In this document: positions 1-64,000 of the stretch, in pieces | Layout of the letters: each line of letters opens with the position of its first letter | Position numbering within the stretch: position 1 is the first letter of the stretch | Origin: Candidatus Heimdallarchaeum aukensis | GTDB taxonomy: Archaea > Asgardarchaeota > Heimdallarchaeia > Heimdallarchaeales > Heimdallarchaeaceae | Reading direction: 5' to 3' | Assembly: GCA_021513695.1 (NCBI GenBank) | Contig: CP084166.1 | Coordinates: forward strand, 128,001 to 192,000 | Length of the DNA: 64,000 bases | Translations under genes and position numbers: made by a program | The notes under the pieces: generated by a model | What the model was told of the DNA's origin: nothing | The model's input: the letters and a program-made list of their open reading frames with translations, nothing else | Database searches by the model: none

Positions 1-490
1 TATTGTATTTAATATATGAATGAAAGGATATAACACCATTACTGTATAGAAAATGATGTATGTTGCTAAAGTAGCATGTCCTGTCATCAAAGATATTATT
101 GAGATTGGTAAGTAAACCAATAAAAAAGCTCCTCCAACGCTAAAGGTAATGTATAAACTTTCAAAAATCACAGTTAAGAGTTTTACTTTACCTTTAGTTA
201 GATAGAACCCTACTGCTGTAAAAACTATAGAAACTACTAGAAAAATTCCACCTAACATAATAATTAAGTCAGAGAAACCTGTGTTACATTTTAACATATA
301 AATTGCGAGAGCTCCTATTAGAAAAATGTAGATTGAACTGTCCAAAAACTTTCTGTAAAAAGGTTTTGAACGTAACATAAGACATATTATGCTTTTGGAC
401 ATTTATATATTTGACTAAAAAAGTAGCTGTTTTTGTGAAACTTGTTCAAAGACTTCTAAAAAAGGAAAATAGTGAAAAAAATAAAAATTT

Positions 491-1567
491 CTATGTTGGA
501 ACAGTAACTTTTTGTTCTTTGATTTTTCGTTTTGTTTTGAGTTGTTTGAATGTTTTATCTTTGTTGTAATAAGGAGATTTACTTAATAATACTGCTCTTG
601 CAATAGGTCTAAAGGGTATGATAAGCATCCGCATTAGCATTCTTTTTCTCTTGAACTCTTTTAGGAAATCTTCAAAGTTAAATCTCTGAAACTTTAAGAC
701 CCTTTGTGCTTCTTCTGTATCCATCCAATCGCAGTGGTAGTAATCGTCTTCAGTCTTAATAGGTTTAAAAGCTTCTTCAGGGAGCATGCCAATTCCCATA
801 GCGCCAAGCATTCCTCTGATATATTCGCTTTGTATCATCCTGTTTCCGTCTCCTCCTCCAATAAAGAATATCTTACTTATTGCTTCTTCATTTCCTACAG
901 CGTTGGCGCATGCTAAACCAACATCTCTAGTATCAACAACTTCAATTCTTTGTGTCAAAGGAATCTCAAACATTATTGGGGGGATCTTAAAAGAGATTTC
1001 AAAAGGTGTTACCACTCCAAAACGCAGGATAGTCCAATTTAACTTACTTTCAAGTAGGATGTTTTCAACTGTTATTTTGTGTGAAGCATAATTGTCATAG
1101 TTTAATGGTTCCAAAGGGTCTGTTACTTTTGTAGGCGGTGGATATTTCATCCTGTTTCCATGTACAGCAATAGAAGATGCATAAATAAATTGAATATTTT
1201 TATCATTCTTTTCTTGCTCTTTTTCTGCACACTCAATCAAACTCTTTGATCCTAATACATTTACAGAGAAGGCAAAATCTGGCTTTTCATAAGCTAGTGG
1301 TGGAATAATTGCAGCTAGATGAACTATAGTATCAACATCTTGAACTATTTTTTTTACTGTTTCTTTATCTCTAATATCTCCCCAGACTACTTCAAAACTT
1401 TTATTTTCTTTTTTTAACTGTCTATATAATTTTCTCTTAACTTCAACATTTCGTTGTGTTTTTACATCAAAAGCTCTAACTTCATACCCCTTTTTTATAA
1501 GTTCTAATAGAGCATTTTTTCCAACATTACCGAATGACCCTGTTAGTAATACTTTCATTTTAACCAA
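491..1567 (-). CDS. NAD(P)-dependent epimerase/dehydratase family protein (SDR fold)
   Basis: 358-aa ORF. The N-terminus MKVLLTGSFGNVGKNALLELIKKGYEVRAFD is a Rossmann GxxGxxG dinucleotide-binding motif. Overall it resembles nucleoside-diphosphate-sugar epimerases and reductases. Confidence 0.55.
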   Translation of the reverse strand: MVKMKVLLTGSFGNVGKNALLELIKKGYEVRAFDVKTQRNVEVKRKLYRQLKKENKSFEVVWGDIRDKETVKKIVQDVDTIVHLAAIIPPLAYEKPDFAFSVNVLGSKSLIECAEKEQEKNDKNIQFIYASSIAVHGNRMKYPPPTKVTDPLEPLNYDNYASHKITVENILLESKLNWTILRFGVVTPFEISFKIPPIMFEIPLTQRIEVVDTRDVGLACANAVGNEEAISKIFFIGGGDGNRMIQSEYIRGMLGAMGIGMLPEEAFKPIKTEDDYYHCDWMDTEEAQRVLKFQRFNFEDFLKEFKRKRMLMRMLIIPFRPIARAVLLSKSPYYNKDKTFKQLKTKRKIKEQKVTVPT

Positions 1568-2153
1568 TTTACCATTGTTTTTAGTAGTAATAATCAGTTA
1601 GATTCAACCGTTTTTTTCAGAATATGAGAACTGTTTTTGGGAAAGATTTATATAATAGACTTAAAACAGCAGAATTTTAAAAACACTAAACTTAAGGCTT
1701 GTAACAGCCAAAATATTAAAAAAAAAGAAAATAGGTTAATTCTTATCTTCGTCTAAAGAGTTTTCTCCAAAATAAAATCTTAGTTTTAAGATTAATACTA
1801 CACATTGGCTCTTTTTCTATAATTTTTAATTCAAGGAGATCTTTATCAAAAGATTCGAAAATTCCAAGGTCAGAATATCCCCTTCCAATTTCTCCTTCGT
1901 ATTTTTTAATAAATTGTTCATGGAGCAGTAAAAACTATAATTATTCCTCTTTCTTCATCTGTTTTAAAGTATAATTTTAAATTAGTAAAAACTACTTTTT
2001 CTTTACTCTTGTTAACCAAAACTTTCTTTGGAATATGCATATAGAGCAGCTAAAAAGCTAGTTTGAAGGGTGTGATCGGGTCTCATCTTGCAAGTTTTTC
2101 CACCAAAACACTTGCTGTAATAAGGAATTCCACTTTTATCTAAAATAAAAATA

Positions 2154-2702
2154 TCATCTGGTATAATTTTCCATTTTCTCTTTTCGTGACTGCTTAGTAA
2201 CATTGCCTTTAGACAAAAGTTCACAAACATCAAGAGGACAATTTAAGCATACTTTAGCATTGTAATCAAATCTTTTTGAAGTAAATATTCTTTTTATGAT
2301 AAAAAAAGCGAATGTTACTGCAATTGGGATAACTATTCGATACCATAGTATCTTGTCAACGAAAGAATAAAAAATGCTTGAAAAAATAATATACATAGAA
2401 GAAGCAGAAGAAAAACCTAACAAAAAGCGTGCTATGTCTTTAATTATTCTTTTCATTTCAAAAAAAACTGTAAAAATTGTTGGAATAAAAGTTAAAATTA
2501 TAATTAATAGCAATGCAGGGACATCTAGAACTTTGTAAAAAGAGAAAGATAGGTAAAAAACTACCCCTATTGCTAATCCTGAATAAAAGTTTGTGCACCC
2601 TCTGCAGATTCTATATCCATTAATTATATATACATGATTAGCAAAAAATGAACAATTAGGGTGATGTGACCAAGTATCTTTATCTTTAGGAAGAAGTTTC
2701 AT
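2154..2702 (-). CDS. hypothetical polytopic membrane protein with two Cys clusters (CRGC ... CLNCPLDVC)
   Basis: 182-aa ORF with about 4 hydrophobic helices and two CxxC-like cysteine pairs. No family recognised. The 3' end overlaps ORF 2012..2233 in another frame. Confidence 0.3.
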   Translation of the reverse strand: MKLLPKDKDTWSHHPNCSFFANHVYIINGYRICRGCTNFYSGLAIGVVFYLSFSFYKVLDVPALLLIIILTFIPTIFTVFFEMKRIIKDIARFLLGFSSASSMYIIFSSIFYSFVDKILWYRIVIPIAVTFAFFIIKRIFTSKRFDYNAKVCLNCPLDVCELLSKGNVTKQSRKEKMENYTR

Positions 2703-2740
2703 CTACTATCTTATTTGATGGCAAAATTAAAATTGTTTGT

Positions 2741-3187
2741 TTGTTCGATATATTTTTATTGTTCACTATATTTTCCATTTTAATGAACTCCAACTCAAAG
2801 AAAAGTGATGAAAGCACAATAAAAAAAGAAAACAAACAAAGCAATGACGTTATAAACAAGGCCAAAAAAAGTGCTGGTAAGACTGCGGAGAAAAAATCAT
2901 ATGAAGAAAAAGAAGAACTACTAATTAGTGAACTTAAATCTGTTAACAGATCATGGATAAAAAACCCCTATTTGTTTTGGATTTGTTTAATCGCAGGTCC
3001 TGCGTGGTTTGTTGGAGCATTATTTGTACCACTAGAAAGCACATTGTTAAGTTGGATACAAGCTATTTTCTTTTTCTTAAGTGTTGGTTTCTCAATTCTG
3101 CCATTAAGTTACTTGTTTAATCTTCTATGGATAGAATTACTTAAAAAACAAGAAAAAAAAAGAATTAGTCAAAAATCAGAAGAATAA
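2741..3187 (+). CDS. hypothetical membrane protein (Lys-rich N-terminal half, two C-terminal TM helices)
   Basis: 148-aa ORF; composition and hydrophobicity only. Confidence 0.25.
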   Translation: MFDIFLLFTIFSILMNSNSKKSDESTIKKENKQSNDVINKAKKSAGKTAEKKSYEEKEELLISELKSVNRSWIKNPYLFWICLIAGPAWFVGALFVPLESTLLSWIQAIFFFLSVGFSILPLSYLFNLLWIELLKKQEKKRISQKSEE

Positions 3188-3259
3188 ACATAAAAATCTT
3201 TATTCTTCAATGTCTTACTAATATTCTTAAATTCTTTTATTAAATAAATAATAAATAAT

Positions 3260-6200
3260 TTGCATATATTTATTAATGTCTGTTTAAAATTCACCTTTAT
3301 GAGTATAAAAAGCAAAAAAATTTTTTTGTCTTTTATTATTATTATGTTTATTACTTTAACAATAAATAGTGTAAAAGCTGAAGAGCAAGCAGCTCCTATT
3401 TTATATACGAAGTATTCTTCTTACACCAATATAGTTGAGTCAGTTTTTGACGAGAATAATCAAATGCATATTTTTCTCGGTCGTTCAGATGAATTTAATT
3501 ATAAAATCTTACATATCTTTAATGGAGAAGCGATACTCATTGATGCTGGTGTAAATAACATAGAAAGATTTTTCAAAGCAAAAATCTTCCCTGGAGGAGT
3601 TGCATTATTCTATTTAGATCACGATATTACAAAAGGAGATACATTATACTATTATTATTATTTCATAAATAACGGTTCACATGGCCTCAAGGTAATAACA
3701 AAATCAGGATTAGCATCTAATTATAAAATCAATATATTTCAGGATAACTCCAGATTTACAATTATTACTTCGTATAGTATTTCCTATTATACAAGTGCAA
3801 TAAAAAGCTTTAACTGCAGTTTTAGCGGAGAAATTTTAGACTCTGAAAGTTATGATGTTGAAGTCTCAATTTACAAGATAAAAGGATTCGTCTTTCAGAA
3901 TGAAAAAATATTCTTTTATTTTTACAAAGATGTTTATAACGCTAGTGCTTACCTCTCTTTTCTCTATGTTCAAGGGATAAACGAAAATGGACATATTTTC
4001 AATTCGAGCGTAATTGAATATCCTAATAGTTATTCAGAAACAATTATAACGCAAGGAATCAAAAAAGATTTTTATATCCAAACTATACAAGATGGTCAAA
4101 TTTTTTATTATTCTTTTAATGAAAATGAGACTTTTAGTTTCAGTGACTATAATTCTGCAGATTTTTATATTTACTATTATAACGAATATTCTATCGAGTA
4201 CACAGGTAATTGGATAAACACGACTTTCATAGAGTATGAATACATGTATTATAGTGACTTCTCTTATTCTTCAACTATTAACATTTTAGCTATCGTTACT
4301 TCATATAATTCAGAACAAATGTTGTTTGCAAAATTTGAAAAAACTATAACTTTTCAAGAAAGCTTTTTCCAATACTCAGTAGACATTGCTCTCGATGGTC
4401 CTTATTATTATATGTTTATTGCCACTAAAAGTACTGAAAAAATCCACTTTAATGAAACTGAAGTTTTAGGATTATATGTTCTCACAGATGATCCTAATTT
4501 TGTTCCACCTAAAGAACCAATATACTATGAAATCAAGCATATCTCCAATTTTACCTATTTCATGAAAAATTATTGGTGGACCCTTTTAATCGGTTTCGGT
4601 TTCATTGGTGGAATGTACGGTATTTTCCACAAGAGGATTAATAAGTCAATTCGCAAAATGAAAAAATTCCTGTTAAGACCTGTTGTGGACAATGTTTCTA
4701 CTGCTAAACTAATTTTAATCAACATTTGGCTATTTTTCTTTAATACTTATAGTTTAGTTCTTTCTTTGTGGAGAGTTAATAAAAAAAGACTAATAATAAA
4801 CATTCTTGGTCTTTCAATTCTTGCGTTTGTTCTGATAAACACTTCAGTACTTTATAATTCAGAACAGGCAACTGTTCTTCAGAAATATTTTGACAACCAT
4901 GACTTTGGTTCTAATTATGATACTTCTGTAGATTTTACAAAGACATTTATTGAACAATCAAAAACCGCTGAAAATATTTCCTTAATTAATGAAAATTATA
5001 CTTTATTAGCTGCAGAAGATATAATGAAATCTTTGAAACAAAAAGCTCCTACTTTAGCTTCCTTAATAGTTGATTATCAACTAACCAGTTTAATTACTAT
5101 CACAGGTTCAAACGTTACTTACGGAAATGAAGATATTCAATATTATTCAATAAACTCAAGCTATAATTTTGTTTTACAATCACTACTAGTTAATGGTACT
5201 TTGCCTAATAAAAAAGGAGAAGTAATTGTTTCTAGTAGTGTTGCTGAATATTATGACTTTCAAGTGGGTGAAGTAATACAATTTCAAGCAGTAAGCTATA
5301 AAGGTGCTTTCCTAAATTATGATGTAGTCAACCTAACTGTTTCTGGAATTTTTTCTAGTATTGGTTACAATACTTTGCGACAACTATGCGCAGATAATGA
5401 TCTACCATTTGATCCTGTTAGATATCTTACCTCTAACATGTTTTCAGCTATCGCTTTTAACAAATACTTCTTAAAAAATCTAGAAAATATCTCTTTAGGA
5501 CAACTAACCTTGTACGGAGATTTAGAGTTTATTTATGACTTTTCTTCGCTTGATCTAGAATCCTTTGAAAAACTAGTTGAAGAATATGAGTATTTAACTG
5601 AAAATCCTACTCAATACTTTAAATTTGATCCCAATGGTACCTGGTCATTAAGTTACGAGTTACGATATGTTATAATATATTTCCAATATGACCTAATAAT
5701 CATGCGGTTTTTAATCTATTTACTAACAATACCTATAGTCTTCTTAGCTTTATTTTTATTAAGTGAAGTTAACTCTATCTTTGCTTCAAGTTTTAAACAA
5801 GAGATAGAAATATTACAATCCCAAGGATTATCTGTTGGAAGAATAACTTTCATTTATTCTTCAATGAAATTCGGAGAGTCAGTTGTTGGAACAGTATTTG
5901 GACTTCTTGGAACATTTATATTTACACCAATTCTTTTAAAAGTTGATAAATTTCTACAATTTACGAACCCAATTTATCATTTTACTTTAAAGGGTAGCTT
6001 ATCTACAATTTTCATAACCTTTTTTGCTTTAATCATAGCTTCTCTCCCTCGAATTATTAGATTGGCAAAACAATCTGAAAAGAAACAAAAAGAACCAAGA
6101 AGATTTGTAACTCTAATAAAACGATTAAGAATACATTACTTTTTAGTCGTTATTTTTGGCGGAATTATTGCTTTCGGGGGATATTATTTAGCTGCTATTT

Positions 6201-7579
6201 TCACTTGGGTTTTTGAAGATTCATTTACTTCTCTCCTTGCTGTTTTTGTCAGCTTAATGGGAATAGGAGCTATGATTTCTATTTTCGGTATCGGATTAAT
6301 AATCAGAGAATTACATAATCTTCTCCTCATAATAGTCAGTAAATTGTCTTGGAAAGTTAAGAAATCTATAGGTTCCTTTTCATTAATTGAAGTTCGTTCT
6401 GATGCTAAGTTATTTACAAATACCTTTTTCTCATTTCTACTAATAATAGCTTTTGTAGTCCCTTCAATTATTGTTCCTTTGGCAATACAGGACCATTTCG
6501 TAAATATATCTTATTTCTCTTCTGGATCAGATGTTTATATTTCTAGCTGGTCTCTGTATAATGCTTCTAAGTCAAATATTACTTCTTACGATGAAGTAGT
6601 AAGTGTTGCTAATATTAGTGTTATAGAAACTACATATGGAGAACTCAACTTCCGTTTTCTAGTAATAGATAATTTAACAGAGTTCCGTTCTACAATATAC
6701 GATGTTCCAAAATACATAATGCCTGATTTTGATGAACTTCTATCCAAATTAGAACAAAATGATACTATGCTAGTAAGTAAGTTGTTTAACAAAGTTTTTC
6801 TTTCTCCTGAAACTTTTACCTTCACATCAGCTAATGAATCACTCAATAAAGAAATTCGAGTTGGAGGAGAGTTTACATACTTCCCTATCTTTTTCTTTGG
6901 CGATCGGTGGTTAAACGATAATTTTGAAATTTATTATTACGATTACATATGGTTTACTTTTCATATTGTCTTGACAAATCAAACTTTTACAGAAATCAAA
7001 GAAACTTTGAAAACACCTACTGTAGTTGTTGATAGACTCTTAATCAAACTTAAACCTAATTCTAATCCCATTAAATTTACTGAAAAAATTAAAAGAGATC
7101 TAAATATTGATTCAAGAAGTACGAAAGAACTAGCTGACTCAACTCTGTTTCAAGCCTATCCTTTCTATAGTGTTTTAACTTCGATGTTTGTTTATACAAT
7201 ACTAATGAGTATATTTGCAGTTGCTTTTATCAGTCTGAGTAATCCTTTGAAACTCTTGATACAGAAATCATCAAAGAATGACATTTTAAGAAAACTGGGT
7301 GTAAGGGTGAATAGAATTATTAACATATCTGCTTTTGAAATCTTTGTTTCAAGTTTTATACCTGGGATGATTCTTGGAGGACTTAGTGCCTACGGATTGT
7401 ATGTATTTTTCAAATACATTTTTATTGACTTTGGTTGGCGCGGTCTACCATACAAGAGTTACATGTTCTTCCCTGTTACTGGCGTTGTTATAGGCATATT
7501 TGGAGCATTATATTATGTCATCTTCTACTTCTCTATGAAGATGAATTTCTATAAATATAGACCTAGAAATTTGGAGTGA
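3260..7579 (+). CDS. single-chain FtsX/MacB-type ABC transporter permease with an N-terminal secreted domain of about 430 aa and two FtsX permease modules
   Basis: A probable true start at 3299 (MSIKSKKIFLSFIIIMFITLTINSVKAEE) gives a signal peptide. After the TM helix WWTLLIGFGFIGGMYGIF comes LWRVNKKRLIINILGLSILAFVLI, the typical start of a MacB/FtsX permease. Two 4-TM bundles follow, each preceded by a large extracytoplasmic domain. The stop overlaps the start of the downstream ATPase (7576), which suggests translational coupling. Confidence 0.6.
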   Translation: MHIFINVCLKFTFMSIKSKKIFLSFIIIMFITLTINSVKAEEQAAPILYTKYSSYTNIVESVFDENNQMHIFLGRSDEFNYKILHIFNGEAILIDAGVNNIERFFKAKIFPGGVALFYLDHDITKGDTLYYYYYFINNGSHGLKVITKSGLASNYKINIFQDNSRFTIITSYSISYYTSAIKSFNCSFSGEILDSESYDVEVSIYKIKGFVFQNEKIFFYFYKDVYNASAYLSFLYVQGINENGHIFNSSVIEYPNSYSETIITQGIKKDFYIQTIQDGQIFYYSFNENETFSFSDYNSADFYIYYYNEYSIEYTGNWINTTFIEYEYMYYSDFSYSSTINILAIVTSYNSEQMLFAKFEKTITFQESFFQYSVDIALDGPYYYMFIATKSTEKIHFNETEVLGLYVLTDDPNFVPPKEPIYYEIKHISNFTYFMKNYWWTLLIGFGFIGGMYGIFHKRINKSIRKMKKFLLRPVVDNVSTAKLILINIWLFFFNTYSLVLSLWRVNKKRLIINILGLSILAFVLINTSVLYNSEQATVLQKYFDNHDFGSNYDTSVDFTKTFIEQSKTAENISLINENYTLLAAEDIMKSLKQKAPTLASLIVDYQLTSLITITGSNVTYGNEDIQYYSINSSYNFVLQSLLVNGTLPNKKGEVIVSSSVAEYYDFQVGEVIQFQAVSYKGAFLNYDVVNLTVSGIFSSIGYNTLRQLCADNDLPFDPVRYLTSNMFSAIAFNKYFLKNLENISLGQLTLYGDLEFIYDFSSLDLESFEKLVEEYEYLTENPTQYFKFDPNGTWSLSYELRYVIIYFQYDLIIMRFLIYLLTIPIVFLALFLLSEVNSIFASSFKQEIEILQSQGLSVGRITFIYSSMKFGESVVGTVFGLLGTFIFTPILLKVDKFLQFTNPIYHFTLKGSLSTIFITFFALIIASLPRIIRLAKQSEKKQKEPRRFVTLIKRLRIHYFLVVIFGGIIAFGGYYLAAIFTWVFEDSFTSLLAVFVSLMGIGAMISIFGIGLIIRELHNLLLIIVSKLSWKVKKSIGSFSLIEVRSDAKLFTNTFFSFLLIIAFVVPSIIVPLAIQDHFVNISYFSSGSDVYISSWSLYNASKSNITSYDEVVSVANISVIETTYGELNFRFLVIDNLTEFRSTIYDVPKYIMPDFDELLSKLEQNDTMLVSKLFNKVFLSPETFTFTSANESLNKEIRVGGEFTYFPIFFFGDRWLNDNFEIYYYDYIWFTFHIVLTNQTFTEIKETLKTPTVVVDRLLIKLKPNSNPIKFTEKIKRDLNIDSRSTKELADSTLFQAYPFYSVLTSMFVYTILMSIFAVAFISLSNPLKLLIQKSSKNDILRKLGVRVNRIINISAFEIFVSSFIPGMILGGLSAYGLYVFFKYIFIDFGWRGLPYKSYMFFPVTGVVIGIFGALYYVIFYFSMKMNFYKYRPRNLE

Positions 7580-9333
7580 TAAAAGTGATACAAGCTGATG
7601 ATTTATTAAAAGTATATTATGACCCTATTACTGAATACAAAGTTGCTGCTTTAAGAGGGTTATCTCTTGATATTAAAGAAGGTCAGTTAGTTAGTATAAT
7701 AGGCCCTTCTGGTTCAGGTAAAACAACCTTAATTAACATTTTAGCCGGACTTGATGTTCCTACAGGTGGAAGAGTAATTGTTAAGGGTCAACAATTAGAT
7801 AAAATGACAGAAAGAGAAAGAAGAGAGTTTAGGTATTATAATATTGGTTTAATTAATCAGTTTATAAGCCAGAACTTGTTTCCAAGACTCACTGTAATAG
7901 AAAATCTGATGATACCTAAACGTATGTTTTGTCTTCCTCATGAAACAGCTAAAAAAGAAGTAGAAGAGTTACTCGAACTTTTGAGATTAAAGCATATAGC
8001 AAAGAATAATGTAGAAAAAATATCTGGAGGAGAAGCAATTCGGTTGTCTCTTGGAGTAGCCTTAGCAAAGAATCCTGATATTTTGTTGTGTGACGAACCT
8101 ACAGGTCAATTAGACAATATGCATACTAAAGAAGTAGTTGAAACTATTAAAGATGTAAATATTACCATGGGTAAAACAATACTTGTAGTTACCCACGATA
8201 TTCGCTTTAGGACTGTTTTTGAACGAAGTTTCATCATTCGTGATGGCCGTCTTGCTGGAATTAGTGTGGATATTAATAGGAATCAACTAGAATTTCTTAT
8301 GGAATCTTCTGAAATGAAGAGATCTTATGTAGACCCTTCTAATTTCGCTAGAATTCCAGATGAAATAAAACGCAGTTTAGGCATTAAAGACACTGTTGAA
8401 TATGATCTTCATCCTTCGAAAAAGATTGGTTTAATTTGGAATCCTGATTTGATAACTAGAGAAGATATTTTCCACATATTAAACAACCCAGAAGAAGAGT
8501 ATGAAGAGACAGTAGATCAAATAAGCTATGAAGATGTAGAACCTATTCTCTCTCGAAGTTTTGTACCTCCTGAAAAAGAAGAACCTATTATTAAAATAAG
8601 TAATTTGAAGAAAGGATATCCTTCTCCAGCTGGATATAATCTTGTACTAAAGGGTATTAACTTATCAATTAATAAAGGAGATTTTGTTTTTATTTCTGGT
8701 CCCAGTGGAGTAGGTAAGACTACGCTCTTTAATTGTATTTCAGGATTAGATAAGATTGATGATGGACATGTAGAAATAATGGGTTTTGATATCAAAAACC
8801 AACCAGAACCTCTTATTTCTGATTTTAGATTAAAGCACATATCTTATATCACTCAGCACAATAACCTTTTTGAACCGCTATTAGTTGAAGATAACCTTTT
8901 CTTACCTTATTTGTTTTTAGGAGAGAAGATAGATATAGATTATGCCAAAAAAATAATGAAAGAATGCTTTATTGATCATAAAATTAAGTCTTACCCTGAT
9001 GAACTTTCTGCAGGAGAAAAACAACGTGCAGCACTAGCTACTAGTTTGGCAAGGAAAACATCTATCCTTATTGCTGATGAACCCACTGCTAATCTTAATT
9101 CTGAACTTGCCCGTTCAATAATTAATCTTTTTATGGATATATCTAAGCTAGAGCAAAAAACAGTTATTATCTGTTCTCATGATTTGAGTTTATTACGTCC
9201 AGGATTTAGACATATTCGTCTATCAGATGGTCAGATAGCGGAAGATTATCGTGTAACAAAAGAGCAATTACAAGAGATTATTACAGAATACCTTAGCATT
9301 CAAAAGAACAAAAAAAATGAATCTATTACGTAA
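7576..9333 (+). CDS. ABC transporter ATP-binding protein with two tandem nucleotide-binding domains (MacB/LolD-like)
   Basis: NBD1: Walker A GPSGSGKTTL, signature ISGGEAIRLSLGVALA, Walker B ILLCDEPT. NBD2: Walker A GPSGVGKTTL, signature LSAGEKQRAALATSLA, Walker B ILIADEPT. Confidence 0.85.
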   Translation: MIKVIQADDLLKVYYDPITEYKVAALRGLSLDIKEGQLVSIIGPSGSGKTTLINILAGLDVPTGGRVIVKGQQLDKMTERERREFRYYNIGLINQFISQNLFPRLTVIENLMIPKRMFCLPHETAKKEVEELLELLRLKHIAKNNVEKISGGEAIRLSLGVALAKNPDILLCDEPTGQLDNMHTKEVVETIKDVNITMGKTILVVTHDIRFRTVFERSFIIRDGRLAGISVDINRNQLEFLMESSEMKRSYVDPSNFARIPDEIKRSLGIKDTVEYDLHPSKKIGLIWNPDLITREDIFHILNNPEEEYEETVDQISYEDVEPILSRSFVPPEKEEPIIKISNLKKGYPSPAGYNLVLKGINLSINKGDFVFISGPSGVGKTTLFNCISGLDKIDDGHVEIMGFDIKNQPEPLISDFRLKHISYITQHNNLFEPLLVEDNLFLPYLFLGEKIDIDYAKKIMKECFIDHKIKSYPDELSAGEKQRAALATSLARKTSILIADEPTANLNSELARSIINLFMDISKLEQKTVIICSHDLSLLRPGFRHIRLSDGQIAEDYRVTKEQLQEIITEYLSIQKNKKNESIT

Positions 9334-9386
9334 AATTGTTTTTTTTTAGAAATTTTTTTATCTTTCTTTATTATTCATAATATACT

Positions 9387-9770
9387 ATGAAAAAAAATGT
9401 AAGAACACAAGCTAGAGATACTTTAGATTTTCTAGGAAGAATGAGAGTTTATTTCTTAAGAGGGCATAATAGTTGGTTTTACCTAGTTTTTTATTTTGTA
9501 AATTTCACATTAATTTTCTACAACCTACTAATAGAAAAACTATATTTTATCCCAGACTGGGTTTCATTCTGGAAATTCGCCTTGCTTTTTATTATTCTTT
9601 ATCCTCCTATTGCAATAATTGTAGGTAGATTCGATTATAGAAAGGGGACATATAAAGGAGAACAAGAAGTTCAATTAGCAGTAAATCCTCTATGGAAAAA
9701 AAATTTCCAGCGTCTAGATGACTTAGAAAGAGAAATTAAAGAGTTAAAGAACTTATTACTTCAAAAATAG
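9387..9770 (+). CDS. small hypothetical membrane protein
   Basis: 127-aa ORF with 2-3 hydrophobic helices and a C-terminal coiled-coil-like tail. Confidence 0.3.
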   Translation: MKKNVRTQARDTLDFLGRMRVYFLRGHNSWFYLVFYFVNFTLIFYNLLIEKLYFIPDWVSFWKFALLFIILYPPIAIIVGRFDYRKGTYKGEQEVQLAVNPLWKKNFQRLDDLEREIKELKNLLLQK

Positions 9771-9818
9771 TTTTTCCTCCCTCAAAAAATATATAATTAA
9801 TGTTCCTTAATATAGGTT

Positions 9819-12758
9819 ATGAAAAAGTCTACACTCTTTTTTCTTCTATCTTTTCTAATTTTAAATATATCAAGTTTAATGTATGGATCATCTAATTCTA
9901 ATGTGAATAAGTATGTTGTTTCTTTAAATAGTAAGAATTTAGATTCTACAGAAGACACAATTTCATACCAAATAGAATCAAGATCTTATTCTCGCTCAAT
10001 TAGGAAAGATACTACAAACTACTATAGTTGGATAGAAAGTAGAAGCCTTTCAAGTGCAAAAGATCTAGCATTCTTCATGCTAGAGCAATTCGATTTTAAC
10101 TCAATACAAGTTACAAATGTTCATGATCTGGCTTTAGTTCACTTTGCAATAGCTTATATTGACCTTTTCTTTGCCACTTACAATCCTGATTATCTTTATA
10201 CAGCTCACTGGATTGTTAATAATAGTCTATTTTTAGATATAAACAAAAATATGATTGCTCTAGATACAAAAACTACCGACTATAAGGTATTTGCCTATGA
10301 TAATCTTTACTTGGTTTTAATGTATGAAAGATTTGCCAAAGCTTATGAAGCAACCTTTGATTTTCTAGTTGCTGATACTTTTTGGACTCTAGCTGATAAT
10401 TTGATGAACAATATTACAACTATTTTTTATGATGAAACTAATCACATTATCAAAGAATATGCTTTTATTTCAAGTACTGATTGGTCTGTTATTAATTCAT
10501 CTAGTTACACAACAGCAGAAATAGCTGGATTATACTCCATGGCTTCTCATGGTCTTAAGGATCCTACAAGCTACCATTCTCAAAGTTATGATGTAATTAA
10601 ATACTATTTCAACAACTATATTCAATATGTGAATCTAGGCGAAGGGTTCGATCGTTGGGCACCACTTAAAGGAACAAATCCGGCGATTAATGATACTCTC
10701 GCATTTACTGGAAGTGTTTTCTTGTCTTCTGCATACTTCTATGAAAGTAAGTACTTAAAGAGTCAAGGAAATACAACTTATGAAGATTTATTCTTTGTAT
10801 ATGGACAATGGTTGTTAGAGGATGCTCTAGCTATATTTTATAATTCAGAATACAATTTGCCGGTGTCAACGTATAACATTACTTCTAGCACTAAAGGAAC
10901 TATTATTTCAGCGTTTGATAGTACATTAGCTGCATTAGCTCTTAGAGAGTTTAATAGATACCATCTAGAGAAATATGGTTTTTCTCCAGGTGAACTTGCT
11001 ATTTCCATAATTACTACAACACAGGGTGTTTTCAAGACAGCTAATTTTTACGATCCTGGATTATCTACAGATCAAGGAATTTTTTCCTATAAAATAGATG
11101 AATATAGGAAAAACCCCTTTGTTATCAATTCAATGGCAATTTCAATGGAATTAAAGAAATATGCGTTAGCAGCTGATTTATCTGTTCCTGAATTTATTTA
11201 TACTAATGAAACTGTTGACATTTTCTGGACTATTTTCTGGAGTGAGAGCACAAATATCTTTAGTTACTCTAATGCCTCTTTTGCTACAAGTTTTGATTTT
11301 ACAATAGACAGTGTTCTTAATTTCACAGCTAACGATACTATAATAATAAATACATTTTCCATTGACGCTGTCCAAGTTACAGAACCCACTAGTTTCTATG
11401 TAAACACTACAGTAAGTGAAGGAGGAGATTACTACCCGAGATTCACCATTTCTATAGGTGAAACAACTGTAATTGATCATGAAAGTAGCATTTACGTTTT
11501 AAGAGAATTAAGGGTATACACTGATCCATCTAGGATTCAAGCGACTCAAGGGGTTGATGAATATTTAGAATTCTCTATCTTATGTGAAGATGAAAAAGGT
11601 ATTTCAGTACCAAAAGTTTCTTTATCTCTAACTTGGCTCGGTAATACTACTAATGTAATTTCAAACAATGCTGGTTCATATGATTTTAAAATGTCAGTGA
11701 AAGATATTTTAGCTCTACCAGAATTTACAAACAATCCTGATGAAAATCCAAGATTTGATTTCGAAATATATGCAACTAAAGATGGGTTCGTTGAATTTTG
11801 GTTAATTAAAACCATAACAATAAGAAGAAATGCTCTTATTCTTGAACTCTCACAAGATTTAGCTGTGAAAAGAGGAAATGATTTGACACTAACTATAGGC
11901 GTACAACCTCAAATACAAACATTAGTTCTTAATCCTAAAGCTTCAATCTATCTGAACGGTGAAGATATTTCAAATGAAGTTTCTCAAAGTATGGACCCAA
12001 GATTTGCTCCGAAGTTAATGCCTATTCCTCTTCCAGCTCAAATAACTTTACCAACAAAAGATTTGAAAGAAAATGCTAATTTAGTTATTGAGATAACAAG
12101 TAATAACTTTCCAACAGAACGTTTTGAGTATGAGATCGAAATAATACCGTTAAACACTTTTGAAGCTATTTATCAATGGTTATCTGACGTGTTCTCATCA
12201 ACTCTAGGGAAAATACTAGGTTCTCTCAGTGTTATTTGGGCAGTTCTGTGGAAACAATTCTCTCTCTATGTTCTACACATTATTAAACGCTGTCCCTATT
12301 GTGGTGAAACAGTGAAAAGAAGATATTCAACTTGTAGATATTGTGGAAACATAATTGATAGGTCAAAGTATGTTCAAACAAAAATGAAATTTTTACCTGA
12401 AGATACAGAGCATGATCATAATCCAAAAAACAATTTTAATCTTGATAAAAATCCAAGTCCAAAAGAAAATCTTAAGTCAAAAGATTCAGGTTTAACTTCA
12501 ATTCCTTTCGATGAGAACACTTATACAGAGCCTAAGTCTCCTTCTGAAGATACTTATACAGAGCCTAAGTCTCCTTCTGAAGATACTTATACAGAGCCTA
12601 AGTCTCCTTCTGAAGATACTTATACAGAGCCTAAGTCTCCTTCTGAAGATACTTATACAGAACCTGAGCCTTCTTCTGAAGATGCTTATACAGAACCTGA
12701 GCCTTCTTCTGAAGATACTTATACAGATTCAGAAAAAGATGAAAGCAATTGGTTTTAG
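9819..12758 (+). CDS. large secreted/surface-anchored protein with a cytoplasmic zinc ribbon and acidic tandem repeats
   Basis: Signal peptide MKKSTLFFLLSFLILNISSLMYG, then an ectodomain of about 800 aa rich in Y/N/S/T. Near the C-terminus there is one TM helix (ILGSLSVIWAVLWKQFSLYVLHII), a zinc ribbon (CPYCGETV...CRYCGN), and 6 repeats of TYTEPKSPSED. The gene ends with TAG. Confidence 0.5.
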   Translation: MKKSTLFFLLSFLILNISSLMYGSSNSNVNKYVVSLNSKNLDSTEDTISYQIESRSYSRSIRKDTTNYYSWIESRSLSSAKDLAFFMLEQFDFNSIQVTNVHDLALVHFAIAYIDLFFATYNPDYLYTAHWIVNNSLFLDINKNMIALDTKTTDYKVFAYDNLYLVLMYERFAKAYEATFDFLVADTFWTLADNLMNNITTIFYDETNHIIKEYAFISSTDWSVINSSSYTTAEIAGLYSMASHGLKDPTSYHSQSYDVIKYYFNNYIQYVNLGEGFDRWAPLKGTNPAINDTLAFTGSVFLSSAYFYESKYLKSQGNTTYEDLFFVYGQWLLEDALAIFYNSEYNLPVSTYNITSSTKGTIISAFDSTLAALALREFNRYHLEKYGFSPGELAISIITTTQGVFKTANFYDPGLSTDQGIFSYKIDEYRKNPFVINSMAISMELKKYALAADLSVPEFIYTNETVDIFWTIFWSESTNIFSYSNASFATSFDFTIDSVLNFTANDTIIINTFSIDAVQVTEPTSFYVNTTVSEGGDYYPRFTISIGETTVIDHESSIYVLRELRVYTDPSRIQATQGVDEYLEFSILCEDEKGISVPKVSLSLTWLGNTTNVISNNAGSYDFKMSVKDILALPEFTNNPDENPRFDFEIYATKDGFVEFWLIKTITIRRNALILELSQDLAVKRGNDLTLTIGVQPQIQTLVLNPKASIYLNGEDISNEVSQSMDPRFAPKLMPIPLPAQITLPTKDLKENANLVIEITSNNFPTERFEYEIEIIPLNTFEAIYQWLSDVFSSTLGKILGSLSVIWAVLWKQFSLYVLHIIKRCPYCGETVKRRYSTCRYCGNIIDRSKYVQTKMKFLPEDTEHDHNPKNNFNLDKNPSPKENLKSKDSGLTSIPFDENTYTEPKSPSEDTYTEPKSPSEDTYTEPKSPSEDTYTEPKSPSEDTYTEPEPSSEDAYTEPEPSSEDTYTDSEKDESNWF
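12519..12716 (+). repeat. 33-bp tandem repeat, 6 units (4 identical, 2 variant)
   Basis: The unit acttatacagagcctaagtctccttctgaagat is directly reiterated and encodes the TYTEPKSPSED repeats at the C-terminus of the 9819..12758 protein. Confidence 0.9.
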
Positions 12759-12772
12759 TTTAAGATTAAAAT

Positions 12773-14098
12773 TTACTCAAAACTTTCAATTATTCCTTTT
12801 TTTATTATTTCATTTTTACATTCTTCAGGACAGATAAGTAGGCTATTATGTTTTGGTTTAGATAGACTTTGAACCACTTCTGATACTTCTGAAAGCTGTT
12901 TAACTGTTCCATCTTTCATTTTAACTAAAATTGCATTTCTATTTTTTTCTTCATATGGAGTATAGTATCTTGAATAAAAACTATCAATTCCCCAAAATTC
13001 TTTAGGATAATTAAATTTTTCAATTATTCTATCTATCTCATCGCTGTTTTTAAGCAATTTATTTGCAGTTTCTTTAGTAATTGGTATACTCTTAAACAAT
13101 TTTCTTCTTAACAATCTTTTTGCAAGATCTTCTAGAACTTTATTTTCTTCCTCTTTCAGTGCTGATAACTGAATTTGCGTATAAATTGTATCATCGGTTA
13201 AAGGTAACATTGTTTTCCAATACGGATTTTTAATGAAATTTTCAAGAAAAGGTAGTAGTACAATCTCAATTCCTTCTTCTTCACTTCTTATTAGTTCATA
13301 AATAAATGTTTTAACCATGAATTCCCAACATCTAACAGTTTTATGAAAATAAACTCTCGCAAATTGCATGTATCTAGCAACAACAATTTGTTCAACAGAT
13401 TGTAATCCTTTCTCTTTAATAATAATATTTCCATCATTAGAGATATTTAGCATAGCAATAAGCCTATCAATGTTGTATAAACCATAAGAAACGCCTGTTT
13501 CTAATGAATCTCGCATCAGATAGTCAATACTATCTCCATCAAGTTGAGATGCAATTATCTGGTTTAGAAAAGGTTTCCCTTCTATTTCTTTTCCAATAAT
13601 CAAGTGGGCAATTTTTCGTTTATTAAATCCTTTTTCTTTTAATATCTTTCCAATCTCAGATTCGTCAGATAGAACTATCTGTTCTGTAATGTTTTCATGT
13701 TTTTGGAATGGTTTAAACTTTTTAACGTTTTTTTCATTTTTGCAGAATTTAGTAAATATATCTTCAAACATGTGACTAAAAGGACCATGACCTATATCAT
13801 GAATCAAGGAAGCTATTCTAACATAATCAACATCTTCCTCTGAAACTATATCAGAGTGTTTATGTTTTAGTGATGTGATCATCCTGTTAGCTATATGAAA
13901 AGCTCCTAAACTATGTGCAAATCTACTGTGAGTGGCAGAAGGATATGAAATTTGTACTCCACCTAGTTGTCCTAATCTTCTTAACCTCTGAAACTCTGAA
14001 GTGTCTATTAAGTTTAAATAAAATTTATCAGGAATAGAGATATATTTATGGACTGAATCAGCGATTTGAACGATTTTACTATTCGTGTTAAAACTCAT
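12773..14098 (-). CDS. HD-domain phosphohydrolase (dGTPase/SAMHD1-like, COG1078-type)
   Basis: Contains RFAHSLGAFHIANRM and LIHDIGHGPFSHMFE, the H...HD metal-binding motifs of HD-superfamily dNTP triphosphohydrolases. 441 aa. Confidence 0.7.
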   Translation of the reverse strand: MSFNTNSKIVQIADSVHKYISIPDKFYLNLIDTSEFQRLRRLGQLGGVQISYPSATHSRFAHSLGAFHIANRMITSLKHKHSDIVSEEDVDYVRIASLIHDIGHGPFSHMFEDIFTKFCKNEKNVKKFKPFQKHENITEQIVLSDESEIGKILKEKGFNKRKIAHLIIGKEIEGKPFLNQIIASQLDGDSIDYLMRDSLETGVSYGLYNIDRLIAMLNISNDGNIIIKEKGLQSVEQIVVARYMQFARVYFHKTVRCWEFMVKTFIYELIRSEEEGIEIVLLPFLENFIKNPYWKTMLPLTDDTIYTQIQLSALKEEENKVLEDLAKRLLRRKLFKSIPITKETANKLLKNSDEIDRIIEKFNYPKEFWGIDSFYSRYYTPYEEKNRNAILVKMKDGTVKQLSEVSEVVQSLSKPKHNSLLICPEECKNEIIKKGIIESFE

Positions 14099-14192
14099 TA
14101 TTTTACAATTTTTAAAGAACTAAAAAACATTTGTTTTTTTACTAATTTCATTTGAAAAATTTAATATATCTTTAGCCAATGTTCTCTTCAAG

Positions 14193-15518
14193 ATGAATAT
14201 TGCAGTAATAGGAACAGGTTATGTAGGACTGGTAACTGGAACTTGTTTTGCATCAAAGGGGCATAAAGTCACTTGTGTAGATGTTATTCCAGAGAAAGTG
14301 GAAAAAATCAATAAAGGGATACCACCTATTTATGAAAAAGATTTAGACAGAATGTTGAAAGAAGTTGTAGAAGAAGGTTACTTAAAAGCTACTCTAGATT
14401 TATCTGAAGCTGTAGCCAACTCTGAGATAATTTACATTTGTGTTGGAACACCTTCTCTTCCTGATGGTTCAATGGACTATACCTATGTGAGAGAAGCTGC
14501 AAAAGGTATAGCCCAAGAACTAAAAAAAAGTGAAGAATTCAAGGTAATTGTAGTTAAAAGTACTTGTGTTCCGGGAACTACTGATGAAATAGGTAAAACA
14601 ATAATTGAAAAAGAGAGTGGAAAAAAACTTAATATAGACTTCGGATTAGGAATGAATCCTGAATTTTTAAGAGAAGGAGTAGCTATAAATGATTTCCTTT
14701 ATCCTGATAGAATAGTTATTGGGGGATCAAATAGAGAAACACAAAATACAATCGCTAAATGTTATGAGGGATTTGATGCTCCTATTCTGTTTACAGATAA
14801 TACAGCAGCAGAAATGATAAAATATGCGTCAAACTCATTTTTAGCAATGAAAATCTCGTTTATTAACGAAATGGCCAATTTAGCAGAGAAATTTGGAGTA
14901 GATATTGTTGATGTAGCTAAAGGAGTTGGAATGGATCATAGAATATCAGACAAATTTTTGCGCGCAGGGGCAGGGTTCGGAGGAAGTTGTTTTCCAAAGG
15001 ATGTTAGTGCACTATATGTTAAATCAAAAGAACTAAAACAACCTTCGATGTTGTTAGAAGCAACTCTAGCGGTAAATAAAAAACAGCCACTTAGACTTGT
15101 AGATTTGCTTAAAAAAGGTCTAGAAACTGAAGAAATCAAAGGTAAAACAATAGGACTTTTAGGTTTAGCTTTTAAACCTGATACTGATGATATGAGAGAA
15201 GCTCCTTCTTTAATTCTAATAAATAAATTATTAGAAGAAGGTGCAACAATAAAAGCAACAGATCCTATAGCCCTAGAGAACGCCAAAAAAGAAATTACAC
15301 ATGAAAAATTAATTTACTGTGAAAATGTAGAGGATGCTGTTAAAGAGACAGATGCAGTTATTTTGATCACAGAATGGAAAGAATTCAGGGATCTGAATGC
15401 AGAATTCTTTATCGAAAATATGGAAAATCCAATAATTATTGATGGAAGAAGAGCATTTGACTATAGACAATTTAGAGAAAAAGGAATAAAGATCCTAGCC
15501 ATAGGTCTGGGTAAATAA
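14193..15518 (+). CDS. nucleotide-sugar 6-dehydrogenase (UDP-glucose/GDP-mannose dehydrogenase family)
   Basis: MNIAVIGTGYVGLVTGTCFA is an N-terminal NAD-binding motif, and there is a catalytic GGSCFPKD-type region (AGFGGSCFPKDV). 441 aa, typical for Ugd/WecC. Confidence 0.8.
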   Translation: MNIAVIGTGYVGLVTGTCFASKGHKVTCVDVIPEKVEKINKGIPPIYEKDLDRMLKEVVEEGYLKATLDLSEAVANSEIIYICVGTPSLPDGSMDYTYVREAAKGIAQELKKSEEFKVIVVKSTCVPGTTDEIGKTIIEKESGKKLNIDFGLGMNPEFLREGVAINDFLYPDRIVIGGSNRETQNTIAKCYEGFDAPILFTDNTAAEMIKYASNSFLAMKISFINEMANLAEKFGVDIVDVAKGVGMDHRISDKFLRAGAGFGGSCFPKDVSALYVKSKELKQPSMLLEATLAVNKKQPLRLVDLLKKGLETEEIKGKTIGLLGLAFKPDTDDMREAPSLILINKLLEEGATIKATDPIALENAKKEITHEKLIYCENVEDAVKETDAVILITEWKEFRDLNAEFFIENMENPIIIDGRRAFDYRQFREKGIKILAIGLGK

Positions 15519-15537
15519 CTTTTATTTTTTTTAGTTT

Positions 15538-16911
15538 TTATGTTTCATCTTCAGCGACTGTATCTTGAACAACTGTAGCATCTAAATCTTCTTCAAATGC
15601 GTGTAAATATTTCTCCTTTTCAAAGAAGAATTTATCTCCGTGTAAAGGTTCAAGTTGATCTATCCAAGTTGCTTTCTCATTGAACTTAGCAAAGAAAGGT
15701 TTGCCTACCCATTCAGGGTTCCGAGCTTGAATGAATCTTAAAACAAAAATATCTTTATCATTATCCAGTTTATTTACGCCCAAGACATGTATTTTACCGT
15801 ATAAAGAACTCATTACAGGTCCTCTAACTGTTCGTGATAGACCAGAAACTGAACTGTAAGCTTTTATGTAAATTTTCCATGCATCAGATAATGAAACTTC
15901 AAAGAAGTGTCTTGCACCTGTGTCTCTAGCTATAAACATATAATAAGGAATCATTCCTAAATTGACCTGTTTAAACCACATTTCAGACCATACTTCTGGA
16001 GAATCGTTGATATGTTTAAGAATTGGTGATTGAGTTCTTATTACAGCACCAGTCTTTAAAATTCTCTTTATTGCTTCTTTAACAGCTTCTGTTTTCAGTT
16101 CGTTTGGATGGTTGAAATGAGCCATAAAAGCTAAATGTTTTTTATTTTCAACTATCTCAGAAAATAGCTCCAGAATGTCTTCATGGTCTTTGTCACTTAA
16201 ATATCTATAAGGCCAGTAACTTAATGTTTTGGAACCTATTCTTATACGTTTAAGATGTTTAATATCAGCTTCTAGAATTGGGTCAATGTACCTACGTAAA
16301 ACACTTGCTTGCATTATCATAGGGTCTCCACCGGTAATAAGGAGATCTTGAACTTCTTGGTGCATTTGTAAATAATCCACAAGCTTATCAGGATTCCTTA
16401 AACTCATCTTCCACTCTTTTTCTTTAATAAATTGAGGCCATCGGAAGCAAAAAGTACAGTAAGCATGACATGTTTGACCTTGAATAGGAAAAACTAAAGC
16501 TGTTTCTCTGTATTTATGTTGAATACCTTCAACAATTTCTCCTTGAAATTTAGGAATATTGTATTCAAGCTGTCCTGCTGGATGAGGATTTAGTTGCAAA
16601 TGTATTTGATGTATATAGTGAAAAAGTTCTTTTTTGTCTCCTTTCTGATAAATTTCCTTTAGGTTATCAAACTCATTATGAGGTAGCATCTTTTTATGAG
16701 GGAAATTTAGCAAGAAAATAGGATCTGATTTATAATATTCCCAGTCGATCAGTTCTTCCATAACATAATTATTGGTTTTAAAAGGAAAAACTAATGAAAG
16801 AAGTTTAATCTCTTCTATAACTTCTTTAGGAAGATTATTCTCTTCTGCTATTTTTTCTATATCTTTTCTCAAATATGCTTTATACCTTTTTTGAAACTCC
16901 ATTAAATTCAC
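15538..16911 (-). CDS. KamA-family radical SAM aminomutase (lysine 2,3-aminomutase-like)
   Basis: CHAYCTFCFRWPQF is the CxxxCxxC cluster, which sits in a KamA-like context. Length and conserved blocks match lysine/glutamate 2,3-aminomutases. Confidence 0.65.
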   Translation of the reverse strand: MNLMEFQKRYKAYLRKDIEKIAEENNLPKEVIEEIKLLSLVFPFKTNNYVMEELIDWEYYKSDPIFLLNFPHKKMLPHNEFDNLKEIYQKGDKKELFHYIHQIHLQLNPHPAGQLEYNIPKFQGEIVEGIQHKYRETALVFPIQGQTCHAYCTFCFRWPQFIKEKEWKMSLRNPDKLVDYLQMHQEVQDLLITGGDPMIMQASVLRRYIDPILEADIKHLKRIRIGSKTLSYWPYRYLSDKDHEDILELFSEIVENKKHLAFMAHFNHPNELKTEAVKEAIKRILKTGAVIRTQSPILKHINDSPEVWSEMWFKQVNLGMIPYYMFIARDTGARHFFEVSLSDAWKIYIKAYSSVSGLSRTVRGPVMSSLYGKIHVLGVNKLDNDKDIFVLRFIQARNPEWVGKPFFAKFNEKATWIDQLEPLHGDKFFFEKEKYLHAFEEDLDATVVQDTVAEDET

Positions 16912-17112
16912 CTACAAACAACAATGTGAGGAATTAACAATTAGAAATTAAACTAAAAGCATTAAATGGCCCTCTCAAGATTGTTTACTTCTCATTACTT
17001 AAATAATTTATCATAGAAATCTTAATAAATAATTAAAGTCCTTTTTATAATTATAAATCCATAAAAAAAAACATTGTTGTCTATTGAAAAATTAGTGGGG
17101 TTAATGGATTAT

Positions 17113-19200
17113 TTAAACACTCATTGTGAGGGTTTCATTAAATTGAGGGACAACTAGATCTTTGTGTTTAATAGTAATATTCTCTGGAGTATGAACCATT
17201 ATTTTCTTCCCATTAAGTTCTGAAATAAACTTATCCAAATTTCTAGGAGTAGTGTGTCCACTTATTTGTAGATTGTAAATTTGCTGAGAGTATTGATTTA
17301 AAGCTACAGGATGATTTGTTTTTAATGAGTAGCCTAAAGTTTCAGGGGCTTGATAACCACAGATTATTACTCCAACATCATCATTATCTCTTGTTTCATC
17401 TAAGAGCAATCTAGAGGTTCCTCCTTGAAGCATTCCATTTCCTGCAATTACAATATCTCCATCTTCAAATTCGTCAGCGTTCATACTTTTTAGTAATGTA
17501 TGATCTCCTGAAATACCCATTAATTTTGTTATTTCACTAGCTAACCCAACAATTTTTACATTGTGTTCTTTTGTTAAACGTAGTTTTTCTAAAAGTGTAT
17601 ACATTTCCTGTGCTCTTCCAACAGAAAAAGCTGGGATAATTACCTTTTTATTCTGTTTAACGGCATTTAAAACAGTTGTTTCATTATCAACCTTTTTTAG
17701 ATTTCTATTATAGTATGTTCCATCAAAAATGGTTACATCGGCATCGGTAGGAAATTCAGCTCCTTTGAAAAGATAACTTTTTTCTACTTTAAAATCTCCA
17801 GTAAACAAAATTCTCTTTCCGAATATTTCAATTAAATATCCATAACTTCCAAATACATGAGAAGAAGGAATAGGAGTAATTAAGAACTCAGGAGAAATCT
17901 CTATAGATTTTTTAGGTTTAAGTGGATTAAATCTATTAAAGAAATGAATTAATGTTGATTCACTTTTTATTGCTTTTAGGTATGGTGATAATAACTTTTC
18001 ATCAGGTATTCCTTTTAACATTGTTGAAGTGTTGAAAAGTAACTTTTCTCCTATTACTTTTGTATTTACACTTCCATACCATCTTTTTTCTTCATCAATA
18101 TTTACTAAATAAGGTAGAGCTCCAATATGATCTAAATGAGCATGGGTCACAAGTATTGCTTTCACAGTTCTCAAAGAAGGATGCCATCGAGGAATAGAAT
18201 AGTTGCTAACACTCATCCCATAATCTAGTAAAATGGCATCGTTATTATGTTGAATAAGTATAGCCATATTTCCAATTCCTCCACCACCTAAAAATGTAAT
18301 TCGTACTTTTTGGGCTAGTTTATGGCAAGAATAAGCTTTTTTCGAAGCAAATTCTTTAATTAACTTTGGAGGAGTATTTGCTAATTCTTCTAATTTTACT
18401 ATTCTAGGTTCTACTTTTTCTCTTATTTTCTCAAAGAATGGTTTGTATGTAATGGGGACAATTGGGTATTTACTTTTATTTAAAAGATTTTCAATCTTTT
18501 TTTGAACTTCTGGAATTGATGTTTTTTTATCCAGAGAAAGTTCTGAAATAATAAATTCACTATATCTTAAATCTAGTTCAGATAGTAGCTTATAATCTAT
18601 AAAAAAATCTAGAAATTCTAGCACTTCTGTAGGAAAATTTGGAATAAATTCTTCTAAATAGTTAGATTTTTCTTGTAATAGCTTAACCATTTTTTCTAAT
18701 TTTTCTGCTAATTCCTGAGTTTTTTGGTTGATGGTAAATGGTACGTTTAGTTTTTCTAAAATAGCGATGAATTCTGAAAAAGATCTAGGTTTTATACCCA
18801 TATCTCTACAAAAGTTTAGATACTGAAAGTAATCAATCTCTCTTTTTTTTACTTTCTTGGTTGAATAAATTAGAAAGAACAATATTATATTTTCATGTTT
18901 CAGACTATCTGTAAGCTGTAAATGTTGAAAAACCTCCTTTACAAGTTTAATATCGATTAAATCCTTTGCATACAAAGTAAATAAAACAGCAAGAAATTGT
19001 TCTCTTTGTTCTATGTCAATAGGTGTATTCCATGAAAGATTGAAGATATCTCCTATTGTTTTTGGGATTTCTTCAATTTCTCCTTTTTCTAGTATTCTAC
19101 TAAAATGTTTAACTTGCGTAATTAACTCTTCTTCTATTTGGGGTTCCTTTTCACCATTTAACAAAAATTCAATAATATTTTTTCCTGCTTGAATACTCAT
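17113..19200 (-). CDS. beta-CASP metallo-beta-lactamase ribonuclease (aCPSF/RNase J-like) with a novel N-terminal helical extension of about 300 aa
   Basis: HAHLDHIGALPYL is the MBL HxHxDH motif. IIPAFSVGRAQE is beta-CASP motif A. ISGHTTPRNL carries the motif C histidine. The N-terminal 300 aa have no KH or other recognisable domain. Confidence 0.6.
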   Translation of the reverse strand: MSIQAGKNIIEFLLNGEKEPQIEEELITQVKHFSRILEKGEIEEIPKTIGDIFNLSWNTPIDIEQREQFLAVLFTLYAKDLIDIKLVKEVFQHLQLTDSLKHENIILFFLIYSTKKVKKREIDYFQYLNFCRDMGIKPRSFSEFIAILEKLNVPFTINQKTQELAEKLEKMVKLLQEKSNYLEEFIPNFPTEVLEFLDFFIDYKLLSELDLRYSEFIISELSLDKKTSIPEVQKKIENLLNKSKYPIVPITYKPFFEKIREKVEPRIVKLEELANTPPKLIKEFASKKAYSCHKLAQKVRITFLGGGGIGNMAILIQHNNDAILLDYGMSVSNYSIPRWHPSLRTVKAILVTHAHLDHIGALPYLVNIDEEKRWYGSVNTKVIGEKLLFNTSTMLKGIPDEKLLSPYLKAIKSESTLIHFFNRFNPLKPKKSIEISPEFLITPIPSSHVFGSYGYLIEIFGKRILFTGDFKVEKSYLFKGAEFPTDADVTIFDGTYYNRNLKKVDNETTVLNAVKQNKKVIIPAFSVGRAQEMYTLLEKLRLTKEHNVKIVGLASEITKLMGISGDHTLLKSMNADEFEDGDIVIAGNGMLQGGTSRLLLDETRDNDDVGVIICGYQAPETLGYSLKTNHPVALNQYSQQIYNLQISGHTTPRNLDKFISELNGKKIMVHTPENITIKHKDLVVPQFNETLTMSV

Positions 19201-19291
19201 TTTTCTATCACATAAGTTGGAAATTAATTAAAGTCAAAGATAATATAGACACATAGCTAATAATAAAAGGAAATGAAGAGTAAGAAAATAA

Positions 19292-20254
19292 TCATTTTTC
19301 TTCTTCATCATCATTTAACAAGCTACTGAAGGCTGCTCTTAATTCATTTTGAAGTGATTCTTTCATTTGCTTTGTAGATTTTTTAGGAGTAGCTGGTGTA
19401 GGCTCTGATACTGGGCTTACTTCATCTGATTCTTCCATTCGTTGAGATCTTCTTTGTTGAGCAGCTTTAACTTCTGAAAGTAAAGCTTGTTGTGGAGAAA
19501 GAGGTCTTGATGCTTGTGCAGCTTGTTCTCTCTCTTTTTTATGAGCATCAGGATCAACTTTCTTTAATTTTGCTTTTGCTTCCAGAATTGCTGAAGCTGT
19601 TGGTCCACCTAATGGTCCCACACCTCCCCCACCCATAGGTCCTGGGCCAGGAGCTGGTGATTGTTGCACTGGAGCTTTTTGTAATTTTGCTTTTGCTTCC
19701 AGAATTGCTGAAGCTGTTGGTCCACCTAATGGTCCCACACCTCCCCCACCCATAGGTCCTGGGCTAGGTGCTGGTGATTGTTGCACTGGAGCTTTTTGTA
19801 AAGATTTGGCAGCATTAGCTATCTCGCTAGCAAATCCTGGAGAACCTGGCCCTGCTCCTAGATTAGGAGCTGGTGCAGGAGCTCCACTTAAATTTGGTGT
19901 TGGAGCTGGTCCCCCTAGATTAGGCGCAGAAGTCGCTCCACCCCCTATATTTGGCGCTGGAGCTGGTCCAGAACTCAATTTAGGTGCAGAAGGTATCGAG
20001 GGACTTGGAGTACTTCCACCTATACTTGGAGCACTAGGCATTCCCATTCCTCCTCCAGGTGCTCCACCTAATTTATTCTCCAAAGCTGTTATTCGCGCAT
20101 CTAATTCGTTAATAGCATCTTCAATTCTTTCTGTAGATTTGATCATAATACTTCCAAAGTTTTCAAGAAGTCTAGTTAATTTTGCAATCGCAGTTTTCGT
20201 AGGGGAAGAACCTTCAGATAATAAATTGTCTAGGTACTCATCAATTGACATCAA
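19292..20254 (-). CDS. low-complexity Pro/Gly/Ala-rich protein with an N-terminal coiled coil and two 39-aa repeats
   Basis: After an N-terminal helix there is a long PAPAP/GGP tract. Two repeats follow: AKAKLQKAPVQQSPAP..GPMGGGGVGPLGGPTASAILE. The C-terminal tail is acidic. Confidence 0.45.
   Translation of the reverse strand: MMSIDEYLDNLLSEGSSPTKTAIAKLTRLLENFGSIMIKSTERIEDAINELDARITALENKLGGAPGGGMGMPSAPSIGGSTPSPSIPSAPKLSSGPAPAPNIGGGATSAPNLGGPAPTPNLSGAPAPAPNLGAGPGSPGFASEIANAAKSLQKAPVQQSPAPSPGPMGGGGVGPLGGPTASAILEAKAKLQKAPVQQSPAPGPGPMGGGGVGPLGGPTASAILEAKAKLKKVDPDAHKKEREQAAQASRPLSPQQALLSEVKAAQQRRSQRMEESDEVSPVSEPTPATPKKSTKQMKESLQNELRAAFSSLLNDDEEEK
19566..19799 (+). repeat. 117-bp direct repeat, 2 units, inside the Pro/Gly-rich gene
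   Basis: aattttgcttttgcttccagaattgctgaagctgttggtccacctaatggtcccacacctcccccacccataggtcctggg... occurs twice in tandem, with 2-3 mismatches near the 3' end of the unit. Confidence 0.85.
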
Positions 20255-20335
20255 ATATCAAAATATACTAGACTGAAAACTATAAAAAGACTTTGTTAAT
20301 GCATAATGAAAAAGAAAAATTAATTGTTCTTGAAA

Positions 20336-21364
20336 TTAGAACGCCTCTGAAAGAACTTTAACTACTTTTTCAATATCTTCTCTGCTTATATTGAAGTGAG
20401 TTACAAAACGAATCAATTGCTCTCCCATTTGTGTTACTAAAACCCCTTGTTTTTCTAGTTTTTTGCTTAAGGTATTTGCATTATATTCTGAGTCTGAAAG
20501 ATCAATAATTACAATGTTTGTATCCACAGGTTTGACAATTATATTTTCCTTTTCTCGAAGAACTTTTTCAATCATTTTAGCGTGATCATGATCTTCTTTT
20601 AATCTATCAATCATATGGTTAAGGGCATATATTCCTGGTGCTGCTATAACTCCTGCCTGTCTCATTCCCCCTCCTACTCTTTTTCTGTTTTTTCTGGCTT
20701 TTTCAATAAACTCTTCTGTTCCCACGATTATAGAACCAATTGGACAAGCAAGTCCTTTACTTAAACAAATCTGTATTGAATCTGCATGTTCTACTAGTTT
20801 TGCTGGAGAAATATCTAACGCTACTGAAGCGTTAAATAATCTAGCTCCATCAATATGTACAGGAACTTCATAATCATGTGCTAGTTTTGCTATTTCGTCC
20901 ATATTCGATTTAGGAATAACTCTTCCTCCCCCTCTGTTGTGAGTATTTTCAATACATACTAATTTAGGATCTGCGTAATGAACATTATATGGTCTAGAAA
21001 GAATTGCTTCAATATCTTTAGGATCCATTAACCCATTGTCTCCTCTTATTAAATAAGGTAAAGCTCCAACTATTGATGCAATTCCACCAGCTTCATACAA
21101 ATATATATGGCTCTCTGCTTCTAAAATTATTCCTTCTCCTTTATTTAGATGAGTCATCTCTGAAACTAGATTTCCTTGTGTACCACTTGTAACTAGTAAG
21201 CCTGCTTCTTTACCTAGTATTTTTGCTGCTAAAACCTCTAATTCTTGTACTGTAGGGTCTTCTCTCCAAACATCATCGCCTAATTTAGCTGTTAAAATTG
21301 TTTCTAACATCTCTTTTGGAGGTAAAGTTAATGTATCAGAACGCAAATCAATTACTTTTTTCAT
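20336..21364 (-). CDS. low-specificity L-threonine aldolase (PLP-dependent)
   Basis: The N-terminus DLRSDTLTLPPKEMLE...GDDVWREDPTV is characteristic of the threonine aldolase (LtaE/GLY1) family. 342 aa. Confidence 0.7.
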   Translation of the reverse strand: MKKVIDLRSDTLTLPPKEMLETILTAKLGDDVWREDPTVQELEVLAAKILGKEAGLLVTSGTQGNLVSEMTHLNKGEGIILEAESHIYLYEAGGIASIVGALPYLIRGDNGLMDPKDIEAILSRPYNVHYADPKLVCIENTHNRGGGRVIPKSNMDEIAKLAHDYEVPVHIDGARLFNASVALDISPAKLVEHADSIQICLSKGLACPIGSIIVGTEEFIEKARKNRKRVGGGMRQAGVIAAPGIYALNHMIDRLKEDHDHAKMIEKVLREKENIIVKPVDTNIVIIDLSDSEYNANTLSKKLEKQGVLVTQMGEQLIRFVTHFNISREDIEKVVKVLSEAF

Positions 21365-21425
21365 TTCAAATATTATTTGAACAAGCTATTTAAATTATTT
21401 TTGATAAAAAAAGAGAAAATAAAAA

Positions 21426-22961
21426 CTAAAGGAATTTAGGTGGTTCAGGGATATTATCTAAATATTTAAGGAAAGGTTCTGGCCATTCGTCAGTTTTTAA
21501 GCCTTTTTGAGAAACAAAGGCAGTAATAAATCGTTCAAAACTTCCTCCTCCACAGCCTGACCAAAGATCTTTTCCTCCTTCAGTTTTTACACTAAATCCT
21601 CTTGGATATTTGTCTCCTATAATAGAAATATTCTGGATTTCTAACCACTCACTTTCTTCTCTAGAACCTCTATAAGGCATATAAGTTTCGAAGTCAATTG
21701 TACCAACAAGCATGTCTTCTTCCTCTTCATCTTTTGCAGATTGTTCAAGCCACCAAGGCATAACTTTTGCTTCTCGGACTTCTAAATCAAAAATTCTGTC
21801 AAAAACTTCTCTTAATTTCTTTCTTGTTTCAGTTGCTACCTCTTTTACTTGTTTTGGAGTGCCAATAAACAATGTTTCAATTCTATGTAATTCATCTACT
21901 CTTTCAAAACCATAAGCAGAGCCAGATTCATATCTATATGTTGGTCCACTCCAATCATAAACTAGTATAGGTAAGCTCTCTTTAGCAATTGTTTTTCCTT
22001 GAAGCCAAGCCCAGAAAGGAGGACATTGAGCATAAGACAATCCTCCTATTGGAGGAGTGATTTTTTCATATAGTTTGTCTTCAGGAATTGTTTTTGTTAT
22101 TGTTATATAATCAGCTATTTCTTCAAAAAATTCAGGGTTTGCACTTTTAGGTTGAACAACAAAGTACGGTTCAAACCCTCCTTGAAACATTCCTTCTGCA
22201 TGACCAGAGCGTAGCCAAATTGACCAGTCCACAAGCTTTGGTATCATCATTTTCTGATAGTTTAGAGGAGTATATACATGTTCAACCATTATCTTCTTTA
22301 TTGCTTCAATAACTGCTGTAATGGAAGGAGTTAAAATCCATTGATTTCTATAATTTGTTCTTTTAATCCATCCTTCTTTTTCAAGAAGTTTTGTTGGATT
22401 TTTGGAAGTAAGAAGTTTCTTTTCACCTGAATACCAAGCAACTGTATGGTGTTCTTTTTTAGCTCCATGATAATCTTTAGATATTTTATCATTGATTCTT
22501 CTTAATATCCGTTCTATTGCTCCTTTTTCAACAAAATCTTCTTCTATTTCAGGGTCTATCTCAATTCTTGCCCAAGGTTCATCCTCTTTTTTGAAAAACT
22601 CAAGCTTTGATGTTAAAGGTAAAGTAAATTCTCTTTTAGGTTCAAGTTTAAGTTTTTTCTCTATCTCATATTTGATAAATTTAAAACCTCTTAGACCAAT
22701 TTTGTATTTTTTGCCAATTTCTTGTGCTAATTGTTTGCGCATGCGTAAAACTATAGTGTGAGGAGCATATGAGTCAACTGAATTAAGAGAAAGTACAATC
22801 TTCTTATCCTTTATTTCAGAAAGTTCAATAGTGAATTTTCCTTTTGGACGTTTAGAATTTAAATCTTGTTCATATTTTGAAATAAACTGTGTTAAATGTT
22901 CTATACTCTCTTTAGGTAATTCTCCGCTTGTGATAAAATATAGTTCTAAAGTTTGTTTCAT
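21426..22961 (-). CDS. atypical class II aminoacyl-tRNA synthetase-like protein (methanogen-type SerRS / amino acid:carrier-protein ligase-like)
   Basis: Motif 2-like YRYESGSAYGFERVDELHRIE and motif 3-like SGCGGGSFERFITAFV are present. The N-terminal domain of about 170 aa is unrelated to bacterial-type SerRS. Specificity is unknown. Confidence 0.4.
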   Translation of the reverse strand: MKQTLELYFITSGELPKESIEHLTQFISKYEQDLNSKRPKGKFTIELSEIKDKKIVLSLNSVDSYAPHTIVLRMRKQLAQEIGKKYKIGLRGFKFIKYEIEKKLKLEPKREFTLPLTSKLEFFKKEDEPWARIEIDPEIEEDFVEKGAIERILRRINDKISKDYHGAKKEHHTVAWYSGEKKLLTSKNPTKLLEKEGWIKRTNYRNQWILTPSITAVIEAIKKIMVEHVYTPLNYQKMMIPKLVDWSIWLRSGHAEGMFQGGFEPYFVVQPKSANPEFFEEIADYITITKTIPEDKLYEKITPPIGGLSYAQCPPFWAWLQGKTIAKESLPILVYDWSGPTYRYESGSAYGFERVDELHRIETLFIGTPKQVKEVATETRKKLREVFDRIFDLEVREAKVMPWWLEQSAKDEEEEDMLVGTIDFETYMPYRGSREESEWLEIQNISIIGDKYPRGFSVKTEGGKDLWSGCGGGSFERFITAFVSQKGLKTDEWPEPFLKYLDNIPEPPKFL

Positions 22962-23031
22962 TTCGTTCGATAGAAAGAATCAGTTATCTATTTTAAACTA
23001 TTTCTTCTATCGATAAAAAAGTAAAAAGAAG

Positions 23032-24774
23032 TTATTTGTCATTGATTTTTACTTGTAAGAAATACTCAATTATTTCTTTCAAATCTTTCTTTGTTATACG
23101 TTTATCTGACTGAATTCCACCTTTTTCTAAGACTATGTGTCTCATTCCTGGTCTTAACAAACTAAGATCATGCGAGCAAATAATTACTGTTGTTTGTAAT
23201 TTTTCTGCAACATCCATTAATACATCAATTATGGCTCTTGCCAAATCACTATCTAAATTAGCTGTTGGTTCATCTCCTATTAGAATAGGCGTTTTTCTTG
23301 TTAATGCAAGTGATAAGGAAGCTCGTTGTTTTTCTCCAGCAGAAAGTTCATCAGGATAAGCTTCTAACTTATGTTTTATTTGACATTCCTCAACCATATT
23401 TAGAGAGTACTCTTCATCATAGTCTAATTTAGAAAACAGATAAGGGACAAGAAGATTATCTTTAACTGTAACAGGTTCAAAGAGGTTATTATGCTGAGTG
23501 ATATAAGCAATGTTCTTTAATCTAAACATTGATGTTTCATATTCATCTTTATCATGAAGTGAAACATTATTGATAATTATTTCTCCTTTATCTGCTTTTA
23601 CAAGTCCTGTAATGCAATTAAAAAGGGTAGTTTTTCCTACTCCACTGGGCCCAGTAATCATTACGAAATCTCCTTTTTTAACTTCTAAGTTAATGTTTTT
23701 TATTACTTGATTATAACCTGCTGGAGAATGATATCCTTTGGAAACTCCTTTTAATTGCAAAATATTTTCTCTACTCTCTATGAAGTTGAATTTTCTGCTA
23801 ATAATTTTTTCAATTTCTTCATAAGAAATTTCTCGAGATTCTTTAATCGCTTCGTCAACTGGTTTATTCAAAATCTTGTATATTTCTTCTCTATTTACTA
23901 TATCAGGATTCCAAAATAAACCAAGAGATCCAGCAGGATGAGCGTCAAATTCTACTACATCATAAAGCTTTGTTTTCATCTTTATTTGATCAGGTATTCT
24001 AAGAAGGCTATTTTTATCTAAGTAAGCCCGATTATTTGTAGAAGAACTTGTCATAAATTCAAGTTTATCTTTTTCCATATCTTGACTTACTCCTACTAAT
24101 CTCCCATCTCTAATGATAAAGCTATGTTTGAATACATTTCTAAAGCGGATATCGTGAGTCACAACAACAATAGTTTTACCCGTGTTCTCGTTAATATCTT
24201 TTATAGTATTAATTACTTCTTTAGTATGCTCAGTATCTAATTGACCTGTAGGCTCGTCAAGAAGTAGAAATTTAGGATTTTTAGCTAAGGCTGCACCTAA
24301 AGATAAACGCATAGCCTCTCCACCAGAAATGCGAGAAACGAGATTATTTCGCACATGATATAAGTTTAACAGTTCTAAAATTTCCTTGACTTCTCTTCTG
24401 GCTTGCTCTCTTGGAATGTAAAATAATTTTTTGTGTATCATAAGATTCTTTTCAACAGAGAGATTTGAGAATAAGTTATCGCTAATATTTTGATTGATCA
24501 ACCCAATGTATCTGAATCTGAACTCTCTTAGTTGTTTTTGAGACATTTTTTCTAAATGATGGTTGTCAATAATGACTGATCCTCCAGTAATATCTTCTAA
24601 GCCAGATAAAATCTTGATTAATGTGGTTTTTCCTGCTCCAGAAGGACCAACTATACTTACAAGATCACCTTTTTCTACATATAAATCTAATCCTCTTAAA
24701 GCAGCAACTTTATAATCAGAATGAGGGTCGAAATAAATTTTAAATAAATCAATACATTGTATCATTTTTATCAC
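23032..24774 (-). CDS. ABC transporter ATP-binding protein with two tandem NBDs (diverged paralog of 7576..9333)
   Basis: Walker A GPSGAGKTTL and GPSGVGKTTL; signatures ISGGEAMRLSLGAALA and LSAGEKQRASLSLALT. The domain order matches the first copy. Confidence 0.85.
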   Translation of the reverse strand: MIKMIQCIDLFKIYFDPHSDYKVAALRGLDLYVEKGDLVSIVGPSGAGKTTLIKILSGLEDITGGSVIIDNHHLEKMSQKQLREFRFRYIGLINQNISDNLFSNLSVEKNLMIHKKLFYIPREQARREVKEILELLNLYHVRNNLVSRISGGEAMRLSLGAALAKNPKFLLLDEPTGQLDTEHTKEVINTIKDINENTGKTIVVVTHDIRFRNVFKHSFIIRDGRLVGVSQDMEKDKLEFMTSSSTNNRAYLDKNSLLRIPDQIKMKTKLYDVVEFDAHPAGSLGLFWNPDIVNREEIYKILNKPVDEAIKESREISYEEIEKIISRKFNFIESRENILQLKGVSKGYHSPAGYNQVIKNINLEVKKGDFVMITGPSGVGKTTLFNCITGLVKADKGEIIINNVSLHDKDEYETSMFRLKNIAYITQHNNLFEPVTVKDNLLVPYLFSKLDYDEEYSLNMVEECQIKHKLEAYPDELSAGEKQRASLSLALTRKTPILIGDEPTANLDSDLARAIIDVLMDVAEKLQTTVIICSHDLSLLRPGMRHIVLEKGGIQSDKRITKKDLKEIIEYFLQVKINDK

Positions 24775-27700
24775 TCCAAATTCATAGGTTGATATCTAGC
24801 AAATTGCATTTTCATTGTCATGTAGAATATAGAGAAAAACATAACAGGAATAACTAGAAAAATTATCACCGCAATAACTGGTGGAAACTGAATAGGATTA
24901 GGCAATATCTCTTGCCTTAGGCTTCTTAACACTCTTCGTATAATTTCAGTTATTGTAAAACCTACTGCTGTACCACTGATTATTCCAGGAAGAATTCCAA
25001 TCATGAATAATTCAAAGGAACTCATTTGAATTATAAGTTTGTTAGGTATACCCATCTTCTTAAGAATGTCATGCTTACCCATTCTTCTTTGCAATATCTT
25101 AAGAGGATTACTCATACTTGTAAATACAATAGAGATTATGCAAATTAATAATGAAAAAACAAATATTGAAACTATCGAAGCATAAAAGGGAAGATTGGTA
25201 CGGTAAATTTCTTGTTCTTCTTCAACTATGTTAATGATTTCTAGATTGTATTTCTCTTCTAAACTTGAAGAAAATTGAACTATATCCGTTTTTTCTTCAA
25301 CATTTATTAATAATCTATAACCAAATACTCCAAAAACGGTTAAACTCTCTTCTATTTTCTCATAATTGCTCTCTGTTAGAACAATCATAGGAGTTCCTCC
25401 CGATTCTCGTGGACCATAAGGATAGATTATGGGGAAATAGTCAAACTCATCTATTATCTTCACTTCTACGTCATCGAATGAGTATTTCATTTCGCTAATA
25501 TCAAAGAAAAACTTGAAGTTGCTAGAAACAATTATCTCTTTATCGTTATCCAGTTGAGGAATAATATCATCCCAATTTTTGTAAAATCTTTCTGAAGGTT
25601 TATACGCTGTATTATAGAAATCCGAAGCTTTTTGAATCACTAAAAGATTTAACTGTCTTCCTCCAAACATTGCGTCAACTTGAGAAACGTTACATATGCC
25701 GATTACTTCGGGAAGAATTTTAATTTCATCACTGATACTGGAATTAACGTTATTGTAATTGCTTATATACATATCAGCTCCTGCCATAAAGTAAGAATCT
25801 TTTATTATCCCATTCTGCATTGTTAGAGGAGCAGCTATTGCAGGAACAGCAATTCCTACCAAAAGTAAATAGGTCAAGAAAATATCATTAAACAATGAAA
25901 GATCTGTTTTTACTTCAACTAATGAGAAAGTGAATATATTCTTCTTAATTTTCCACAAAGTTTTGCTTAAAACTGCCATAATAAAAGAGTGAAGATCTTT
26001 TAAAATTAGTCCTAAACCGAATAAAGATATCATTACTCCAATTCCAATAATATACACGAAAATGTTTATCAATTGGTTATCTGAAGAAGAAAGATTTTCG
26101 CTGAAAGTTAGATATAGTTTTAGTCCTCCGTAAATTATTCCTCCTCCAACAGCAATAATAATGAAGTTGCCGATTTTCACCTTTTTAAGAAAAGAAACAA
26201 ATTTGTTATAATCTCTTATTTGCTCCTTCTTTATTTTTGCCATTCTTATTGTTAAAGGTAAAGTAATAATTATTAAACCAAAGAACGAAATTGTGAAAAT
26301 TAAAGGAAGATTCTTTAACGAAGGCATTGTAGAACTTAGATTGAAAGAGACAAATCTATCTAATTTTAATAAAATGGGAATAATCAGTATTGCTTCTCCT
26401 AAACCTAAAAAGGTTGCAATAAGTGATTCTACAAATTTCATTACTGTGTTCAGATAAACTATTTTTCCAGTTGACAACCCTTTGGAACGGAGAATTTTAA
26501 TTTCTTCATCAAAACTTGTAGCAAATAAGGCATTTGTTTCAAAAATCAAGAATAGTGCAAGGTAAAGGACAGGTATTGATAATAAAACAATTAGAAATTG
26601 AGTAGAGGAATAGGAAGGAACTAAACTTTGCAATACTAGTTTTAATTCAGTTGAAATAACCCAAGAACCACCTAAATCAAATTTTACAGGATGATCGTAA
26701 CTTGGTTGTAAAATGTCAAAATCATTTATTAGTTTTCCAATATTTTTAGAATTAACTAAAGAAAAATCATAGAAAAATTGAACTATACCATCAAATTTCA
26801 GATGTTGAACTGGCATAGTTTTTAAACTTGACAGATAAAAATCATTGAAAGTTATTGCACCGATGTATTGTGAAATCATTTCTATGAGATCATATGATAA
26901 TCCATAATCTCTACTCATCTTAAATAATGAAGGTTCTGTTGGTTTTTCGTAAATCCCTACAATAGTCATGTTCACTCTTTCTTTTAAACCTCCAACAGAG
27001 ACATCTGCACCAACAAAGACAATAGTGTCGTTTATTGTTTTATTGAAAGCTGTCGCTGTAGTTTGATCGATTATAACTTCATTGATTTTATCAGGTAACC
27101 TACCTGAAACTAGAATTCTTCCCAAAATATCCTTATAATTAGTAGATAAGGAATAATATGATTCTACGCTCTGAACTGTACTCTCAGTATCCTTCTTAAA
27201 TAGAATTCGCATTTGCATTGAATAATCAGAATCAATAATTATATCCTTCAAAACTTCAGTTTTAAAAGCGATAGTTGAAAGAATCTCGTTCATAACAGCA
27301 GAAGAAAAATTCTCGTAAAAAGGTGAGTATTCATTTACTCTCCCCCATCTCGCGGAAAGAACATTATGCATTCTCGAAAACGTAGCTGAAGCTTTTTCAT
27401 CTTCTTCTAAATGAGCATCTTCTAAATATTGTTGTATCATCATGTTTTGTTTATATGAAAAGAGTGAAGAAGAAGAGAAAACAATCATTGCCAAAATTGA
27501 TAAGCCTAGTATTGTTATTATAGCTCTCTTTTTGTTTGATCTCCATAAATCGAAAGGAAGACTCAATGAACTTACAATAAAAACCCATAGATTGAGAAAT
27601 ACTAAAACAAATTTACTTTTTCCAGTTTTTATAGGTCTAAATAAAAACCTAAATAGTTTTTTTCCTTGATTTACTATTTTTTTGTAAAATATGGCTATAA

Positions 27701-29195
27701 ATAGTAAGAGAATTGAGATAGCTATTGTAAATTCAATCCAATGTATTCTAAAAACATATTGAAAGAAGTTTACTAAAGTTAGATCGTAAATAACAGGTCT
27801 TATAATACTGTTGAAAGATAAATTACTATTTGAATAAATTAAAACAGAAAAGACATTAGGTTCTACTATAACTTTGTTTTCTAGTTGAGTATCATGAAAT
27901 CTCTGTGTTCTACTAACTAAAAAAGTAGTAGGAGATTGAAAATTGATATGAGTCGAGTCGAAAACCGTAATGTTTGAAGTGAAAGGAATATCAATAAATT
28001 GTTGAGTAATATTTTTTCCATTATATCTTAAAATAGTAAATTCAGTAATTAAATCAGCCTTAGAATTACTTGAATTAAGAGGTAAGTGGGGATTAGGGTT
28101 GATTAAGAATGTTATTGACGAATCAAAAGAGTAGTGATACAAGTCATCATATGAATACATTCCCAATTGAAATTCACTAAAGTTTTCAAAAGAAAGACTT
28201 TCGTTCAATTTAAAATTATGAGTATAGAATGTTGATCCTTTAATTAGAGCCAAGTTTAGTGTAGTTTGATTAAATACCGATAAATAAACATCATAATCAG
28301 TATTGAAAAGAAGATAGTTACTTAAATAAGGGTCATCGTTTATGATATATATTCCAACTAGCCTTGTTGGGAAAAACATATACTTGTACAATGCAACTAA
28401 TTTTCCATCAACAAGTAGCAATGTTTGAATGCCATTATATTCTAAATCTGTAAACCAATTTTCAGTGCTTGAAGTTCCATTTAGAAAAACTGTTAATTTT
28501 TTAAATTTAGTCTTTGGGTGCTCATCCATTGCCGATTCAAACATTGGTTCTGCAAACAGCAAATAGAAAGAGTTTTCTATAAACTGAACATTATAGATAA
28601 AATAATTTCCAAAAAAACTTGAATGGTAAATCAAGAAATTACTTTTGTTTTGTTCTGATTCCCAAACATACATTTCAATATTGAATTGCCCAAAGTTTCC
28701 ATGATATGAATAGAACAATACTATTTTGTTATCAATTCTAAAGGTGTCAAAAATTGTTCCTGGACTTAAATCTGTTTTAATCTTTGATATATTTCCTTCA
28801 AACAAATGAAAGATAGTGAAGGATTGATTTTCTAATTCCATTTTTATGAATAAGTGTAATCTTTCTTGAGTGTCTAACACCGCTCTTGTTTCTAAATCTA
28901 CTATTGTTTCATAAGCTTGAAAATAACCTATAACCTCTTCTTTAACTTCTGGATTTTCAGTTATATCAGCACTTATTAGCAAAGAATTATAATTTAAACT
29001 TAATATAGACGCTATTAAAATAAACACGAAATATTTTTTTTCCATACCAATCTCCCATCGGATATGCCTTTTTTTGAACACTTTAAAATTTTCCTCTGTA
29101 AAAATATTTTTTAAATGAATAAATACTTCAAGAAAAGAATTTATATATTGCAAGTTCTTGTTAAGCAAAATGTCCTCAAAAACCTCTAAAGACAC
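24771..29195 (-). CDS. single-chain FtsX/MacB-type permease (diverged paralog of 3260..7579)
   Basis: Same architecture as the first copy. The probable true start is at 29045 (MEKKYFVFILIASILSLNYNSLLISADI, a signal peptide). The ORF-track start at 29195 overlaps the divergent MFS gene. DLWRSNKKRAIITILGLSILAMIVF is the FtsX N-terminal motif. Confidence 0.6.
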   Translation of the reverse strand: MSLEVFEDILLNKNLQYINSFLEVFIHLKNIFTEENFKVFKKRHIRWEIGMEKKYFVFILIASILSLNYNSLLISADITENPEVKEEVIGYFQAYETIVDLETRAVLDTQERLHLFIKMELENQSFTIFHLFEGNISKIKTDLSPGTIFDTFRIDNKIVLFYSYHGNFGQFNIEMYVWESEQNKSNFLIYHSSFFGNYFIYNVQFIENSFYLLFAEPMFESAMDEHPKTKFKKLTVFLNGTSSTENWFTDLEYNGIQTLLLVDGKLVALYKYMFFPTRLVGIYIINDDPYLSNYLLFNTDYDVYLSVFNQTTLNLALIKGSTFYTHNFKLNESLSFENFSEFQLGMYSYDDLYHYSFDSSITFLINPNPHLPLNSSNSKADLITEFTILRYNGKNITQQFIDIPFTSNITVFDSTHINFQSPTTFLVSRTQRFHDTQLENKVIVEPNVFSVLIYSNSNLSFNSIIRPVIYDLTLVNFFQYVFRIHWIEFTIAISILLLFIAIFYKKIVNQGKKLFRFLFRPIKTGKSKFVLVFLNLWVFIVSSLSLPFDLWRSNKKRAIITILGLSILAMIVFSSSSLFSYKQNMMIQQYLEDAHLEEDEKASATFSRMHNVLSARWGRVNEYSPFYENFSSAVMNEILSTIAFKTEVLKDIIIDSDYSMQMRILFKKDTESTVQSVESYYSLSTNYKDILGRILVSGRLPDKINEVIIDQTTATAFNKTINDTIVFVGADVSVGGLKERVNMTIVGIYEKPTEPSLFKMSRDYGLSYDLIEMISQYIGAITFNDFYLSSLKTMPVQHLKFDGIVQFFYDFSLVNSKNIGKLINDFDILQPSYDHPVKFDLGGSWVISTELKLVLQSLVPSYSSTQFLIVLLSIPVLYLALFLIFETNALFATSFDEEIKILRSKGLSTGKIVYLNTVMKFVESLIATFLGLGEAILIIPILLKLDRFVSFNLSSTMPSLKNLPLIFTISFFGLIIITLPLTIRMAKIKKEQIRDYNKFVSFLKKVKIGNFIIIAVGGGIIYGGLKLYLTFSENLSSSDNQLINIFVYIIGIGVMISLFGLGLILKDLHSFIMAVLSKTLWKIKKNIFTFSLVEVKTDLSLFNDIFLTYLLLVGIAVPAIAAPLTMQNGIIKDSYFMAGADMYISNYNNVNSSISDEIKILPEVIGICNVSQVDAMFGGRQLNLLVIQKASDFYNTAYKPSERFYKNWDDIIPQLDNDKEIIVSSNFKFFFDISEMKYSFDDVEVKIIDEFDYFPIIYPYGPRESGGTPMIVLTESNYEKIEESLTVFGVFGYRLLINVEEKTDIVQFSSSLEEKYNLEIINIVEEEQEIYRTNLPFYASIVSIFVFSLLICIISIVFTSMSNPLKILQRRMGKHDILKKMGIPNKLIIQMSSFELFMIGILPGIISGTAVGFTITEIIRRVLRSLRQEILPNPIQFPPVIAVIIFLVIPVMFFSIFYMTMKMQFARYQPMNLE

Positions 29196-30492
29196 AGAAA
29201 AATTAAGAAGTAAACTGAAAGACTTGTTATCAATACCCAGTTCTCTGTTAATAGTTTTTCTGACAACATTGTTAATGAGAGCCAGTTTTTATTTGGCAAT
29301 TGCAATCTTGAATTATCCTCATTATTTAACTCATCTTTCTTCAGTTCAAAAAACATGGATTTTTATTGTTTATCCATTAAGTGAATTATTAACTGTATTA
29401 TTTTTTGGAGTGCTATCTGATAAGATTGGGCGAAAGATTATTTATTACATTGGTCTAGGCACAACTGCGATAGCGATTTTATTATTTTCCTTTGTTTCAG
29501 AATTTGCATTATTATTGGTTGTTTCTTCAATATTGGGAATTGGTGCAGCTGCTCAAGTCGCCTCTACCTTATCTATTGTAGCAGATGAAGCTCCTGAAGA
29601 CAAAAGAGGGCGATTTATGGGTTTTTACGATGCGATGACACTTATAGGTTTAGGTTTAGGATTTGGAGGAGGTTTCCTCATTATGGAAATCTTGTTTGGG
29701 AATGAAGATGTTACGACGATGACTAGTTCCCAGCAAACTGAGTTTTACAAAAGAGTTGCAACAACGAGCGAAGTTCTTTTTGTAATTGCAGCTGTGTTGC
29801 TTTTTATTTCATTAGTAGTAGCAGTGGTATTGTTAAAAGGAAAACAATTTGTAAAATTCGGTAAAGAACAAACAATAAAAGAGAAGGTCAGTTTTATAAT
29901 TAAAGATAAAAATTTACGTTACTTGATGCCTGTTTGGGTACCAATAATCTGTCTTTATGCAATTGTATTGACTAATGCTGAAGAATTAGCTCACACACTG
30001 AACCTACATGACGTCAAACTACTTATCGTTCTTGCAGTTATTTTCGGTTCTATACTGATAGGCTTTCCTCTTAATGGAATATTAAGTGACAAAATAGGAA
30101 GAAAACCTTTTCTGTATATAGGCATGTTCTCTTTTGCCGGATTTGTTACAGTTCTAATAATTGGTGCAGAACAAGCTAAAGTTAACAATCCAAATCTACT
30201 ATTGTATCTATCTCCATTGATGTTTGTTCTAGGTATCGGTTGTGGAGCTTTTCCTCCAGCAGCACTAGCATTGTTAACTGATCTATCTCCAAAAGAAAAT
30301 TATGGGTCAAGTATGGGTGCTTATTCTGTAGTTTATGGAACTGGAATGATTATTGGTCCTCTCTCTGCAGAATATTCACAATCAGTTGGAGGTTTATTTG
30401 GATTAATCATTTTGATTTGGATTCTTTGTGCAATTAGTGTTGTTGGAACATTATTAGTTCCAAAACATCTTTTGAGCAAAGGATCTCATTAG
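29158..30492 (+). CDS. MFS-family transporter
   Basis: About 12 predicted TM helices. SDKIGRKIIYYIGL and LSDKIGRKPFLYIGM are duplicated MFS loop 2-3 / loop 8-9 motifs. Confidence 0.7.
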   Translation: MLSKMSSKTSKDTEKLRSKLKDLLSIPSSLLIVFLTTLLMRASFYLAIAILNYPHYLTHLSSVQKTWIFIVYPLSELLTVLFFGVLSDKIGRKIIYYIGLGTTAIAILLFSFVSEFALLLVVSSILGIGAAAQVASTLSIVADEAPEDKRGRFMGFYDAMTLIGLGLGFGGGFLIMEILFGNEDVTTMTSSQQTEFYKRVATTSEVLFVIAAVLLFISLVVAVVLLKGKQFVKFGKEQTIKEKVSFIIKDKNLRYLMPVWVPIICLYAIVLTNAEELAHTLNLHDVKLLIVLAVIFGSILIGFPLNGILSDKIGRKPFLYIGMFSFAGFVTVLIIGAEQAKVNNPNLLLYLSPLMFVLGIGCGAFPPAALALLTDLSPKENYGSSMGAYSVVYGTGMIIGPLSAEYSQSVGGLFGLIILIWILCAISVVGTLLVPKHLLSKGSH

Positions 30493-30533
30493 TTTTTCTA
30501 TTTTTTTTCTAATTAATAATTAAGTAACCTTTA

Positions 30534-31379
30534 TTATTTACTAAAATAAGCCGATTCTTCATTATTTATTTCTAATAGAATCTTAGCCATTTTTGGGAAT
30601 TCTGTAGGAGCTATTAAGCTAGCATTCTGACACCCAGTATTTACTAATATATAGACAAACAAATCAGAATAGTGCGCAATAACCTCTATATTCCCATTGG
30701 TAAAAGCTATTTTGTTTAAGTTTTCTTTTATTAAGATGGAAAATTTGATTTCGTTTAAAATTTTTAAAAGGTAGGTATGATCTGAATAAAAAATATTTGA
30801 AGTTGTTTTATGAAATAATAACTCATTTGTATATCTATCTAAAATAAAAAGATTATAGGGAGTATTTTCTACATATTTATCTACTCTATTGAAAAAATCT
30901 AGTTTCTTTGCTGAGTCAATGTTTAGATTGTAAATTCTTTCTTCTTCTCTTATTTCATAATCTTTTAGCACATCAAGAATCTGCATGAAGGGTTCTTTAA
31001 AGAGTTTTAAAAAGAAAGTACCATCTCCAAATTCACGATTAATTATCTCTTCATTTTCATAATCACTAAAAGTACTTGAAACTAGAAATCTAAAATTTTC
31101 CACTTCTTTTAAAAACACTCTTTCTCCTTTTTCGAATTCAATTCTTGCTACAAGAAAGAAACGATTATTAAAAAAAGGAATGTAAATCAGTCTTTCATCT
31201 CCCGCAATATCTAGGTAATTAATGGTTTTTCCAGTTAACTCAACTGAGAAGGATTGTAAAGCACTCATTAGAGCACCTATTAAATCAGGGTCGATAGGAA
31301 CAGATTTTCTTATTATCGCGTGATTTATTAGAATACCATCATTTGAAACTAACCACATTTCTTTAATCATTTTTTTCAC
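30534..31379 (-). CDS. tandem roadblock/LC7 (longin-like) domain protein
   Basis: The N-terminal MWLVSNDGILINHAII...IGALMSALQSFSVEL...LIYIPFFNNRFFLVARI fits the roadblock alpha-beta-beta-alpha-beta pattern. A second similar unit lies in the C-terminal half. The gene starts 1 bp after the GTPase gene's stop. Confidence 0.45.
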   Translation of the reverse strand: MKKMIKEMWLVSNDGILINHAIIRKSVPIDPDLIGALMSALQSFSVELTGKTINYLDIAGDERLIYIPFFNNRFFLVARIEFEKGERVFLKEVENFRFLVSSTFSDYENEEIINREFGDGTFFLKLFKEPFMQILDVLKDYEIREEERIYNLNIDSAKKLDFFNRVDKYVENTPYNLFILDRYTNELLFHKTTSNIFYSDHTYLLKILNEIKFSILIKENLNKIAFTNGNIEVIAHYSDLFVYILVNTGCQNASLIAPTEFPKMAKILLEINNEESAYFSK

Positions 31380-32174
31380 TTATAGTTTTTTTATATATTC
31401 GATTATAGAATTAAAATTATTATTAGTTAGAGAAGAGTATACAATCAGATTTTTCTGTAAGAACGAAATTTCTTCCAGCTTTTTGCTTATTCTTTCAAAG
31501 TTTTTAGTTGTATTTTTAATATCACTTTTTGTTAAAATAAATGACATTCTAAGTTTATTCTCATCTTCAATTTTCTTCAGAATTGCAAAAATTCTTTCAT
31601 ACAAAGATTCTTTGTAGATAAAGCCATAGTCAAGAACAAAAAAGATCGCATCAAAGTTATTTTCGACTTTTTCATTTAGATAATATGAAATCAAATCCAT
31701 ATTTCCGCCAATTTCTGTAATTTTTAATTTTTTTCCAAGGAAATAAAATTGAGATGTGGAAATTCCGATATTATGAAGTTTAGTTCCCAAAAAAGCATTG
31801 TAATTTAATCTGTGAATAATACTCGATTTTCCACATTTACTAAAACCAATTAGTAGAATGTTGAGTTGTTTATTTTCCTTTCTTGAGATTGAATATTGTA
31901 CTTTGAATTGATTTTTTTGTCCAAAAGTAATTTTGGTAGAATATTGACCTAGAATTGAGCCTGTTGATTCAATTATTTTTCCAAAACCATCAAAAATGCT
32001 TATACCAAGAATAAATTCTTCAGGAATTTTTTCTAGGAGTTGAAGGAGAAGTGATTTGATAGATATTTGATTTTGTAAATAAAATGACAATTTGTTATGG
32101 AATTCATTATTTTGAACTATTTGTCTTAGCAACTGTGTGGCAATTGTATCTTCTTTCACGTTTATTAAGTTCAT
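31380..32174 (-). CDS. Ras-superfamily small GTPase with an N-terminal roadblock-like extension of about 100 aa
   Basis: G1 LLIGFSKCGKSSI (GxxxxGKS); G3-like ITEIGGN; G4 ILTKSD (N/TKxD). The N-terminal ILGISIFDGFGKIIESTG region resembles a roadblock core. Confidence 0.55.
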   Translation of the reverse strand: MNLINVKEDTIATQLLRQIVQNNEFHNKLSFYLQNQISIKSLLLQLLEKIPEEFILGISIFDGFGKIIESTGSILGQYSTKITFGQKNQFKVQYSISRKENKQLNILLIGFSKCGKSSIIHRLNYNAFLGTKLHNIGISTSQFYFLGKKLKITEIGGNMDLISYYLNEKVENNFDAIFFVLDYGFIYKESLYERIFAILKKIEDENKLRMSFILTKSDIKNTTKNFERISKKLEEISFLQKNLIVYSSLTNNNFNSIIEYIKKL

Positions 32175-32193
32175 TTAACCTTAATTAACTTTT

Positions 32194-33183
32194 TTAATAA
32201 CCCATGTCCAAATTTACTTTATTAAGTGGTTCTTCTCCTCTCACGAACCTATTGATATTTTCAACTAGTTTAATTACACGATCGTGCCATTTTTTATCAG
32301 TTTGCCAAGCGCGATGAGCAGACATAATTATGTTATCTAATTCCTGAAATGGATACTTAGAAGGGTAACAAGGAACAGGTTCTTGTTTCTCTCCTCTCCT
32401 TTTTGGATAATTATACCAGACATCTATTGCTGCGCCTTTGATTTTTTTATTTTTAAGGCTGAGATATAGTTCTTCTTCATCTATTGTTTTTCCTCTTCCT
32501 ACATTTACAATAATAGCTTCTTTTTTCATAGCGTTAAACTCTTCTTTTCCTAAGAAGTTTCTTGTTTCTTCAGTAAGTGGAAGTGAATTAATGATAAAAT
32601 CAGCTTGTTTGATCGCTTCAATTCTCTTTTCTGGAGTATAAACTGTTACATTTTGCATTTCTGCGTTCTTTCTTCTTTTTATCGCGATAAATTTCATGTC
32701 AAACGGTTTACAATACTCCATTACTTTTTTGCCTATATGTCCAAAGCCTAAAAATAATATTGTTTTATTTGTTAAACTTACAGAAGGATATTGGGTGTAA
32801 TCCCATAGTCCTTTTTCTCTTAATAATTTGTCATTTGCTAACAACTCTTTAGAAGCTGCTAAAAGTAAAGAAAAAGCATATTCTGCAATTGTGTCTGAAT
32901 GTTCATGACTATTACAGAGAATAATATTTTTTTCTTTGTAAATTTTTAAGTTGTGTCTATCTACACCAGTTCCAAATGTTTGATGAAACTTCAATTTATT
33001 TGTACTTTCTAGCTCTTCTTTTGATAATCTTCCACCTAAAACAATATCTACTTCTTGTAAGATTTTTTTTCTTTCATCTTCTGTAAGTTCATCTCTAAAA
33101 AATACTTCTACTCTCTCGTCTATTCTTTCTCTAATTTCTTCTTTTTCTTGTTCATTAGCGTTAATTAAAAAGAGTGCTTTCAT
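32194..33183 (-). CDS. D-isomer-specific 2-hydroxyacid dehydrogenase family protein
   Basis: ILFLGFGHIGKKV is the NAD-binding GxGxxG motif. Catalytic-domain blocks match the PGDH/GyaR-like family. Confidence 0.7.
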   Translation of the reverse strand: MKALFLINANEQEKEEIRERIDERVEVFFRDELTEDERKKILQEVDIVLGGRLSKEELESTNKLKFHQTFGTGVDRHNLKIYKEKNIILCNSHEHSDTIAEYAFSLLLAASKELLANDKLLREKGLWDYTQYPSVSLTNKTILFLGFGHIGKKVMEYCKPFDMKFIAIKRRKNAEMQNVTVYTPEKRIEAIKQADFIINSLPLTEETRNFLGKEEFNAMKKEAIIVNVGRGKTIDEEELYLSLKNKKIKGAAIDVWYNYPKRRGEKQEPVPCYPSKYPFQELDNIIMSAHRAWQTDKKWHDRVIKLVENINRFVRGEEPLNKVNLDMGY

Positions 33184-33292
33184 AAGTTAAAGTAGATTTT
33201 CTCGTTAAAAATATTTTCAAAATACAAATATCAATTTCTAAATTTTTCAATTAAGGTTAACTATAAATAGTTTTATTACACTTTAAAATTAG

Positions 33293-34951
33293 ATGACTGA
33301 AAATTCGTCCAAAGATGAGAAAACTGCACTGATAAAACAACTTCGCTTAAGTTCTCTCCCCGTACAAAGGGAAAAGGCTGCAATATTACTAGCTAACTTT
33401 CCTGATTCTGAAGTGCTAGATGCTCTTCTAAATGCACAAATTCGTGATCCCAACCCAAAAGTTCGTGATGCAGCAGCTGCTTCTTTAGCGAGACTAATTT
33501 CATATTCAGAGGACGATGATTCAGAAATTTTGCCTGAAGATAAAAAAAAGCGATATAATCAAATTTTCAATCTAACAAAAGAAATAGAAATAATAAGACA
33601 AGGTACAACACGATTCAGATTTAACAAAAAAGATACACTTGAGATCACGCAACTTTTTAATCAGATAAAATCTGATAGATACCTCCCCAAACAGACTAAC
33701 GTTAGAAGTTTGATTAATTCTATTTTATTACTTCCAATAGATAATATTGATTTGGGAAGAGATGTAGCAATAACATTAACTGAAATACTAAAACGTAGTT
33801 TCGACGAAGAAGAAAGGTTGATAGCAATAGGTAGTTTAAGTAATATTGTAACAACAATTGAATCGTATAATCCCCTATTTGGAATTGCAGAAGCGTTTTT
33901 AATGATTTATAAGACATCAGACGATTCAGAGATGAGAATGATATCTTTTAGATGTCTCGAATTATTAATCTCAAAAACAAAATCAATGAATAAACTCAAT
34001 TACCATGTAGATAATCTTGCAAAACTTCTAACCTTCTCTTATGATAAGCGAATTCGAGAAATAGCTATATCTGCATATCCAGAGTTAGTATTTCTTTACA
34101 ACGAAAAATCTACTTTTTTAGTTGATCACATAATCAAGATTGTAAGAGCAACTTATGAAGATAGACTAAGAGAATTAGGTCTTAAAGCTCTAGAAGCACT
34201 GATTTTAAGAAAAAGGGTAACAGAAGAGAATTTTGAAAGCATTATTAAGATGCTAAAATCTCATCATTCTAAAAATATTCGAATTAGAGCAATTGAGTTA
34301 TTTCTGTCTATAATTTTACAAGCTCACGAAGATATGATAGATGATGCTTTAGCAAGTTTGTTTATTATTATGCAGAAAACAAAAGATGAAGATATATGTT
34401 ATACTGCAATACAGAATATTGAGCATTATTCATTGATAGATGTTCCTAAAGAAAATGTTCAAAATGTTTTTAGATTAATTGAAATAATTGCCACAACCTC
34501 TCCTCATCCACTAATCGCTCTAAGAGCATACAATCTTGTTTCGAAGATCATTTCAAATAAACCTAATCTCATAACAACAGACTTCATAGTCGAAATAGCT
34601 CATAATATGTTGTCTAGTAAAGATCTAGGTGTAACTGAACAGATTCTAGTATCTTTCTGTGAGTTAATCTACAATAGAGAGCTAAATCCTCTAGATATTA
34701 CACAAAATATTAGTAACATATTATTTTTATCTGATGATTCAGATATTTTAGAGGGATTAGTAACCATATTTCAGGAATTACTTGTTTCTGATAAAAGTAT
34801 TAATCCTAAAGATGTACTTGATAAATTGATAGTTATTATTTCAGAATCTAATGGAAAGCATGATGTGTTTAGAAGATTAGCTAATTTAGATGTAGATATT
34901 TTCAAAAAAAGTTCTAATAAAGAAAAATCAGAGAAGAAAAAGACCGAATAG
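33293..34951 (+). CDS. HEAT/PBS-lyase-like repeat protein
   Basis: Repeated helical pairs such as EKAAILLANFPDSEVLDALLNAQIRDPNPKVRDAAAASL are present. All-alpha; 552 aa. Confidence 0.5.
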   Translation: MTENSSKDEKTALIKQLRLSSLPVQREKAAILLANFPDSEVLDALLNAQIRDPNPKVRDAAAASLARLISYSEDDDSEILPEDKKKRYNQIFNLTKEIEIIRQGTTRFRFNKKDTLEITQLFNQIKSDRYLPKQTNVRSLINSILLLPIDNIDLGRDVAITLTEILKRSFDEEERLIAIGSLSNIVTTIESYNPLFGIAEAFLMIYKTSDDSEMRMISFRCLELLISKTKSMNKLNYHVDNLAKLLTFSYDKRIREIAISAYPELVFLYNEKSTFLVDHIIKIVRATYEDRLRELGLKALEALILRKRVTEENFESIIKMLKSHHSKNIRIRAIELFLSIILQAHEDMIDDALASLFIIMQKTKDEDICYTAIQNIEHYSLIDVPKENVQNVFRLIEIIATTSPHPLIALRAYNLVSKIISNKPNLITTDFIVEIAHNMLSSKDLGVTEQILVSFCELIYNRELNPLDITQNISNILFLSDDSDILEGLVTIFQELLVSDKSINPKDVLDKLIVIISESNGKHDVFRRLANLDVDIFKKSSNKEKSEKKKTE

Positions 34952-35719
34952 TAATTGAGAAAAAATAAACATTGATATTATTATAGCAAGTGTATAATTC
35001 TCAAATTTGAATTCTTTAATTACCTCTTTAAACATCAAGGGAGAAAAAATAGAAAAAAGCAAAAAGAATGTCCCAGGATAATATAGATAGATTAAGAAAT
35101 CATTGTAAGATAAGGGAATGAAGAAAGCTACAAAAATAAAAAATGTAGCAAATAATAAATCTATAACTATATATGCTATAAGGGGTTTTCTGAAATTCTT
35201 ACATTTGTCTTGTTGGAAAGAAATAATTGTTAAAGGAAGAATAAAGAAGAATATATCTGTCATAAAGTCTGTTGTTTGAAGTATTTTTAGGGATAGATCT
35301 GAAAGCTGAAGTTCTGTAACTAAAGGCCAACCAACAAAAGTTAAGCTAAAAGGCCAAAAAACAGCCACTTTTACTAAATAAAACATGTCTAAAATGACAT
35401 GTGTAATCATCCCCACTCCAATTCCAATACTTATACTCCTAAAATCTATTTTACTTATTTTTTTATCAGGAATATACTTTTTTGTAATAAATCCTAGAAG
35501 GTAAATGAGTAAAGAAAGTACAGTAATAAAAAACAAGCTATGAGTAAATGTTCTATGTAAAATTGTAGCTTTTTCTCCAATGAAAAGATAAGCTAAAGCT
35601 GCAATAAATATATCAATATCAGGGAATATAGCTCCAAAAGCAGCTGATACTTTGAAACCTTCTTTTTTTCCAAAACTTGCTAAAACTAAACCTGAAAGAA
35701 GATGAACTCCTCCTTGCAT
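34928..35719 (-). CDS. membrane-bound metal-dependent hydrolase family protein (YdjM/DUF457-like)
   Basis: The N-terminus HLLSGLV...HRTFTHSLFF matches the YdjM-type His motifs. Multiple TM helices. Confidence 0.45.
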   Translation of the reverse strand: MQGGVHLLSGLVLASFGKKEGFKVSAAFGAIFPDIDIFIAALAYLFIGEKATILHRTFTHSLFFITVLSLLIYLLGFITKKYIPDKKISKIDFRSISIGIGVGMITHVILDMFYLVKVAVFWPFSLTFVGWPLVTELQLSDLSLKILQTTDFMTDIFFFILPLTIISFQQDKCKNFRKPLIAYIVIDLLFATFFIFVAFFIPLSYNDFLIYLYYPGTFFLLFSIFSPLMFKEVIKEFKFENYTLAIIISMFIFSQLLFGLFLL

Positions 35720-35764
35720 AAGAGTTGGAATAAATGTTCTATTATAAATTTTCTTAATTTCAAA

Positions 35765-36046
35765 TTAAAGAACTTTATTTATTAGAGAAGATATTTTTTC
35801 AACTACTTCTTGTGCTTCCTCTTCTTCTACTCTATAAATTAGGATCTTTCCAGATGGAAATAAAGAAACTTTTTTTCCTTTTTTTGTTTCTAAAATGTAA
35901 ACAACTTTTGTCTCTCTTAGTATCTTGAAATACTCATCTTCAACAAGAATAGATTTTATTTTTTCTAAATTTATTGTTGTTTGCTCATCTGGTAAAGCTT
36001 CAAATCCTGTTTGTTTTTTGCACTTTTGAATGACAGAGTACTTCAT
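35765..36046 (-). CDS. small hypothetical protein (93 aa)
   Basis: ORF only; mixed alpha/beta pattern. No family recognised. Confidence 0.25.
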   Translation of the reverse strand: MKYSVIQKCKKQTGFEALPDEQTTINLEKIKSILVEDEYFKILRETKVVYILETKKGKKVSLFPSGKILIYRVEEEEAQEVVEKISSLINKVL

Positions 36047-36156
36047 TTAGATGTCGTTTTTTACTATATTTTTATGCTTTTCTTTTTTATTTCTTATCTA
36101 CACTTTTGTTTTTGAAGTTTGGTAAAAGTTATTAATTTATAAAAATAAAGATTGTT

Positions 36157-37968
36157 ATGAAACAAGTTTTACTTCGAATTAATCTTTCTGATGGAACACA
36201 CAAAATTGAAACTATTCCCCAAGAGGTAAGTAGGCAGTTTCTCGGAGGAACAGGTTTTATTACTTACTTCCTTTATAAAGAAATCAAACCAAAGATAGAT
36301 CCTTTATCTGAAGAAAATAAGATAGTCATAGCTTCAGGACCTCTACAAGGAACAATTGTTCCTATTACTGGTAGATATAGCATTGGAACTAAATCTCCAC
36401 TAACAGGACTGTTTTTAGATACAAATGTGGGCGGTTTTGTAGGCCCTGAACTAAGGTTTGCAGGATATGATGTCATAATAATAGAAGGAATGGCAGAGAA
36501 ACCCATTTATATTTCAATAATTGATGATGTAATTTCAATTAAAGATGCATCATCATTGTGGGGTAAAACTACTCATCAAACAGAAGATAAACTTCGAGAA
36601 CTTGAAAATGAAGAAAGTATGCGAGTAATATCCATTGGCCCAGCAGGAGAAAATAAAGTTAAGATTGCTTGTGTTACTTCTGATAGGTTTAGAAACGCTG
36701 GAAGAGGAGGTTTAGGCGCAGTTTTTGGAAGTAAAAATTTGAAAGCCATAGGTATCAAAGGGAGTTCTAGACCCACAAATGGCAATAAAGAAGAATTAGA
36801 TAAAATAAGAAGAGGAATAATCAAAAGAGCTAAAACAGCAAAAGAGCATAAGCACCTACTTTATCAACATGGAACCAGCTGGTTAGTTGATATCGCCAAC
36901 CAATATTCTCAGTTTCCTACAAAGAATTTCCAGAGCGGGGTATTTGATAAACATGAGAAAATAAACCATAAAGCACTTGAAAAATATAAAAGAAAAAGAA
37001 GACCATGCTATAAATGTGTGATTTCTTGCTCTGAGGTTCTTGATGCTTCTTCTTTTGATTGGACAGATGAAGAATTTATTGCCAAACCCGAATATGAAAC
37101 TTTAGGATTAATTGGAGGAAATTGTGCAATTGATGATCCAGAAACAATAATCAAAGCAAATTATAGATGTAATGAATATGGTTTAGATACAATTTCAACA
37201 GGAAGCATAATTGCAATGATTATGGAGGGAGTAGAAAAAGGGAGAATTAAGGAAGAAGAATATCAAGATATTAGATTTGGAAATAAAGAAAAACTAATGG
37301 AACTAATTGACAACATTGCTTATCGCCAAGGTATTGGAGATTTTCTCGCTGAGGGACTGGTAGATGCTGCTAAAAAGTTTAATACTGAAGATTTAGCAGT
37401 ACATACAAAGAAGTTACCATATGCAGCTTGGGATCCAAGAGGAAAATTGGGTCTAGGTCTAAGTTATGCCACTGCAGCTGTCGGTGCAAGTCATTTAAGA
37501 GGTTGGCCATCAACAAGCGACATTCCTGACAAAAGTGCAGTATCAGTCATTGATTCGTTAATAGAGCAACAAGATTTGAAGACTTTAAAAGATAGCTTGA
37601 TCATATGCCATTTCACACATAGTATCAGCCCAGCATTAAATATTGATGATTGCCACAAAATGGTTGAAGCAGCGTTTGATGAAAAATTTGAGAGAGAAGA
37701 GATAATTAACATCGCAAAGAGAGTTTGGATACTTAAAAGAATGTTCAACATTAGAGAATTTAAACCAAACAAAGCTAAAGAATTTGATAAATTACCTCCA
37801 AGATTTTGGGAACCAATGCCTGAGGGAAGAGCAAAGGGAATGAAAGCTTTTATCTCTGAAGAAGATTTCAATAAATCTCTATTGGCACTATATGAAAAAC
37901 GAGGTTTAGATGAGTTGGGAGAACCTTTACCATCTACTATTTCCAAATTGGATCTTGATAAGATATAA
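36157..37968 (+). CDS. aor: tungsten-containing aldehyde:ferredoxin oxidoreductase (AOR family)
   Basis: The N-terminus RINLSDGTHKIETIPQEVSRQFLGGTGFITYFLY...SGPLQGT and the overall 603-aa length match the AOR family. Confidence 0.85.
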   Translation: MKQVLLRINLSDGTHKIETIPQEVSRQFLGGTGFITYFLYKEIKPKIDPLSEENKIVIASGPLQGTIVPITGRYSIGTKSPLTGLFLDTNVGGFVGPELRFAGYDVIIIEGMAEKPIYISIIDDVISIKDASSLWGKTTHQTEDKLRELENEESMRVISIGPAGENKVKIACVTSDRFRNAGRGGLGAVFGSKNLKAIGIKGSSRPTNGNKEELDKIRRGIIKRAKTAKEHKHLLYQHGTSWLVDIANQYSQFPTKNFQSGVFDKHEKINHKALEKYKRKRRPCYKCVISCSEVLDASSFDWTDEEFIAKPEYETLGLIGGNCAIDDPETIIKANYRCNEYGLDTISTGSIIAMIMEGVEKGRIKEEEYQDIRFGNKEKLMELIDNIAYRQGIGDFLAEGLVDAAKKFNTEDLAVHTKKLPYAAWDPRGKLGLGLSYATAAVGASHLRGWPSTSDIPDKSAVSVIDSLIEQQDLKTLKDSLIICHFTHSISPALNIDDCHKMVEAAFDEKFEREEIINIAKRVWILKRMFNIREFKPNKAKEFDKLPPRFWEPMPEGRAKGMKAFISEEDFNKSLLALYEKRGLDELGEPLPSTISKLDLDKI

Positions 37969-37974
37969 TTTGAA

Positions 37975-39738
37975 GTGACAAATATGGAAAGGAAAATAAA
38001 AGAAGAAGTTGAAGAATTTCTGAATTTAGAACCGAAAGAACAAATAAGTATCGTTCAAAATCAATGCGAAGAAGTAATTTCACAAATAAAAGAAAAAAAT
38101 GTTGACTTGGAACATTTCATATACCAAGTAACAAAATTCAAAACTTTTTTTTCTCTTTTAAGTAAAGTAAGAAGGATTTATAGAAAAGAATACTTTGATC
38201 TTGTAGTTAATACATTAGCTAAACTTTGGTATGCTGTCGAAAAGTGCCAATCTCAAAAGTTGCTTTACCCTACTTTATCCGCTTTTACAGAAGTATTTTC
38301 CAAACTCAAAGGGTTAAATCCGTACTTTACTTTAGAAGCTTGTATAAATAAAACAATCTCATACAGTTTACTCCCCTCAATTGTAGAGTTAGAGATTCTT
38401 CTATCAAAAGAAAAGCAACATCTTCAATTTCTTCTTGACTATTTTCAGTTAGAATCAGTTTTAAAGCTAGTAGAAAAAGAAGAAGAAAAAATAACAATAA
38501 TACAATCAGCAACAAATTACATTCAAACACTAATTTTAACCTTATACAATTTCCTTTTTACTATTCCTAATCTGAAAAAAAAGGACTTTATTTCATGGTA
38601 TAAATTATTTGAAGAAGCGTTAAGCAAAGCTATCTCAACACATAAACTACTACTAAAACAAGAACTTTCAGAGATAAATAAATTTAGGACACTTCTATCT
38701 AAATCCTCACTCCATTCTATAAAAGCACAACTATTACTACTTTGGATAAAGTTTCTAAACGAAAAAAATGAAGAGAAGTTAAATCTAGCCTTAATGGAAA
38801 ACACACAGGCCATGCAAACAATCGAACACCTGCTCGATAATTCAATATATAAAGAAAATGTTAAACCCTATTATTTCCAGTATAAAACATTATTTTTGGA
38901 AACACGATTTTATCAGTTACTACATAATTTTGTAAAAAGCCAGTTTAGAAATGATTTACGTGTAGGAGATATAAAAGATGACAAAAAATCTTTATCTCTT
39001 AAAAATCTTAAATTCCAAGTAGATGAAATATTGAATGAAATATGGGAATACATAAGTGAAATACAAACAAAGGGAGACGACAGTATTATTGGAGTTTCCT
39101 CAAATATGATAAACACTTATGCAAAAGTATCTTATGGAGCTTACATTTACGAAATAAGAGAGAATATAGAGCAGATGGAACAAATAATAAAAACAAGAAG
39201 ATTGGATATTAGCGACCCTGAGCTATCTCTCATGTTAGGAAATTATTGGTTGATGAAATGGGGAGAAAATAACGAAAATAATCGAAAATATCTAGAATTA
39301 GCTGAATCTTATTTCACACGAGCAGCAGAAATTTATCAAATATTATTTAACAACAAAAAACTTCCAATATATGCATTTAGCATTTCAGGACTAATTTCGT
39401 TAAGACAAAATAATCCTCCGAAAGCAGAAGTCTTTTTCATGAAAGCAGATGATGTATTTAATGATGCTAAATATGCAGAAATATTAAATGAATCAGAGAT
39501 ACTATACTATACAAAATTTAGAGAGCAAATTGATAGAATATTGAACAATGAAAAAATAAAAAAACCATTAAGATTTAATAAACCTTTTAACCCACTAGAT
39601 TTCAACACATGGACAATAGAAAAAAAAGACTGGAGAAAAAAGTTTTCTTATATTGCAGAACCATTTCCATTTCATTTAACACAATTAAAAATACATGAGT
39701 TTGAATTTATGAGCCCAAGAAAGGAGAACGAAGAATGA
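37975..39738 (+). CDS. hypothetical all-alpha (TPR-like) protein, probably co-transcribed with aor
   Basis: Starts 6 bp after the aor stop. 587 aa of helical, low-similarity sequence. Confidence 0.35.
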   Translation: MTNMERKIKEEVEEFLNLEPKEQISIVQNQCEEVISQIKEKNVDLEHFIYQVTKFKTFFSLLSKVRRIYRKEYFDLVVNTLAKLWYAVEKCQSQKLLYPTLSAFTEVFSKLKGLNPYFTLEACINKTISYSLLPSIVELEILLSKEKQHLQFLLDYFQLESVLKLVEKEEEKITIIQSATNYIQTLILTLYNFLFTIPNLKKKDFISWYKLFEEALSKAISTHKLLLKQELSEINKFRTLLSKSSLHSIKAQLLLLWIKFLNEKNEEKLNLALMENTQAMQTIEHLLDNSIYKENVKPYYFQYKTLFLETRFYQLLHNFVKSQFRNDLRVGDIKDDKKSLSLKNLKFQVDEILNEIWEYISEIQTKGDDSIIGVSSNMINTYAKVSYGAYIYEIRENIEQMEQIIKTRRLDISDPELSLMLGNYWLMKWGENNENNRKYLELAESYFTRAAEIYQILFNNKKLPIYAFSISGLISLRQNNPPKAEVFFMKADDVFNDAKYAEILNESEILYYTKFREQIDRILNNEKIKKPLRFNKPFNPLDFNTWTIEKKDWRKKFSYIAEPFPFHLTQLKIHEFEFMSPRKENEE

Positions 39739-39920
39739 ATAAGCAACAAAAGCAAAAAAAATCTATATGGCTAAAAGAAAATTTTTTGCTTTTACTTGTT
39801 TCTCTAATTACTATTTTTTTAGGAATATTTTTATGGTTTAAGTATGATGAAGTTTATTATCTTATCTTTACCTTTGTTACAGTTTCTCTATTTATCTATT
39901 TCTTATACAAAAACCAATAA
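39735..39920 (+). CDS. small membrane protein (61 aa)
   Basis: Overlaps the stop of the upstream gene. Two hydrophobic helices. Confidence 0.25.
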   Translation: MNKQQKQKKSIWLKENFLLLLVSLITIFLGIFLWFKYDEVYYLIFTFVTVSLFIYFLYKNQ

Positions 39921-40216
39921 ATTTGACAACAATCATTTTGAGACTATTGAGTAATATATAAAATAAAAGAAGAAAATTGTTTATTCTTGTTTCATTCTTT
40001 TAATTCTTCCAAAGATAAGGAGTTCTAGTCTTGGAAAAAACAGCTTAACACTACCAACTTCAAATTATTCAACCATGAACATTTTTTGTTTTGCAAGAAT
40101 TAGCTCAATAGATCAGAATCTACTTGATTTTTTAGTTAACTCAATTTTTGTTCTAATGGTGGTACTTAAATTCAATTTTGTTCTCAAGAATATAGTGAAA
40201 AATAATAAGTAAATCT

Positions 40217-40732
40217 TTATTCTTTTGACTTTCTTACATTAAATGTCCATATTTCATTGAAAACATAATTGTTAATTACGGAAAGAATAAATGCGATACT
40301 TGTTGCGATAAAATCATTAATGCTTAAGACTGTTGCTAATAGATAGACAATACCTAAATTTACTACTGTTCCTGATGCTCCTACTATGCTAAATTTGATA
40401 AATTGTTTAAGTACATTTACTTCAATTCCTTCTTCTTTTTCTTTGAATGTCCATATTTTGTTTAGAATGAAATTATATATTGTAACAATTATTATTGCAA
40501 TAAATGTTGAAATAATTATTTTTTCTATTCTTATTTTTCCTATTGTGAATAATAGATCTTTTTCTATAATTTGATTAAGTATTTTGAGCATGACGAAAAT
40601 AATAAGTTCATTAATAGCTAAACCACCTATGCTGACTATAGCGAATCTTGTGAATCTTCTTTTAATTTGAGGGCTTAAGCTTTTTTTCTCCTTTTCAGGA
40701 TCGTTTTCCATTTCATTCATTTTGTTAATCAT
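40217..40732 (-). CDS. GtrA-family membrane protein
   Basis: FTRFAIVSIGGLAINELIIFVMLKIL is the GtrA N-terminal motif. 4 TM helices; 171 aa. Confidence 0.6.
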   Translation of the reverse strand: MINKMNEMENDPEKEKKSLSPQIKRRFTRFAIVSIGGLAINELIIFVMLKILNQIIEKDLLFTIGKIRIEKIIISTFIAIIIVTIYNFILNKIWTFKEKEEGIEVNVLKQFIKFSIVGASGTVVNLGIVYLLATVLSINDFIATSIAFILSVINNYVFNEIWTFNVRKSKE

Positions 40733-40743
40733 GTTCTAAACAA

Positions 40744-41199
40744 ATGCTTTTTAAATGCTTTTACGGAATTTTTTCTAAACAGTTATTGTTGAGAGGTTTA
40801 CATATGACTATTCACGTACAATATCTATCTCAAGTTATAGTTAGAATGAAGTTTGAAGGCGATTTTGATGACAAATTGATCGATGAATTAGATCGTTGTC
40901 TGGATGAACAGATAGGGAATACCCAAAAACAGTTATTCTACTTAATTGATCTATCAAGTTATGATAAAATTACTGCTAATAATGCTTCAACTGTTATTGC
41001 TGATAAACTAGCAGAGAGGGGAGATATTATAGCTAATGTTGCTTTTCTTGGTCAGAAAAAGATTAAGATCAAGAATAAAGACATTAAAGCTAAGTCTGAA
41101 GTTTTCACTAGTGATTTTAGTGCACAAAACTGGATCAGTGACAAGTCTCGTCATGGTTTCTTGGACCATATTTCTGTGAAATCACTTTTGGATAGGTAA
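40744..41199 (+). CDS. hypothetical protein, possible STAS-like fold
   Basis: 151 aa. The pattern around LFYLIDLSSYDKITANNASTVIADKL resembles anti-sigma-antagonist/STAS proteins. The match is weak. Confidence 0.25.
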   Translation: MLFKCFYGIFSKQLLLRGLHMTIHVQYLSQVIVRMKFEGDFDDKLIDELDRCLDEQIGNTQKQLFYLIDLSSYDKITANNASTVIADKLAERGDIIANVAFLGQKKIKIKNKDIKAKSEVFTSDFSAQNWISDKSRHGFLDHISVKSLLDR

Positions 41200-41208
41200 A
41201 GTAATTAC

Positions 41209-42174
41209 CTATTCTCCCAAATTTTTTCTCCAGTTGTAATCTTCTTTTGCTATCAGTGTAACAGCAGAATCTTCTTTTGAATCGATGATTTTTAATTCTG
41301 TATTTTCTATAATCTTCTTTGAAAATTCTAGTATTTTTGGGTACCTTGGCATTATTTCATAAGGTAACCTTTTTCTTGCGTCTCCAACACTCATAAAACC
41401 TTTTACTTCTAGAAAATGAGCTTCTGATCTTAAAAATAATTCAGCAAAAGCTTCTGGTTCGACTAAATTGTAGTTTTCATCTACTAAAGTTAATCTTATA
41501 ACTTTTCTAGTGTTAAGCGAAGGAAGTAATTCAATTGTTTCCATCACTTTGTTCCATAGATTTGAAAAAGAAGGACGAGCAGTTTTTTTGAAACTTTCTT
41601 CAGTAGGGGCAATTAGAGTAACATAGAGTTGAGTAGGAAGAGGGTCAAGTTTCTTCAACATTTCAGGATTAGTGCCATTAGTTACTAGAAAAGTAGTCAT
41701 ATCACGATTGTGGAACTCTTGAATTAATTCTGGTAACAAAGGATAGAAAGTTGGTTCTCCACTTAAAGAAATTGCAGCATGTTTTGGATTGTAAGCTTCT
41801 TCATATAATCTTGGTTCTACTTTTGGATGATTTTTGAATCCTGCAATTAGTCTTCTTTGATGTTCTATCATTTGATCAATAATATATTCCGGTTTGTCAA
41901 CTTTTCCTCTCATTAATTCTTTGTTGTACCATGATGCACTTCTCCAGCAAAAAACACATTTTAGATTACACCATATTGTTGCAGGAGTACATTGAAGACA
42001 ACGGTGAGAAGCTATTCCGTAAAATTGTTGTTTATAGCAAAAACCTTCTCCTTTTAACGCGTGCTTTAACCAGGTGCAAATTTTTACTGCAGAGTGATTA
42101 CCAGCTATTCTGTACTGTTGTTTTTCTAGTTTGTCTTTCAATTTTGGAGGAATAATGTTTGTATTTAAACTCAT
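41209..42174 (-). CDS. taw1: tRNA 4-demethylwyosine synthase (Taw1/TYW1), radical SAM
   Basis: HSAVKICTWLKHALKGEGFCYKQQFYGIASHRCLQCTPATIWCNLKCVFCWRSASW matches archaeal Taw1, including the CxxxCxxC cluster. Confidence 0.8.
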   Translation of the reverse strand: MSLNTNIIPPKLKDKLEKQQYRIAGNHSAVKICTWLKHALKGEGFCYKQQFYGIASHRCLQCTPATIWCNLKCVFCWRSASWYNKELMRGKVDKPEYIIDQMIEHQRRLIAGFKNHPKVEPRLYEEAYNPKHAAISLSGEPTFYPLLPELIQEFHNRDMTTFLVTNGTNPEMLKKLDPLPTQLYVTLIAPTEESFKKTARPSFSNLWNKVMETIELLPSLNTRKVIRLTLVDENYNLVEPEAFAELFLRSEAHFLEVKGFMSVGDARKRLPYEIMPRYPKILEFSKKIIENTELKIIDSKEDSAVTLIAKEDYNWRKNLGE

Positions 42175-42301
42175 TAGATTTACTTATTTTTCTTTATTTT
42201 TAGACTTTATCTTTATTGAAATTTTTTTTGATTAAATTTACTATAAAATTAACAAAGGAAAACAATAGATTAAAATATTTAAAAAATTAAAATATACTGA
42301 T

Positions 42302-43417
42302 ATGGTTAGTATTAAAAAAGTTCTCAAGCAACTAGAAGATTCTGATCCTATAGTTCGAAGAGATGCAATACTTACTCTTGGAGAACTAAAAGACGAAAAA
42401 GGGGTTGATCCTTTAATTAAGTGTGTTCAACAAGAAATAAAAGAAAATAGAATCACCGCTATTGTTGCACTTTCAGATATTGGAGATCATAGGGCTATTG
42501 AAATATTAATCTACTGTTTAATGGATGATGATGAAGAAATAAGACTTGCTGCTGCTCGAGCTTTAGGACGATTTACTTCTCCTCAAGCTATCACTACTTT
42601 ACTTGTTTCATTAAAAAAAGACCCAAGTGTGAGAGTTAAGAGTCGTGCAGCTCTATCTTTAGGGAGTATTGGTTCAGAACTGCCTGTTGAAGAATTACTT
42701 AAAGAATCTAAATTAGAACACCCAACCACTCTTCTTTATTCTATAAATTCTGCTTTGACAATGATAGCAAAGAAAAATGGTTATAGTTCAGTAGATGAAC
42801 TTGTTCAAAAAATAAGGGCTAAAAAGGCAGAAGTAGATGAGAAAACACCAGAGCATAAACAAATTCAGGAGAAAGAAGAGCTCGAATCTTTTCCTCGTTT
42901 ATATGACTACATTAGAAAATATGTAGCTCGAGAACTAGAAGGGGTACAAACAGTATTAAGTATTAACTCAGATGAAAAGACTGCATCAAAGAAAATAGCT
43001 GATATTTTAGCAGAAAAATTCTGGAAATTTGCTGAATGGATCGGAAAAAGAATGGGACATAAATTAACTGAATATCAATCTGATTTGCTCTGGCAGATGA
43101 TATGGGATACATCAAGGCCAATTAGAAATGAAATTTACCAAATGATAAGAGATCATCGCTCAGAATTAGAGGAATTAAATCGATTCCAGAAATGGCTCAA
43201 CAAAATAGAAGAACAAAAAGAAGAAGAAATCGTTAAAGATATTGAAAGAAGCAGACCTAAACCCATTATTCAAACTTCAAATAATGTGAAAAAAGACGAA
43301 GCAGAGACAATTAGAGCTGCAGATTTGGCAAGAAGTATTTCTTCAAATCTTGAAGAAATAATGGGCAAATATTCTAGTTGGAAAACAAGAGAGTTAAAAG
43401 ATGAAGAAGATTATTAA
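42302..43417 (+). CDS. HEAT (PBS-lyase-type) repeat protein
   Basis: Repeats: DPIVRRDAILTLGELKDEKGVDPLIKCVQQ / NRITAIVALSDIGDHRAIEILIYCL / DEEIRLAAARALGRF / VRVKSRAALSLGSIGS. Confidence 0.55.
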   Translation: MVSIKKVLKQLEDSDPIVRRDAILTLGELKDEKGVDPLIKCVQQEIKENRITAIVALSDIGDHRAIEILIYCLMDDDEEIRLAAARALGRFTSPQAITTLLVSLKKDPSVRVKSRAALSLGSIGSELPVEELLKESKLEHPTTLLYSINSALTMIAKKNGYSSVDELVQKIRAKKAEVDEKTPEHKQIQEKEELESFPRLYDYIRKYVARELEGVQTVLSINSDEKTASKKIADILAEKFWKFAEWIGKRMGHKLTEYQSDLLWQMIWDTSRPIRNEIYQMIRDHRSELEELNRFQKWLNKIEEQKEEEIVKDIERSRPKPIIQTSNNVKKDEAETIRAADLARSISSNLEEIMGKYSSWKTRELKDEEDY

Positions 43418-43569
43418 GCTTCTTTAAAATTCTGAAAATTGCCAAAAAAATTTTTCTAAAACAATTTTTTATTATTTATTAATTTTCGTAATACCTTGCT
43501 AATACTAAATCCTTCACGACAAAAACATATTTATTTCTGTTTACAATTGTGATATAGTAGATATCTAAG

Positions 43570-43779
43570 ATGGAATATGGGGTTAATATGAAAAAAAAGC
43601 TGATTACATTTAAAGTAACAGAAGCTATGATGAAATGGATAGCAGAAATGATGGAAAAGGGGAATTATAAAAATAGAACAGAATTAATTGTAGATGCTCT
43701 TAGAGAGTTTCTCATCCAAGAAAGAATGGTTGAAGATCAGGAAGAACTAGAAGCAATTTTTGAAAGAATTGATGAATAG
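43570..43779 (+). CDS. ribbon-helix-helix (CopG-like) DNA-binding protein
   Basis: 69 aa. KLITFKVTEAMMKWI is a beta-strand followed by two helices (NRTELIVDALREFL), the typical RHH layout. Confidence 0.45.
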   Translation: MEYGVNMKKKLITFKVTEAMMKWIAEMMEKGNYKNRTELIVDALREFLIQERMVEDQEELEAIFERIDE

Positions 43780-43821
43780 TTCTCTTATAACTCCTTCTGT
43801 ATTTCTGTTATTTTAGCCCTA

Positions 43822-44629
43822 TTATTCAAACCAATACATAGATGTTTTTTCGAAACATTCTTTTGTTAAATTTTGTGAAAGCTTAAAATAATTAGTAACT
43901 TTTTTATCTATCCTTTTTCTGAAAATCACTGCTTGATTAAAATCTCTATCTGATTTTATCCAGTTTTTTGTAATTTCTTTCATTGTTACCCAGATATCAG
44001 AGGAAGGAAAAGGGATTGGTATCTCTCTAAAAAGGTTTGAAGTTATGTCTCTTACAATAAAACTTTCTACTATAAATTGAACAAATGAGGAGGAAAGATA
44101 ACCAAACAACCCATAAAGGTCTATTTGTTCATCAGGAATTATGATGTCAAAAATGTCGTTTACGTAATAGCCTTCTAGGTCCAAACCAATAAAATACTTC
44201 TTTCCTCTATTTCTACGGACTATTTTTGGTTTTTCAAATATTTGATGATCTCCTGGTGCTCCTAATACTTTTCTGTCATAAATTATTTTTTCTTTTCCTG
44301 GAAAAACTTCAAAGTTTATGACACCTTCTTTGTAATTATTTGAAAAGATATTGTGTCTTACTATTTCTACAGATTTAATTTCATTTGAATATTTCTTTTT
44401 TTTAATATACTTCTCTTTGTATCTCTTTGTTATCGTTAATCCTCGTCTAATAAAAGAATGTTCTTTTAATTTAGGGTAATTATTCAGGATAGTGCTGATT
44501 TCCTTTTGACTTTCAGAACTAAAATTTGAAAAAAGAAAAAGAGGAGGGAAAATGAAGCTATAGTCTATTTTGTGTTCATGATTATCTTTTCTTTTATGAA
44601 ATTTAATGTAATTACTTTCGTTTTTTAAA
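43822..44629 (-). pseudogene. 3' fragment (about 269 codons) of the N6-adenine DNA methyltransferase gene, truncated at the tandem-duplication junction
   Basis: Nucleotide-identical to 47170..47977. The copy is cut at 44629/44630, where it abuts internal Taw1 sequence. Confidence 0.6.
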
Positions 44630-45524
44630 AATCGATGATTTTTAATTCTGTATTTTCTATAATCTTCTTTGAAAATTCTAGTATTTTTGGGTACCTTGGC
44701 ATTATTTCATAAGGTAACCTTTTTCTTGCGTCTCCAACACTCATAAAACCTTTTACTTCTAGAAAATGAGCTTCTGATCTTAAAAATAATTCAGCAAAAG
44801 CTTCTGGTTCGACTAAATTGTAGTTTTCATCTACTAAAGTTAATCTTATAACTTTTCTAGTGTTAAGCGAAGGAAGTAATTCAATTGTTTCCATCACTTT
44901 GTTCCATAGATTTGAAAAAGAAGGACGAGCAGTTTTTTTGAAACTTTCTTCAGTAGGGGCAATTAGAGTAACATAGAGTTGAGTAGGAAGAGGGTCAAGT
45001 TTCTTCAACATTTCAGGATTAGTGCCATTAGTTACTAGAAAAGTAGTCATATCACGATTGTGGAACTCTTGAATTAATTCTGGTAACAAAGGATAGAAAG
45101 TTGGTTCTCCACTTAAAGAAATTGCAGCATGTTTTGGATTGTAAGCTTCTTCATATAATCTTGGTTCTACTTTTGGATGATTTTTGAATCCTGCAATTAG
45201 TCTTCTTTGATGTTCTATCATTTGATCAATAATATATTCCGGTTTGTCAACTTTTCCTCTCATTAATTCTTTGTTGTACCATGATGCACTTCTCCAGCAA
45301 AAAACACATTTTAGATTACACCATATTGTTGCAGGAGTACATTGAAGACAACGGTGAGAAGCTATTCCGTAAAATTGTTGTTTATAGCAAAAACCTTCTC
45401 CTTTTAACGCGTGCTTTAACCAGGTGCAAATTTTTACTGCAGAGTGATTACCAGCTATTCTGTACTGTTGTTTTTCTAGTTTGTCTTTCAATTTTGGAGG
45501 AATAATGTTTGTATTTAAACTCAT
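44625..45524 (-). CDS. taw1: Taw1/TYW1 second copy; the last ~22 codons are replaced by junction sequence
   Basis: Identical to 41280..42174 up to the duplication junction. The C-terminus reads ...KIIDF* instead of ...KIIDSKEDSAVTLIAKEDYNWRKNLGE*. Confidence 0.6.
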   Translation of the reverse strand: MSLNTNIIPPKLKDKLEKQQYRIAGNHSAVKICTWLKHALKGEGFCYKQQFYGIASHRCLQCTPATIWCNLKCVFCWRSASWYNKELMRGKVDKPEYIIDQMIEHQRRLIAGFKNHPKVEPRLYEEAYNPKHAAISLSGEPTFYPLLPELIQEFHNRDMTTFLVTNGTNPEMLKKLDPLPTQLYVTLIAPTEESFKKTARPSFSNLWNKVMETIELLPSLNTRKVIRLTLVDENYNLVEPEAFAELFLRSEAHFLEVKGFMSVGDARKRLPYEIMPRYPKILEFSKKIIENTELKIIDF

Positions 45525-45649
45525 TAGATTTACTTATTTTCTTTATTTTTAGACTTTATCTTTATTGAAATTTTTTTGATTAAATTTACTATAAAATTAA
45601 CAAAGGAAAACAATAGATTAAAATATTTAAAAAATTAAAATATACTGAT

Positions 45650-46765
45650 ATGGTTAGTATTAAAAAAGTTCTCAAGCAACTAGAAGATTCTGATCCTATA
45701 GTTCGAAGAGATGCAATACTTACTCTTGGAGAACTAAAAGACGAAAAAGGGGTTGATCCTTTAATTAAGTGTGTTCAACAAGAAATAAAAGAAAATAGAA
45801 TCACCGCTATTGTTGCACTTTCAGATATTGGAGATCATAGGGCTATTGAAATATTAATCTACTGTTTAATGGATGATGATGAAGAAATAAGACTTGCTGC
45901 TGCTCGAGCTTTAGGACGATTTACTTCTCCTCAAGCTATCACTACTTTACTTGTTTCATTAAAAAAAGACCCAAGTGTGAGAGTTAAGAGTCGTGCAGCT
46001 CTATCTTTAGGGAGTATTGGTTCAGAACTGCCTGTTGAAGAATTACTTAAAGAATCTAAATTAGAACACCCAACCACTCTTCTTTATTCTATAAATTCTG
46101 CTTTGACAATGATAGCAAAGAAAAATGGTTATAGTTCAGTAGATGAACTTGTTCAAAAAATAAGGGCTAAAAAGGCAGAAGTAGATGAGAAAACACCAGA
46201 GCATAAACAAATTCAGGAGAAAGAAGAGCTCGAATCTTTTCCTCGTTTATATGACTACATTAGAAAATATGTAGCTCGAGAACTAGAAGGGGTACAAACA
46301 GTATTAAGTATTAACTCAGATGAAAAGACTGCATCAAAGAAAATAGCTGATATTTTAGCAGAAAAATTCTGGAAATTTGCTGAATGGATCGGAAAAAGAA
46401 TGGGACATAAATTAACTGAATATCAATCTGATTTGCTCTGGCAGATGATATGGGATACATCAAGGCCAATTAGAAATGAAATTTACCAAATGATAAGAGA
46501 TCATCGCTCAGAATTAGAGGAATTAAATCGATTCCAGAAATGGCTCAACAAAATAGAAGAACAAAAAGAAGAAGAAATCGTTAAAGATATTGAAAGAAGC
46601 AGACCTAAACCCATTATTCAAACTTCAAATAATGTGAAAAAAGACGAAGCAGAGACAATTAGAGCTGCAGATTTGGCAAGAAGTATTTCTTCAAATCTTG
46701 AAGAAATAATGGGCAAATATTCTAGTTGGAAAACAAGAGAGTTAAAAGATGAAGAAGATTATTAA
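45650..46765 (+). CDS. HEAT repeat protein (duplicate of 42302..43417)
   Basis: Identical protein sequence. Confidence 0.55.
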   Translation: MVSIKKVLKQLEDSDPIVRRDAILTLGELKDEKGVDPLIKCVQQEIKENRITAIVALSDIGDHRAIEILIYCLMDDDEEIRLAAARALGRFTSPQAITTLLVSLKKDPSVRVKSRAALSLGSIGSELPVEELLKESKLEHPTTLLYSINSALTMIAKKNGYSSVDELVQKIRAKKAEVDEKTPEHKQIQEKEELESFPRLYDYIRKYVARELEGVQTVLSINSDEKTASKKIADILAEKFWKFAEWIGKRMGHKLTEYQSDLLWQMIWDTSRPIRNEIYQMIRDHRSELEELNRFQKWLNKIEEQKEEEIVKDIERSRPKPIIQTSNNVKKDEAETIRAADLARSISSNLEEIMGKYSSWKTRELKDEEDY

Positions 46766-46917
46766 GCTTCTTTAAAATTCTGAAAATTGCCAAAAAAATT
46801 TTTCTAAAACAATTTTTTATTATTTATTAATTTTCGTAATACCTTGCTAATACTAAATCCTTCACGACAAAAACATATTTATTTCTGTTTACAATTGTGA
46901 TATAGTAGATATCTAAG

Positions 46918-47127
46918 ATGGAATATGGGGTTAATATGAAAAAAAAGCTGATTACATTTAAAGTAACAGAAGCTATGATGAAATGGATAGCAGAAATGAT
47001 GGAAAAGGGGAATTATAAAAATAGAACAGAATTAATTGTAGATGCTCTTAGAGAGTTTCTCATCCAAGAAAGAATGGTTGAAGATCAGGAAGAACTAGAA
47101 GCAATTTTTGAAAGAATTGATGAATAG
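46918..47127 (+). CDS. ribbon-helix-helix protein (duplicate of 43570..43779)
   Basis: Identical protein sequence. Confidence 0.45.
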   Translation: MEYGVNMKKKLITFKVTEAMMKWIAEMMEKGNYKNRTELIVDALREFLIQERMVEDQEELEAIFERIDE

Positions 47128-47169
47128 TTCTCTTATAACTCCTTCTGTATTTCTGTTATTTTAGCCCTA

Positions 47170-49161
47170 TTATTCAAACCAATACATAGATGTTTTTTCG
47201 AAACATTCTTTTGTTAAATTTTGTGAAAGCTTAAAATAATTAGTAACTTTTTTATCTATCCTTTTTCTGAAAATCACTGCTTGATTAAAATCTCTATCTG
47301 ATTTTATCCAGTTTTTTGTAATTTCTTTCATTGTTACCCAGATATCAGAGGAAGGAAAAGGGATTGGTATCTCTCTAAAAAGGTTTGAAGTTATGTCTCT
47401 TACAATAAAACTTTCTACTATAAATTGAACAAATGAGGAGGAAAGATAACCAAACAACCCATAAAGGTCTATTTGTTCATCAGGAATTATGATGTCAAAA
47501 ATGTCGTTTACGTAATAGCCTTCTAGGTCCAAACCAATAAAATACTTCTTTCCTCTATTTCTACGGACTATTTTTGGTTTTTCAAATATTTGATGATCTC
47601 CTGGTGCTCCTAATACTTTTCTGTCATAAATTATTTTTTCTTTTCCTGGAAAAACTTCAAAGTTTATGACACCTTCTTTGTAATTATTTGAAAAGATATT
47701 GTGTCTTACTATTTCTACAGATTTAATTTCATTTGAATATTTCTTTTTTTTAATATACTTCTCTTTGTATCTCTTTGTTATCGTTAATCCTCGTCTAATA
47801 AAAGAATGTTCTTTTAATTTAGGGTAATTATTCAGGATAGTGCTGATTTCCTTTTGACTTTCAGAACTAAAATTTGAAAAAAGAAAAAGAGGAGGGAAAA
47901 TGAAGCTATAGTCTATTTTGTGTTCATGATTATCTTTTCTTTTATGAAATTTAATGTAATTACTTTCGTTTTTTAAATCCATTGATAACAAAAAGAATTC
48001 ATTGGAAACGTCTTTAAAGGAATAATCTAAATCTGTGTAAATTTCTACATCATATCTATTATCTTTGAGGTGTTTTCTCCATTTCTTGCCATAAGTATCA
48101 GTTATGATACCTGAAGGTAATATTAATCCTACTTTCTCTTTGGATAAACTTTCTGCAATGATCAAAAAAGGTAGAGCAAAATTATATTTTCCAAAGATTC
48201 TATTTTTATAAGGTTCTCTCTTTAAGAATTCTTTATATCTATTATTTATTTTTTTATATTCTATCCACGGTGGATTTCCAATAACAAAATCAAAAAATTT
48301 TTTCTGAAGACTTAAACTTTCATCAAAAAATATTTCAGGCAAATCAACAAAAAAGCTAAATTTGGATAGAGAAGGATATTTCTTCGATATTTCATCTCTT
48401 TTTGTTAAACATTCTTTTATATCTTGAAAAGAAATTTCTTTTTTACCAAATATCACTTCTCTTCTTTTTTCACGAAGTATCGCTAAAAGTTTCAAAAAAG
48501 TTGTATTTTTTCTTTCTGACATTTGCTTTATTATTCTTTCATCATAACCAAGAATGCTATCTCCGTATTTTGAGATTAAAGGAAGTAATTTTCTTTTTCT
48601 ATTATCTTGTAACATGAAAAAGAGTTTGAAAACTTGAAATTCATAAATAAATGGATCAACTTCAACTGAATATGGCATAATCTCTTGTTTTTCAAAAGCT
48701 GGGTAGAGAAAATCTCCTATTCCTGAAGAAATATCGATAACTGTTTTAGTTTTTTTAGAATTGTTACTCAAAATATCTAATAAATCATATACCTTTTTAA
48801 CAAGAATCCTATTAGTAAAATATTGACCTGTTAATCTCGTTTTATCTTGAATAAGTGATAAAATATTAACTTCATTTATTGTCTTGATTATATTTTTGAT
48901 TTGTTCAAAAACCCAAACTGGTAACTTTTTTTCTAGAACTCTGAGTTTTTCTAACGATAGAAGTATTTGCTTATCATCTTGATTTAGATTAACCAGATTT
49001 ATTAACGAAGTTTTTTGTTGATTTTGTTCAGATGAAAAGGATGAAGAATTGTAAATAAAGTAAAACTTTACTATCATCGATTTTAATTCATTAACTGAAA
49101 CTTTGTACCTACTAGCCTTTTTCTGAATTCTACTATGTAGATTTTCCTCTTTTATTTCCAT
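47170..49161 (-). CDS. N6-adenine (amino) DNA methyltransferase, gamma-class Eco57I/TaqI-like
   Basis: Motif X-like GQYFTNRILVKKV; motif I VIDISSGIGDFL; motif IV FVIGNPPWIEY; motif downstream of IV, GLILPSGIITDTYGKKWRKHL. The C-terminal ~330 aa are a probable target-recognition region. Confidence 0.7.
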   Translation of the reverse strand: MEIKEENLHSRIQKKASRYKVSVNELKSMIVKFYFIYNSSSFSSEQNQQKTSLINLVNLNQDDKQILLSLEKLRVLEKKLPVWVFEQIKNIIKTINEVNILSLIQDKTRLTGQYFTNRILVKKVYDLLDILSNNSKKTKTVIDISSGIGDFLYPAFEKQEIMPYSVEVDPFIYEFQVFKLFFMLQDNRKRKLLPLISKYGDSILGYDERIIKQMSERKNTTFLKLLAILREKRREVIFGKKEISFQDIKECLTKRDEISKKYPSLSKFSFFVDLPEIFFDESLSLQKKFFDFVIGNPPWIEYKKINNRYKEFLKREPYKNRIFGKYNFALPFLIIAESLSKEKVGLILPSGIITDTYGKKWRKHLKDNRYDVEIYTDLDYSFKDVSNEFFLLSMDLKNESNYIKFHKRKDNHEHKIDYSFIFPPLFLFSNFSSESQKEISTILNNYPKLKEHSFIRRGLTITKRYKEKYIKKKKYSNEIKSVEIVRHNIFSNNYKEGVINFEVFPGKEKIIYDRKVLGAPGDHQIFEKPKIVRRNRGKKYFIGLDLEGYYVNDIFDIIIPDEQIDLYGLFGYLSSSFVQFIVESFIVRDITSNLFREIPIPFPSSDIWVTMKEITKNWIKSDRDFNQAVIFRKRIDKKVTNYFKLSQNLTKECFEKTSMYWFE

Positions 49162-49243
49162 TATTTCCCATTTTAATTTATAAGATAAAAAAATTCTCTT
49201 AAATACTTAAAGCTACAGATATCTTTTTATTTTTTAGCTACGT

Positions 49244-51307
49244 ATGTCTCATATATTGAAGCAAAATGTAAAGATACCCAAAGAAATACTCCCATTCTAT
49301 AAATTATTTAATGATTATGAGAAAGAACAATTTCAAAAATTGTCATCTTTAAACCAAATGTCTAATTTAAATGAAATAGGTACATTATTGTTAGATATCT
49401 TTAATAAAGAAATTGAACACACTTCATATTTTATGCTTGCTCTTGGCAGAATATTATATCATACTTCAGATATGTTAAATCTTGAAAATATCTATAAAGA
49501 AACCGATTCTGCTGAAATAGGGTTATGGTACGCTTTCTTGAGAATTATTAGTTCAGACGATGTACGAAAGGAAGAAATTCTATTAGATCAACTGAAAGAA
49601 AAACTAAATTATTCCTTATTGCACCTTCTTTGGACTATTGTTGAGCTTAATTTTTATGTATATTCAGGAAATCAATTTAATTTTAGAGAAACTAAAGATA
49701 TTATAATTAATCGTTTTTTAGTTGAAGATATCGAAAATAGAGAAAAACATAAAGTGATTTTCAAGCTTTTTTATTCATATATTTTAATTATAGAAATAAA
49801 TTTGAATTTTCTACAGAATCACATTTCATATGCTAAAGACCTACTTATCCATGCTTCTGATATTATAGTTACTTTAGAAGATAGGATTTTAGAGTCGATG
49901 CAACTTAGATTATCTGCATTAATTGAGTTAAGAAAAAACAACTTTTCAACAGCTCAACATCTATTTTTACGTTCTCTTGCTCTCGCAGATATGTTAAAAG
50001 AAATAAGATTTGCAATACAAGTTAATTCAGAAATTGGAGACCTATATCTACAGATGGGCCATGTTAAAGATGCAAAATTGTTTTACGATAAATCACTAGA
50101 GCTTTTAAAAAAGCATGTACCTTATGATTCTTCATTGCAAGGCATTCTACTTTCTAAGATTGCTGATTACTATTTTGTGAATGAAAAGTTTCAAAAGTCT
50201 CTAGATTTGCTTGATGAAGCTCTTTCATTCTTTAAAGTAGATAATAATTTTTCATTTCAGATCAAACTCAAATACATTGAATATCTTTTAAATTTGAAAA
50301 AAGTTAATAAAGCAGAATCTTTGTTGGTTTCAAGTTTTCAAAAGAAAGACAATTATCTTTATTTGCAGAATCAGAGTTTTTGCCTGTATTTAAGAGGATT
50401 TATTGAATTTCTTAAGAAGAATTTTGGTAAAGCCCAGTCTTTCCTCTATGAGGCAATAGGGATTGCAGATAGAACAGGAGATGAATGGACCAGTTCAAAA
50501 TCTTTAGTTCTTCTTTTAATTTTGCTTCTTCTAAAGTATAACTTAGCTTCAAAAGTAGACGATATAGTAGAAGCAGACAAGTGTGTAGATGATATAATTA
50601 CATTTTTAGAAGAAAAAGCGAAGTTTAAAGAACTTGCTCAGATATATCTAATTCGAGCTAAGATAAGAAAAATACTTCTCGACTTTGAGACTTCACTTTT
50701 TTTACTGAAAACAGGAGAAAATATAGCTAGACAGTATTATCCTGAACTTATTACTAAATATGAAGAAAATATTGATGAGATTTCTAGACTCTTAAATTTT
50801 GAAAACATTGCAGAGACAGAAACACCCTCCATAGATTTCAAGGAAGATATTGACACAATTTTTCAAATTCTTATCAGACAGACTAAAAAACTTGGTTCTC
50901 CAATAGAAAGTATTACAATAGCCGTACTTATTTTTCATTCAAGCGGTATACCAGTTCGGACTTATCGTTCTGAAGAGCTCTATATTAGTGATGATATGAT
51001 CTTTGGTGGTTTTGTGTCAGCAATAAGACATCTGCTTGATGAATTGTTCTATTCCCAAGAATCAAAGTCTTTAAGTGTTGATCATGGACAGTACAAGCTT
51101 CTAATTGAGTTTTACAAGAATTTATTTTCTATTGTTATTCTTACTGTTCGAGATAGCTTCTTGTTACGCAGAAAGATGCATCAATTAGTTAGTTTTGTAG
51201 CTTCAAAGGATCTGTTCAAAGAGAAATATTTTGGTAAAATTGATGAACTTGCTTTGAGAGACATTGATTCATTTGTTGAGAAGTTGTTTAAAGTCAAAAA
51301 GAATTAG
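49244..51307 (+). CDS. TPR-repeat protein with a C-terminal roadblock/LC7-like domain
   Basis: Central TPR-like helices. The C-terminus ITIAVLIFHSSGIPVRTYRSEELYISDDMIFGGFVSAIRHLLDEL...YKLLIEFYKNLFSIVILT fits the roadblock pattern. Confidence 0.5.
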   Translation: MSHILKQNVKIPKEILPFYKLFNDYEKEQFQKLSSLNQMSNLNEIGTLLLDIFNKEIEHTSYFMLALGRILYHTSDMLNLENIYKETDSAEIGLWYAFLRIISSDDVRKEEILLDQLKEKLNYSLLHLLWTIVELNFYVYSGNQFNFRETKDIIINRFLVEDIENREKHKVIFKLFYSYILIIEINLNFLQNHISYAKDLLIHASDIIVTLEDRILESMQLRLSALIELRKNNFSTAQHLFLRSLALADMLKEIRFAIQVNSEIGDLYLQMGHVKDAKLFYDKSLELLKKHVPYDSSLQGILLSKIADYYFVNEKFQKSLDLLDEALSFFKVDNNFSFQIKLKYIEYLLNLKKVNKAESLLVSSFQKKDNYLYLQNQSFCLYLRGFIEFLKKNFGKAQSFLYEAIGIADRTGDEWTSSKSLVLLLILLLLKYNLASKVDDIVEADKCVDDIITFLEEKAKFKELAQIYLIRAKIRKILLDFETSLFLLKTGENIARQYYPELITKYEENIDEISRLLNFENIAETETPSIDFKEDIDTIFQILIRQTKKLGSPIESITIAVLIFHSSGIPVRTYRSEELYISDDMIFGGFVSAIRHLLDELFYSQESKSLSVDHGQYKLLIEFYKNLFSIVILTVRDSFLLRRKMHQLVSFVASKDLFKEKYFGKIDELALRDIDSFVEKLFKVKKN

Positions 51308-51389
51308 TTATTTATGCTCATAAAAAGTTTTTTCTTTTAGACGTAACAAGATAATATTTTTAAGAATAGTAAATATAATGTAAATAAGA

Positions 51390-53474
51390 ATGTCAGTAGT
51401 ATACAGTTTCCCTAGGGAATATAGTCATTATATCCCTCTTTTCACTAGAGAAGAACAAGATTTGATTAACAACTTTTCATCAAAAGTTAATAAAGATACT
51501 TCAATGGGAATCTTGAAAGATATCCTTTTAGATATTTTAGATAATCTTTCTTCCCCTTCTCTCTATTTCTTATACTCACTAGGTAAAGTTTTATTCATTT
51601 CTAGTAATTATAATCTACTTGAAGAACTCAATAAGAAATATAAAAGTGAGAGTTTAGAGCTGTGGTGGGGAAATGCTCTAATAAGGCGAACTGAGAATGA
51701 TAAAGTAATTAATCTCGCTTTGAAAATACTCAACAAGAATCCTGAAGAAAAAATAATTAGATTACATTGTTATGCCCTTTTAGCTAATGCATATGCAAAT
51801 ATGGAAAGTGAAAATCAATATAGACATTATATGCAAGAACTCTATCATGAGTCAATTATCTTTCATAGAGATTTAGATAAAGAAAAAATTGTAATAAATG
51901 ATATCCTTCTTTTTGCACATGCTATTGACATTTGGAAAGAGAGAATATCTGCACCTCTTTTAAAACTTGAAAACAAAATTGATGTAGCTTTTCAAATTGC
52001 AAAAGAACTAGGAGATCGTTATCACCTTGGAAGGTTGTACAACATAAGAGGAGTAATTTACAGATATGTAGGAAGAATCTCTGATTCATTTGAATTTATA
52101 AATAAGGCTATAAATTATTATAAAGCAGTTGGAGCTAGGAGAGGAGTAGCAGCAGCAAAAGCAAATCTTGCAACAATTTATACAATTAAAAATGAACTAG
52201 ATAAAGCCGAGAAATTACTAAAAGAGTCTCTCTCAATTTTTTTGGAAGTAGGTGATTACAAAAATCAATCCTTAATTCACTCTTCTTTAGGTGAAATTGC
52301 TATTGCTAAAGGAGATTATCACTCTGCTTTAGAATTGTATGAAGAATCTGTAAGTATATTGGAGCAAATAAACGCACACGAACTACAAGTTTATTGCTCT
52401 TTAGGCGAATTATATTATTTCTTAGGAAATAAAGAAAAAATGAAAATAATAATGAAATTCCTGCAAGAGACAGACAAAAAGAAAGAAGGATTCGTCTATG
52501 GATATTATAATTTGTTTAAAGCTCTTTTAGAAATTGATAACATGAATTATGGTAAAGCAAATGAATACTTGGAAAAAGCTTTGTCTATAAGTGATACAAG
52601 AGGAACAGGATTTTTCTCTGCAAAAATACTTCTTCAACTGTCATTGATCAACATAAAGCAATATGATTCTTTTCAAGAAAAGGAGTATTTAGAAAAAGCA
52701 AAACAGTACATAAATGATTTAGAACCATTTTATGAAGAGTTGAATAAAACAATTGAACATGTAATAATTCTATTGGTTCTTTCAAAAATATATGCAGTAA
52801 TGGAAGAATATACGAAGTCTTTTAACATTTTACAAAAAGCAAAAGATCGTCTTAATTTGTCAAAGAAAGAAAGAAAAAAGGATAAATATTACCACTTAAT
52901 AGAAAATAGAATTAAAGAACTTGAAGAAATCTTTTCAAAAGCCAAAACCGAAACATCATTCCAAAATGAAACTTTTCAATATGAAATTAAAGAAATGGAA
53001 AGTATAAGCATTAGACAAATATCAGAATATGAAAAAGAATTAAGAACTTCAATATTGGCACTTTTAATAGTACATCCTTCAGGAATACCTTTAATGAATT
53101 ATACGCTCAAGAGGTCTAGTCAATTTAGAGATGAACTAATGTTTGGAGGTTTTATTGTAGCTGTAAAAGACATGATAGAAGAGTTATTCTCTAATCCAAT
53201 GCAGAGTAAAGTAATGGTCATTAGCTATGGTAATAATAAGATAATAATGGAGCACAGTCCAAAGAGAAATTTTAGTGTAATTATTTTATCATCAAAGGAT
53301 AGTTTTATTCTACGAAGAAAAATTCATCGATTAACTCAAAATCTACAAGATATAGAGCTCCCGCAACAGTATATTGGAGAATTGACCCCTAAAACAGCTT
53401 CAAGAATAAATGAAGAAGTAAAAAATGTTTTTGGAGAAAACTTAATGCTATATGAAGGTGCTGTTCATATTTAG
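51390..53474 (+). CDS. TPR-repeat protein with a C-terminal roadblock/LC7-like domain (paralog of 49244..51307)
   Basis: Clear TPR units (NLATIYTIKNELDKAEKLLKESLSIFLEVGDYKNQSLIHSSLGEIAIAKGDYHSALELYEES). The C-terminus TSILALLIVHPSGIPLMNY...LMFGGFIVAVKDMIEEL...NKIIMEHSPKRNFSVIIL is roadblock-like. Confidence 0.5.
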   Translation: MSVVYSFPREYSHYIPLFTREEQDLINNFSSKVNKDTSMGILKDILLDILDNLSSPSLYFLYSLGKVLFISSNYNLLEELNKKYKSESLELWWGNALIRRTENDKVINLALKILNKNPEEKIIRLHCYALLANAYANMESENQYRHYMQELYHESIIFHRDLDKEKIVINDILLFAHAIDIWKERISAPLLKLENKIDVAFQIAKELGDRYHLGRLYNIRGVIYRYVGRISDSFEFINKAINYYKAVGARRGVAAAKANLATIYTIKNELDKAEKLLKESLSIFLEVGDYKNQSLIHSSLGEIAIAKGDYHSALELYEESVSILEQINAHELQVYCSLGELYYFLGNKEKMKIIMKFLQETDKKKEGFVYGYYNLFKALLEIDNMNYGKANEYLEKALSISDTRGTGFFSAKILLQLSLINIKQYDSFQEKEYLEKAKQYINDLEPFYEELNKTIEHVIILLVLSKIYAVMEEYTKSFNILQKAKDRLNLSKKERKKDKYYHLIENRIKELEEIFSKAKTETSFQNETFQYEIKEMESISIRQISEYEKELRTSILALLIVHPSGIPLMNYTLKRSSQFRDELMFGGFIVAVKDMIEELFSNPMQSKVMVISYGNNKIIMEHSPKRNFSVIILSSKDSFILRRKIHRLTQNLQDIELPQQYIGELTPKTASRINEEVKNVFGENLMLYEGAVHI

Positions 53475-53613
53475 AAATCAAATTACAATGAATAAATCTT
53501 AATAGTGAAGTTTCTAACAGGGTAAAGAAAATACTTTTTTTGATAAAGTAAATTGAAGTGAAATTTATTTTTTCCTAGAAAAATTAAAAAACAAGCAAAA
53601 ATCAAAGCATTAT

Positions 53614-54720
53614 ATGAGTAAATTATTTACTCCCTTTAAAATAGGAAAAATTGAACTAAAAAATAGATTGATAAGATCAGCAACTACCTCATATTGGTCA
53701 ACGAATGATGGATTACTTACAGAACCTATCTTTGATTATTACGAGAAACTTGCTAAAGGGGGAGTAGGTCTTATTATAAAAGGTCATTCGTATATAAATG
53801 ATAAAGCAAGAGCACATCAAAGACAATCAGGATTATGCAACAAAGAACATGTAAAAAAAATGAAAGAATTAACGGAAATTGTTCATAAATATGAAACTCC
53901 TATTATTGCTCAATTAAACCATGGGGGATATTATTGTAGAGATGACAGAATTAGTGCTTCCAAGTACCGTTCTAAAAAATGGCAATCTAGACAAGCATCT
54001 ATTGAAGAAATAAAAAAAATAATTAATGATTTTGCTAATTCAGCTGAACTTGCTATAGAAGCAGGGTTTGATGGAGTACAGATTCATGCAGCACATGGTT
54101 ATCTTATAAGTCAATTTTTATCTGATATTGTTAATAAGAGAAAAGATGAATATGGAGGGTCTTTAGAAAATAGAGCTCGTCTGCTTTTAGATGTTTATTC
54201 TGCAATCAGAGACAGAATCGGAAAAAGAGAAGTAGTAGGAGTAAAAATCAACTGTGATGATTTCGCTAATGAAGGTGGATTTACAATAGAGCAATCTATA
54301 CAAGTAATGAAATGGTTATCAAAAAATTCCATTGACTTTATTGAAATATCTGGAGGAGGTCCTGAACAAAATAGAGAAATTAGAAAAAAGAGAGCTAGAT
54401 ACATAGATTCAAGTAATGGAAAGTCTCCTTTAGAACAACCAACATTTGGTGGATATGCAATTAAAATAAAAAAAGAGATTAAAAACACTCCTCTCTCTTT
54501 AGTTGATGGAATACGAACAAAAGAAACAATGGATGCTTTGCTCGATAATAATATTGTTGACTTGGTTTCGATGAGTAAGCCATTTATTATTGAACCTGAT
54601 TTTCCAGCAAAAATGAAAAACGGACAAAGTCGTTCAGCTTGTATTGACTGTTTAAGATGCTTACAGCCTAACAATTTTGGTAAAAAAATGTTAAGATGTT
54701 TCTATCTAAACGAGATCTAA
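53614..54720 (+). CDS. Old Yellow Enzyme family NADH:flavin oxidoreductase
   Basis: LFTPFKIGKIELKNRLIRSATTS...HAAHGYLISQFLS are the OYE TIM-barrel hallmarks. Confidence 0.7.
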   Translation: MSKLFTPFKIGKIELKNRLIRSATTSYWSTNDGLLTEPIFDYYEKLAKGGVGLIIKGHSYINDKARAHQRQSGLCNKEHVKKMKELTEIVHKYETPIIAQLNHGGYYCRDDRISASKYRSKKWQSRQASIEEIKKIINDFANSAELAIEAGFDGVQIHAAHGYLISQFLSDIVNKRKDEYGGSLENRARLLLDVYSAIRDRIGKREVVGVKINCDDFANEGGFTIEQSIQVMKWLSKNSIDFIEISGGGPEQNREIRKKRARYIDSSNGKSPLEQPTFGGYAIKIKKEIKNTPLSLVDGIRTKETMDALLDNNIVDLVSMSKPFIIEPDFPAKMKNGQSRSACIDCLRCLQPNNFGKKMLRCFYLNEI

Positions 54721-54797
54721 AAAGAAAATTTTCTTTTTTATCTCTAATCACTAAACTAAAAGATTTAATATTTATTTTTATGTTATTGTTCTGAACA

Positions 54798-55625
54798 ATG
54801 ACATCTAATTTTGAGTATTTTAAAATATTAAAGCCTGTCTTAGTCACTGGAGGAATGATATTAAACCTCATGAGAGGAAAAGTAACTAATCAACCAAAAG
54901 AAAGTGATCTCCCTCCAGAATTGGTTAAAGAAAGCTCTACTGCTCACACAGAAATTGACGACTTTGTACAAGATATAGCCCTCGAAATTCTCCATTCTTC
55001 TTTACCAGATATTGGAATAAATGCAGAAGAAGTTACAGATAGAGTAAAATGGTTTAAACAAGACAAAACAGGACTCTGTTTTCATCTAGATCCCTTAGAT
55101 GGGACGCTGGCATATACAAAAAATAGAGAAGATTTTGCTATTGGTGCAGCTTTATCTGACAAATTAAAATTTATAGCCAGTGGGATATACTTTCCTGCAG
55201 TTGATAGACTTTTTTACGCAGAAAAAGGAAAAGGTGTTCTAGTTATTAATAGTTTAGGAGAAAAGATTTCATTCACTAGACCTTCCTCACCAGAAAAAAA
55301 ATATGCGCAAAAAAGATGTGATGAGTATGTTCCCATTCTAGAAAAATTAGCTTTTACAAAGCTAGATTCAATGAGTGCTCATCATAGTATGATTTCTATC
55401 CTAGAAGGAAAAGCTGCAATTCAGATGTATCATATGGCAAGCCCTCATGATTTTGGAATTCCTCAACTAATTCTTGAAGAAGCAGGAGGAATATGTACTG
55501 ATCTTGAAGGGAAACCAATAAAATATGACCCAGACTTTAATAGAGTGCCCTACTTCCTCGCTTTCTTTGATACTAAAATCAAGGACTTATTTTTCAAAGA
55601 AATAGAGAGAAGTAAAACATTGTAG
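54798..55625 (+). CDS. inositol monophosphatase/fructose-1,6-bisphosphatase family protein
   Basis: FHLDPLDGTLAY is the IMPase DPxDGT motif. An upstream ...EEV.DRVKW region is also present. Confidence 0.65.
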   Translation: MTSNFEYFKILKPVLVTGGMILNLMRGKVTNQPKESDLPPELVKESSTAHTEIDDFVQDIALEILHSSLPDIGINAEEVTDRVKWFKQDKTGLCFHLDPLDGTLAYTKNREDFAIGAALSDKLKFIASGIYFPAVDRLFYAEKGKGVLVINSLGEKISFTRPSSPEKKYAQKRCDEYVPILEKLAFTKLDSMSAHHSMISILEGKAAIQMYHMASPHDFGIPQLILEEAGGICTDLEGKPIKYDPDFNRVPYFLAFFDTKIKDLFFKEIERSKTL

Positions 55626-55809
55626 ATGACTTATTTTTTTACGTAAGTTTGTAAAAATTGAGGGAGAATTGAATGTAAAAAAAGAAAAAGGAAAGGAGGA
55701 AGGGAGTGGAAAGGAAAATGATGGCTTTTTATAGGGAAAAAAAGTATAAGTAAGTAAGAAGAGAAGAAGAAAACCAAAGAAAGAGAAAATAGAAGGAGAA
55801 AAGAAAGAG

Positions 55810-57255
55810 ATGGAGGCCGTCGTCAAAACCTTGAAAGTGAGAATAAAGAATGAGGTATTGACGACAAGGAAGAAGGAAAGGTTAAGGAGAATAACAGGAA
55901 GAGATACGAGAATAATAGAAAAGTATGTGAGAATAATACACCAAAATAGAAAAAAAATATGTATAAGAACTAAAAAAGGGAAAATAAGAGTACATAGAGG
56001 AAAATTAGACGATTTAACATTAACTACTTCAAGAGTAAAAGAAGAAGAGAGGAGAAAGACTTTTCCTCACGACCTTAAGAAAATGTTCCCCTATTGTTCT
56101 CACAATGAGTTTCAAGAGTGTAGAGATATAGCTGTACAACTATATAAACAATGGTATAGACCTAACACCACTCGTCCTCCAATAAAGAGAGCGAGAAGAC
56201 AACTAATTAATGGAAAGAGGTTCATCCTCATCCATCTACCAAAAGAAAAGAATAACACTCTCACTCGTTGGTGGGTAGGAATAAGAGACTCGTTAGACAC
56301 TTGGAAAAGAAATACCCCCTATCATCAGAAGTTGTGGTTACCTTTAGAGATGAGCGATTTCCACCAGAAAGAGTTAAAAAAAGGACAGATAAAAGGTCTA
56401 GAACTGCGATACAAACGTTCTACAAGTGAGTGGTGGGTATATTTTCAACTAAAAGTTCTTCCTCCTTCTTCTTTTCTAAGCGATAATTCCTCTTCTTCTC
56501 TTCCTCCAGCTGTGCTGGGAATAGATCTGGGGATAAACATTCCTGCTGCAGGAGTGTTACTAACCCCTAAAAAGAAGTTAACTATTAAACAGATAAAATT
56601 CTAGTATACCAAACAGTGGAATATAATCAATCATAGATATAAACTCAAACTTTCCCGTCTTCAGAGGAAAGCGGCTTTAAACGACCAGTCGGGTAAAAAA
56701 CACCAAGTTTATCGTTTTCTTGGTCTTCTTCGTCGGAGATATAGAAACGTTAAACTGGCGTATATCCACCAATTTGTAAACGATGTTGTGCGGACAATAG
56801 AGACTTATGCACAAGTGTATGACCTTTTCGTCGTCGTAGGTTATCCTAAACATATCCGTGAAGAGAAAGGAAAAGGGAAAGTTTCTCGTCAATTTCGCAG
56901 AAAACTTCATCAGTGGAACTATGCTCTTGTTCTTGGTCTTCTCCGTCGGGCATTAATATTAAGAGGTTTCGAATCTCACCGTATTCTCACTTTAGACGAA
57001 AGAGGAACATCCTCTCACTGTTCTCGTTGTGGAACGAAAGTCTCTCGCCCTGTCAGAGGGTTAATCTCTTGTTCTTCTTGTAATTACACTTTCCACTCTG
57101 ACCTCACAGGAGCAATGAATATCGCTCGAAGGTTCCTTGGTCATCTTTTCCGTCCTCGTGCAACAACTATTACTGACCACCTTACTGGCTATAAATTCAG
57201 TCTCACCCATTTCACTGTTTGCCAAGGGCTCAGCCATTGGTTGCAGTCCCAGTAG
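55810..57255 (+). pseudogene. tnpB: tnpB (RuvC-like RNA-guided nuclease of the IS605 family) interrupted by a single in-frame TAG at 56602-56604
   Basis: ORF 55810..56604 and ORF 56788..57255 are in the same frame, with an open frame from 56605. Total length 1446 nt = 482 codons. RuvC-I is LGIDLGINIPAAG; the zinc finger is CSRCG...CSSCN; RuvC-III is FHSDLTGAMNIARR. The N-terminus is basic. Confidence 0.75.
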
Positions 57256-57430
57256 ACAAAAAAAGAAACTAATTACTCTTATCTTTGAGGATAGTTATCT
57301 TTTTTTGTCTCTCGTGGAGCGAAGAAAAAGTTCCTTTCTTCTTTATGATTCCCACGATTCGTGTATGATGTCTGTCTCAACCCCTTCTTTCATTGTATGC
57401 TCTGGTTGAGTTCGCAAGAGATCAAACTCT
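57256..57430 (+). ncRNA. candidate TnpB-associated guide RNA (omega/reRNA) scaffold at the IS right end
   Basis: The region immediately 3' of tnpB is GC-richer and carries two short hairpins (57309-57355 and about 57376-57410). This is by analogy with IS605 right-end RNAs and is not verified. Confidence 0.3.
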
Positions 57431-57527
57431 CTTCTAGTTTTTTCTCTTGAAAGACTGAGTGCGAAAAACTTACGTAAAAAAGTAAATCATGAAAAAGAGT
57501 TAAAATCTTCTTTGTTTTTTTTTTGAT

Positions 57528-58550
57528 ATGAAATGGATTTATAAATTTCTAATTAGATTTCTTATTTTTACTCTTCTTTTCGGAATATTTATTGCGATTT
57601 CTGTAAAATTTGCATATGTTGAGCCATCAGAATACATATATTCAGATAATGATTGGGATAATTTCTCTTATACTCCAGAATATAATCATTCTCAGTGGAA
57701 TGTTTTGCTTGATGCTCATTCTCACACTTATTATTCGGATGGTTATCTTTCTCCTAGACAGAATATCCTTTGGCATATCGCTATGGGCTTTAATGCTATG
57801 GTTCTTACTGATCATAATACGTTTGATGGTGTTGAAGAGATATTAAAATTAGCAAGAGAAGAGTTTAATGACTCCATTAAAGTTTTTAGAGGTATGGAAT
57901 GGACTACTGATAGAAGTCATCTAAATATTATTCTTCCTCCTGATGTTACTCCTGAAGATTATGAAAAACTGAAAACACATAAGAGTTATTCTTACACTCC
58001 TACAGATGAAGAATTTAAGAGTATAATTGAAGAAACACATTCTATTGGAGGGTTGGTGATTGTTAACCATATTCCTTGGTCAGAAGAGTTTTGTCACGAT
58101 CAGCCAACAAGAGAGCAATTTCTTGAGTGGGGTGTAGATTATATAGAAATAATTAATGAAGAAACTTATGACAAAGTTTCTGAAGATTTTTGCATAGAAA
58201 ATAATCTGGGAATAATTACAGGAACAGATATGCACAAACCAGAACCAGTTTATGCATGGACAACACTAAATGTTTCTGAATTTTCAGAGGAAACAATCTT
58301 TAATGAACTAAAAGCAAAAAGAACAGGATACATTTTTACTGGAGCAGCTTCTCCTTATCCTATTGAACACAGACATAACCCTGCTTATTCTATTTTTTAT
58401 CCTTTTATCAAAATGGGCGAAGTATTCAGAGATGTTTATTCAAGTCCATATTTTGCAGAATACTTGACTCCCATATTTCTCTATCCTTACTTAATCTTCT
58501 TTTCTGTAGAACTAACCAAATTTGTGATTTATAAAAAGAGAAAGAAATAA
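57528..58550 (+). CDS. PHP-domain (polymerase/histidinol-phosphatase-like) phosphoesterase, membrane-anchored
   Basis: N-terminal TM/signal. LDAHSHTYYSDGYLSP is PHP motif I. Further His/Asp blocks are present (VLTDHNTFDG, GTDMHKPEP). There is a C-terminal TM helix. Confidence 0.6.
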   Translation: MKWIYKFLIRFLIFTLLFGIFIAISVKFAYVEPSEYIYSDNDWDNFSYTPEYNHSQWNVLLDAHSHTYYSDGYLSPRQNILWHIAMGFNAMVLTDHNTFDGVEEILKLAREEFNDSIKVFRGMEWTTDRSHLNIILPPDVTPEDYEKLKTHKSYSYTPTDEEFKSIIEETHSIGGLVIVNHIPWSEEFCHDQPTREQFLEWGVDYIEIINEETYDKVSEDFCIENNLGIITGTDMHKPEPVYAWTTLNVSEFSEETIFNELKAKRTGYIFTGAASPYPIEHRHNPAYSIFYPFIKMGEVFRDVYSSPYFAEYLTPIFLYPYLIFFSVELTKFVIYKKRKK

Positions 58551-58583
58551 TTCTCTTTTTTCTTTTTTACAACTTAATAGCTG

Positions 58584-59663
58584 TTAGATTGGTCTGTTAT
58601 ATTTCCATCTTTCGATTGTTTCTTTCCAGTTTTCATAGATTTCTTTTTCAACTTCTGGTTCAATTTTGTAATTATCTGGTTTATATTCACGGAGAGTATC
58701 TAAATATGATTGAATATCGGGTTTAACCTTATTAAAATCTCCTAATTGGAGCTGAGAGTAGATTTTTTCTAGATTTTCTATAGGATTTTGACAAAATTCT
58801 TCATATTTAATTTCAATAATGTTTTCTTTGGGAATGGATTCAAGGTCATTGTAGAATTTCTTATACATCTCTTTATACATCTCGAAAATAAACTCTTTAA
58901 TTTCAAAATTAGGTTTTTGCAAATAGAATAGCTTTGTGTTTGTATTGTATAATTTTACTGTTGAAAAGAATACTTTGTAAGGGTCTCTATAAATGTGAAT
59001 GAATTTTGCGTTAGGATACAAATCAAGAATAAGTTTTACTCTAAACGTATCCAAAGGATTTTTGAGCAATAGTTGTTTTCCCTTTCCTCTAATTGTGAGT
59101 TTGTTAATTAAGTATCTGAAAGATTCTTTCCACTTTCTTAATTCTTTTTCAGTTGCATCATCAAAGGAGCAATATTTCAAATATTTTTCTTTATTTCTAG
59201 GGAAGAAAAGAGCTGTAAGGGGAGAAAGTAAGCAATAATTAGTTAACGCAAACTCGTGCTCTTGAGGAGTTTTTGCATTCATTTTCATATTATCCATTGG
59301 ACGTTTCTTTGGAATAAGAGGTGACATTATTGTTTTTGTAAACCAATAACTTGTAAGAAATTGATGAGGGAAGGTTGCTTCAACCATGTTAAGATAATAA
59401 TATCTCTTATCATGTAACATTAGTTCTTGTAGGTAAGTTGTTCCTCCTCTCCAATGTCCAATAATAAATATAGGGTCTTTCTCTAACTTAAGTTTCTTTA
59501 TTCTTTTATTCCATATTAATTGTTCAAATATTACAAAAGGAGAAAAAAGAATTGTTACCAATGTTATTGCAAATACCTTTGGCCAATATTTGATGTGAAT
59601 CCTGAATTTGTTTTCCCATAGTAGTTTTATCCATTTAATAAAACTTGCACCCATAAGAAACAT
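58584..59663 (-). CDS. sulfotransferase-family protein with an N-terminal TM helix
   Basis: IIGHWRGGTTYLQELM resembles the 5'-PSB PAPS-binding loop (PKSGTTW-like). Confidence 0.5.
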   Translation of the reverse strand: MFLMGASFIKWIKLLWENKFRIHIKYWPKVFAITLVTILFSPFVIFEQLIWNKRIKKLKLEKDPIFIIGHWRGGTTYLQELMLHDKRYYYLNMVEATFPHQFLTSYWFTKTIMSPLIPKKRPMDNMKMNAKTPQEHEFALTNYCLLSPLTALFFPRNKEKYLKYCSFDDATEKELRKWKESFRYLINKLTIRGKGKQLLLKNPLDTFRVKLILDLYPNAKFIHIYRDPYKVFFSTVKLYNTNTKLFYLQKPNFEIKEFIFEMYKEMYKKFYNDLESIPKENIIEIKYEEFCQNPIENLEKIYSQLQLGDFNKVKPDIQSYLDTLREYKPDNYKIEPEVEKEIYENWKETIERWKYNRPI

Positions 59664-59771
59664 TGGTACATCAACAGATTGAACAGAAAGAATAGTAGTT
59701 ATAAAAATTTGCTTGAAACGAGAGAAATATTACAGTACATTTAAAAAAAAACTTCTTTATCTTGAAATAAT

Positions 59772-60707
59772 TTGAAAAATATGCTACATTATCTGAAAGT
59801 TGGAACAATAGTCTTTGGTTGGGCTCTTGCTCCTGTTATTGGAGAGTTTATAATTGATCAAACTAAACAATTTTCTCCTTTTCAACTCTCTTTCCTAAGA
59901 TATTCTTTAGCTGCTATCACTTTAATGATAATTTTTCTCTTTCAAAATCGGGAAAAAAGGCCCTCAAAACAAGAGATGGTAAAAACATTGAAAGATAAAT
60001 GGTTTTTTCTTCTTGTTACTAGTATTTTTGTCTCACTTATGCCAATTTGTCTTTTTTTTGCTGTTAAAAAAACAACTGCTTCTTCTGCATCATTCTTGTT
60101 GAACATAAATGTAGCTTTTATCCCTCTAATTGCATTTTTTCTAGTTAAGGAGAAAATAAAAAAGTTTCAAGCAATAGGTGTTTCTGTTACAATAATAGGC
60201 AGTTTTCTAGTTATTTTTGACAAAAAGATAAAATCACTAGATTTTTCTCTTTCTTCTTTTACTTCTTCTACTGTTGTTGGAAATTTACTCGCACTAGCTT
60301 CAGGTTTAAGCTGGGCGATATATACAGTTTTGCTTAAAAAATTCTATACTGAAGAGGATCCACTATTTATTACTTTTCTAAACTTGTTATTAAGCAGTAT
60401 CTTCTTGTTTCCCATTGCATTCTTTATCTTTCCTTTTTCGATTTCTGTTACCTATTTAGGGATAGTTTTAGTAATATCTCTTGCAATAGTATCAACAGCT
60501 TTAGCTTACACTTTTTGGTTAGATATACTTGCTTATATGAGTACAACAGAAGTAGGAGTTATTCAAGTATTAATTCCTGTGATTTCTGCATTGTTAGCAG
60601 TGTTCTTCCTTGGAGAAACAATTACATTTGTTTTTGCTATTGGTGCTTTTTTAATAATAGTTGGTTTGTTTCTAGTTGAAAAAGAGACTGAGCTAGTTGA
60701 AGAATGA
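59772..60707 (+). CDS. EamA/DMT-superfamily transporter
   Basis: 10 TM helices in two 5-helix repeats; 311 aa. Confidence 0.6.
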   Translation: MKNMLHYLKVGTIVFGWALAPVIGEFIIDQTKQFSPFQLSFLRYSLAAITLMIIFLFQNREKRPSKQEMVKTLKDKWFFLLVTSIFVSLMPICLFFAVKKTTASSASFLLNINVAFIPLIAFFLVKEKIKKFQAIGVSVTIIGSFLVIFDKKIKSLDFSLSSFTSSTVVGNLLALASGLSWAIYTVLLKKFYTEEDPLFITFLNLLLSSIFLFPIAFFIFPFSISVTYLGIVLVISLAIVSTALAYTFWLDILAYMSTTEVGVIQVLIPVISALLAVFFLGETITFVFAIGAFLIIVGLFLVEKETELVEE

Positions 60708-60763
60708 ATAAATAAATTAGGAAATCAGAAAAATTTATCTGTTCAAAGAAAAACTATTATGTA

Positions 60764-61552
60764 GTGATAAAGTTGAAAATGATAAATGAAGATATTTGTA
60801 TAAGCAAAGATGAGTTTTTGATTGTTCAGGAAAAAGACATCGAATTTAAGAACCCCATAGTTTTCCTTACATATCCTACTTCAGGGGTTATAGGACCTAT
60901 TATTTCAAATCAGATGATCTCTTCTTTAAAATTAAAAGAAATAGGTTTTTTCAAATCTAAGTTCCTCTCTCCAGTTGTTATCTTTACTGACAACGTACTT
61001 AAACATCCTTACCTAATTTATTCAAATCATGATGGGTCAATTGTGTTAATTTCGATTAATTATCCAGTTCCTCAGAGTTCTTACCTTGCTGTTGCCGAAG
61101 GATTGATTAATTGGGTTGATAGAGAACTAAATGCTAAATATATTGTATGTTTAGATGCTATTCCTGTTCAAGTACGACCCGAGAAAAAAATAGTTATTAC
61201 GGCTGCAGAAAAAGAAATTGCAGATGAAATGAAGAAATATGCAGTCGAATTATATGAAGATGGGGTTGTTTTGGGCTTATCAGGAGCAGTGATGAGTGAA
61301 GCATTACTAAGACAAATTGTAGGAATAGCTTTGCTAACTCCAGCTACAGTTAACTTTCCTGACCCAGAAGCAGCTCTACATTTAGTTGAGGTGATAAATG
61401 ACTTTTTTAAGCTAGGTATAGACATCCAACCTTTAATACAAGAATCTGAAAATATTAAGAAACAACTATCCTTAATGTCTCAAAAACAACAACAAATTGA
61501 AAAAGAAAAAATTCTTCCTCCCAGATCTTCTTTGAGAGAAAGCTTCGTCTAA
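60764..61552 (+). CDS. PAC2-family proteasome assembly chaperone-like protein
   Basis: NPIVFLTYPTSGVIGPIISNQMISSLKLKEIGFF...SIVLISINYP matches the archaeal PAC2/DUF75 N-terminal pattern. The C-terminal tail is acidic/Gln-rich. Confidence 0.55.
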   Translation: MIKLKMINEDICISKDEFLIVQEKDIEFKNPIVFLTYPTSGVIGPIISNQMISSLKLKEIGFFKSKFLSPVVIFTDNVLKHPYLIYSNHDGSIVLISINYPVPQSSYLAVAEGLINWVDRELNAKYIVCLDAIPVQVRPEKKIVITAAEKEIADEMKKYAVELYEDGVVLGLSGAVMSEALLRQIVGIALLTPATVNFPDPEAALHLVEVINDFFKLGIDIQPLIQESENIKKQLSLMSQKQQQIEKEKILPPRSSLRESFV

Positions 61553-61592
61553 ACACTACTTTTTTATTATTTTTCATTTTTTCTAATCTGAA

Positions 61593-62561
61593 ATGAAAAT
61601 TTTTGTTACTCGTAAAATACCAAGAGAAGGAATAGAACTATTGATAAAAAATGGTTTTGAAGTTGAGGTTTTTGAAAAAAAAGAACCCATTTCGAGAGAA
61701 GAACTTCTAAATGGAGCAAAAGGAGCAGATGGATTAATCTGTTTGTTAACTGATAAAATTGATAAAGAGATCATGGAAAAAACTGGAATTAAAGCTATAG
61801 CAAACTATGCTGTAGGATATGATAATATAGATATTCAAGCAGCTACTGAACTAAAAATTCCTGTAACAAACACTCCTGGAGTTCTTACTGATGCAACAGC
61901 AGATTTGACATGGGCTTTAATTCTTGCAGTAAGCAGAAGAATTGTAGAAGCTGATAAGTTTGTAAGAGAACAAAGATTCAAAGGGTGGGAACCAATGCTT
62001 TTTCTTGGTGGAGATTTCAAAAATAAGACTATTGGTATCATAGGAATGGGAAGAATAGGAGAAGCTGTGGCAAGAAGAGCAGTAGGTTTTGGAATGAATA
62101 TCATTTACTTTAATAGAACAAGAAAAAAGAACTTAGAGGAAGAATTAAATGCTAAATTTGTTCCACTAGACACTTTGTTAAAAGAAAGTGACTACATAAG
62201 CATTCATTGCCCCTATACACCAGAGACGCACCATTTAATTGATTGGGAAGAGTTTGAGTTAATGAAACATTCATGTTACTTGATAAATACAGCTAGGGGA
62301 AAAGTAGTTAATGAAAAAGCATTGATAAAAGTTTTACAAGAAAAAAGAATAATGGGCGCAGGATTAGATGTGTTTTACAATGAACCAGAAGTTCCAAAAG
62401 AATTTTATTCACTTCCTAATGTGGTTCTTCTCCCACACATTGGTTCAGCAAGTATAGAAACAAGAAACAAGATGGCTGTAATGGCTGCAGAGAATATTAT
62501 CGAATGCCTAAAAGGAAATATACCTCCAAATATTATAAATAAAGAGATATATGAAAAATAA
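61593..62561 (+). CDS. glyoxylate/hydroxypyruvate reductase (D-2-hydroxyacid dehydrogenase family)
   Basis: IGIIGMGRIGEAVARRA is the NAD-binding motif. The overall sequence resembles the archaeal glyoxylate reductase family. Confidence 0.75.
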   Translation: MKIFVTRKIPREGIELLIKNGFEVEVFEKKEPISREELLNGAKGADGLICLLTDKIDKEIMEKTGIKAIANYAVGYDNIDIQAATELKIPVTNTPGVLTDATADLTWALILAVSRRIVEADKFVREQRFKGWEPMLFLGGDFKNKTIGIIGMGRIGEAVARRAVGFGMNIIYFNRTRKKNLEEELNAKFVPLDTLLKESDYISIHCPYTPETHHLIDWEEFELMKHSCYLINTARGKVVNEKALIKVLQEKRIMGAGLDVFYNEPEVPKEFYSLPNVVLLPHIGSASIETRNKMAVMAAENIIECLKGNIPPNIINKEIYEK

Positions 62562-62566
62562 AAAAA

Positions 62567-63874
62567 TTAAGGATAAACTCGATTTCGAGTTCTAGGGAAG
62601 GGTAAAGTTTCTTGAATAGAGTCTAAACCACATAACCACCAAGTAATTCTTTCTGCACCAAGACCAAATCCCGAATGTGGAACAGAACCATATTTTCTCA
62701 AATCGATGTACCATTTATAATCCTCTGTACTCCACCCTTCTTCCTTGATTCGTCTGATAAGAGTTTTTAGATCATCTTCTCTTTGTCCACCAGTGATGAT
62801 CTCTCCAAAACCTTCAGGCGCTATTAAATCTGCAGAATAACACCATTTAGGGTCATCTTGATAAATCTTAACGTAAAATGGTTTGTGGTGGGCAGGATAC
62901 ATTGTAATAAAGAATGGTTCTCCAATGATCTTAGATAAAGTTCTTTCTTCTTCAGTTTTTATATCGTCATCCCATTTTAGGTTAAATCCGTTATCATTCA
63001 AAATATCTATTGCTTCTTTGTAAGTTATTCTTTTGAATGGAGTTTTGATTTTTTCTAGTTCTGTTGTATCTCTGTTAAGGGCTTTCAACTCTTTTTTATT
63101 GTTTTCAAGAATATAATGAACTATATATGTTACAAGTTCCTCTTGTATTTTCATATTTCCTTCGAAGTCTACAAAAGCTTCTTCTCCTTCTATATGCCAG
63201 AACTCGTTTACATGTCTTTTTGTTCGCATTTTTTCTGCTCTAAAGCTTGGGGTAACAGAATAAACTTTTTCTAAACCGTATATTAGCGCTTCTAAATATA
63301 ATTGAGCACTTTGACTTAGATAAGCGGTTTTATCAAAGTATTTAAGGCTGAAAAGTGTTGCTCCCCCTTCACAAGCAGAACCAGTTAGTATGGGAGGAGT
63401 CGTTTCATAAAAGCCATTGTTGTAAAACCATTCTCTTGCTGCTCTAAGAACAGAAGCTTTTACTTTCATCACATTAACTGATTTTTGGCTTCTTAAGAAT
63501 AAATGAGCATTATCACGGATGAATTCTTGACTTTGATCCTTCGAGATAGGAAAGACTTCACCTTTATGAATGAATTTAAAGTCAGTTATATGAACCTCAA
63601 CATTATTTATTGCCCGATTATCTTCTACAGGTTTACCTTCTATGATTATTGAATTCTCTATTGCTGCATTTTCTAAATTCTTCCATACTTCTTCTGGTAA
63701 TTCTTCTCTATTTGCAACACATTGAATAAGTCCAGAAGCATCTCTTAAAACAATGAAAATTTTCTTTTTCATTATTCTTATTCTATAAATCCAACCTCTT
63801 AACCTAACAATTGAATCTGTAGGTTCAACTTCATCTGCAAATTTGTAATTTTCGGGCATGATATGGTCTAACAA
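62567..63874 (-). CDS. asparaginyl/aspartyl-tRNA synthetase (class IIb; features lean towards AsnRS)
   Basis: N-terminal OB-fold. Motif 2 region: SVTPSFRAE. SACEGGATLF block. Motif 3 region: GFGLGAERITWWLCG. C-terminal PFPRTRNRVYP. Confidence 0.8.
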   Translation of the reverse strand: MLDHIMPENYKFADEVEPTDSIVRLRGWIYRIRIMKKKIFIVLRDASGLIQCVANREELPEEVWKNLENAAIENSIIIEGKPVEDNRAINNVEVHITDFKFIHKGEVFPISKDQSQEFIRDNAHLFLRSQKSVNVMKVKASVLRAAREWFYNNGFYETTPPILTGSACEGGATLFSLKYFDKTAYLSQSAQLYLEALIYGLEKVYSVTPSFRAEKMRTKRHVNEFWHIEGEEAFVDFEGNMKIQEELVTYIVHYILENNKKELKALNRDTTELEKIKTPFKRITYKEAIDILNDNGFNLKWDDDIKTEEERTLSKIIGEPFFITMYPAHHKPFYVKIYQDDPKWCYSADLIAPEGFGEIITGGQREDDLKTLIRRIKEEGWSTEDYKWYIDLRKYGSVPHSGFGLGAERITWWLCGLDSIQETLPFPRTRNRVYP

Positions 63875-64000
63875 TAGACCAATAAAAAATTTTGGGAAGA
63901 ATAGTATTTAAATAAAAAAACATTTTTGGTTTGTTTAGAAAAAGTGGAGAAAAAGTTTTTGCTACTCTTCTTCATTTAACTCAAAAAGATGAGATTTAGG

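Follow-up and report, generated by a model that had tools for sequence, protein, structure and literature searches.

Only two classes of actin regulators are known in Asgard archaea, the profilins and the gelsolin-type proteins (PMC7444086), and complete Heimdallarchaeum genomes are reported to carry actin, profilin and gelsolin (PMC8813620). The two-domain gelsolins of Asgards hold an LKKT-type motif (LRRV, LKHV, LVDV/LKDV), which is the only WH2-like element described in these archaea (PMC9433394, PMC7444086, 10.1101/2025.11.30.690169). The actin-related proteins (ARPs) of Asgards have no assigned function. A complete Arp2/3 complex is unreported in Asgards; besides the ARPs, at most a possible distant ARPC4 homologue is mentioned, for some Heimdallarchaeota (PMC7444086). 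Here we describe a protein family of Heimdallarchaeia whose layout resembles that of eukaryotic actin assembly factors.

The gene occupies positions 19292..20254 of the window, by which we mean the whole 64-kb stretch of Candidatus Heimdallarchaeum aukensis DNA that was analyzed. Like all features given below unless stated otherwise, it lies on the reverse strand (-). It consists of 320 codons from a TTG plus a stop codon. The likely true start is the ATG at 20251, one codon 3' of the TTG, which fits the MSIDDY start of the homologues. A candidate archaeal TATA box, TTTTTATA, is located at 20281..20288, 29 nt upstream of the ATG; this putative element would give the gene its own leaderless or short-leader transcript. 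As had been noted from the sequence, the gene has the highest GC of the window: of all 300-bp windows across the 64 kb, the nine richest in GC fall within it (maximum 0.52 vs about 0.30 elsewhere). Its GC1, GC2 and GC3 are 0.59, 0.56 and 0.162, and the GC3 of the neighbouring genes is 0.166-0.183. Since GC3 matches that of the neighbours, horizontal transfer was ruled out as the source of the high GC, which is a by-product of Gly, Pro and Ala codons and no sign of foreign origin. Ala, Pro, Gly and Ser together make up 49% of the 320-aa protein. We dismissed the antisense shadow ORF at 19806-20276 on the forward strand (+) as an artefact that the GC-rich tract produces.

The gene is real, and it belongs to a conserved family. 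More than 80 homologues were found, all in Heimdallarchaeia, with protein lengths of 264-340 aa and no annotation other than hypothetical. The productive search used a query from which the Pro/Gly/Ala tract had been removed; the full-length query was swamped by low-complexity candidates and gave 4 matches. The host belongs to the Heimdallarchaeaceae, a family of Asgard archaea, in line with the expectation of an archaeon with eukaryote-like proteins. Members in this family of archaea include AB_125 and the complete genome of Ca. Heimdallarchaeum endolithica, whose PR6 sequence is about 85% identical to the window in DNA; distant relatives occur in Kariarchaeaceae. An exhaustive HMMER scan covering 1.84 billion representatives brought up no eukaryotic homologue, and we found no publication describing the family in the literature. 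All members follow one plan: a coiled coil at the N terminus comes first, then repeats of the PNL type and two or three short helices with L-x-K-[V/A/I] at their ends; a basic amphipathic helix, an acidic run that mostly closes with Phe, and a highly conserved C-terminal helix complete it. The conservation of the helical motifs is 0.78-0.91 vs 0.43 for the linker. The original prediction had allowed that the protein may be plain low-complexity sequence. We reject this option because the family is conserved and its helical motifs are kept far better than its linkers.

AlphaFold2 gives a mostly disordered model (pTM 0.24), in which pLDDT is below 50 in 147 of the 320 residues. The predicted N-terminal coiled coil was borne out. 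The N-terminal helical module (residues 4-63, 20066..20245) consists of a short helix and a 46-residue helix with a heptad pattern, which AlphaFold2 places at residues 18-63 with pLDDT about 90. The core of this helix holds the polar pattern KSTER.ED, invariant across the family, and we presume that it is an oligomerization coiled coil. A disordered Pro/Gly/Ala/Ser-rich tract follows (residues 64-139, 19838..20065, from AlphaFold2 and composition). It contains the P-[NS]-[LI] units PSI, PSI, PNI, PNL, PNL and PNL; the family consensus of the PNL-type repeat is GAPNLSAAPS, in 1-5 copies. Beyond it, the short helices of the model sit exactly on the LxK motifs. Two helices with LKKV/LQKA ends had been predicted. 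The helix and the motif type were found as described, and the number proved to be three (residues 140-157 FASEIANAAKSLQKAPV, 180-196 and 219-235). Motif 1, GFASEIANAAKSLQKAPV (19784..19837), is an amphipathic helix followed by LQKAP, with the family consensus GISSADLMKAAANLQKAPE. Motif 2, TASAILEAKAKLQKAPV (19667..19717), is a hybrid created by a 117-bp duplication. Motif 3, TASAILEAKAKLKKVDP (19550..19600; family consensus VSATDIQDVRSGLTKVDP), is the most WH2-like element. The LKKV of motif 3 is followed by a charged helix, DAHKKEREQAAQA (residues 236-248, 19511..19549), with the family consensus DEHRKER. Three further conserved modules lie downstream of the LxK motifs and had not been noticed earlier. 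The first is the basic amphipathic helix QQALLSEVKAAQQRRSQRMEES (residues 254-276, 19427..19495; family consensus MALNLEVKDALAKRKSR). The second is an acidic/Pro linker (residues 277-290, 19385..19426), in which most family members have an acidic run with Phe-x-Pro at its end, for example DEGEDAEFEP; this Phe is missing here. The third is the C-terminal helix with an acidic tail, KKSTKQMKESLQNELRAAFSSLLNDDEEEK (residues 291-320, 19295..19384), the best conserved module, with the highest mean column conservation of the family (0.91).

Tandem Repeats Finder detected the 117-bp tandem duplication at 19558..19801 in 2.1 copies. Compared with each other, the full copies at 19568-19684 and 19685-19801 show 2 mismatches in 117 bases. 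They encode two 39-aa repeats ending in ASAILEAKAKLQKAPV and ASAILEAKAKLKKVDP, exactly as had been read from the sequence. The hybrid motif 2 born of the duplication is also found in Ca. H. endolithica PR6 and is missing in the 93%-identical homologue P0001. As the complete PR6 genome and P0077 both carry the duplication, an assembly artefact was ruled out as its cause. Across the family, the number of L-x-K motifs changes through tandem duplication: there are two copies in 62 of the 66 full-length members and three in the other 4. The distant relative P0078/L035 has a coiled coil and (GGPNLG)n repeats, followed by three LK[KS]V motifs. The WH2 arrays of eukaryotes likewise vary in copy number by tandem duplication.

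We assessed how far the resemblance to the LKKT(V) motif of WH2 and thymosin holds. In its favour, the L and the K of L-x-K-[V/A/I] are invariant. Against it, LQKA (61) and LTKV (47) outnumber LKKV (23) across the family, most members having one of the first two. Scoring of the repeat region against WH2 profiles, a check set beforehand, went against the prediction, with no Pfam WH2 or thymosin match for the window protein (E<=10), for 28 members (E<=1) or for 10 isolated motif peptides (E<=10). With a custom WH2 HMM built from 15 eukaryotic motifs, the family median was -2.8 bits; motif 3 reached 6.9 bits, and the highest-scoring of 310 background ORFs 6.2 bits. The L-x-K motifs lack the canonical LLxxI hydrophobic pair and have small residues in its place. 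AlphaFold2 helices fall on the motifs, and their upstream hydrophobic face is non-canonical, with hydrophobic positions at -12, -7 and -4/-3 relative to the motif; in canonical WH2 these are -10, -9 and -6. No motif fits what we take to be the ELM-style WH2 regular expression, because the upstream hydrophobic pair is missing; we use this comparison as a lead only. Tandem-WH2 nucleators (Spire, Cordon-bleu, VopL/VopF, TARP) are similar to the family in having several short motifs with short linkers, a Pro-rich stretch and a dimerization or oligomerization element, and in changing copy number by duplication. They differ in that their motifs match WH2 profiles, which the putative actin-binding motifs of the family do not. 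In Asgard two-domain gelsolins, L-basic-basic-V strands contact actin in regulators of the same lineage, but there the motif links folded gelsolin domains; the family has no such domain, and its motifs are free-standing in a disordered protein.

The original prediction proposed a VASP/WASP-like factor. The order of modules agrees with it, and the basic helix, the acidic run with Phe and a match to CCDC53 go beyond what had been proposed; significant profile similarity was not found. As in Ena/VASP, a Pro-rich spacer is followed by a helix with L[KR]KV (GLAAAIAGAKLRKV in VASP, TASAILEAKAKLKKV in the window protein) and then by a basic amphipathic helix (GLMEEMNAMLARRRKA in VASP, ALNLEVKDALAKRKSR in the family). 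An oligomerizing coiled coil, presumed in the family, and the logic of a multivalent tether are common to both. In contrast to Ena/VASP, the family lacks both an EVH1 domain and profilin sites of the GPPPPP type, and its main coiled coil is N-terminal rather than C-terminal. Pfam gave no EVH1 (WH1) match, the N-terminus being a coiled coil instead, and no VASP_tetra match among 28 members. In hhalign, the basic helix aligned with the F-actin-binding motif of VASP (FAB, EVH2) without significance (P = 0.12). The PAPAP/GGP tracts had been regarded as profilin-binding-like. This was not supported, as there is no polyproline run and the consecutive prolines of known profilin ligands are missing: PPP does not occur in the window protein and occurs in 1 of 66 family members.

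The similarity to WASP, WAVE and WASH lies, by inspection, in the order of a helical assembly domain, a Pro-rich tract, one to three helix-LxKV units, a basic C-like helix and an acidic region with an aromatic residue. The family differs from these proteins in the WH2 spacing and hydrophobic pair, which are non-canonical, and in a stretch of about 35 more residues that follows the acidic run and contains a conserved helix. The acidic region also has Phe in most members where WASP-family proteins have a conserved Trp, which was not found in the family. A few members have Leu or Ile at this position, and an aromatic residue is missing from the acidic region of the window protein, P0001, P0053 and L028. 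Only the basic helix aligned with the WASP C region in hhalign, without significance (P = 0.036), and the Arp2/3-activating Myo1_CA profile weakly matched this stretch in 1 of 28 members (E = 0.27). For the N-terminus, the top match was Pfam CCDC53 (PF10152), a subunit of the WASH complex. The window protein scored 20.9 bits (E = 5e-4), below the gathering cut-off of 24.6 bits; P0001 scored above it (26.9 bits), and the others scored 12-17 bits. CCDC53 appeared at E<1 in 7 of 28 members and was the top family match in those 7. A scan of NCBIfam gave no match. The hhalign score against human BRK1 was 18.4 (P = 0.005; mean 10.3 and maximum 17.6 in 100 shuffles), and that against an approximate CCDC53 sequence was 18.1. 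The coiled coils of influenza B HA2, VP35 and tropomyosin scored higher, 26-28. A PDB profile search recovered only generic coiled coils and not BRK1. The similarity of the coiled coil to CCDC53 and BRK1 is no greater than generic coiled-coil periodicity. There is a slim chance that the family is a true relative or forerunner of WASP/WAVE/WASH, in which a BRK1/CCDC53-type helix, a Pro-rich spacer and a primitive V-C-A, united in a single polypeptide, would act on Heimdallarchaeal actin and ARPs. If so, regulated actin nucleation would predate eukaryotes, and the small coiled-coil subunits and nucleation-promoting factors (NPFs) of eukaryotes could stem from gene fission.

In our main reading, to which we give a probability of roughly 35%, the gene encodes an oligomeric, mostly disordered, Heimdallarchaeia-specific assembly factor that binds actin monomers. 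We infer oligomerization, actin binding and, with them, every step of the mechanism. The N-terminal coiled coil would hold several chains together. The flexible Pro/Gly/Ala tract with PNL repeats would serve as a spacer and perhaps as a dock for a partner such as profilin-actin. Each of the two or three amphipathic helices ending in L-x-K-[V/A] would bind one actin monomer in a WH2-like manner, and the basic helix and acidic patch may touch an actin-related protein or the filament itself. A multivalent tether of this kind could concentrate monomers and lead to nucleation or barbed-end elongation, a logic shared with Ena/VASP, WASP-family proteins and tandem-WH2 nucleators. Since the layout is like that of actin assembly factors but this likeness has no statistical support, we regard the gene as a good candidate for experiments and not yet as a finding. 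Pfam identified no cytoskeletal gene among 10 further ORFs of the window with actin-, profilin- or gelsolin-like size. The neighbours, encoding threonine aldolase, a beta-CASP nuclease and SerRS, have no cytoskeletal link, and the gene neighbourhood gave no functional clue in the three genomes examined.

Somewhat unlikely, in our estimate, is that the protein is a coiled-coil scaffold subunit of a non-actin assembly, its helices and PNL repeats being short linear motifs for another partner, such as a small GTPase or a protein involved in trafficking or division. In eukaryotes, the small coiled-coil subunits of BLOC-1/BORC, or BRK1/CCDC53, would be comparable if they act purely as assembly cores. 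The best-kept parts of the family are the coiled coil and the C-terminal helix and not the LxK motifs, and no actin-related profile matched. The coiled coil is also no closer to BRK1 than to generic trimeric coiled coils. Moreover, the Kariarchaeaceae relative keeps the coiled coil, the basic helix and the "LKxAFS" helices, while its first L-x-K is degenerate (GLKAP) and the second is missing. However, neither gene context nor profile matches point to a partner for such a scaffold, and the succession of helix-LxK, basic helix and acidic run in the order of VCA and EVH2 would have to be a coincidence.

It is highly unlikely that the protein has no specific ligand and acts as a low-complexity structural or condensate-forming component, its conserved helices only tuning self-association. 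The extent of low pLDDT, the share of Ala, Pro, Gly and Ser and the variable repeat number agree with this explanation. However, the polar residues KSTER.ED, L.K, KER and KSTKQMKE are invariant in position although overall identity is just 37-50%, which argues for specific contacts. We give still less credence to an ESCRT-linked adaptor, in which the helices would resemble MIT-interacting motifs (MIMs) and bind Vps4-type MIT domains, and PSAP tetrapeptides would be the docking sites for a TSG101/Vps23-like UEV domain. Motif 1 (ADLMKAAANLQK), read by eye, has D, L, N-L and K/R positions in common with what we take to be the MIM1 consensus. The window protein contains two PSAP tetrapeptides (at residues 73 and 88), the Kariarchaeaceae relative has repeated ones, and Asgard genomes carry ESCRT components (PMC8813620). 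Against this, PSAP is not kept across the family, in which APNL[ST] is the conserved unit and PSGAP stands in for PSAP in many members; the key Arg-Leu pair of MIM1 is missing in both motifs, and there is no profile support. The support for the MIM1 and PSAP readings turned out to be no better than that for WH2. Least probable of all is that the gene is co-transcribed with the adjacent beta-CASP/metallo-beta-lactamase nuclease and that its product assists or regulates this enzyme in RNA processing. The window, L001 and L002 agree in having threonine aldolase, the gene and the nuclease in this order on one strand, about 80-130 bp apart, and the basic helices could bind nucleic acid. However, this synteny is confined to close Heimdallarchaeaceae; the relatives in Kariarchaeaceae and L035 have lost it. 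The remaining neighbours are housekeeping genes of unrelated function, the gene is preceded by a TATA-like box, and no RNA-binding domain was detected.

Eukaryotes are thought to branch from within the Asgard class Heimdallarchaeia. The family bears on how Asgard cells nucleate or elongate actin at defined sites and on when the WH2-, VASP- and WASP-type machinery arose. If the proteins do not bind actin, the family would still be a conserved lineage-specific scaffold. If they do, it would be a third class of Asgard actin regulators, and multivalent WH2-type assembly factors would be older than eukaryogenesis.

The ORF at 19292-20254 (-) was confirmed to be real, and its 320-aa product is a true protein, disordered and modular, that selection has maintained. 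The start reads TTG-ATG; the ATG at 20251 (-), with a TTTTTATA box 29 nt upstream of it, agrees with the 'MSIDDY' N-terminus of the homologues. As had been predicted, the GC content is the highest in the window: all nine top-GC 300-bp windows of the 64 kb fall inside the ORF. Ala, Pro, Gly and Ser make up 49% of the protein. GC1 and GC2 are high (0.59 and 0.56), and GC3 (0.162) is at the level of the neighbouring genes (0.166-0.183). Thus, the GC peak comes from the amino acid composition, and foreign DNA was ruled out as its source. An antisense ORF at 19806-20276 is a mere shadow of the same composition.

The only annotation in the protein's family is 'hypothetical protein', and the named homologues are from Candidatus Heimdallarchaeaceae/Heimdallarchaeota MAGs. 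The first protein search was flooded by low-complexity words and gave only 4 matches. Using a profile without the Pro/Gly/Ala tract, we obtained 72 proteins of 264-314 aa. When one genome per GTDB species was scanned, 24 loci came up, every one in Heimdallarchaeota; among them are AB_125 and the complete Ca. Heimdallarchaeum endolithica PR6 genome, whose DNA is about 85% identical to the window over 20 kb. A metagenome scan added seven members. HMMER, run exhaustively over 1.84 billion cluster representatives, gave 14 matches at E<=1e-3, none of them eukaryotic: family members or fragments and three distant relatives, namely P0074 (452 aa, Ca. Kariarchaeaceae), P0075 and P0078 (a metagenome contig). 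P0078 (L035, 1-981) is interrupted by a scaffold gap at which the frame changes. Reading across the gap reveals a coiled coil, (GGPNLG)n repeats, three E[DG]AIKxALSSLK[KS]V motifs and an acidic stretch, with LQEKLKAAFK as the C-terminal helix.

An alignment of 28-62 non-identical members and an AlphaFold2 model of the window protein (mean pLDDT 59.7, pTM 0.24) agree on one module plan; residue numbers here are those of the window protein, followed by mean column conservation. A short helix and a 46-residue heptad helix (4-63, pLDDT about 90, 0.84) with an invariant polar core KSTER.ED precede a disordered region of P-[NS]-[LI] repeats (64-139, 0.43). The family consensus of these repeats is GAPNLSAAPS in 1-5 copies; the (GGPNLG)n of P0078 indicates that the PNL repeat was kept across a long evolutionary distance. 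Short helices ending in L-x-K-[V/A/I] follow (motifs 1-3 at 140-157, 180-196 and 219-235; 0.78 for the last). Their L and K never vary, and full-length members carry exactly two (62/66) or three (4/66). Then come a charged helix DPDEHRKER (236-248, 0.80), a basic amphipathic helix with the family consensus MALNLEVKDALAKRKSR (254-276, 0.79) and an acidic run (277-290, 0.58), which in most members ends in Phe-x-Pro (DEGEDAEFEP) and in the window protein is without the Phe. The C-terminal KSTKQMKE.LQ.ELR.AFSSLL with an acidic tail (291-320) has the highest conservation of all modules (0.91). Because the gene is selectively maintained and modular, the alternative of plain low-complexity sequence, which the original prediction had left standing, is rejected.

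Tandem Repeats Finder recovered the predicted 117-bp internal duplication as 2.1 copies at 19558-19801; the two full copies (19568-19801) differ at 2/117 bases (98% identical). The duplication runs from the motif 1 tail to the motif 2 helix, so a third, hybrid motif arises. It is found in PR6 and in the fragment P0077, and is missing from the 93%-identical homologue P0001. A one-codon insertion is common to both PR6 copies (L004, 10001-10939) and is in neither window copy. The window copies are 98% alike though the two species differ by about 15%, and this comparison of sequences suggests that the copies either evolved in concert or arose by independent duplication at this one site. P0002 (197 aa) and P0077 (106 aa), from near-identical MAGs, are truncated or frameshifted within the repeat (AKAQFWKQKQN; LKIIKKRENKL...), probably through repeat-caused assembly or gene-calling errors.

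The LKKV/LQKA motifs had been likened to WH2. They are indeed conserved, repeated and helical, but neither WH2 nor thymosin, WH1 or VASP_tetra profiles matched any member tested or any isolated motif, and the canonical LLxxI hydrophobic pair is absent. With a WH2 HMM made from 15 eukaryotic motifs, the family median was -2.8 bits, compared with 6.9 for SAILEAKAKLKKVD of the window protein and 6.2 for the best of 310 background ORFs. No other member is as WH2-like as the window protein. Across the family, the motif ends are LQKA (61), LTKV (47) and LKKV (23). In the Kariarchaeaceae relative, the coiled coil, the basic helix (SEIMGVLSRRRDRKEEE) and the LKxAFS helices are retained, and the L-x-K signatures are degenerate. 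The tract described as profilin-binding-like contains no polyproline. The host lineage possesses actin, profilin and gelsolin (PMC8813620).

The module order of the family agrees with both the Pro-rich-V-C-A of the WASP family and the Pro-rich-GAB-FAB of Ena/VASP. WAVE1, N-WASP, VASP-GAB and BRK1 test sequences were confirmed against PDB chains. hhalign paired the family's basic helix with the WASP C region (GLVGALMHVMQKRSRAI; VCA P = 0.036) and with VASP FAB (GLMEEMNAMLARRRK; EVH2 P = 0.12). In one member, the basic-acidic-Phe stretch weakly matched Myo1_CA, an Arp2/3-activating domain (E = 0.27). The top Pfam match of the N-terminus is CCDC53, a coiled-coil subunit of the WASH complex, with E<1 in 7/28 members; against a cut-off of 24.6 bits, P0001 scored 26.9 and the window protein 20.9 (E = 5e-4). 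The N-terminus aligned to BRK1 with a score of 18.4 (P = 0.005; highest of 100 shuffles 17.6), and to the unrelated coiled coils of influenza B HA2, VP35 and tropomyosin, chosen as the top PDB matches, with 26-28. No formal membership test clearly placed the family in WH2, VASP, WASP or CCDC53.

Of the explanations consistent with this anatomy, the VASP/WASP-like idea is the most specific. The protein would be an oligomeric tether with two or three motifs of actin-monomer type, then a basic helix and an acidic patch, and would act as a nucleation or elongation factor. We give this actin-factor reading a probability of about 0.35; homology to eukaryotic factors is unproven, and a true WASP/WAVE/WASH forerunner is improbable. 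The same modules could belong to a scaffold for a non-actin complex, a possible if rather unlikely role. There is little chance that the disordered protein is of a condensate-type structural kind, and slightly less that it is an ESCRT adaptor. Least probable is a partnership with the adjacent beta-CASP nuclease: the order threonine aldolase, ORF 19292-20254, nuclease is kept only within Heimdallarchaeaceae, and the gene context is uninformative.

This downstream neighbour (17113-19200 (-), 695 aa), a beta-CASP/metallo-beta-lactamase nuclease that keeps its place beside the family gene in Heimdallarchaeaceae, has no Pfam match in its first ~300 residues and only partial matches to aCPSF1 (135 bits, cut-off 580) and type VII CRISPR Cas14 (126 bits, cut-off 800). 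In two paralogous gene pairs at 3260-9333 (+) and 23032-29195 (-), a giant ORF (1439 aa in one, 1474 aa in the other) shares 4 bp with a double-ABC ATPase gene (585 and 580 aa); such pairs also adjoin the family gene in other Heimdallarchaeaceae, and no Pfam family is recorded for the giant ORFs' counterparts in two related loci (L001, L002). The seryl-tRNA synthetase at 21426-22961 (-) carries a tRNA_bind_4 N-terminal domain, which we take to be that of the rare methanogen-type enzyme; no tRNA gene was found in the whole 64 kb. A ~3.35-kb tandem direct duplication at 41280-47750 (copies 41280-44400+ and 44630-47748, 99.9% identity) yields the same 371-aa HEAT-repeat ORF twice (42302-43417 and 45650-46765) and may stem from a recent duplication of the segment or from collapse/expansion in the assembly. 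At 56788-57255 (+), in the window's second GC-richest part (block 56001-57000, 0.38), a 155-aa ORF encodes a Cas12f1-like TNB domain (TnpB-type fragment) and may be what is left of an IS200/IS605-type element. Pfam scans of another ten window ORFs, similar in size to actin, profilin or gelsolin, gave no cytoskeletal match.

As regulators of Asgard actin, the searchable literature describes profilins and proteins of gelsolin/cofilin type, and the latter carry an internal WH2-like LKKT motif (PMC7444086, PMC9433394, PMC8410842, 10.1101/2025.11.30.690169). Neither an Asgard protein with WH2-, VASP- or WASP-like character standing alone nor an archaeal CCDC53/BRK1 homologue is described there, and absence from that literature is no proof. 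If the proposed actin-assembly mechanism is true, the protein would be a new form of a known type of actin-assembly factor, from the archaea most closely related to eukaryotes.

Follow-up and report, generated by a model that had tools for sequence, protein, structure and literature searches.

The open reading frame at 21426..22961 on the minus strand of the window (the whole stretch of 64,000 nucleotides analysed here) is an intact, full-length and strongly conserved copy of a known kind of enzyme, the type-2 serine-tRNA ligase (SerRS), and its Asgard membership is the new part. This zinc-dependent kind is also called the methanogen-type SerRS or the 'rare form', and the three names are used here for one kind of enzyme. 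Judged from its sequence and its predicted fold, the gene very probably encodes a functional type-2 SerRS of a Heimdallarchaeum-lineage Asgard archaeon, and this is probably the main or only SerRS of the cell and a housekeeping translation gene.

Identity and domain architecture

21426..22961, minus strand: complete ORF of the type-2 (methanogen-type) SerRS (ORF list, PDB, NCBIfam, AF2, Foldseek)
22467..22961, minus strand: N-terminal globular tRNA-binding domain, aa 1-165, with six predicted beta-strands and four predicted helices (PF18490, DSSP of the model)
21429..22466, minus strand: class II catalytic domain, aa 166-511 (PF00587 over 312-485, full-length 2cim alignment)

In the ORF list of the window the gene runs from an ATG start to a TAG stop and codes for 511 aa. 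When the protein was searched against the sequences of the PDB, the SerRS of M. barkeri (2CIM and related entries) and that of M. kandleri (3W3S) were the only matches. The alignment with 2cim covered residues 5-511 at an E-value of 3.7e-116, far beyond chance, and the match to 3W3S had an E-value of 5.9e-62. The NCBIfam model PRK00960 ('serine--tRNA ligase') likewise aligned with residues 1-511 on profile positions 3-515 of 518 (454.2 bits, E 5e-136), and the model TIGR00415 (serS_MJ) scored 223.2 bits. Both scores lie under the NCBI equivalog cutoffs (611 and 489.55 bits, respectively), which are annotation thresholds tuned on methanogen sequences and not biological defining features. Because of scores under these cutoffs, several close orthologs have been named 'aminoacyl--tRNA ligase-related protein' by PGAP, while others carry the name 'serine--tRNA ligase'.

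The initial annotation had described the N-terminal domain as unlike that of bacterial-type SerRS, and the profile searches agreed. Residues 1-162 matched PF18490 (tRNA_bind_4) over 161 of its 162 positions (E 1e-14, 55.2 bits against a cutoff of 25), whereas PF02403 (Seryl_tRNA_N), the coiled coil of canonical SerRS, produced no match in the protein at E <= 1. The catalytic domain was recognised by PF00587 (tRNA-synt_2b) over residues 312-485, with a score of 36.2 against a gathering threshold of 29.3.

An AlphaFold2 model built from a 72-sequence alignment had a mean pLDDT of 90.6 and a pTM of 0.81. DSSP assigned to the modelled N-domain six strands (2-11, 42-51, 54-62, 90-103, 117-125 and 128-135) and four helices (19-37, 67-86, 141-145 and 148-165), a topology that agrees with the atypical SerRS N-domain described previously (PMC3711452). 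The sole stretch with a pLDDT below 50, residues 407-416, falls within the equivalent of the serine-ordering loop, where low confidence is expected because such a loop orders upon substrate binding. In a Foldseek search of the model against the PDB, eight chains of M. barkeri SerRS ranked first and M. kandleri SerRS came next. The model superposed over its full length on both 2cim and 3w3s, with a TM of 0.89/0.93 and an rmsd of 2.4 Å on 2cim_A.

The initial annotation had left the protein as either an unusual SerRS or a non-canonical amino-acid-activating enzyme of the aa:carrier-protein ligase kind. The first part was borne out, with a methanogen-type SerRS that is full length and includes the tRNA-binding N-domain. 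The second was not supported. With a cutoff of 357 bits, the HMM for amino acid--[acyl-carrier-protein] ligases (PRK07080) gave 16.8 bits, and in the structural search the glycine:[carrier protein] ligases of the Bll0957 type covered no more of the model than its catalytic core (TMq 0.48). With a full-length fold match to type-2 SerRS and a core-only match to the ligases, the protein is therefore a type-2 SerRS in complete form and no truncated ligase of the aa:carrier-protein kind. The check for an adjacent carrier protein was negative too: no carrier-protein (PP-binding) gene was found in the 61- and 70-nt gaps that flank SerRS, among its neighbours in the window or in seven related loci.

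The scores under the equivalog cutoffs, and the homology of the catalytic core to the ligases (Foldseek E ~1e-15), are also what one would see in a neofunctionalised paralog that stands beside a canonical SerRS and acts on another small amino acid, on a carrier protein or other acceptor, or on tRNASec only. We consider such a paralog very unlikely. The tRNA-binding N-domain has been kept complete and is predicted with high confidence, and the poor ligase score and the lack of a PP-binding gene across the loci inspected both argue against it, as do the active-site residues described below.

Active-site residues and predicted mechanism

22023..22025, minus strand: codon of Cys313, predicted first zinc ligand (M. 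barkeri Cys306), invariant in 119/119 sequences
21876..21950, minus strand: motif 2 region SGPTYRYESGSAYGFERVDELHRIE, aa 338-362, with R343, E345, R354 and Glu362, all four invariant (119/119)
21711..21761, minus strand: equivalent of the serine-ordering loop MPWWLEQSAKDEEEEDM, aa 401-417, with W403 and Q407 (M. barkeri W396 and Q400), W invariant and Q in 115/119
21531..21566, minus strand: motif 3 region LWSGCGGGSFER, aa 466-477, with Cys470, predicted third zinc ligand (M. barkeri Cys461), and R477, C and R in 117/119

The 511-aa protein had been credited with class II motif 2 and motif 3 signatures, and the quoted strings were indeed found in the translation, within aa 338-362 and aa 466-477. 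To these regions we added a residue-level alignment of 119 sequences, made up of the query SerRS, the M. barkeri chain and 117 database homologs.

In M. barkeri SerRS, W396 and Q400 belong to the serine-ordering loop and N435 and S437 to the pocket, and C306, E355 and C461 are the zinc ligands, a numbering reportedly originating with Bilokapic et al. 2006. A uniform offset of +20 to the PDB chain lands C306, E355 and C461 on C, E and C. By alignment, the equivalent Cys/Glu/Cys triad of the query is C313, E362 and C470, such that Glu362, the last residue of the motif 2 region, would be the second ligand (M. barkeri Glu355). The comparison with the M. barkeri zinc ligands that had been proposed as a check on the annotation was thus positive, and the triad is conserved across the homologs. 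The pocket residues have their equivalents in N444 and S446 of the query, M. barkeri R336, E338 and R347 align with R343, E345 and R354, and the motif 3 arginine is R477. Taken together, the residues of the zinc triad, loop, pocket and motifs 2 and 3 are all kept in the query, and each occurs in 115-119 of the 119 sequences; the two sequences that lack the motif 3 Cys and Arg have gaps at those positions. That all of the serine-pocket and zinc residues of M. barkeri are retained speaks against the paralog with another substrate or acceptor that was raised above.

The role of zinc, cysteine and glutamate in the mechanism of methanogen-type SerRS has been reviewed (PMC7373986). By analogy with the known enzymes, we infer enzymatic activity, zinc binding and dimerization for the query SerRS. 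Being homologous to the enzymes of M. barkeri and M. kandleri, it would act as a class II synthetase in the form of a homodimer. Cys313, Glu362 and Cys470 would hold an active-site Zn2+ that binds the amino group of serine, displacing a water molecule, and the loop at 401-417, with W403 and Q407, would order over the substrate. The motif 2 and motif 3 arginines (R343, R354 and R477) would bind ATP, leading to seryl-adenylate. The N-domain (aa 1-165) would then grip the long extra arm and the outer corner of tRNASer for transfer of serine to the 3' end, and would also grip tRNASec if the organism has one.

Gene neighbourhood, distribution and ancestry

20336-21364, minus strand: threonine aldolase family gene, downstream of SerRS (Pfam, NCBIfam)
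21387-21394, minus strand: TATA-like box of the aldolase gene (sequence)
21401..21425, minus strand: terminator-like oligo-T tract immediately behind the stop codon of SerRS, between SerRS and the aldolase gene (sequence)
22989..22997, minus strand: TATA-box-like element TTTAAAATA, ~32 nt upstream of the SerRS ATG and preceded by a purine-rich stretch, a putative dedicated promoter (sequence)
23011..23030, minus strand: terminator-like oligo-T tract immediately behind the stop codon of the ABC ATPase gene that lies upstream (sequence)

On both sides of SerRS an oligo-T tract is followed by a TATA-like box, an arrangement from which we infer separate transcription units, SerRS and the aldolase gene each having a putative promoter; SerRS would be transcribed from its own promoter. 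The TATA-like boxes were read directly from the sequence. In 8 orthologous loci the spacers have diverged except for a purine-rich stretch and a TTAAAA(T) box, which keep their distance from the SerRS ATG, and T-rich tracts follow the SerRS stop codon in the orthologous loci as well. A sigma-70 promoter scan, which has little to say about an archaeal genome, returned 9 sites against 11 expected.

The initial annotation had pointed to an adjoining threonine aldolase and to a Ser/Gly/Thr context. The family label held: the gene at 20336-21364 matched Pfam Beta_elim_lyase (E 2e-95) and NCBIfam GntG (410 bits), and scored 310 against a cutoff of 312 for LtaE, placing it in the GntG/low-specificity threonine aldolase family. 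A functional link was not supported. Within Heimdallarchaeaceae the gene order is kept down to 67% identity, and runs from a membrane protein of ~1450 aa and a double ABC ATPase through SerRS and the Beta_elim_lyase aldolase to a low-complexity protein (~270-320 aa) and a beta-CASP protein. The SerRS gene of the second Asgard clade is instead accompanied by HycI, TYW2/TRM5 and a PUA protein; the neighbour of SerRS is Pelota in Kariarchaeaceae and CBS proteins in Altiarchaeota. The pairing of SerRS with the aldolase gene is family-level synteny only, and we rejected a functional link on account of the loss of adjacency in the next Asgard clades together with the separate promoter- and terminator-like signals. 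This also bears on the neofunctionalised paralog, for which a neighbouring PLP aldolase that interconverts Thr and Gly would have been a fitting partner; the adjacency is lost outside Heimdallarchaeaceae, and the transcription signals set the two genes apart.

As for other genes of the translation apparatus, neither tRNA genes nor Rfam matches were found within the window, and no canonical SerRS was detected there, PF02403 being absent from the 44 of its 47 ORFs of at least 120 aa that were scanned with Pfam. The other three encode two large membrane proteins and a UDP-glucose dehydrogenase, none of them plausibly an aaRS. With no second SerRS in it, the window gives no proof of the word 'paralog' in the initial annotation. 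It also encodes an Arf-family GTPase, in keeping with an Asgard origin.

Relatives of the query SerRS were found in 530 genomes in a scan of a species-representative genome collection. The best relative, with 95% aa identity, comes from Ca. Heimdallarchaeum endolithica PR6, whose chromosome is closed (CP084167.1). The window is colinear with PR6 at 86.4% DNA identity over 9.5 kb and so represents another species or strain of this lineage, and the nearest database proteins are labelled Heimdallarchaeaceae or Heimdallarchaeota. Orthologs are present in dozens of Heimdall-group MAGs, where they form two clades with 63-77% and 48-56% identity to the query, and in Kariarchaeaceae too. Other carriers are Altiarchaeota, Micrarchaeia and Undinarchaeota; further ones are ANME-2 (Methanocomedens), Methanoperedens, Methanocellales, Methanosarcinaceae, an Archaeoglobi member and MAGs labelled Thermoplasmatales.

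A neighbour-joining tree of type-2 SerRS, the only tree method used (477 columns, 100 bootstraps, M. kandleri as outgroup), recovered the Asgard sequences as one clade with a bootstrap of 65, which rose to 98 when one further, unnamed sequence was included. The clade splits into Heimdallarchaeaceae (100) plus Kariarchaeaceae (79) on one side and a second group (100) on the other, a division compatible with vertical descent. Its nearest neighbours are a subset of Altiarchaeota and a Micrarchaeia sequence, and this assemblage stands apart from the clade of Methanosarcinales, ANME and Archaeoglobi. The Asgard clade is deep, with 48-77% internal identity, and is structured by family. The SerRS gene has a GC of 0.33 and a GC3 of 0.18, like its neighbouring genes, in a window with a GC of ~30% throughout. 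Compared with the ortholog of PR6 its dN/dS was 0.038, and with more distant orthologs 0.09-0.15. These observations point to a gene that is old, vertically inherited in the Heimdall group and strongly constrained. The low dN/dS (0.04) and the uniform conservation also fit a housekeeping gene better than a paralog with a new function.

A recent acquisition from a methanogen or ANME archaeon of the same sediment or vent habitat would be one way to bring such an enzyme into an Asgard genome: the rare SerRS is patchy in its distribution and a history of horizontal transfer has been proposed for it (PMC4427996), and hydrothermal sediments harbour both Heimdallarchaeum and ANME/Methanosarcinales (for the source of PR6, see PMC8813620). 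We regard this as highly improbable. The Asgard sequences share only 39-43% identity with those of Methanosarcinales and ANME and belong to a different clade, with Altiarchaeota and Micrarchaeia as the nearest relatives, while the depth and family structure of the Asgard clade, a GC and GC3 no different from those of the flanking genes and the synteny kept across Heimdallarchaeaceae all argue against it. Composition and tree position thus led us to reject a recent horizontal transfer, and tree position, native composition and low dN/dS together indicate an old vertical gene and not a recent transfer from a methanogen. Within the Heimdall group the gene would have been inherited vertically; an ancient transfer into the ancestor of the group is compatible with this explanation too.

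How far the enzyme extends beyond methanogens has implications for its published history. The initial annotation had called it normally restricted to methanogens, which agrees with the literature: type-2 SerRS has been described as 'unique to methanogenic archaea' (PMC3711452, 2013) and as 'confined to certain archaea' (PMC4005694), and Fournier et al. 2015 found the rare SerRS only in subsets of methanogens and, by secondary transfer, in Methanosphaerula and a relative of Thermoplasmatales, proposing that it had been acquired from an extinct pre-LUCA lineage (PMC4427996). The sequence data contradict the restriction, as the 530 genomes include the Heimdall group, Altiarchaeota, Micrarchaeia, Undinarchaeota, ANME and Archaeoglobi. 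In our literature search, no paper was found that reports type-2 SerRS from Asgard archaea or from DPANN, and SerRS is mentioned neither in the paper on the PR6 genome nor in its 25 supplementary files. The genes themselves are already known, in that public databases hold these Asgard sequences, many of them named 'serine--tRNA ligase'.

Accordingly, the enzyme chemistry is not new, and what matters is its occurrence well outside the methanogens that gave it its name; the finding is of value for setting annotation thresholds right and for revising the notion that the enzyme is restricted to methanogens. The NCBI equivalog cutoffs miss the Heimdallarchaeaceae enzymes, and if canonical SerRS is absent these genomes would seem to be without any SerRS. 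A deep, family-structured Heimdall-group clade with DPANN neighbours also weakens the methanogen-only premise behind the scenario of transfer from an extinct lineage. It also bears on the origin of the eukaryotic SerRS, which is of the canonical form; the Heimdall group is the archaeal lineage usually placed closest to eukaryotes. In general, a lineage retains one of the two SerRS forms while the other is lost (PMC4427996), implying that the two forms are functionally equivalent. We tentatively propose, with rather less than even confidence, that the rare zinc-dependent SerRS is the only SerRS of the Heimdall group and was handed down from the common ancestor of the group. If true, the 'rare form' would be old and broadly archaeal (Asgard, DPANN, Euryarchaeota) rather than something that methanogens alone acquired from an extinct pre-LUCA lineage, and eukaryotes could not owe their canonical SerRS to vertical descent from a Heimdallarchaeaceae-like host.

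Comparison with known enzymes

Among the known enzymes, M. barkeri SerRS (PDB 2CIM/2CJ9/2CJA/2CJB; PRK00960) has the same full-length architecture as the query, a globular N-domain followed by a class II core, and has in common with it the Cys/Glu/Cys triad, the W/Q ordering loop, the N/S pocket and the arginines of motifs 2 and 3. Identity between the two is only ~36-40%, however, and the query differs in small indels, among them an insertion of three residues ('QGG') that follows the GHAxG segment and one of two residues ahead of the SEW segment, and in a very acidic ordering loop (SAKDEEEEDM). It also differs in its non-methanogenic Asgard host and in belonging to a separate clade on the Asgard/DPANN side. 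In M. barkeri, both SerRS forms can coexist.

The M. kandleri/Methanococcales-type SerRS (3W3S; TIGR00415) belongs to the same family and has the same fold (TM 0.83), although it is more distant, with 28% identity in the structural alignment. [quoted passage not shown]

The aa:[carrier protein] ligases (Bradyrhizobium Bll0957, 3MEY/3MF1/4H2S; PRK07080) have a class II core that derives from mSerRS-like enzymes and is homologous to that of the query over ~320 columns. In contrast to the query, with its 511 aa and its N-domain, ligases of the Bll0957 type are ~300 aa long, lack a tRNA-binding N-domain and act on a phosphopantetheinylated carrier protein.

Finally, canonical SerRS (T. thermophilus 1SRY, human 4RQF; PF02403 plus PF00587) catalyses the same reaction with a class IIa core, and it shares with type-2 SerRS the same tRNA determinant, the long extra arm (PMC3711452). 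Against the query model it gave a core-only match (TMq ~0.49, 12-15% identity); for canonical SerRS and the Bll0957 ligases taken together, TMq was about 0.48-0.50 and identity 12-16%. Canonical SerRS has a coiled-coil N-terminal arm and no active-site zinc, whereas the query has a globular N-domain and the residues of the zinc triad.

Conserved and variable neighbours of the SerRS gene

Two paralogous gene pairs of the same architecture were found in the window, and the pair lying directly upstream of the type-2 seryl-tRNA synthetase (SerRS) gene keeps this position across Heimdallarchaeaceae:

3260-9333 (+), very large membrane protein, then fused double ABC ATPase
23032-29195 (-), the same architecture, immediately upstream of SerRS

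The membrane proteins of the two pairs comprise 1439 and 1474 aa, and the fused ATPases (585 and 580 aa) are LolD/FtsE/MacB-like.

Two further genes on the minus strand were noted:

15538-16911 (-), KamA-family radical-SAM aminomutase-like gene, between the beta-CASP and UDP-glucose dehydrogenase genes
17113-19200 (-), beta-CASP/metallo-beta-lactamase protein, 695 aa

The position of the beta-CASP gene is likewise kept in Heimdallarchaeaceae. Its product fell far short of the cutoffs for both aCPSF1 (score 135, cutoff 580) and type VII Cas14 (score 126, cutoff 800), and no recognised domain was found in its N-terminal extension of ~290 aa. The KamA-family gene scored 122 bits, under all equivalog cutoffs. 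In two related loci (L003 and L005) the beta-CASP and UDP-glucose dehydrogenase genes directly adjoin each other, and the KamA-family gene therefore looks inserted or differentially lost.

Other genes and a tandem duplication in the window

Beyond the SerRS neighbourhood, the following genes were recorded:

31380-32174 (-), small GTPase of the Arf family, extended N-terminally by ~95 aa
56788-57255 (+), short ORF whose sole match is the Cas12f1/TnpB TNB domain
62567-63874 (-), class IIb Asp/Asn-type synthetase, the second aminoacyl-tRNA synthetase of the window

The short ORF is probably a remnant of a transposon nuclease. Separately, a near-perfect tandem direct duplication of ~3.35 kb was observed at 41280-47748, its copies (41280-44400 and 44630-47748) sharing 99.94% identity across 3121 nt. 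Two genes lie in the duplicated unit, one for a HEAT-repeat protein (371 aa) and a TYW1-like radical-SAM/Wyosine_form gene whose product of 321 aa measures 299 aa in the second copy. The repeat either arose very recently or is an artefact of the assembly.

Taxon labels of public SerRS entries

Several public SerRS entries carry implausible taxon labels (the database protein P0039 and contigs L030, L042, L056 and L071). Two entries, a protein labelled "Zixibacteria" and a contig labelled "Bathyarchaeia", were placed within the Asgard clade. A contig named "Anaerolineales bacterium" showed near-identity to Methanocomedens (ANME-2), and one labelled "Thorarchaeota" encodes a Heimdallarchaeaceae-type SerRS with 66% identity to the query. 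These labels are probably binning or labelling errors.

An orphan protein family downstream of SerRS

Two genes downstream of SerRS lies an orphan gene whose family members are ~270-320 aa in size:

19292-20254 (-), orphan protein
L011 6711-7652, L017 7563-8432 and L025 7312-8223, orthologs in related loci

The family was found in Heimdallarchaeaceae only, in 13 clusters that are all annotated "hypothetical". Its conserved N-terminal helical domain gave a weak, sub-threshold Pfam match to the WASH subunit CCDC53 (E 5e-4). The protein also contains Pro/Ala/Gly-rich APNL repeats and a conserved acidic tail, "KSTKQMKEALQGELRDAFSSLLESD".

Two motifs, "L[ML]KAA.NLQKAP" and "DIQDVRSGLTKVDP[DE]EH[RK]KER", resemble WH2/LKKV actin-binding motifs. 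The overall arrangement of the orphan protein is reminiscent of actin regulators that combine Pro-rich, WH2 and acidic segments. This comparison is speculative, however, because canonical WH2 has two more residues between the G and LKKV than the orphan protein does. For Asgard archaea, motifs of WH2 type have been published solely within gelsolins (PMC9433394).

Follow-up and report, generated by a model that had tools for sequence, protein, structure and literature searches.

A linked gene pair of Candidatus Heimdallarchaeum aukensis encoding a divergent Arf-family GTPase and a tandem longin/roadblock protein, its probable regulator

Small GTPases number in the dozens in Asgard genomes, which also encode many roadblock and longin proteins, and the matches between these regulators and their clients are rarely clear. 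The assignment is difficult for lack of operons (Tran et al., PMC10933270). A conserved two-gene unit is a ready-made candidate cognate pair for biochemistry, and the Heimdallarchaeaceae are a lineage close to eukaryotes. One locus of Candidatus Heimdallarchaeum aukensis, in which a small GTPase gene is followed by a gene for a roadblock-type protein, raises the question of whether the two genes form such a unit and how the second product would act on the first. All positions given here are those of the window, i.e., the whole 64-kb stretch of H. aukensis DNA that was analyzed.

The locus consists of two head-to-tail open reading frames on the minus strand, 31380..32174 (264 aa) and 30534..31379 (281 aa, counted from a GTG codon), in a region with a G+C content of 27-28%. 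The chance of an open frame of such length at this composition is about 1e-11. Both products match Ca. Heimdallarchaeum aukensis proteins at 100% identity, the first UJG40970.1 ('hypothetical protein K9W45_00580') and the second UJG40969.1 ('roadblock/LC7 domain-containing protein'), so the source is an Asgard archaeon, as a sequence-only reading of the locus had supposed. The H. aukensis genome is a published circular Asgard genome (PMC8813620). Compared with the H. endolithica orthologues, the dN/dS ratio is 0.136 for the GTPase gene (0.22 in its N-terminal part and 0.10 in the G domain) and 0.05 for the partner gene, which indicates purifying selection on both. The two genes are thus real, constrained protein genes.

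The starts of both genes lie downstream of those given by the mechanical frame call. The ATG at 32174, which opens the 264-aa frame, is an ATA in H. endolithica, and the GTG at 32159 is kept there; this conserved codon is also the annotated start and gives a protein of 259 aa. All partner homologues open with MIKE[IM]W, and the H. aukensis protein reads MIKEMW from the annotated ATG at 31370 (278 aa) rather than from the GTG at 31379. As a result, the spacer between the two genes is likely 9 nt and not 0 nt, and the earlier statement that the downstream gene begins 1 bp after the GTPase stop should be revised. Upstream of the GTPase gene, a possible archaeal BRE/TATA element, AAAAAG-TTAATTAA, can be read at 32181..32193 on the minus strand. 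Its TATA-like octamer is centered about 25 nt upstream of the GTG at 32159 and is conserved in H. endolithica. This element could be the promoter of a leaderless bicistronic mRNA, in surroundings which are themselves very AT-rich.

The nature of the partner is best described by its predicted fold. The longin and roadblock folds share a five-strand sheet with a central helix; the longin has C-terminal helices and no N-terminal helix, and the roadblock starts with an N-terminal helix. In the AlphaFold model of the partner, domain 1 (residues 1-102, 31065..31370, minus strand) is composed of strands 2-9 and 14-19, a helix at 28-46, strands 52-56, 59-66, and 71-78, and a helix at 83-102. Such a strand-strand-helix-strand-strand-strand-helix order, without an N-terminal helix, is longin-like. 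It is followed by a helical linker in a low-confidence region (residues 107-146, 30933..31052, minus strand). Domain 2 (residues 153-277, 30540..30914, minus strand) begins with a helix at 153-167 and continues with strands 173-178 and 184-188, a helix at 199-207, strands 220-224, 229-234, and 238-244, and a helix at 258-277. This helix-strand-strand-helix-strand-strand-strand-helix topology is roadblock-like, of the MglB/LAMTOR2 type, and an invariant FILDR motif (residues 175-179) marks the hairpin between its strands 1 and 2. According to the model, the partner is therefore built from two units of the roadblock/longin fold, the longin-like first and the roadblock-like second, and the earlier description of two such units is borne out by the topology and by the structural matches.

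These matches include Mon1/Ccz1, TRAPP, the RagA C-terminal domain, LAMTOR2, MglB, and Asgard roadblocks as the closest structures, with low TM-scores of 0.32-0.42 in the full-length Foldseek alignments. The model was built from a four-sequence alignment and has a pLDDT of 67.7 and a pTM of 0.49. Its secondary structure is clear; its confidence is moderate, and therefore it does not fix how the two domains are oriented to each other. At the sequence level, the relationship is faint. The Pfam family Robl_LC7 matches domain 1 over residues 5-49 with 19.6 bits (E 7.6e-4) against a cut-off of 23, covering profile positions 15-56 only, and does not match domain 2. Searches of PDB sequences with the full partner and with the profile of each domain gave nothing beyond chance at E<=10. 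The comparison of the two domains by hhalign gives a probability below 1% despite their shared topology, the alignments being too shallow for such a test. Only four partner homologues are present in 5.8 billion proteins.

The upstream gene had been read as that of a Ras-superfamily GTPase, which is confirmed and can be narrowed to the Arf family. The G domain (residues 101-264, 31383..31874, minus strand) matches Pfam Arf (PF00025) above the threshold, with 29 bits against a cut-off of 22.3 (E 8.9e-7, residues 99-246). The SRPRB profile stays just below its own cut-off (24.6 against 25), and NCBIfam gives one sub-threshold 'small_GTP' match and nothing more. A family profile made of seven members finds Arl1 in the PDB at 1.6e-27 and Arl3, Arl2, and Arf1 at 1e-24 to 1e-21, with no match before profile position ~97. 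The best 60 of these matches are all Arf/Arl proteins except for one engineered mini-Gq chain. When fold and profile matches are taken together, the best are Arf/Arl, Rag, SR-beta, and Sar1, and MglA is absent among the best 60 of both lists. By these comparisons, the GTPase is placed on the Arf/Sar/SR-beta/Rag side of the Ras superfamily. This group has been described as the second largest class of Asgard GTPases, 'Rag-like but also close to Arf' (Tran et al., PMC10933270).

The motifs of this G domain are of two kinds. Those for nucleotide binding are kept: the G1 motif or P-loop GFSKCGKS (residues 110-117, 31824..31847, minus strand) follows the canonical GxxxxGK[ST], and the G4 motif TKSD (residues 215-218, 31521..31532, minus strand) retains the Lys and Asp of guanine specificity. 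Both had been named in the sequence-only reading, and their key residues G110, G115, K116, K216, and D218 are invariant across the family alignment; the P-loop, whose possible degeneracy had been raised there, is intact. The catalytic and switch residues are all three changed. Switch I reads HNIG (residues 134-137, 31764..31775, minus strand), and the alignments to Arl1 and within the family place Asn135 at the position of the Mg/gamma-phosphate-binding Thr (PT-IGF in Arf/Arl). In the G3 or switch II region, the same alignments show EIGGN (residues 154-158, 31701..31715, minus strand) instead of DxGGQ, so that Glu154 replaces the G3 Asp and Asn158 the catalytic Gln. These three substitutions went unnoticed when the sequence was first read. 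The distant family members P0009 and P0010 retain the switch I Thr, and P0009 also has DLGGQ, NKID, and SAK, so the substitutions arose inside the Heimdallarchaeum branch.

The two ends of the GTPase differ from those of its relatives. The short amphipathic N-terminal helix of Arf proteins, often with a myristoylated Gly2, is not found in the model, where a 100-residue domain appears to occupy the N-terminus. At the other end of the modeled chain, helix 5 of the G domain reaches residue 263 of 264, and no C-terminal roadblock domain follows it. The Pfam family Gtr1_RagA gives no match in the GTPase.

What the partner would do to this GTPase can be approached from systems with the same folds. 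To our knowledge, all characterized roadblock/longin systems have the domain dimer dock, as a platform, on the switch face of its small GTPase. Such platforms include MglB (for MglA), Ragulator (for Rag), Mon1-Ccz1 (for Rab7), TRAPP (for Rab1), and SRX (for SR-beta). The orientation in which roadblock/longin dimers bind small GTPases is conserved, and they serve as GEFs in most cases and as GAPs in some (PMC10933270); for this reason the tandem protein is taken as the cognate platform. We give roughly an even chance to the reading in which the two genes are one expression unit and the partner is the cognate platform of the GTPase, mostly as an exchange factor or scaffold. The first product would be a divergent Arf-family GTPase carrying a family-specific N-terminal alpha/beta domain, and the second would combine a longin-like and a roadblock-like domain in one polypeptide. 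The tandem protein would supply both halves of the platform in one chain, or would dimerize into a larger one. The platform would then bind the neighboring GTPase and control its nucleotide state. Exchange factor and scaffold would be the most likely role of the partner, and these are favored because its closest structures are GEFs and because it lacks the GP motif found in longin GAPs.

With G1 and G4 intact, the GTPase is predicted still to bind guanine nucleotide. Its unaided GTP hydrolysis is predicted to be poor, because Asn replaces both the catalytic Gln and the switch I Thr, and therefore the cycling would probably depend on partner proteins. The two proteins are expected to interact physically, the partner may have GEF activity, and the cellular role could lie in the targeting to membrane or cytoskeleton.

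The substitution of the catalytic residues makes a GAP role and a non-cycling scaffold serious alternatives. In the first of these, which is unlikely, the tandem protein is the GAP of the neighboring GTPase and supplies or positions the missing catalytic residue, as MglB does for MglA, and as FLCN, GATOR1, and C9orf72-SMCR8 do for Rag/Arf. The changed residues would be explained by dependence on a GAP no less well than by dependence on a GEF, and the likeness of the fold to GEFs cannot separate the two roles, because MglB and the RagA C-terminal domain score almost equally. The best structural matches are nevertheless subunits of GEFs, and the mark of the longin GAPs is missing. All known longin GAPs and the related Asgard longins carry a GP motif at or before strand 2, beside the Arg finger (PMC12290439). 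The hairpin of domain 1 reads W-L-V-S-N-D-G-I, with D-G-I at this place, and that of domain 2 reads F-I-L-D-R-Y-T-N-E-L, without Gly-Pro. The idea of a longin GAP is downgraded for this reason.

Less likely than the GAP role is a hydrolysis-dead or non-switching 'pseudo-GTPase', which would be held in a constitutive structural complex as an anchoring scaffold, in the manner of SR-beta with the SRX domain of SR-alpha, or of the Rag C-terminal domains with Ragulator. Against this, G1 and G4 show no deviation and the dN/dS of 0.10 for the G domain marks strong purifying selection, which argues that nucleotide binding matters. Moreover, Asn and Glu are conservative replacements and may retain partial function.

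The remaining part of the GTPase is its N-terminal 100 residues (31875..32174, minus strand), in which a roadblock-like pattern had previously been seen. The roadblock topology is helix-strand-strand-helix-strand-strand-strand, with a central helix of roughly 20 residues between strands 2 and 3. The AlphaFold model of the GTPase (pLDDT 81.6, pTM 0.79, and pLDDT 81-89 over residues 20-100) has helices at 11-21, 23-34, and 40-49, followed by strands at 54-61, 67-71, 78-84, and 90-98. There are thus four strands in place of the five of a roadblock, and the central helix is absent, with 6 residues between strands 2 and 3. No Pfam family matches this segment in any of the seven family members, and none of the seven is matched by Robl_LC7 (PF03259) at E<=10. 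The search of PDB sequences with the profile of the domain gave chance-level matches only, with no roadblock protein at E<=10. The segment is itself conserved: five clusters align over it, down to 24% identity, in a search of 1.84 billion representative proteins in which 11 proteins in all pass E 1e-3, and G65 and G72 are invariant. Together with the dN/dS of this part, the model describes a conserved, family-specific alpha/beta domain that is not a canonical roadblock.

In the alternative reading, these residues would be a degenerate roadblock which heterodimerizes with a roadblock of the downstream protein, in the manner of the Rag C-terminal domains, which pair among themselves and with LAMTOR2/3. 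The succession of a helix, a strand (ILGISIFD), a Gly, and a strand (KIIESTG) resembles the first half of a roadblock, and fusions of roadblock and GTPase are known in Prometheoarchaeum MK-D1 (PMC10933270), so the order of an N-terminal roadblock before a G domain would not be new even if true. The missing helix and fifth strand and the lack of any Robl_LC7 or PDB sequence match speak against this reading, and the exhaustive GTPase search recovered no roadblock-GTPase proteins from other Asgards. The hhalign comparison of the N-terminal domain with each partner domain gives a probability below 1%, from alignments too shallow for such a test to speak for or against the reading. Since the G domain dominates all 60 matches listed in the whole-model fold search, the roadblock identity is unsupported rather than disproved, and we regard it as improbable, more so than the two preceding alternatives.

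The evidence that the two genes belong together comes from their linkage. The pair adjoins in four genomes, always on the same strand and 0-22 nt apart. Besides H. aukensis, with its 9-nt spacer, these are H. endolithica, where the pair is intact and the upstream 2-hydroxyacid dehydrogenase gene has decayed to two fragments, a Heimdallarchaeaceae MAG (GTPase 44% and partner 59% identical), and an uncultured, more distant archaeon (loci L002 and L004; GTPase 30% and partner 41% identical), where the flanking genes differ. At L002, a gene for a beta-eliminating lyase lies on one side of the pair and one for a proline-rich protein on the other; in H. aukensis, the orthologues of these two are located 10 kb away in the window. 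Because this neighborhood differs and the dehydrogenase decayed in H. endolithica while the pair stayed intact, the conserved unit is the pair itself. Neither the GTPase alignment nor the partner alignment detected additional loci when scanned against metagenomes, and a scan of genomes returned H. endolithica and the L002 contig again and no others. That the two genes are mere neighbors with unrelated functions is barely credible, since the genes remain on one strand and 0-22 nt apart at sequence identities of 30-41% and in a changed neighborhood, even though the coupling is read from adjacency and from what these folds do elsewhere, and even though small GTPase genes of MK-D1 generally lie outside operons with roadblock/longin genes (Tran et al., PMC10933270).

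Other genes around the pair were considered as well. The gene for the 2-hydroxyacid dehydrogenase, 19 nt upstream in H. aukensis, was rejected as functionally connected to the pair, as it is fragmented in H. endolithica and absent from the L002 context. A divergent HEAT-repeat gene near the pair is syntenic in close relatives only. The distant member P0009, which has the same N-terminal domain, is followed 19 nt downstream by a gene for a 164-aa protein with a strand-strand-helix-strand-strand-strand-helix order, as judged by sequence pattern only; hhalign of this protein against the partner family gives a probability below 1%, from alignments too shallow to speak either for or against a relationship.

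At L002, the pair is directly preceded by a second Arf-like GTPase (Pfam Arf, 2.4e-36) with a C-terminal extension of ~150 residues, whose pattern of strands and helices appears similar to that of a longin or roadblock. Rag GTPases are obligate heterodimers of two GTPases; within the window, no second GTPase was found. The proline-rich protein of L002 bears WH2-like LKKV motifs. The resulting row of four genes, composed of the pair, the second GTPase, and the WH2-like proline-rich protein, hints at a possible tie between a GTPase module and actin regulation, on the speculative reading of the pair as a multi-longin exchange factor with its client.

Operons of a GTPase and a roadblock protein have been known since the work on MglA/MglB, and the pair described here leaves the current picture of Asgard GTPase signaling unchanged and adds to it one narrow family. 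MglA is a Ras-like GTPase of bacteria and archaea, and MglB, the roadblock protein that regulates it, is often encoded in the same operon. The parallel with this system and with Rag/Ragulator, drawn in the sequence-only reading, is reasonable insofar as it concerns a GTPase with a roadblock platform in a conserved, linked pair: as in MglA/MglB, the H. aukensis GTPase gene adjoins a roadblock-type gene, with a 9-nt spacer, and does so in four genomes. The parallel does not extend to the G domain, which is Arf/Arl-like and not MglA-like. The GTPase also differs from MglA in its extra N-terminal domain, and the partner is a tandem of longin and roadblock, whereas MglB is a single homodimerizing roadblock. 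Compared with Rag/Ragulator and with the Asgard Rag-like LokiRagO (PDB 8yl2), the GTPase is without the C-terminal roadblock that defines Rag proteins, and there are no separate LAMTOR-like small subunits as in Ragulator. In contrast to SR-beta and the longin-like SRX of SR-alpha, the H. aukensis GTPase has neither a transmembrane anchor nor an SRP-receptor context, and its SRPRB score is sub-threshold.

Among the Asgards, GTPases fused to a roadblock or longin on either side have already been described (Tran et al. 2024, PMC10933270). In H. aukensis, the regulator is instead a separate gene in a conserved pair, which is unusual for MK-D1, and the extra domain of the GTPase is not recognizable as a roadblock. 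Asgard Roadblock-Longin proteins have solved structures, and PDB 8yqg/8yqk, 7yh1, and 7f8m stand for these proteins and the GTPase fusions together; in the Roadblock-Longin proteins the roadblock comes first and the longin second, the reverse of the order in the H. aukensis partner. No relationship at the sequence level was detected between the H. aukensis pair and the Asgard proteins of Tran et al. 2024.

The tri-longin Rab GEFs, i.e., Mon1-Ccz1, BLOC-3 (HPS1-HPS4), and CPLANE (Fuzzy-Inturned), have three such domains, in contrast to two in the partner, and their clients are Rabs, not Arf-like GTPases. The partner aligns to them with 9-15% identity and TM-scores of 0.32-0.42 on a model of moderate confidence, a likeness at the level of the fold only, and any tandem of the roadblock/longin fold would be expected to align in this way. 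It is quite improbable that the pair is a surviving Asgard example of a single-chain multi-longin exchange factor encoded beside its client Arf-family GTPase. It would then be a prokaryotic relative of Rag-Ragulator or of the multi-longin GEFs of eukaryotes (Mon1-Ccz1, BLOC-3, CPLANE), or could at least serve as a model for their working. The pair is a lineage-specific version of the pairing of GTPase and regulator known in bacteria, other Asgards, and eukaryotes, with the partner as the probable regulator. What is particular to it is the separate and conserved regulator gene, the order of longin and then roadblock, the orphan N-terminal domain, the altered catalytic residues, and the very narrow distribution.

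The start of the pair's GTPase gene lies in a stretch (window positions 32157–32193) that contains two candidate start codons, ATG at 32174 and GTG at 32159, of which the sister species, H. endolithica, keeps only the GTG. The TATA-like portion of an AAAAAG-TTAATTAA element is centred around 25 nucleotides upstream of this GTG codon, and such an element would fit a candidate archaeal promoter giving rise to a leaderless transcript. Upstream of the pair, the 2-hydroxyacid dehydrogenase gene is whole in H. aukensis (32194–33183) and in the Heimdallarchaeaceae MAG that carries the pair, and only two fragments of it remain in H. endolithica (positions 4471–5174 of its locus), corresponding to residues 1–94 and 298–329.

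Divergent from this dehydrogenase/GTPase block is the gene of a 552-residue HEAT-repeat protein (33293–34951, plus strand), followed by that of a YdjM-like membrane protein on the minus strand (34928–35719). The same arrangement occurs in the Heimdallarchaeaceae MAG, and the 552-residue reading frame also in H. endolithica; neither is present in the locus of the uncultured archaeon, the most distant genome with the pair. Elsewhere in the window (23032–29195, minus strand), the gene of a 580-residue protein with two ABC ATPase halves, each with a GPSG[AV]GKTT P-loop, overlaps by 4 nucleotides the start of the gene for a multi-pass membrane protein of 1474 residues, and the two products are read from sequence as a putative, very large ABC-type permease pair.

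In the uncultured archaeon, a second Arf-like GTPase of 328 residues (L002 3195–4181, same in L004) is encoded 2 nucleotides upstream of the pair, with a Pfam Arf match of 2.4e-36, canonical motifs and a C-terminal extension of about 150 residues, the sequence pattern of which looks longin/roadblock-like. No orthologue of this GTPase is present within the window. The resulting row consists of four genes, the GTPase with the extension, the N-domain GTPase, the longin-roadblock protein and, immediately downstream, a proline-rich protein (L002 5922–6824).

The orthologue of the latter in the window has 320 residues (19292–20254, minus strand). Its N-terminal helix is conserved, and the match there to the Pfam WASH-complex subunit CCDC53 is sub-threshold (E 5e-4, 20.9 bits, below the 24.6 cut-off). 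No description of proteins with a WASP/WAVE-like layout in Asgards was found in the searchable literature. The helix is followed by an extended Pro/Gly/Ala-rich region with PNL[GS] repeats. The protein also carries three copies of a motif (...ILEAKAKLQKAP / ...AKLKKVDPD) that resembles WH2 actin-binding motifs (LKKV), and its C-terminal helix, likewise conserved, has an acidic tail. This layout is reminiscent of WASP/WAVE-type actin regulators.

Follow-up and report, generated by a model that had tools for sequence, protein, structure and literature searches.

A probable, very recent tandem segmental duplication in Candidatus Heimdallarchaeum aukensis with a second, truncated Taw1 and a DNA methyltransferase fragment

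Results

A 3.3-kb segment of the Candidatus Heimdallarchaeum aukensis chromosome occurs as two nearly identical copies arranged head to tail and joined by a single novel junction, as expected of a tandem duplication. We consider it likely, with a probability of roughly 0.78, that this arrangement is a genuine tandem segmental duplication of very recent date, restricted to the Ca. H. aukensis PM71 population, which originates from an ethane/sulfate sediment enrichment, and that it converted a locus of structure A-U-B (flank A, unit, flank B) into A-U-U-B. The window analyzed here is a 64-kb stretch of the chromosome that encompasses both copies and their flanks.

Repeat structure and novel junction

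A repeat finder and a global alignment placed copy 1 of the unit at positions 41280-44629 (3350 nt) and copy 2 at 44630-47977 (3348 nt), the same boundaries as those given in the preliminary description of this locus. Global alignment revealed no substitution and two single-nucleotide deletions in copy 2 (99.94% identity over 3.3 kb), which agrees with the earlier claim that the copies are identical apart from two 1-nt homopolymer differences. A 3.3-kb repeat at this level of identity cannot have arisen by chance. The bases that flank the units are unequal in the alignment (G at 41279 vs A at 44629, and A at 44630 vs T at 47978). Therefore, the repeat consists of exactly two periods and the microhomology at the junction is nil. 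Beyond the two tandem copies, no further copy of the unit was found within the 64-kb window.

The novel junction (44629/44630, within 44600-44660) joins codon 395 of a DNA methyltransferase (MTase) gene to codon 299 of taw1. Its letters, ...CGTTTTTTAAA immediately followed by AATCGATGATT..., match those reported previously, and the global alignment showed no inserted bases and 0 nt of microhomology at this position. The tetranucleotide AATC found at both boundaries was rejected as a microhomology since a crossover there would have shortened the junction by two A's relative to its actual sequence.

Both differences between the copies are located in T runs of the Taw1/HEAT intergenic region (42187-42229 in copy 1). 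A T5 run in copy 1 (42187-42191), situated 13-17 nt upstream of the Taw1 ATG, corresponds to T4 in copy 2 (45537-45540), and a T8 run (42222-42229) corresponds to T7 (45571-45577). The run lengths in contig L003 of a JGI strain are those of copy 1 (T5 and T8), which are taken as the ancestral lengths. The clustering of the two differences had a p value of ~0.016 if random among all 46 runs of at least 5 nt, and of ~0.21 when the test was limited to intergenic runs. The changes in copy 2 are either the product of slippage after the duplication or residual consensus errors.

Genes carried by the unit

Examination of open reading frames, domains and motifs supported the gene content listed in the preliminary description, namely a full Taw1 plus a Taw1 with an altered C terminus, two HEAT genes, two RHH genes, an MTase fragment truncated at its 5' end and one intact MTase. 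The intact Taw1/TYW1 (tRNA 4-demethylwyosine synthase, 41209-42174, minus strand, 321 aa), the final 71 nt of which fall outside the unit, contains the Pfam domains Radical_SAM and Wyosine_form, the latter complete at the C terminus and including the conserved last strand. Like Taw1/TYW1 imG-14 synthases, this copy passes the TIGR03972 equivalog cut-off (378.8 bits vs 317.95), and it aligns end to end with the archaeal Taw1 structures (PDB 2YX0, 2Z2U and 6DJT), with both cysteine sets conserved (CNLKCVFC at residue 69, and Cys33, Cys46 and Cys59).

The second copy, Taw1' (44625-45524, minus strand), was deposited as UJG40983.1 under the name TYW1. It retains the radical-SAM CxxxCxxC motif and the three upstream auxiliary-cluster cysteines, and its score on TIGR03972 is above the cut-off (369.2 bits). 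Unlike Taw1/TYW1 proteins, however, it stops after 298 native residues and an added F, and lacks the C-terminal strand motif [DE]S[RA]V.L[LIM] that is present in 22 of the 22 homologues compared. Its Pfam match to Wyosine_form ends at profile position 49 of 63, and its NCBIfam match at position 285 of 297.

Two complete genes lie inside the unit. The first one codes for a HEAT-repeat protein of 371 aa (copy 1, 42302-43417, plus strand, and copy 2, 45650-46765, plus strand; GenBank UJG40981.1 and UJG40984.1), the two copies of which are identical. Pfam and profile searches identified HEAT/PBS-lyase repeats in its N-terminal part and matched no family over residues ~170-371. Among the sequences searched, the full-length family was found in Heimdall-group archaea only. 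The second gene codes for a small DNA-binding protein of the ribbon-helix-helix (RHH, CopG-type) family. Copy 1 (43570-43779, plus strand) matches Pfam RHH_1 with 23.4 bits (cut-off 20.5), and copy 2 (46918-47127, plus strand) was recognized as an open reading frame. This reading frame encodes 69 aa, whereas the NCBI call is 63 aa long.

The intact MTase (47170-49161, minus strand, 663 aa) was assigned from Pfam domains and motifs as an N6-adenine DNA methyltransferase with an Eco57I-type catalytic domain and a TaqI_C specificity domain. It matches PF07669 (53.8 bits) and PF12950 (35.2 bits), contains motif I (DISSGIGDF) at residue 143 and motif IV (NPPW) at residue 296, and corresponds to type II MTase models in PADLOC. 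Neither the window nor the seven relatives with contigs extending to the MTase showed a gene for a partner nuclease beside it, and Pfam and PADLOC revealed no nuclease family or fused nuclease domain, the protein carrying MTase and target-recognition (TRD) domains only. We therefore rejected a restriction-modification system, as no cognate nuclease adjoins the MTase or is fused to it. The neighbours of the MTase are RHH, HEAT and TPR proteins. A defence-system context was likewise rejected, PADLOC having returned only generic MTase, HEAT and TPR matches. In carrying both Pfam domains and motifs I and IV with no adjoining nuclease partner, the protein resembles solitary gamma-class N6-adenine MTases of the Eco57I-type plus TaqI_C architecture. 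It looks like a core gene rather than a mobile restriction-modification module, judging from its sequence context, because its position is kept in every relative whose contig reaches it.

In contrast to solitary MTases, the duplicated piece (43822-44629, minus strand) corresponds to the specificity-domain half alone and has no start codon of its own. It comprises codons 396-663, with the TaqI_C domain only, and lacks both catalytic motifs because it begins at codon 396. No ATG, GTG or TTG precedes the TTG at 44184. The fragment lies directly downstream of the Taw1' stop codon, in a different frame, and has no promoter of its own.

The unit is present in single copy in related genomes

Eight related loci contain a single copy of the unit with the gene order Taw1-HEAT-RHH-MTase. 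One is that of H. endolithica PR6, and the others are located on seven contigs of other assemblies (JGI 3300033149, 3300033148 and 3300005265, GCA_054387635.1, ERZ23491052, ERZ2433807 and ERZ23491060). Identity to PR6 was 85-88%, in agreement with the value given in the genome paper. All the relatives' contigs that reach a unit boundary cross it unbroken. Since these eight relatives are single-copy, the duplication is specific to the H. aukensis lineage, and the ancestral arrangement is, as far as these sequences indicate, the single-copy A-U-B.

The read graph branches at both unit boundaries

The published Ca. H. aukensis chromosome is closed and circular (3,081,793 bp), and both unit copies are annotated as ordinary genes in the deposited record, which contains the exact HEAT protein under two identifiers as well as Taw1' and the MTase. 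According to the genome paper, it was assembled with metaSPAdes, scaffolded with LRScaf using Nanopore reads derived from multiple displacement amplification (MDA), and passed through pilon; only the Nanopore libraries were MDA-amplified, the DNA of the Illumina library not being listed as such.

We compared the window with Logan contigs, which derive from a k=31 graph of all distinct 31-mers per accession and are reported above 150 bp only. This graph was built from reads of the same project (PRJNA721962) and is independent of the assembler, though not of the DNA sample. In accession SRR15988954, the locus is split into three contigs, each 100% identical to the window. The contig of flank A (L037) ends at 41309 (unit start +29), 30 nt inside the unit, the middle contig (L001) covers exactly 41280-44629 and equals copy 1 base for base, and the contig of flank B (L038) starts at 47948 (unit end -29), 30 nt before the unit end. 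This pattern of breaks shows that the unit has an in-degree of 2 and an out-degree of 2 in the graph, that is, two left and two right contexts in accurate reads, and it is at odds with an artefact of scaffolding, circularisation or MDA/Nanopore sequencing. Reads thus support the unit boundaries and the additional contexts independently of the published assembler. The junction unitig is 60 nt long, under the Logan reporting length, and the junction 31-mers hence lie outside the Logan output. The window and the Logan contigs disagree in copy 2 only. That SRR15988954 is the Illumina run is inferred from a perfect contig of 21.5 kb in this accession.

In SRR15988958, a contig also begins exactly at 41280. 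The unit was assembled to 3.25 kb in this accession and, of five flanking single-copy proteins, none was recovered intact (0/5), which hints at a higher depth of the unit or at uneven coverage. For a copy number of exactly two and for fixation in the population, the basis is the published assembly.

Other causes for the breaks were considered and rejected. Bubbles due to strain variation do not account for them, as comparison with the JGI strain places the nearest SNPs at 41233 and 41398, with none near 44629 or 47977. A deletion variant predicts a unit contig extended by 30 nt at each end and shorter flanks, the opposite of what was seen. An untrimmed circularisation overlap or a Sanger patch was also dismissed since the 64-kb window contains no match to the primers that the authors used to join the ends or to close gaps, the end-joining primers giving none even with 3 mismatches allowed.

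Discussion

Formation of the duplication

The observed structure is best explained by a single illegitimate join, with neither homology nor filler, between the base after MTase codon 395 and a base inside Taw1 codon 299, which turned A-U-B into A-U-U-B. The consequences are visible in the sequence. The HEAT and RHH genes are doubled together with their whole upstream regions. Taw1' ends 22 residues early but still has the promoter region, the radical-SAM motif and the cysteines of the auxiliary cluster. The 3' fragment of the MTase, if transcribed at all, would be read only at the 3' end of the transcript of Taw1'. Template switching during replication or end joining is the probable origin of the join, and the duplication appears young enough for no substitution to have accumulated between the copies. 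By analogy with other perfect tandem duplications, it should be unstable and its copy number may be polymorphic.

A mobile genetic element (insertion sequence, transposon or integrative element) was rejected as the source. Open reading frame and Pfam searches found no integrase, transposase or recombinase in the unit, the repeat finder and alignment found no terminal inverted or direct repeats at its ends and no duplicated target bases, tRNA and Rfam family searches returned nothing, and both ends of the unit lie inside coding sequences.

Alternative explanations

The preliminary description had left the choice open between a recent duplication and an assembly artefact. The breaks of the k=31 graph, the absence of the primers and the eight single-copy loci favour the duplication, and an error of assembly or scaffolding now seems improbable. 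In that case, the true chromosome would be A-U-B, and the second copy would stem from LRScaf chaining through chimeric MDA/Nanopore reads or from the concatenation of unmerged contig ends. The assembly route, which combined metaSPAdes, LRScaf and pilon with MDA-Nanopore reads, can indeed misplace repeats; the copies are essentially identical and their join is as blunt as plain concatenation would give. Their sole differences are homopolymer lengths, typical of consensus errors, and copy 2 alone departs from the Logan contigs. However, the graph of accurate reads branches at both unit boundaries with the flanks reaching 30 nt inside, while a single-copy locus would be assembled without a break, as is the case for the relatives from JGI, ENA and NCBI. 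Furthermore, the known strain SNPs would put the breaks elsewhere, SRR15988958 shows the same left boundary, and both the circularisation join and the Sanger-closed gap are outside the window. A second copy residing elsewhere in the chromosome and wrongly set in tandem would fit the Logan pattern taken by itself as well as a tandem copy does, but is highly improbable: the published chromosome is closed and circular and offers the tandem as the sole second context, a dispersed copy requires two more junctions that are missing from the assembly, and the window holds no other copy.

It is conceivable, if on balance unlikely, that the junction is real and that the culture is mixed, single-copy cells coexisting with multi-copy cells or with an excised circle, in which case the deposited sequence would simply follow the shortest graph path. 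Bacterial genetics has established that homologous recombination frequently removes or expands perfect tandem duplications. The graph shows two left and two right contexts and is silent on copy number, and the recovery of the unit relative to its flanks in SRR15988958 could reflect a higher unit depth. A free circle is unlikely, since both unit ends interrupt genes and no gene for replication or recombination is included. A mixture is otherwise opposed by nothing here, and this reading is a refinement of the tandem duplication rather than a departure from it.

A stronger version of the tandem duplication, in which the T-run differences are real as well, is doubtful. The shared divergent promoter would in that case no longer be the same in both copies, and the birth of a paralogue would have been caught within a months-long Asgard enrichment. 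If so, the change from T5 to T4 would lie 13-17 nt upstream of the Taw1' start and that from T8 to T7 further upstream, and selection might have favoured amplification because it raises the dosage of the Heimdall-specific HEAT/RHH pair. The blunt, homology-free junction would also be informative on illegitimate joining in an archaeon closely related to eukaryotes.

Significance

Ca. H. aukensis provides one of the very few closed Heimdall-group genomes used in studies of eukaryogenesis, and the importance of the duplication is mostly practical. The public genome lists UJG40983.1 as a second TYW1, along with a second HEAT and a second RHH gene. Rather than being old paralogues, these most likely stem from a single, very recent duplication, which left the TYW1 copy truncated and next to a fragment of the MTase; gene-family counts, paralogue analyses and checks of single-copy markers should treat these genes accordingly. 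If read depth confirms it, the locus would be a clean newborn tandem duplication in an Asgard archaeon, though an unsurprising one.

Comparison with known duplications

False duplications that arise in scaffolded or long-read assemblies from unmerged contig overlaps or untrimmed circular overlaps share several features with this locus, such as near-perfect identity, a blunt join and differences restricted to homopolymers, and the H. aukensis genome was scaffolded with noisy reads. In contrast with such cases, the short-read graph gives a true repeat node here, with boundaries exact to the base, and the circularisation site lies outside the window.

Spontaneous tandem segmental duplications and amplifications are known in bacterial chromosomes such as those of Salmonella and E. 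coli, and many of them form at short microhomologies or between repeats such as rrn operons, IS elements and REP sequences. As in Salmonella and E. coli, two identical kilobase-scale copies are arranged head to tail, the unit begins and ends within genes unrelated to each other, the single new join leaves one gene truncated and another as a fragment, the complete inner genes are doubled, and close relatives are without the duplication. Unlike in many of the bacterial examples, the join shows zero homology; the host, moreover, is an enrichment-cultured Asgard archaeon. The H. aukensis locus does not represent a new kind of element; it is an ordinary gene duplication of very young age.

Structure of the repeat and the genes that it cuts

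Alignment of the two units with a repeat finder and a global alignment revealed that the segment at 41280-44629 (copy 1, 3350 nt) is repeated at 44630-47977 (copy 2, 3348 nt) with 0 substitutions. In the global alignment, copy 2 differs from copy 1 by two 1-nt deletions, T5 to T4 (42187/45537) and T8 to T7 (42222/45571). Immediately beyond the units the bases no longer match, and the repeat therefore covers exactly two periods. The junction reads …CGTTTTTTAAA joined directly to AATCGATGATT…, and neither microhomology nor filler bases were found at 44629/44630. The coordinates and content given in the preliminary description are correct.

Both ends of the unit cut coding sequences, as its start falls within codon 299 of Taw1/TYW1 and its end within codon 395 of an N6-adenine DNA methyltransferase (MTase). 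The intact Taw1 (41209-42174, minus strand, 321 aa) scores 378.8 bits on TIGR03972 (cut-off 318), and carries CNLKCVFC at residue 69 plus Cys33/46/59; its alignments to PDB 2YX0, 6DJT and 2Z2U run the length of the protein. The second, C-terminally altered protein, Taw1' (44625-45524, minus strand), consists of 298 residues followed by F. It scores 369 bits on TIGR03972, above the family cut-off, and lacks the terminal [DE]S[RA]V.L[LIM] strand, which is kept in all 22 homologues compared. Just downstream of its stop, in a different frame, lies the 3' fragment of the MTase (43822-44629, minus strand, codons 396-663), whose first ATG/GTG/TTG is a TTG at 44184. The intact MTase (47170-49161, minus strand, 663 aa) combines an Eco57I with a TaqI_C domain; motif I is found at residue 143 and NPPW at 296. 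No nuclease gene was seen beside it, either at this locus or in the seven relatives whose contigs extend to it, and it looks like a gene conserved in the chromosome rather than part of a mobile module. Two further proteins are encoded inside the unit, one with HEAT repeats (371 aa) and one of the ribbon-helix-helix type (RHH, 69 aa); owing to the duplication, the gene of each is present in two complete copies. The RHH genes (43570-43779 and 46918-47127) encode 69 aa from the first ATG; NCBI and several MAG annotations use an internal start (63 aa), making the start codon uncertain.

GenBank holds the exact HEAT protein under two ids (UJG40981.1 and UJG40984.1) on the 3,081,793-bp Ca. H. aukensis contig, the genome being reported as 3.08 Mbp (Wu et al. 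2022, PMC8813620). Taw1' is deposited as UJG40983.1 under the name TYW1, and the MTase as UJG40986.1. The searched portion of the text of Wu et al. 2022 (PMC8813620) makes no mention of the duplication.

Related loci carry a single copy

Eight related loci carry, in this order, GtrA, a 131-aa ORF, Taw1 (321 aa), HEAT (371 aa), RHH, MTase (663 aa) and TPR once each, within the extent of their contigs: H. endolithica PR6 (L005), JGI 3300033149 (L003/L040), JGI 3300033148 (L004 and L041, with an assembly break within HEAT, away from the unit borders), GCA_054387635.1 (L042), JGI 3300005265 (L043), and ENA ERZ23491052 (L044), ERZ2433807 (L045) and ERZ23491060 (L046). Wherever one of these contigs extends as far as a unit boundary, it crosses it unbroken. 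Therefore, the duplication is derived and lineage-specific. Nucleotide identity to H. endolithica PR6 is 85-88%, consistent with the published ANI of 88% (PMC8813620).

Divergence from the 98-99% identical JGI strain on contig L003 is mosaic (43365-49000 versus 42500-43400 and 31000-32500), with 0 differences over RHH, MTase and the TPR gene start; the latter half of HEAT has 28 SNPs and 31000-32500 has 82. This pattern suggests recent inter-strain recombination, or uneven constraint.

The unit behaves as a true repeat in the reads

The published genome was assembled from Illumina PE150 reads with metaSPAdes, scaffolded by LRScaf with Nanopore reads from MDA-amplified DNA and polished with pilon at 346x (PMC8813620), a route that makes it fair to ask whether the repeat is real or an artefact. 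The Illumina library DNA was not MDA-amplified, according to the methods and Table S6 of Wu et al. 2022 (PMC8813620). Logan assemblies offer an assembler-independent view, albeit of reads from the same project, PRJNA721962: they are k=31 de Bruijn graphs from which singleton k-mers are removed, built with Minia3 and SPAdes-like simplification, in which no 31-mer is repeated within an accession and only contigs above 150 bp are reported (PMC12424806).

In SRR15988954, the locus is split over three Logan contigs, all 100% identical to the window. The flank A contig (L037, 21.5 kb) ends at 41309, the unit start +29; the unit contig (L001, 3350 nt, 41280-44629) is the unit base for base; and the flank B contig (L038, 7.7 kb) starts at 47948, the unit end -29. 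Such breaks are expected when the first 31-mer of the unit has two predecessors and the last one two successors, meaning that the reads contain the unit as a true repeat. The run is taken to be an accurate (Illumina) one, given its perfect 21.5-kb contig. The unitig expected across the junction, with TTTTTTAAAAATCGATG, is 60 nt long and falls under the 150-bp reporting limit. In a second run, SRR15988958, one Logan contig also begins exactly at 41280.

Other causes of this break pattern were considered. A single-copy locus would yield one unbroken contig, as in the relatives, and three were found; a deletion variant would move the breaks 30 nt the opposite way; and the SNPs relative to the JGI strain are located elsewhere. 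Scaffolding through MDA-derived Nanopore reads could have created the tandem arrangement; however, the SRR15988954 graph shows the unit as a true repeat, which leaves an assembly artefact unlikely. The authors' circularisation-join and Sanger-gap primers have no match within the 64-kb window, which excludes an untrimmed end overlap, and a dispersed second copy wrongly set in tandem is highly improbable. We thus favor the recent duplication among the two options of the preliminary description (very recent event or assembly artefact), and estimate at roughly 0.78 the probability that the tandem junction is real in the DNA. Given a real junction, a culture mixed in copy number is possible but somewhat doubtful; the three-contig pattern reflects graph topology, which gives no reading of copy number or clonality. 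The assembly of SRR15988958 holds 3.25 kb of the unit but no intact version of any of five single-copy proteins encoded in the flanks, a soft hint of higher unit depth that uneven coverage explains equally well.

Both T-run differences lie within the 127-nt Taw1/HEAT intergenic region, where the T5 run precedes the Taw1 ATG by 13-17 nt. The JGI strain carries T5 and T8, as does copy 1, so the T4/T7 of copy 2 are derived or erroneous. Consensus errors would fit two changes that are both deletions in T runs, the departure of the window from the Logan contigs in copy 2 only, and the presence of T5/T8 in both Logan runs; polishing is known to leave errors in one of two perfectly repeated copies, as reads prefer the copy that they match. 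Conversely, T5 and T8 runs should be correctly called in an Illumina-based assembly at 346x, and no kind of mutation is faster than slippage in non-coding runs, both of which speak for real differences. Their clustering, with p ~0.016 over all runs and ~0.21 over intergenic runs only, favors neither reading.

Other features of the window

Two shorter tandem repeats were observed. A 979-aa ORF (9819-12758), whose sole family match is a weak zinc-ribbon, contains towards its C-terminus about eight 33-nt units (12479-12742; 11-aa repeats, ...EDTYTEPKSPS...), possibly an example of the intragenic tandem repeats to which Wu et al. 2022 refer. A 117-nt unit occurs twice in tandem at 97% identity (19558-19791) within ORF 19292-20254. 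Inverted paralogous two-gene modules, ~14 kb apart (3260-9333, plus strand; 23032-29195, minus strand), each encode a giant protein (1439/1474 aa, one with a weak MacB-like periplasmic domain), then a double ABC ATPase (585/580 aa), the ATPase genes sharing 70-82% DNA identity. A 264-aa protein (31380-32174, minus strand) with weak Arf/SRPRB small-GTPase matches may belong to the eukaryote-like GTPases that characterise Asgard archaea.

No Pfam match covers most of the adjacent paralogous TPR proteins (49244-53474; 687 and 694 aa) or of a 587-aa protein (37975-39738). H. endolithica PR6 keeps all three genes beside the locus, and the TPR pair is likewise present in the other related contigs extending that far. 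Relative to L041, a 28-nt indel (50554-50581) lies in the 687-aa TPR gene, which is whole in the window and split in L041 (438 and 103 aa). A TnpB/Cas12f-like gene (55810-57255) is apparently split into ORFs of 264 and 155 aa, only the second matching Cas12f1-like_TNB; in L041 it is a single 481-aa gene that extends past the limit of the locus examined. Just upstream, at 55655, the Logan flank B contig stops, and at 56-58 kb the GC content increases to 0.37. A decayed or repeated IS element may be present here.

Origin and significance of the duplication

Within the unit, we found no recombinase, terminal repeat, target-site duplication, tRNA or known RNA family. The unit is not a mobile element. 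We regard the feature as an ordinary duplication of recent date, a spontaneous tandem segmental duplication produced by a single illegitimate join. This observation matters mainly for the annotation of a genome in wide use, in which the entries for a second TYW1, HEAT and RHH represent newborn duplicates, that of TYW1 being truncated and accompanied by an MTase fragment. The duplication is of the same kind as the well-known spontaneous tandem duplications of bacteria, except that here no homology is present at the junction and the duplication is in an Asgard archaeon.
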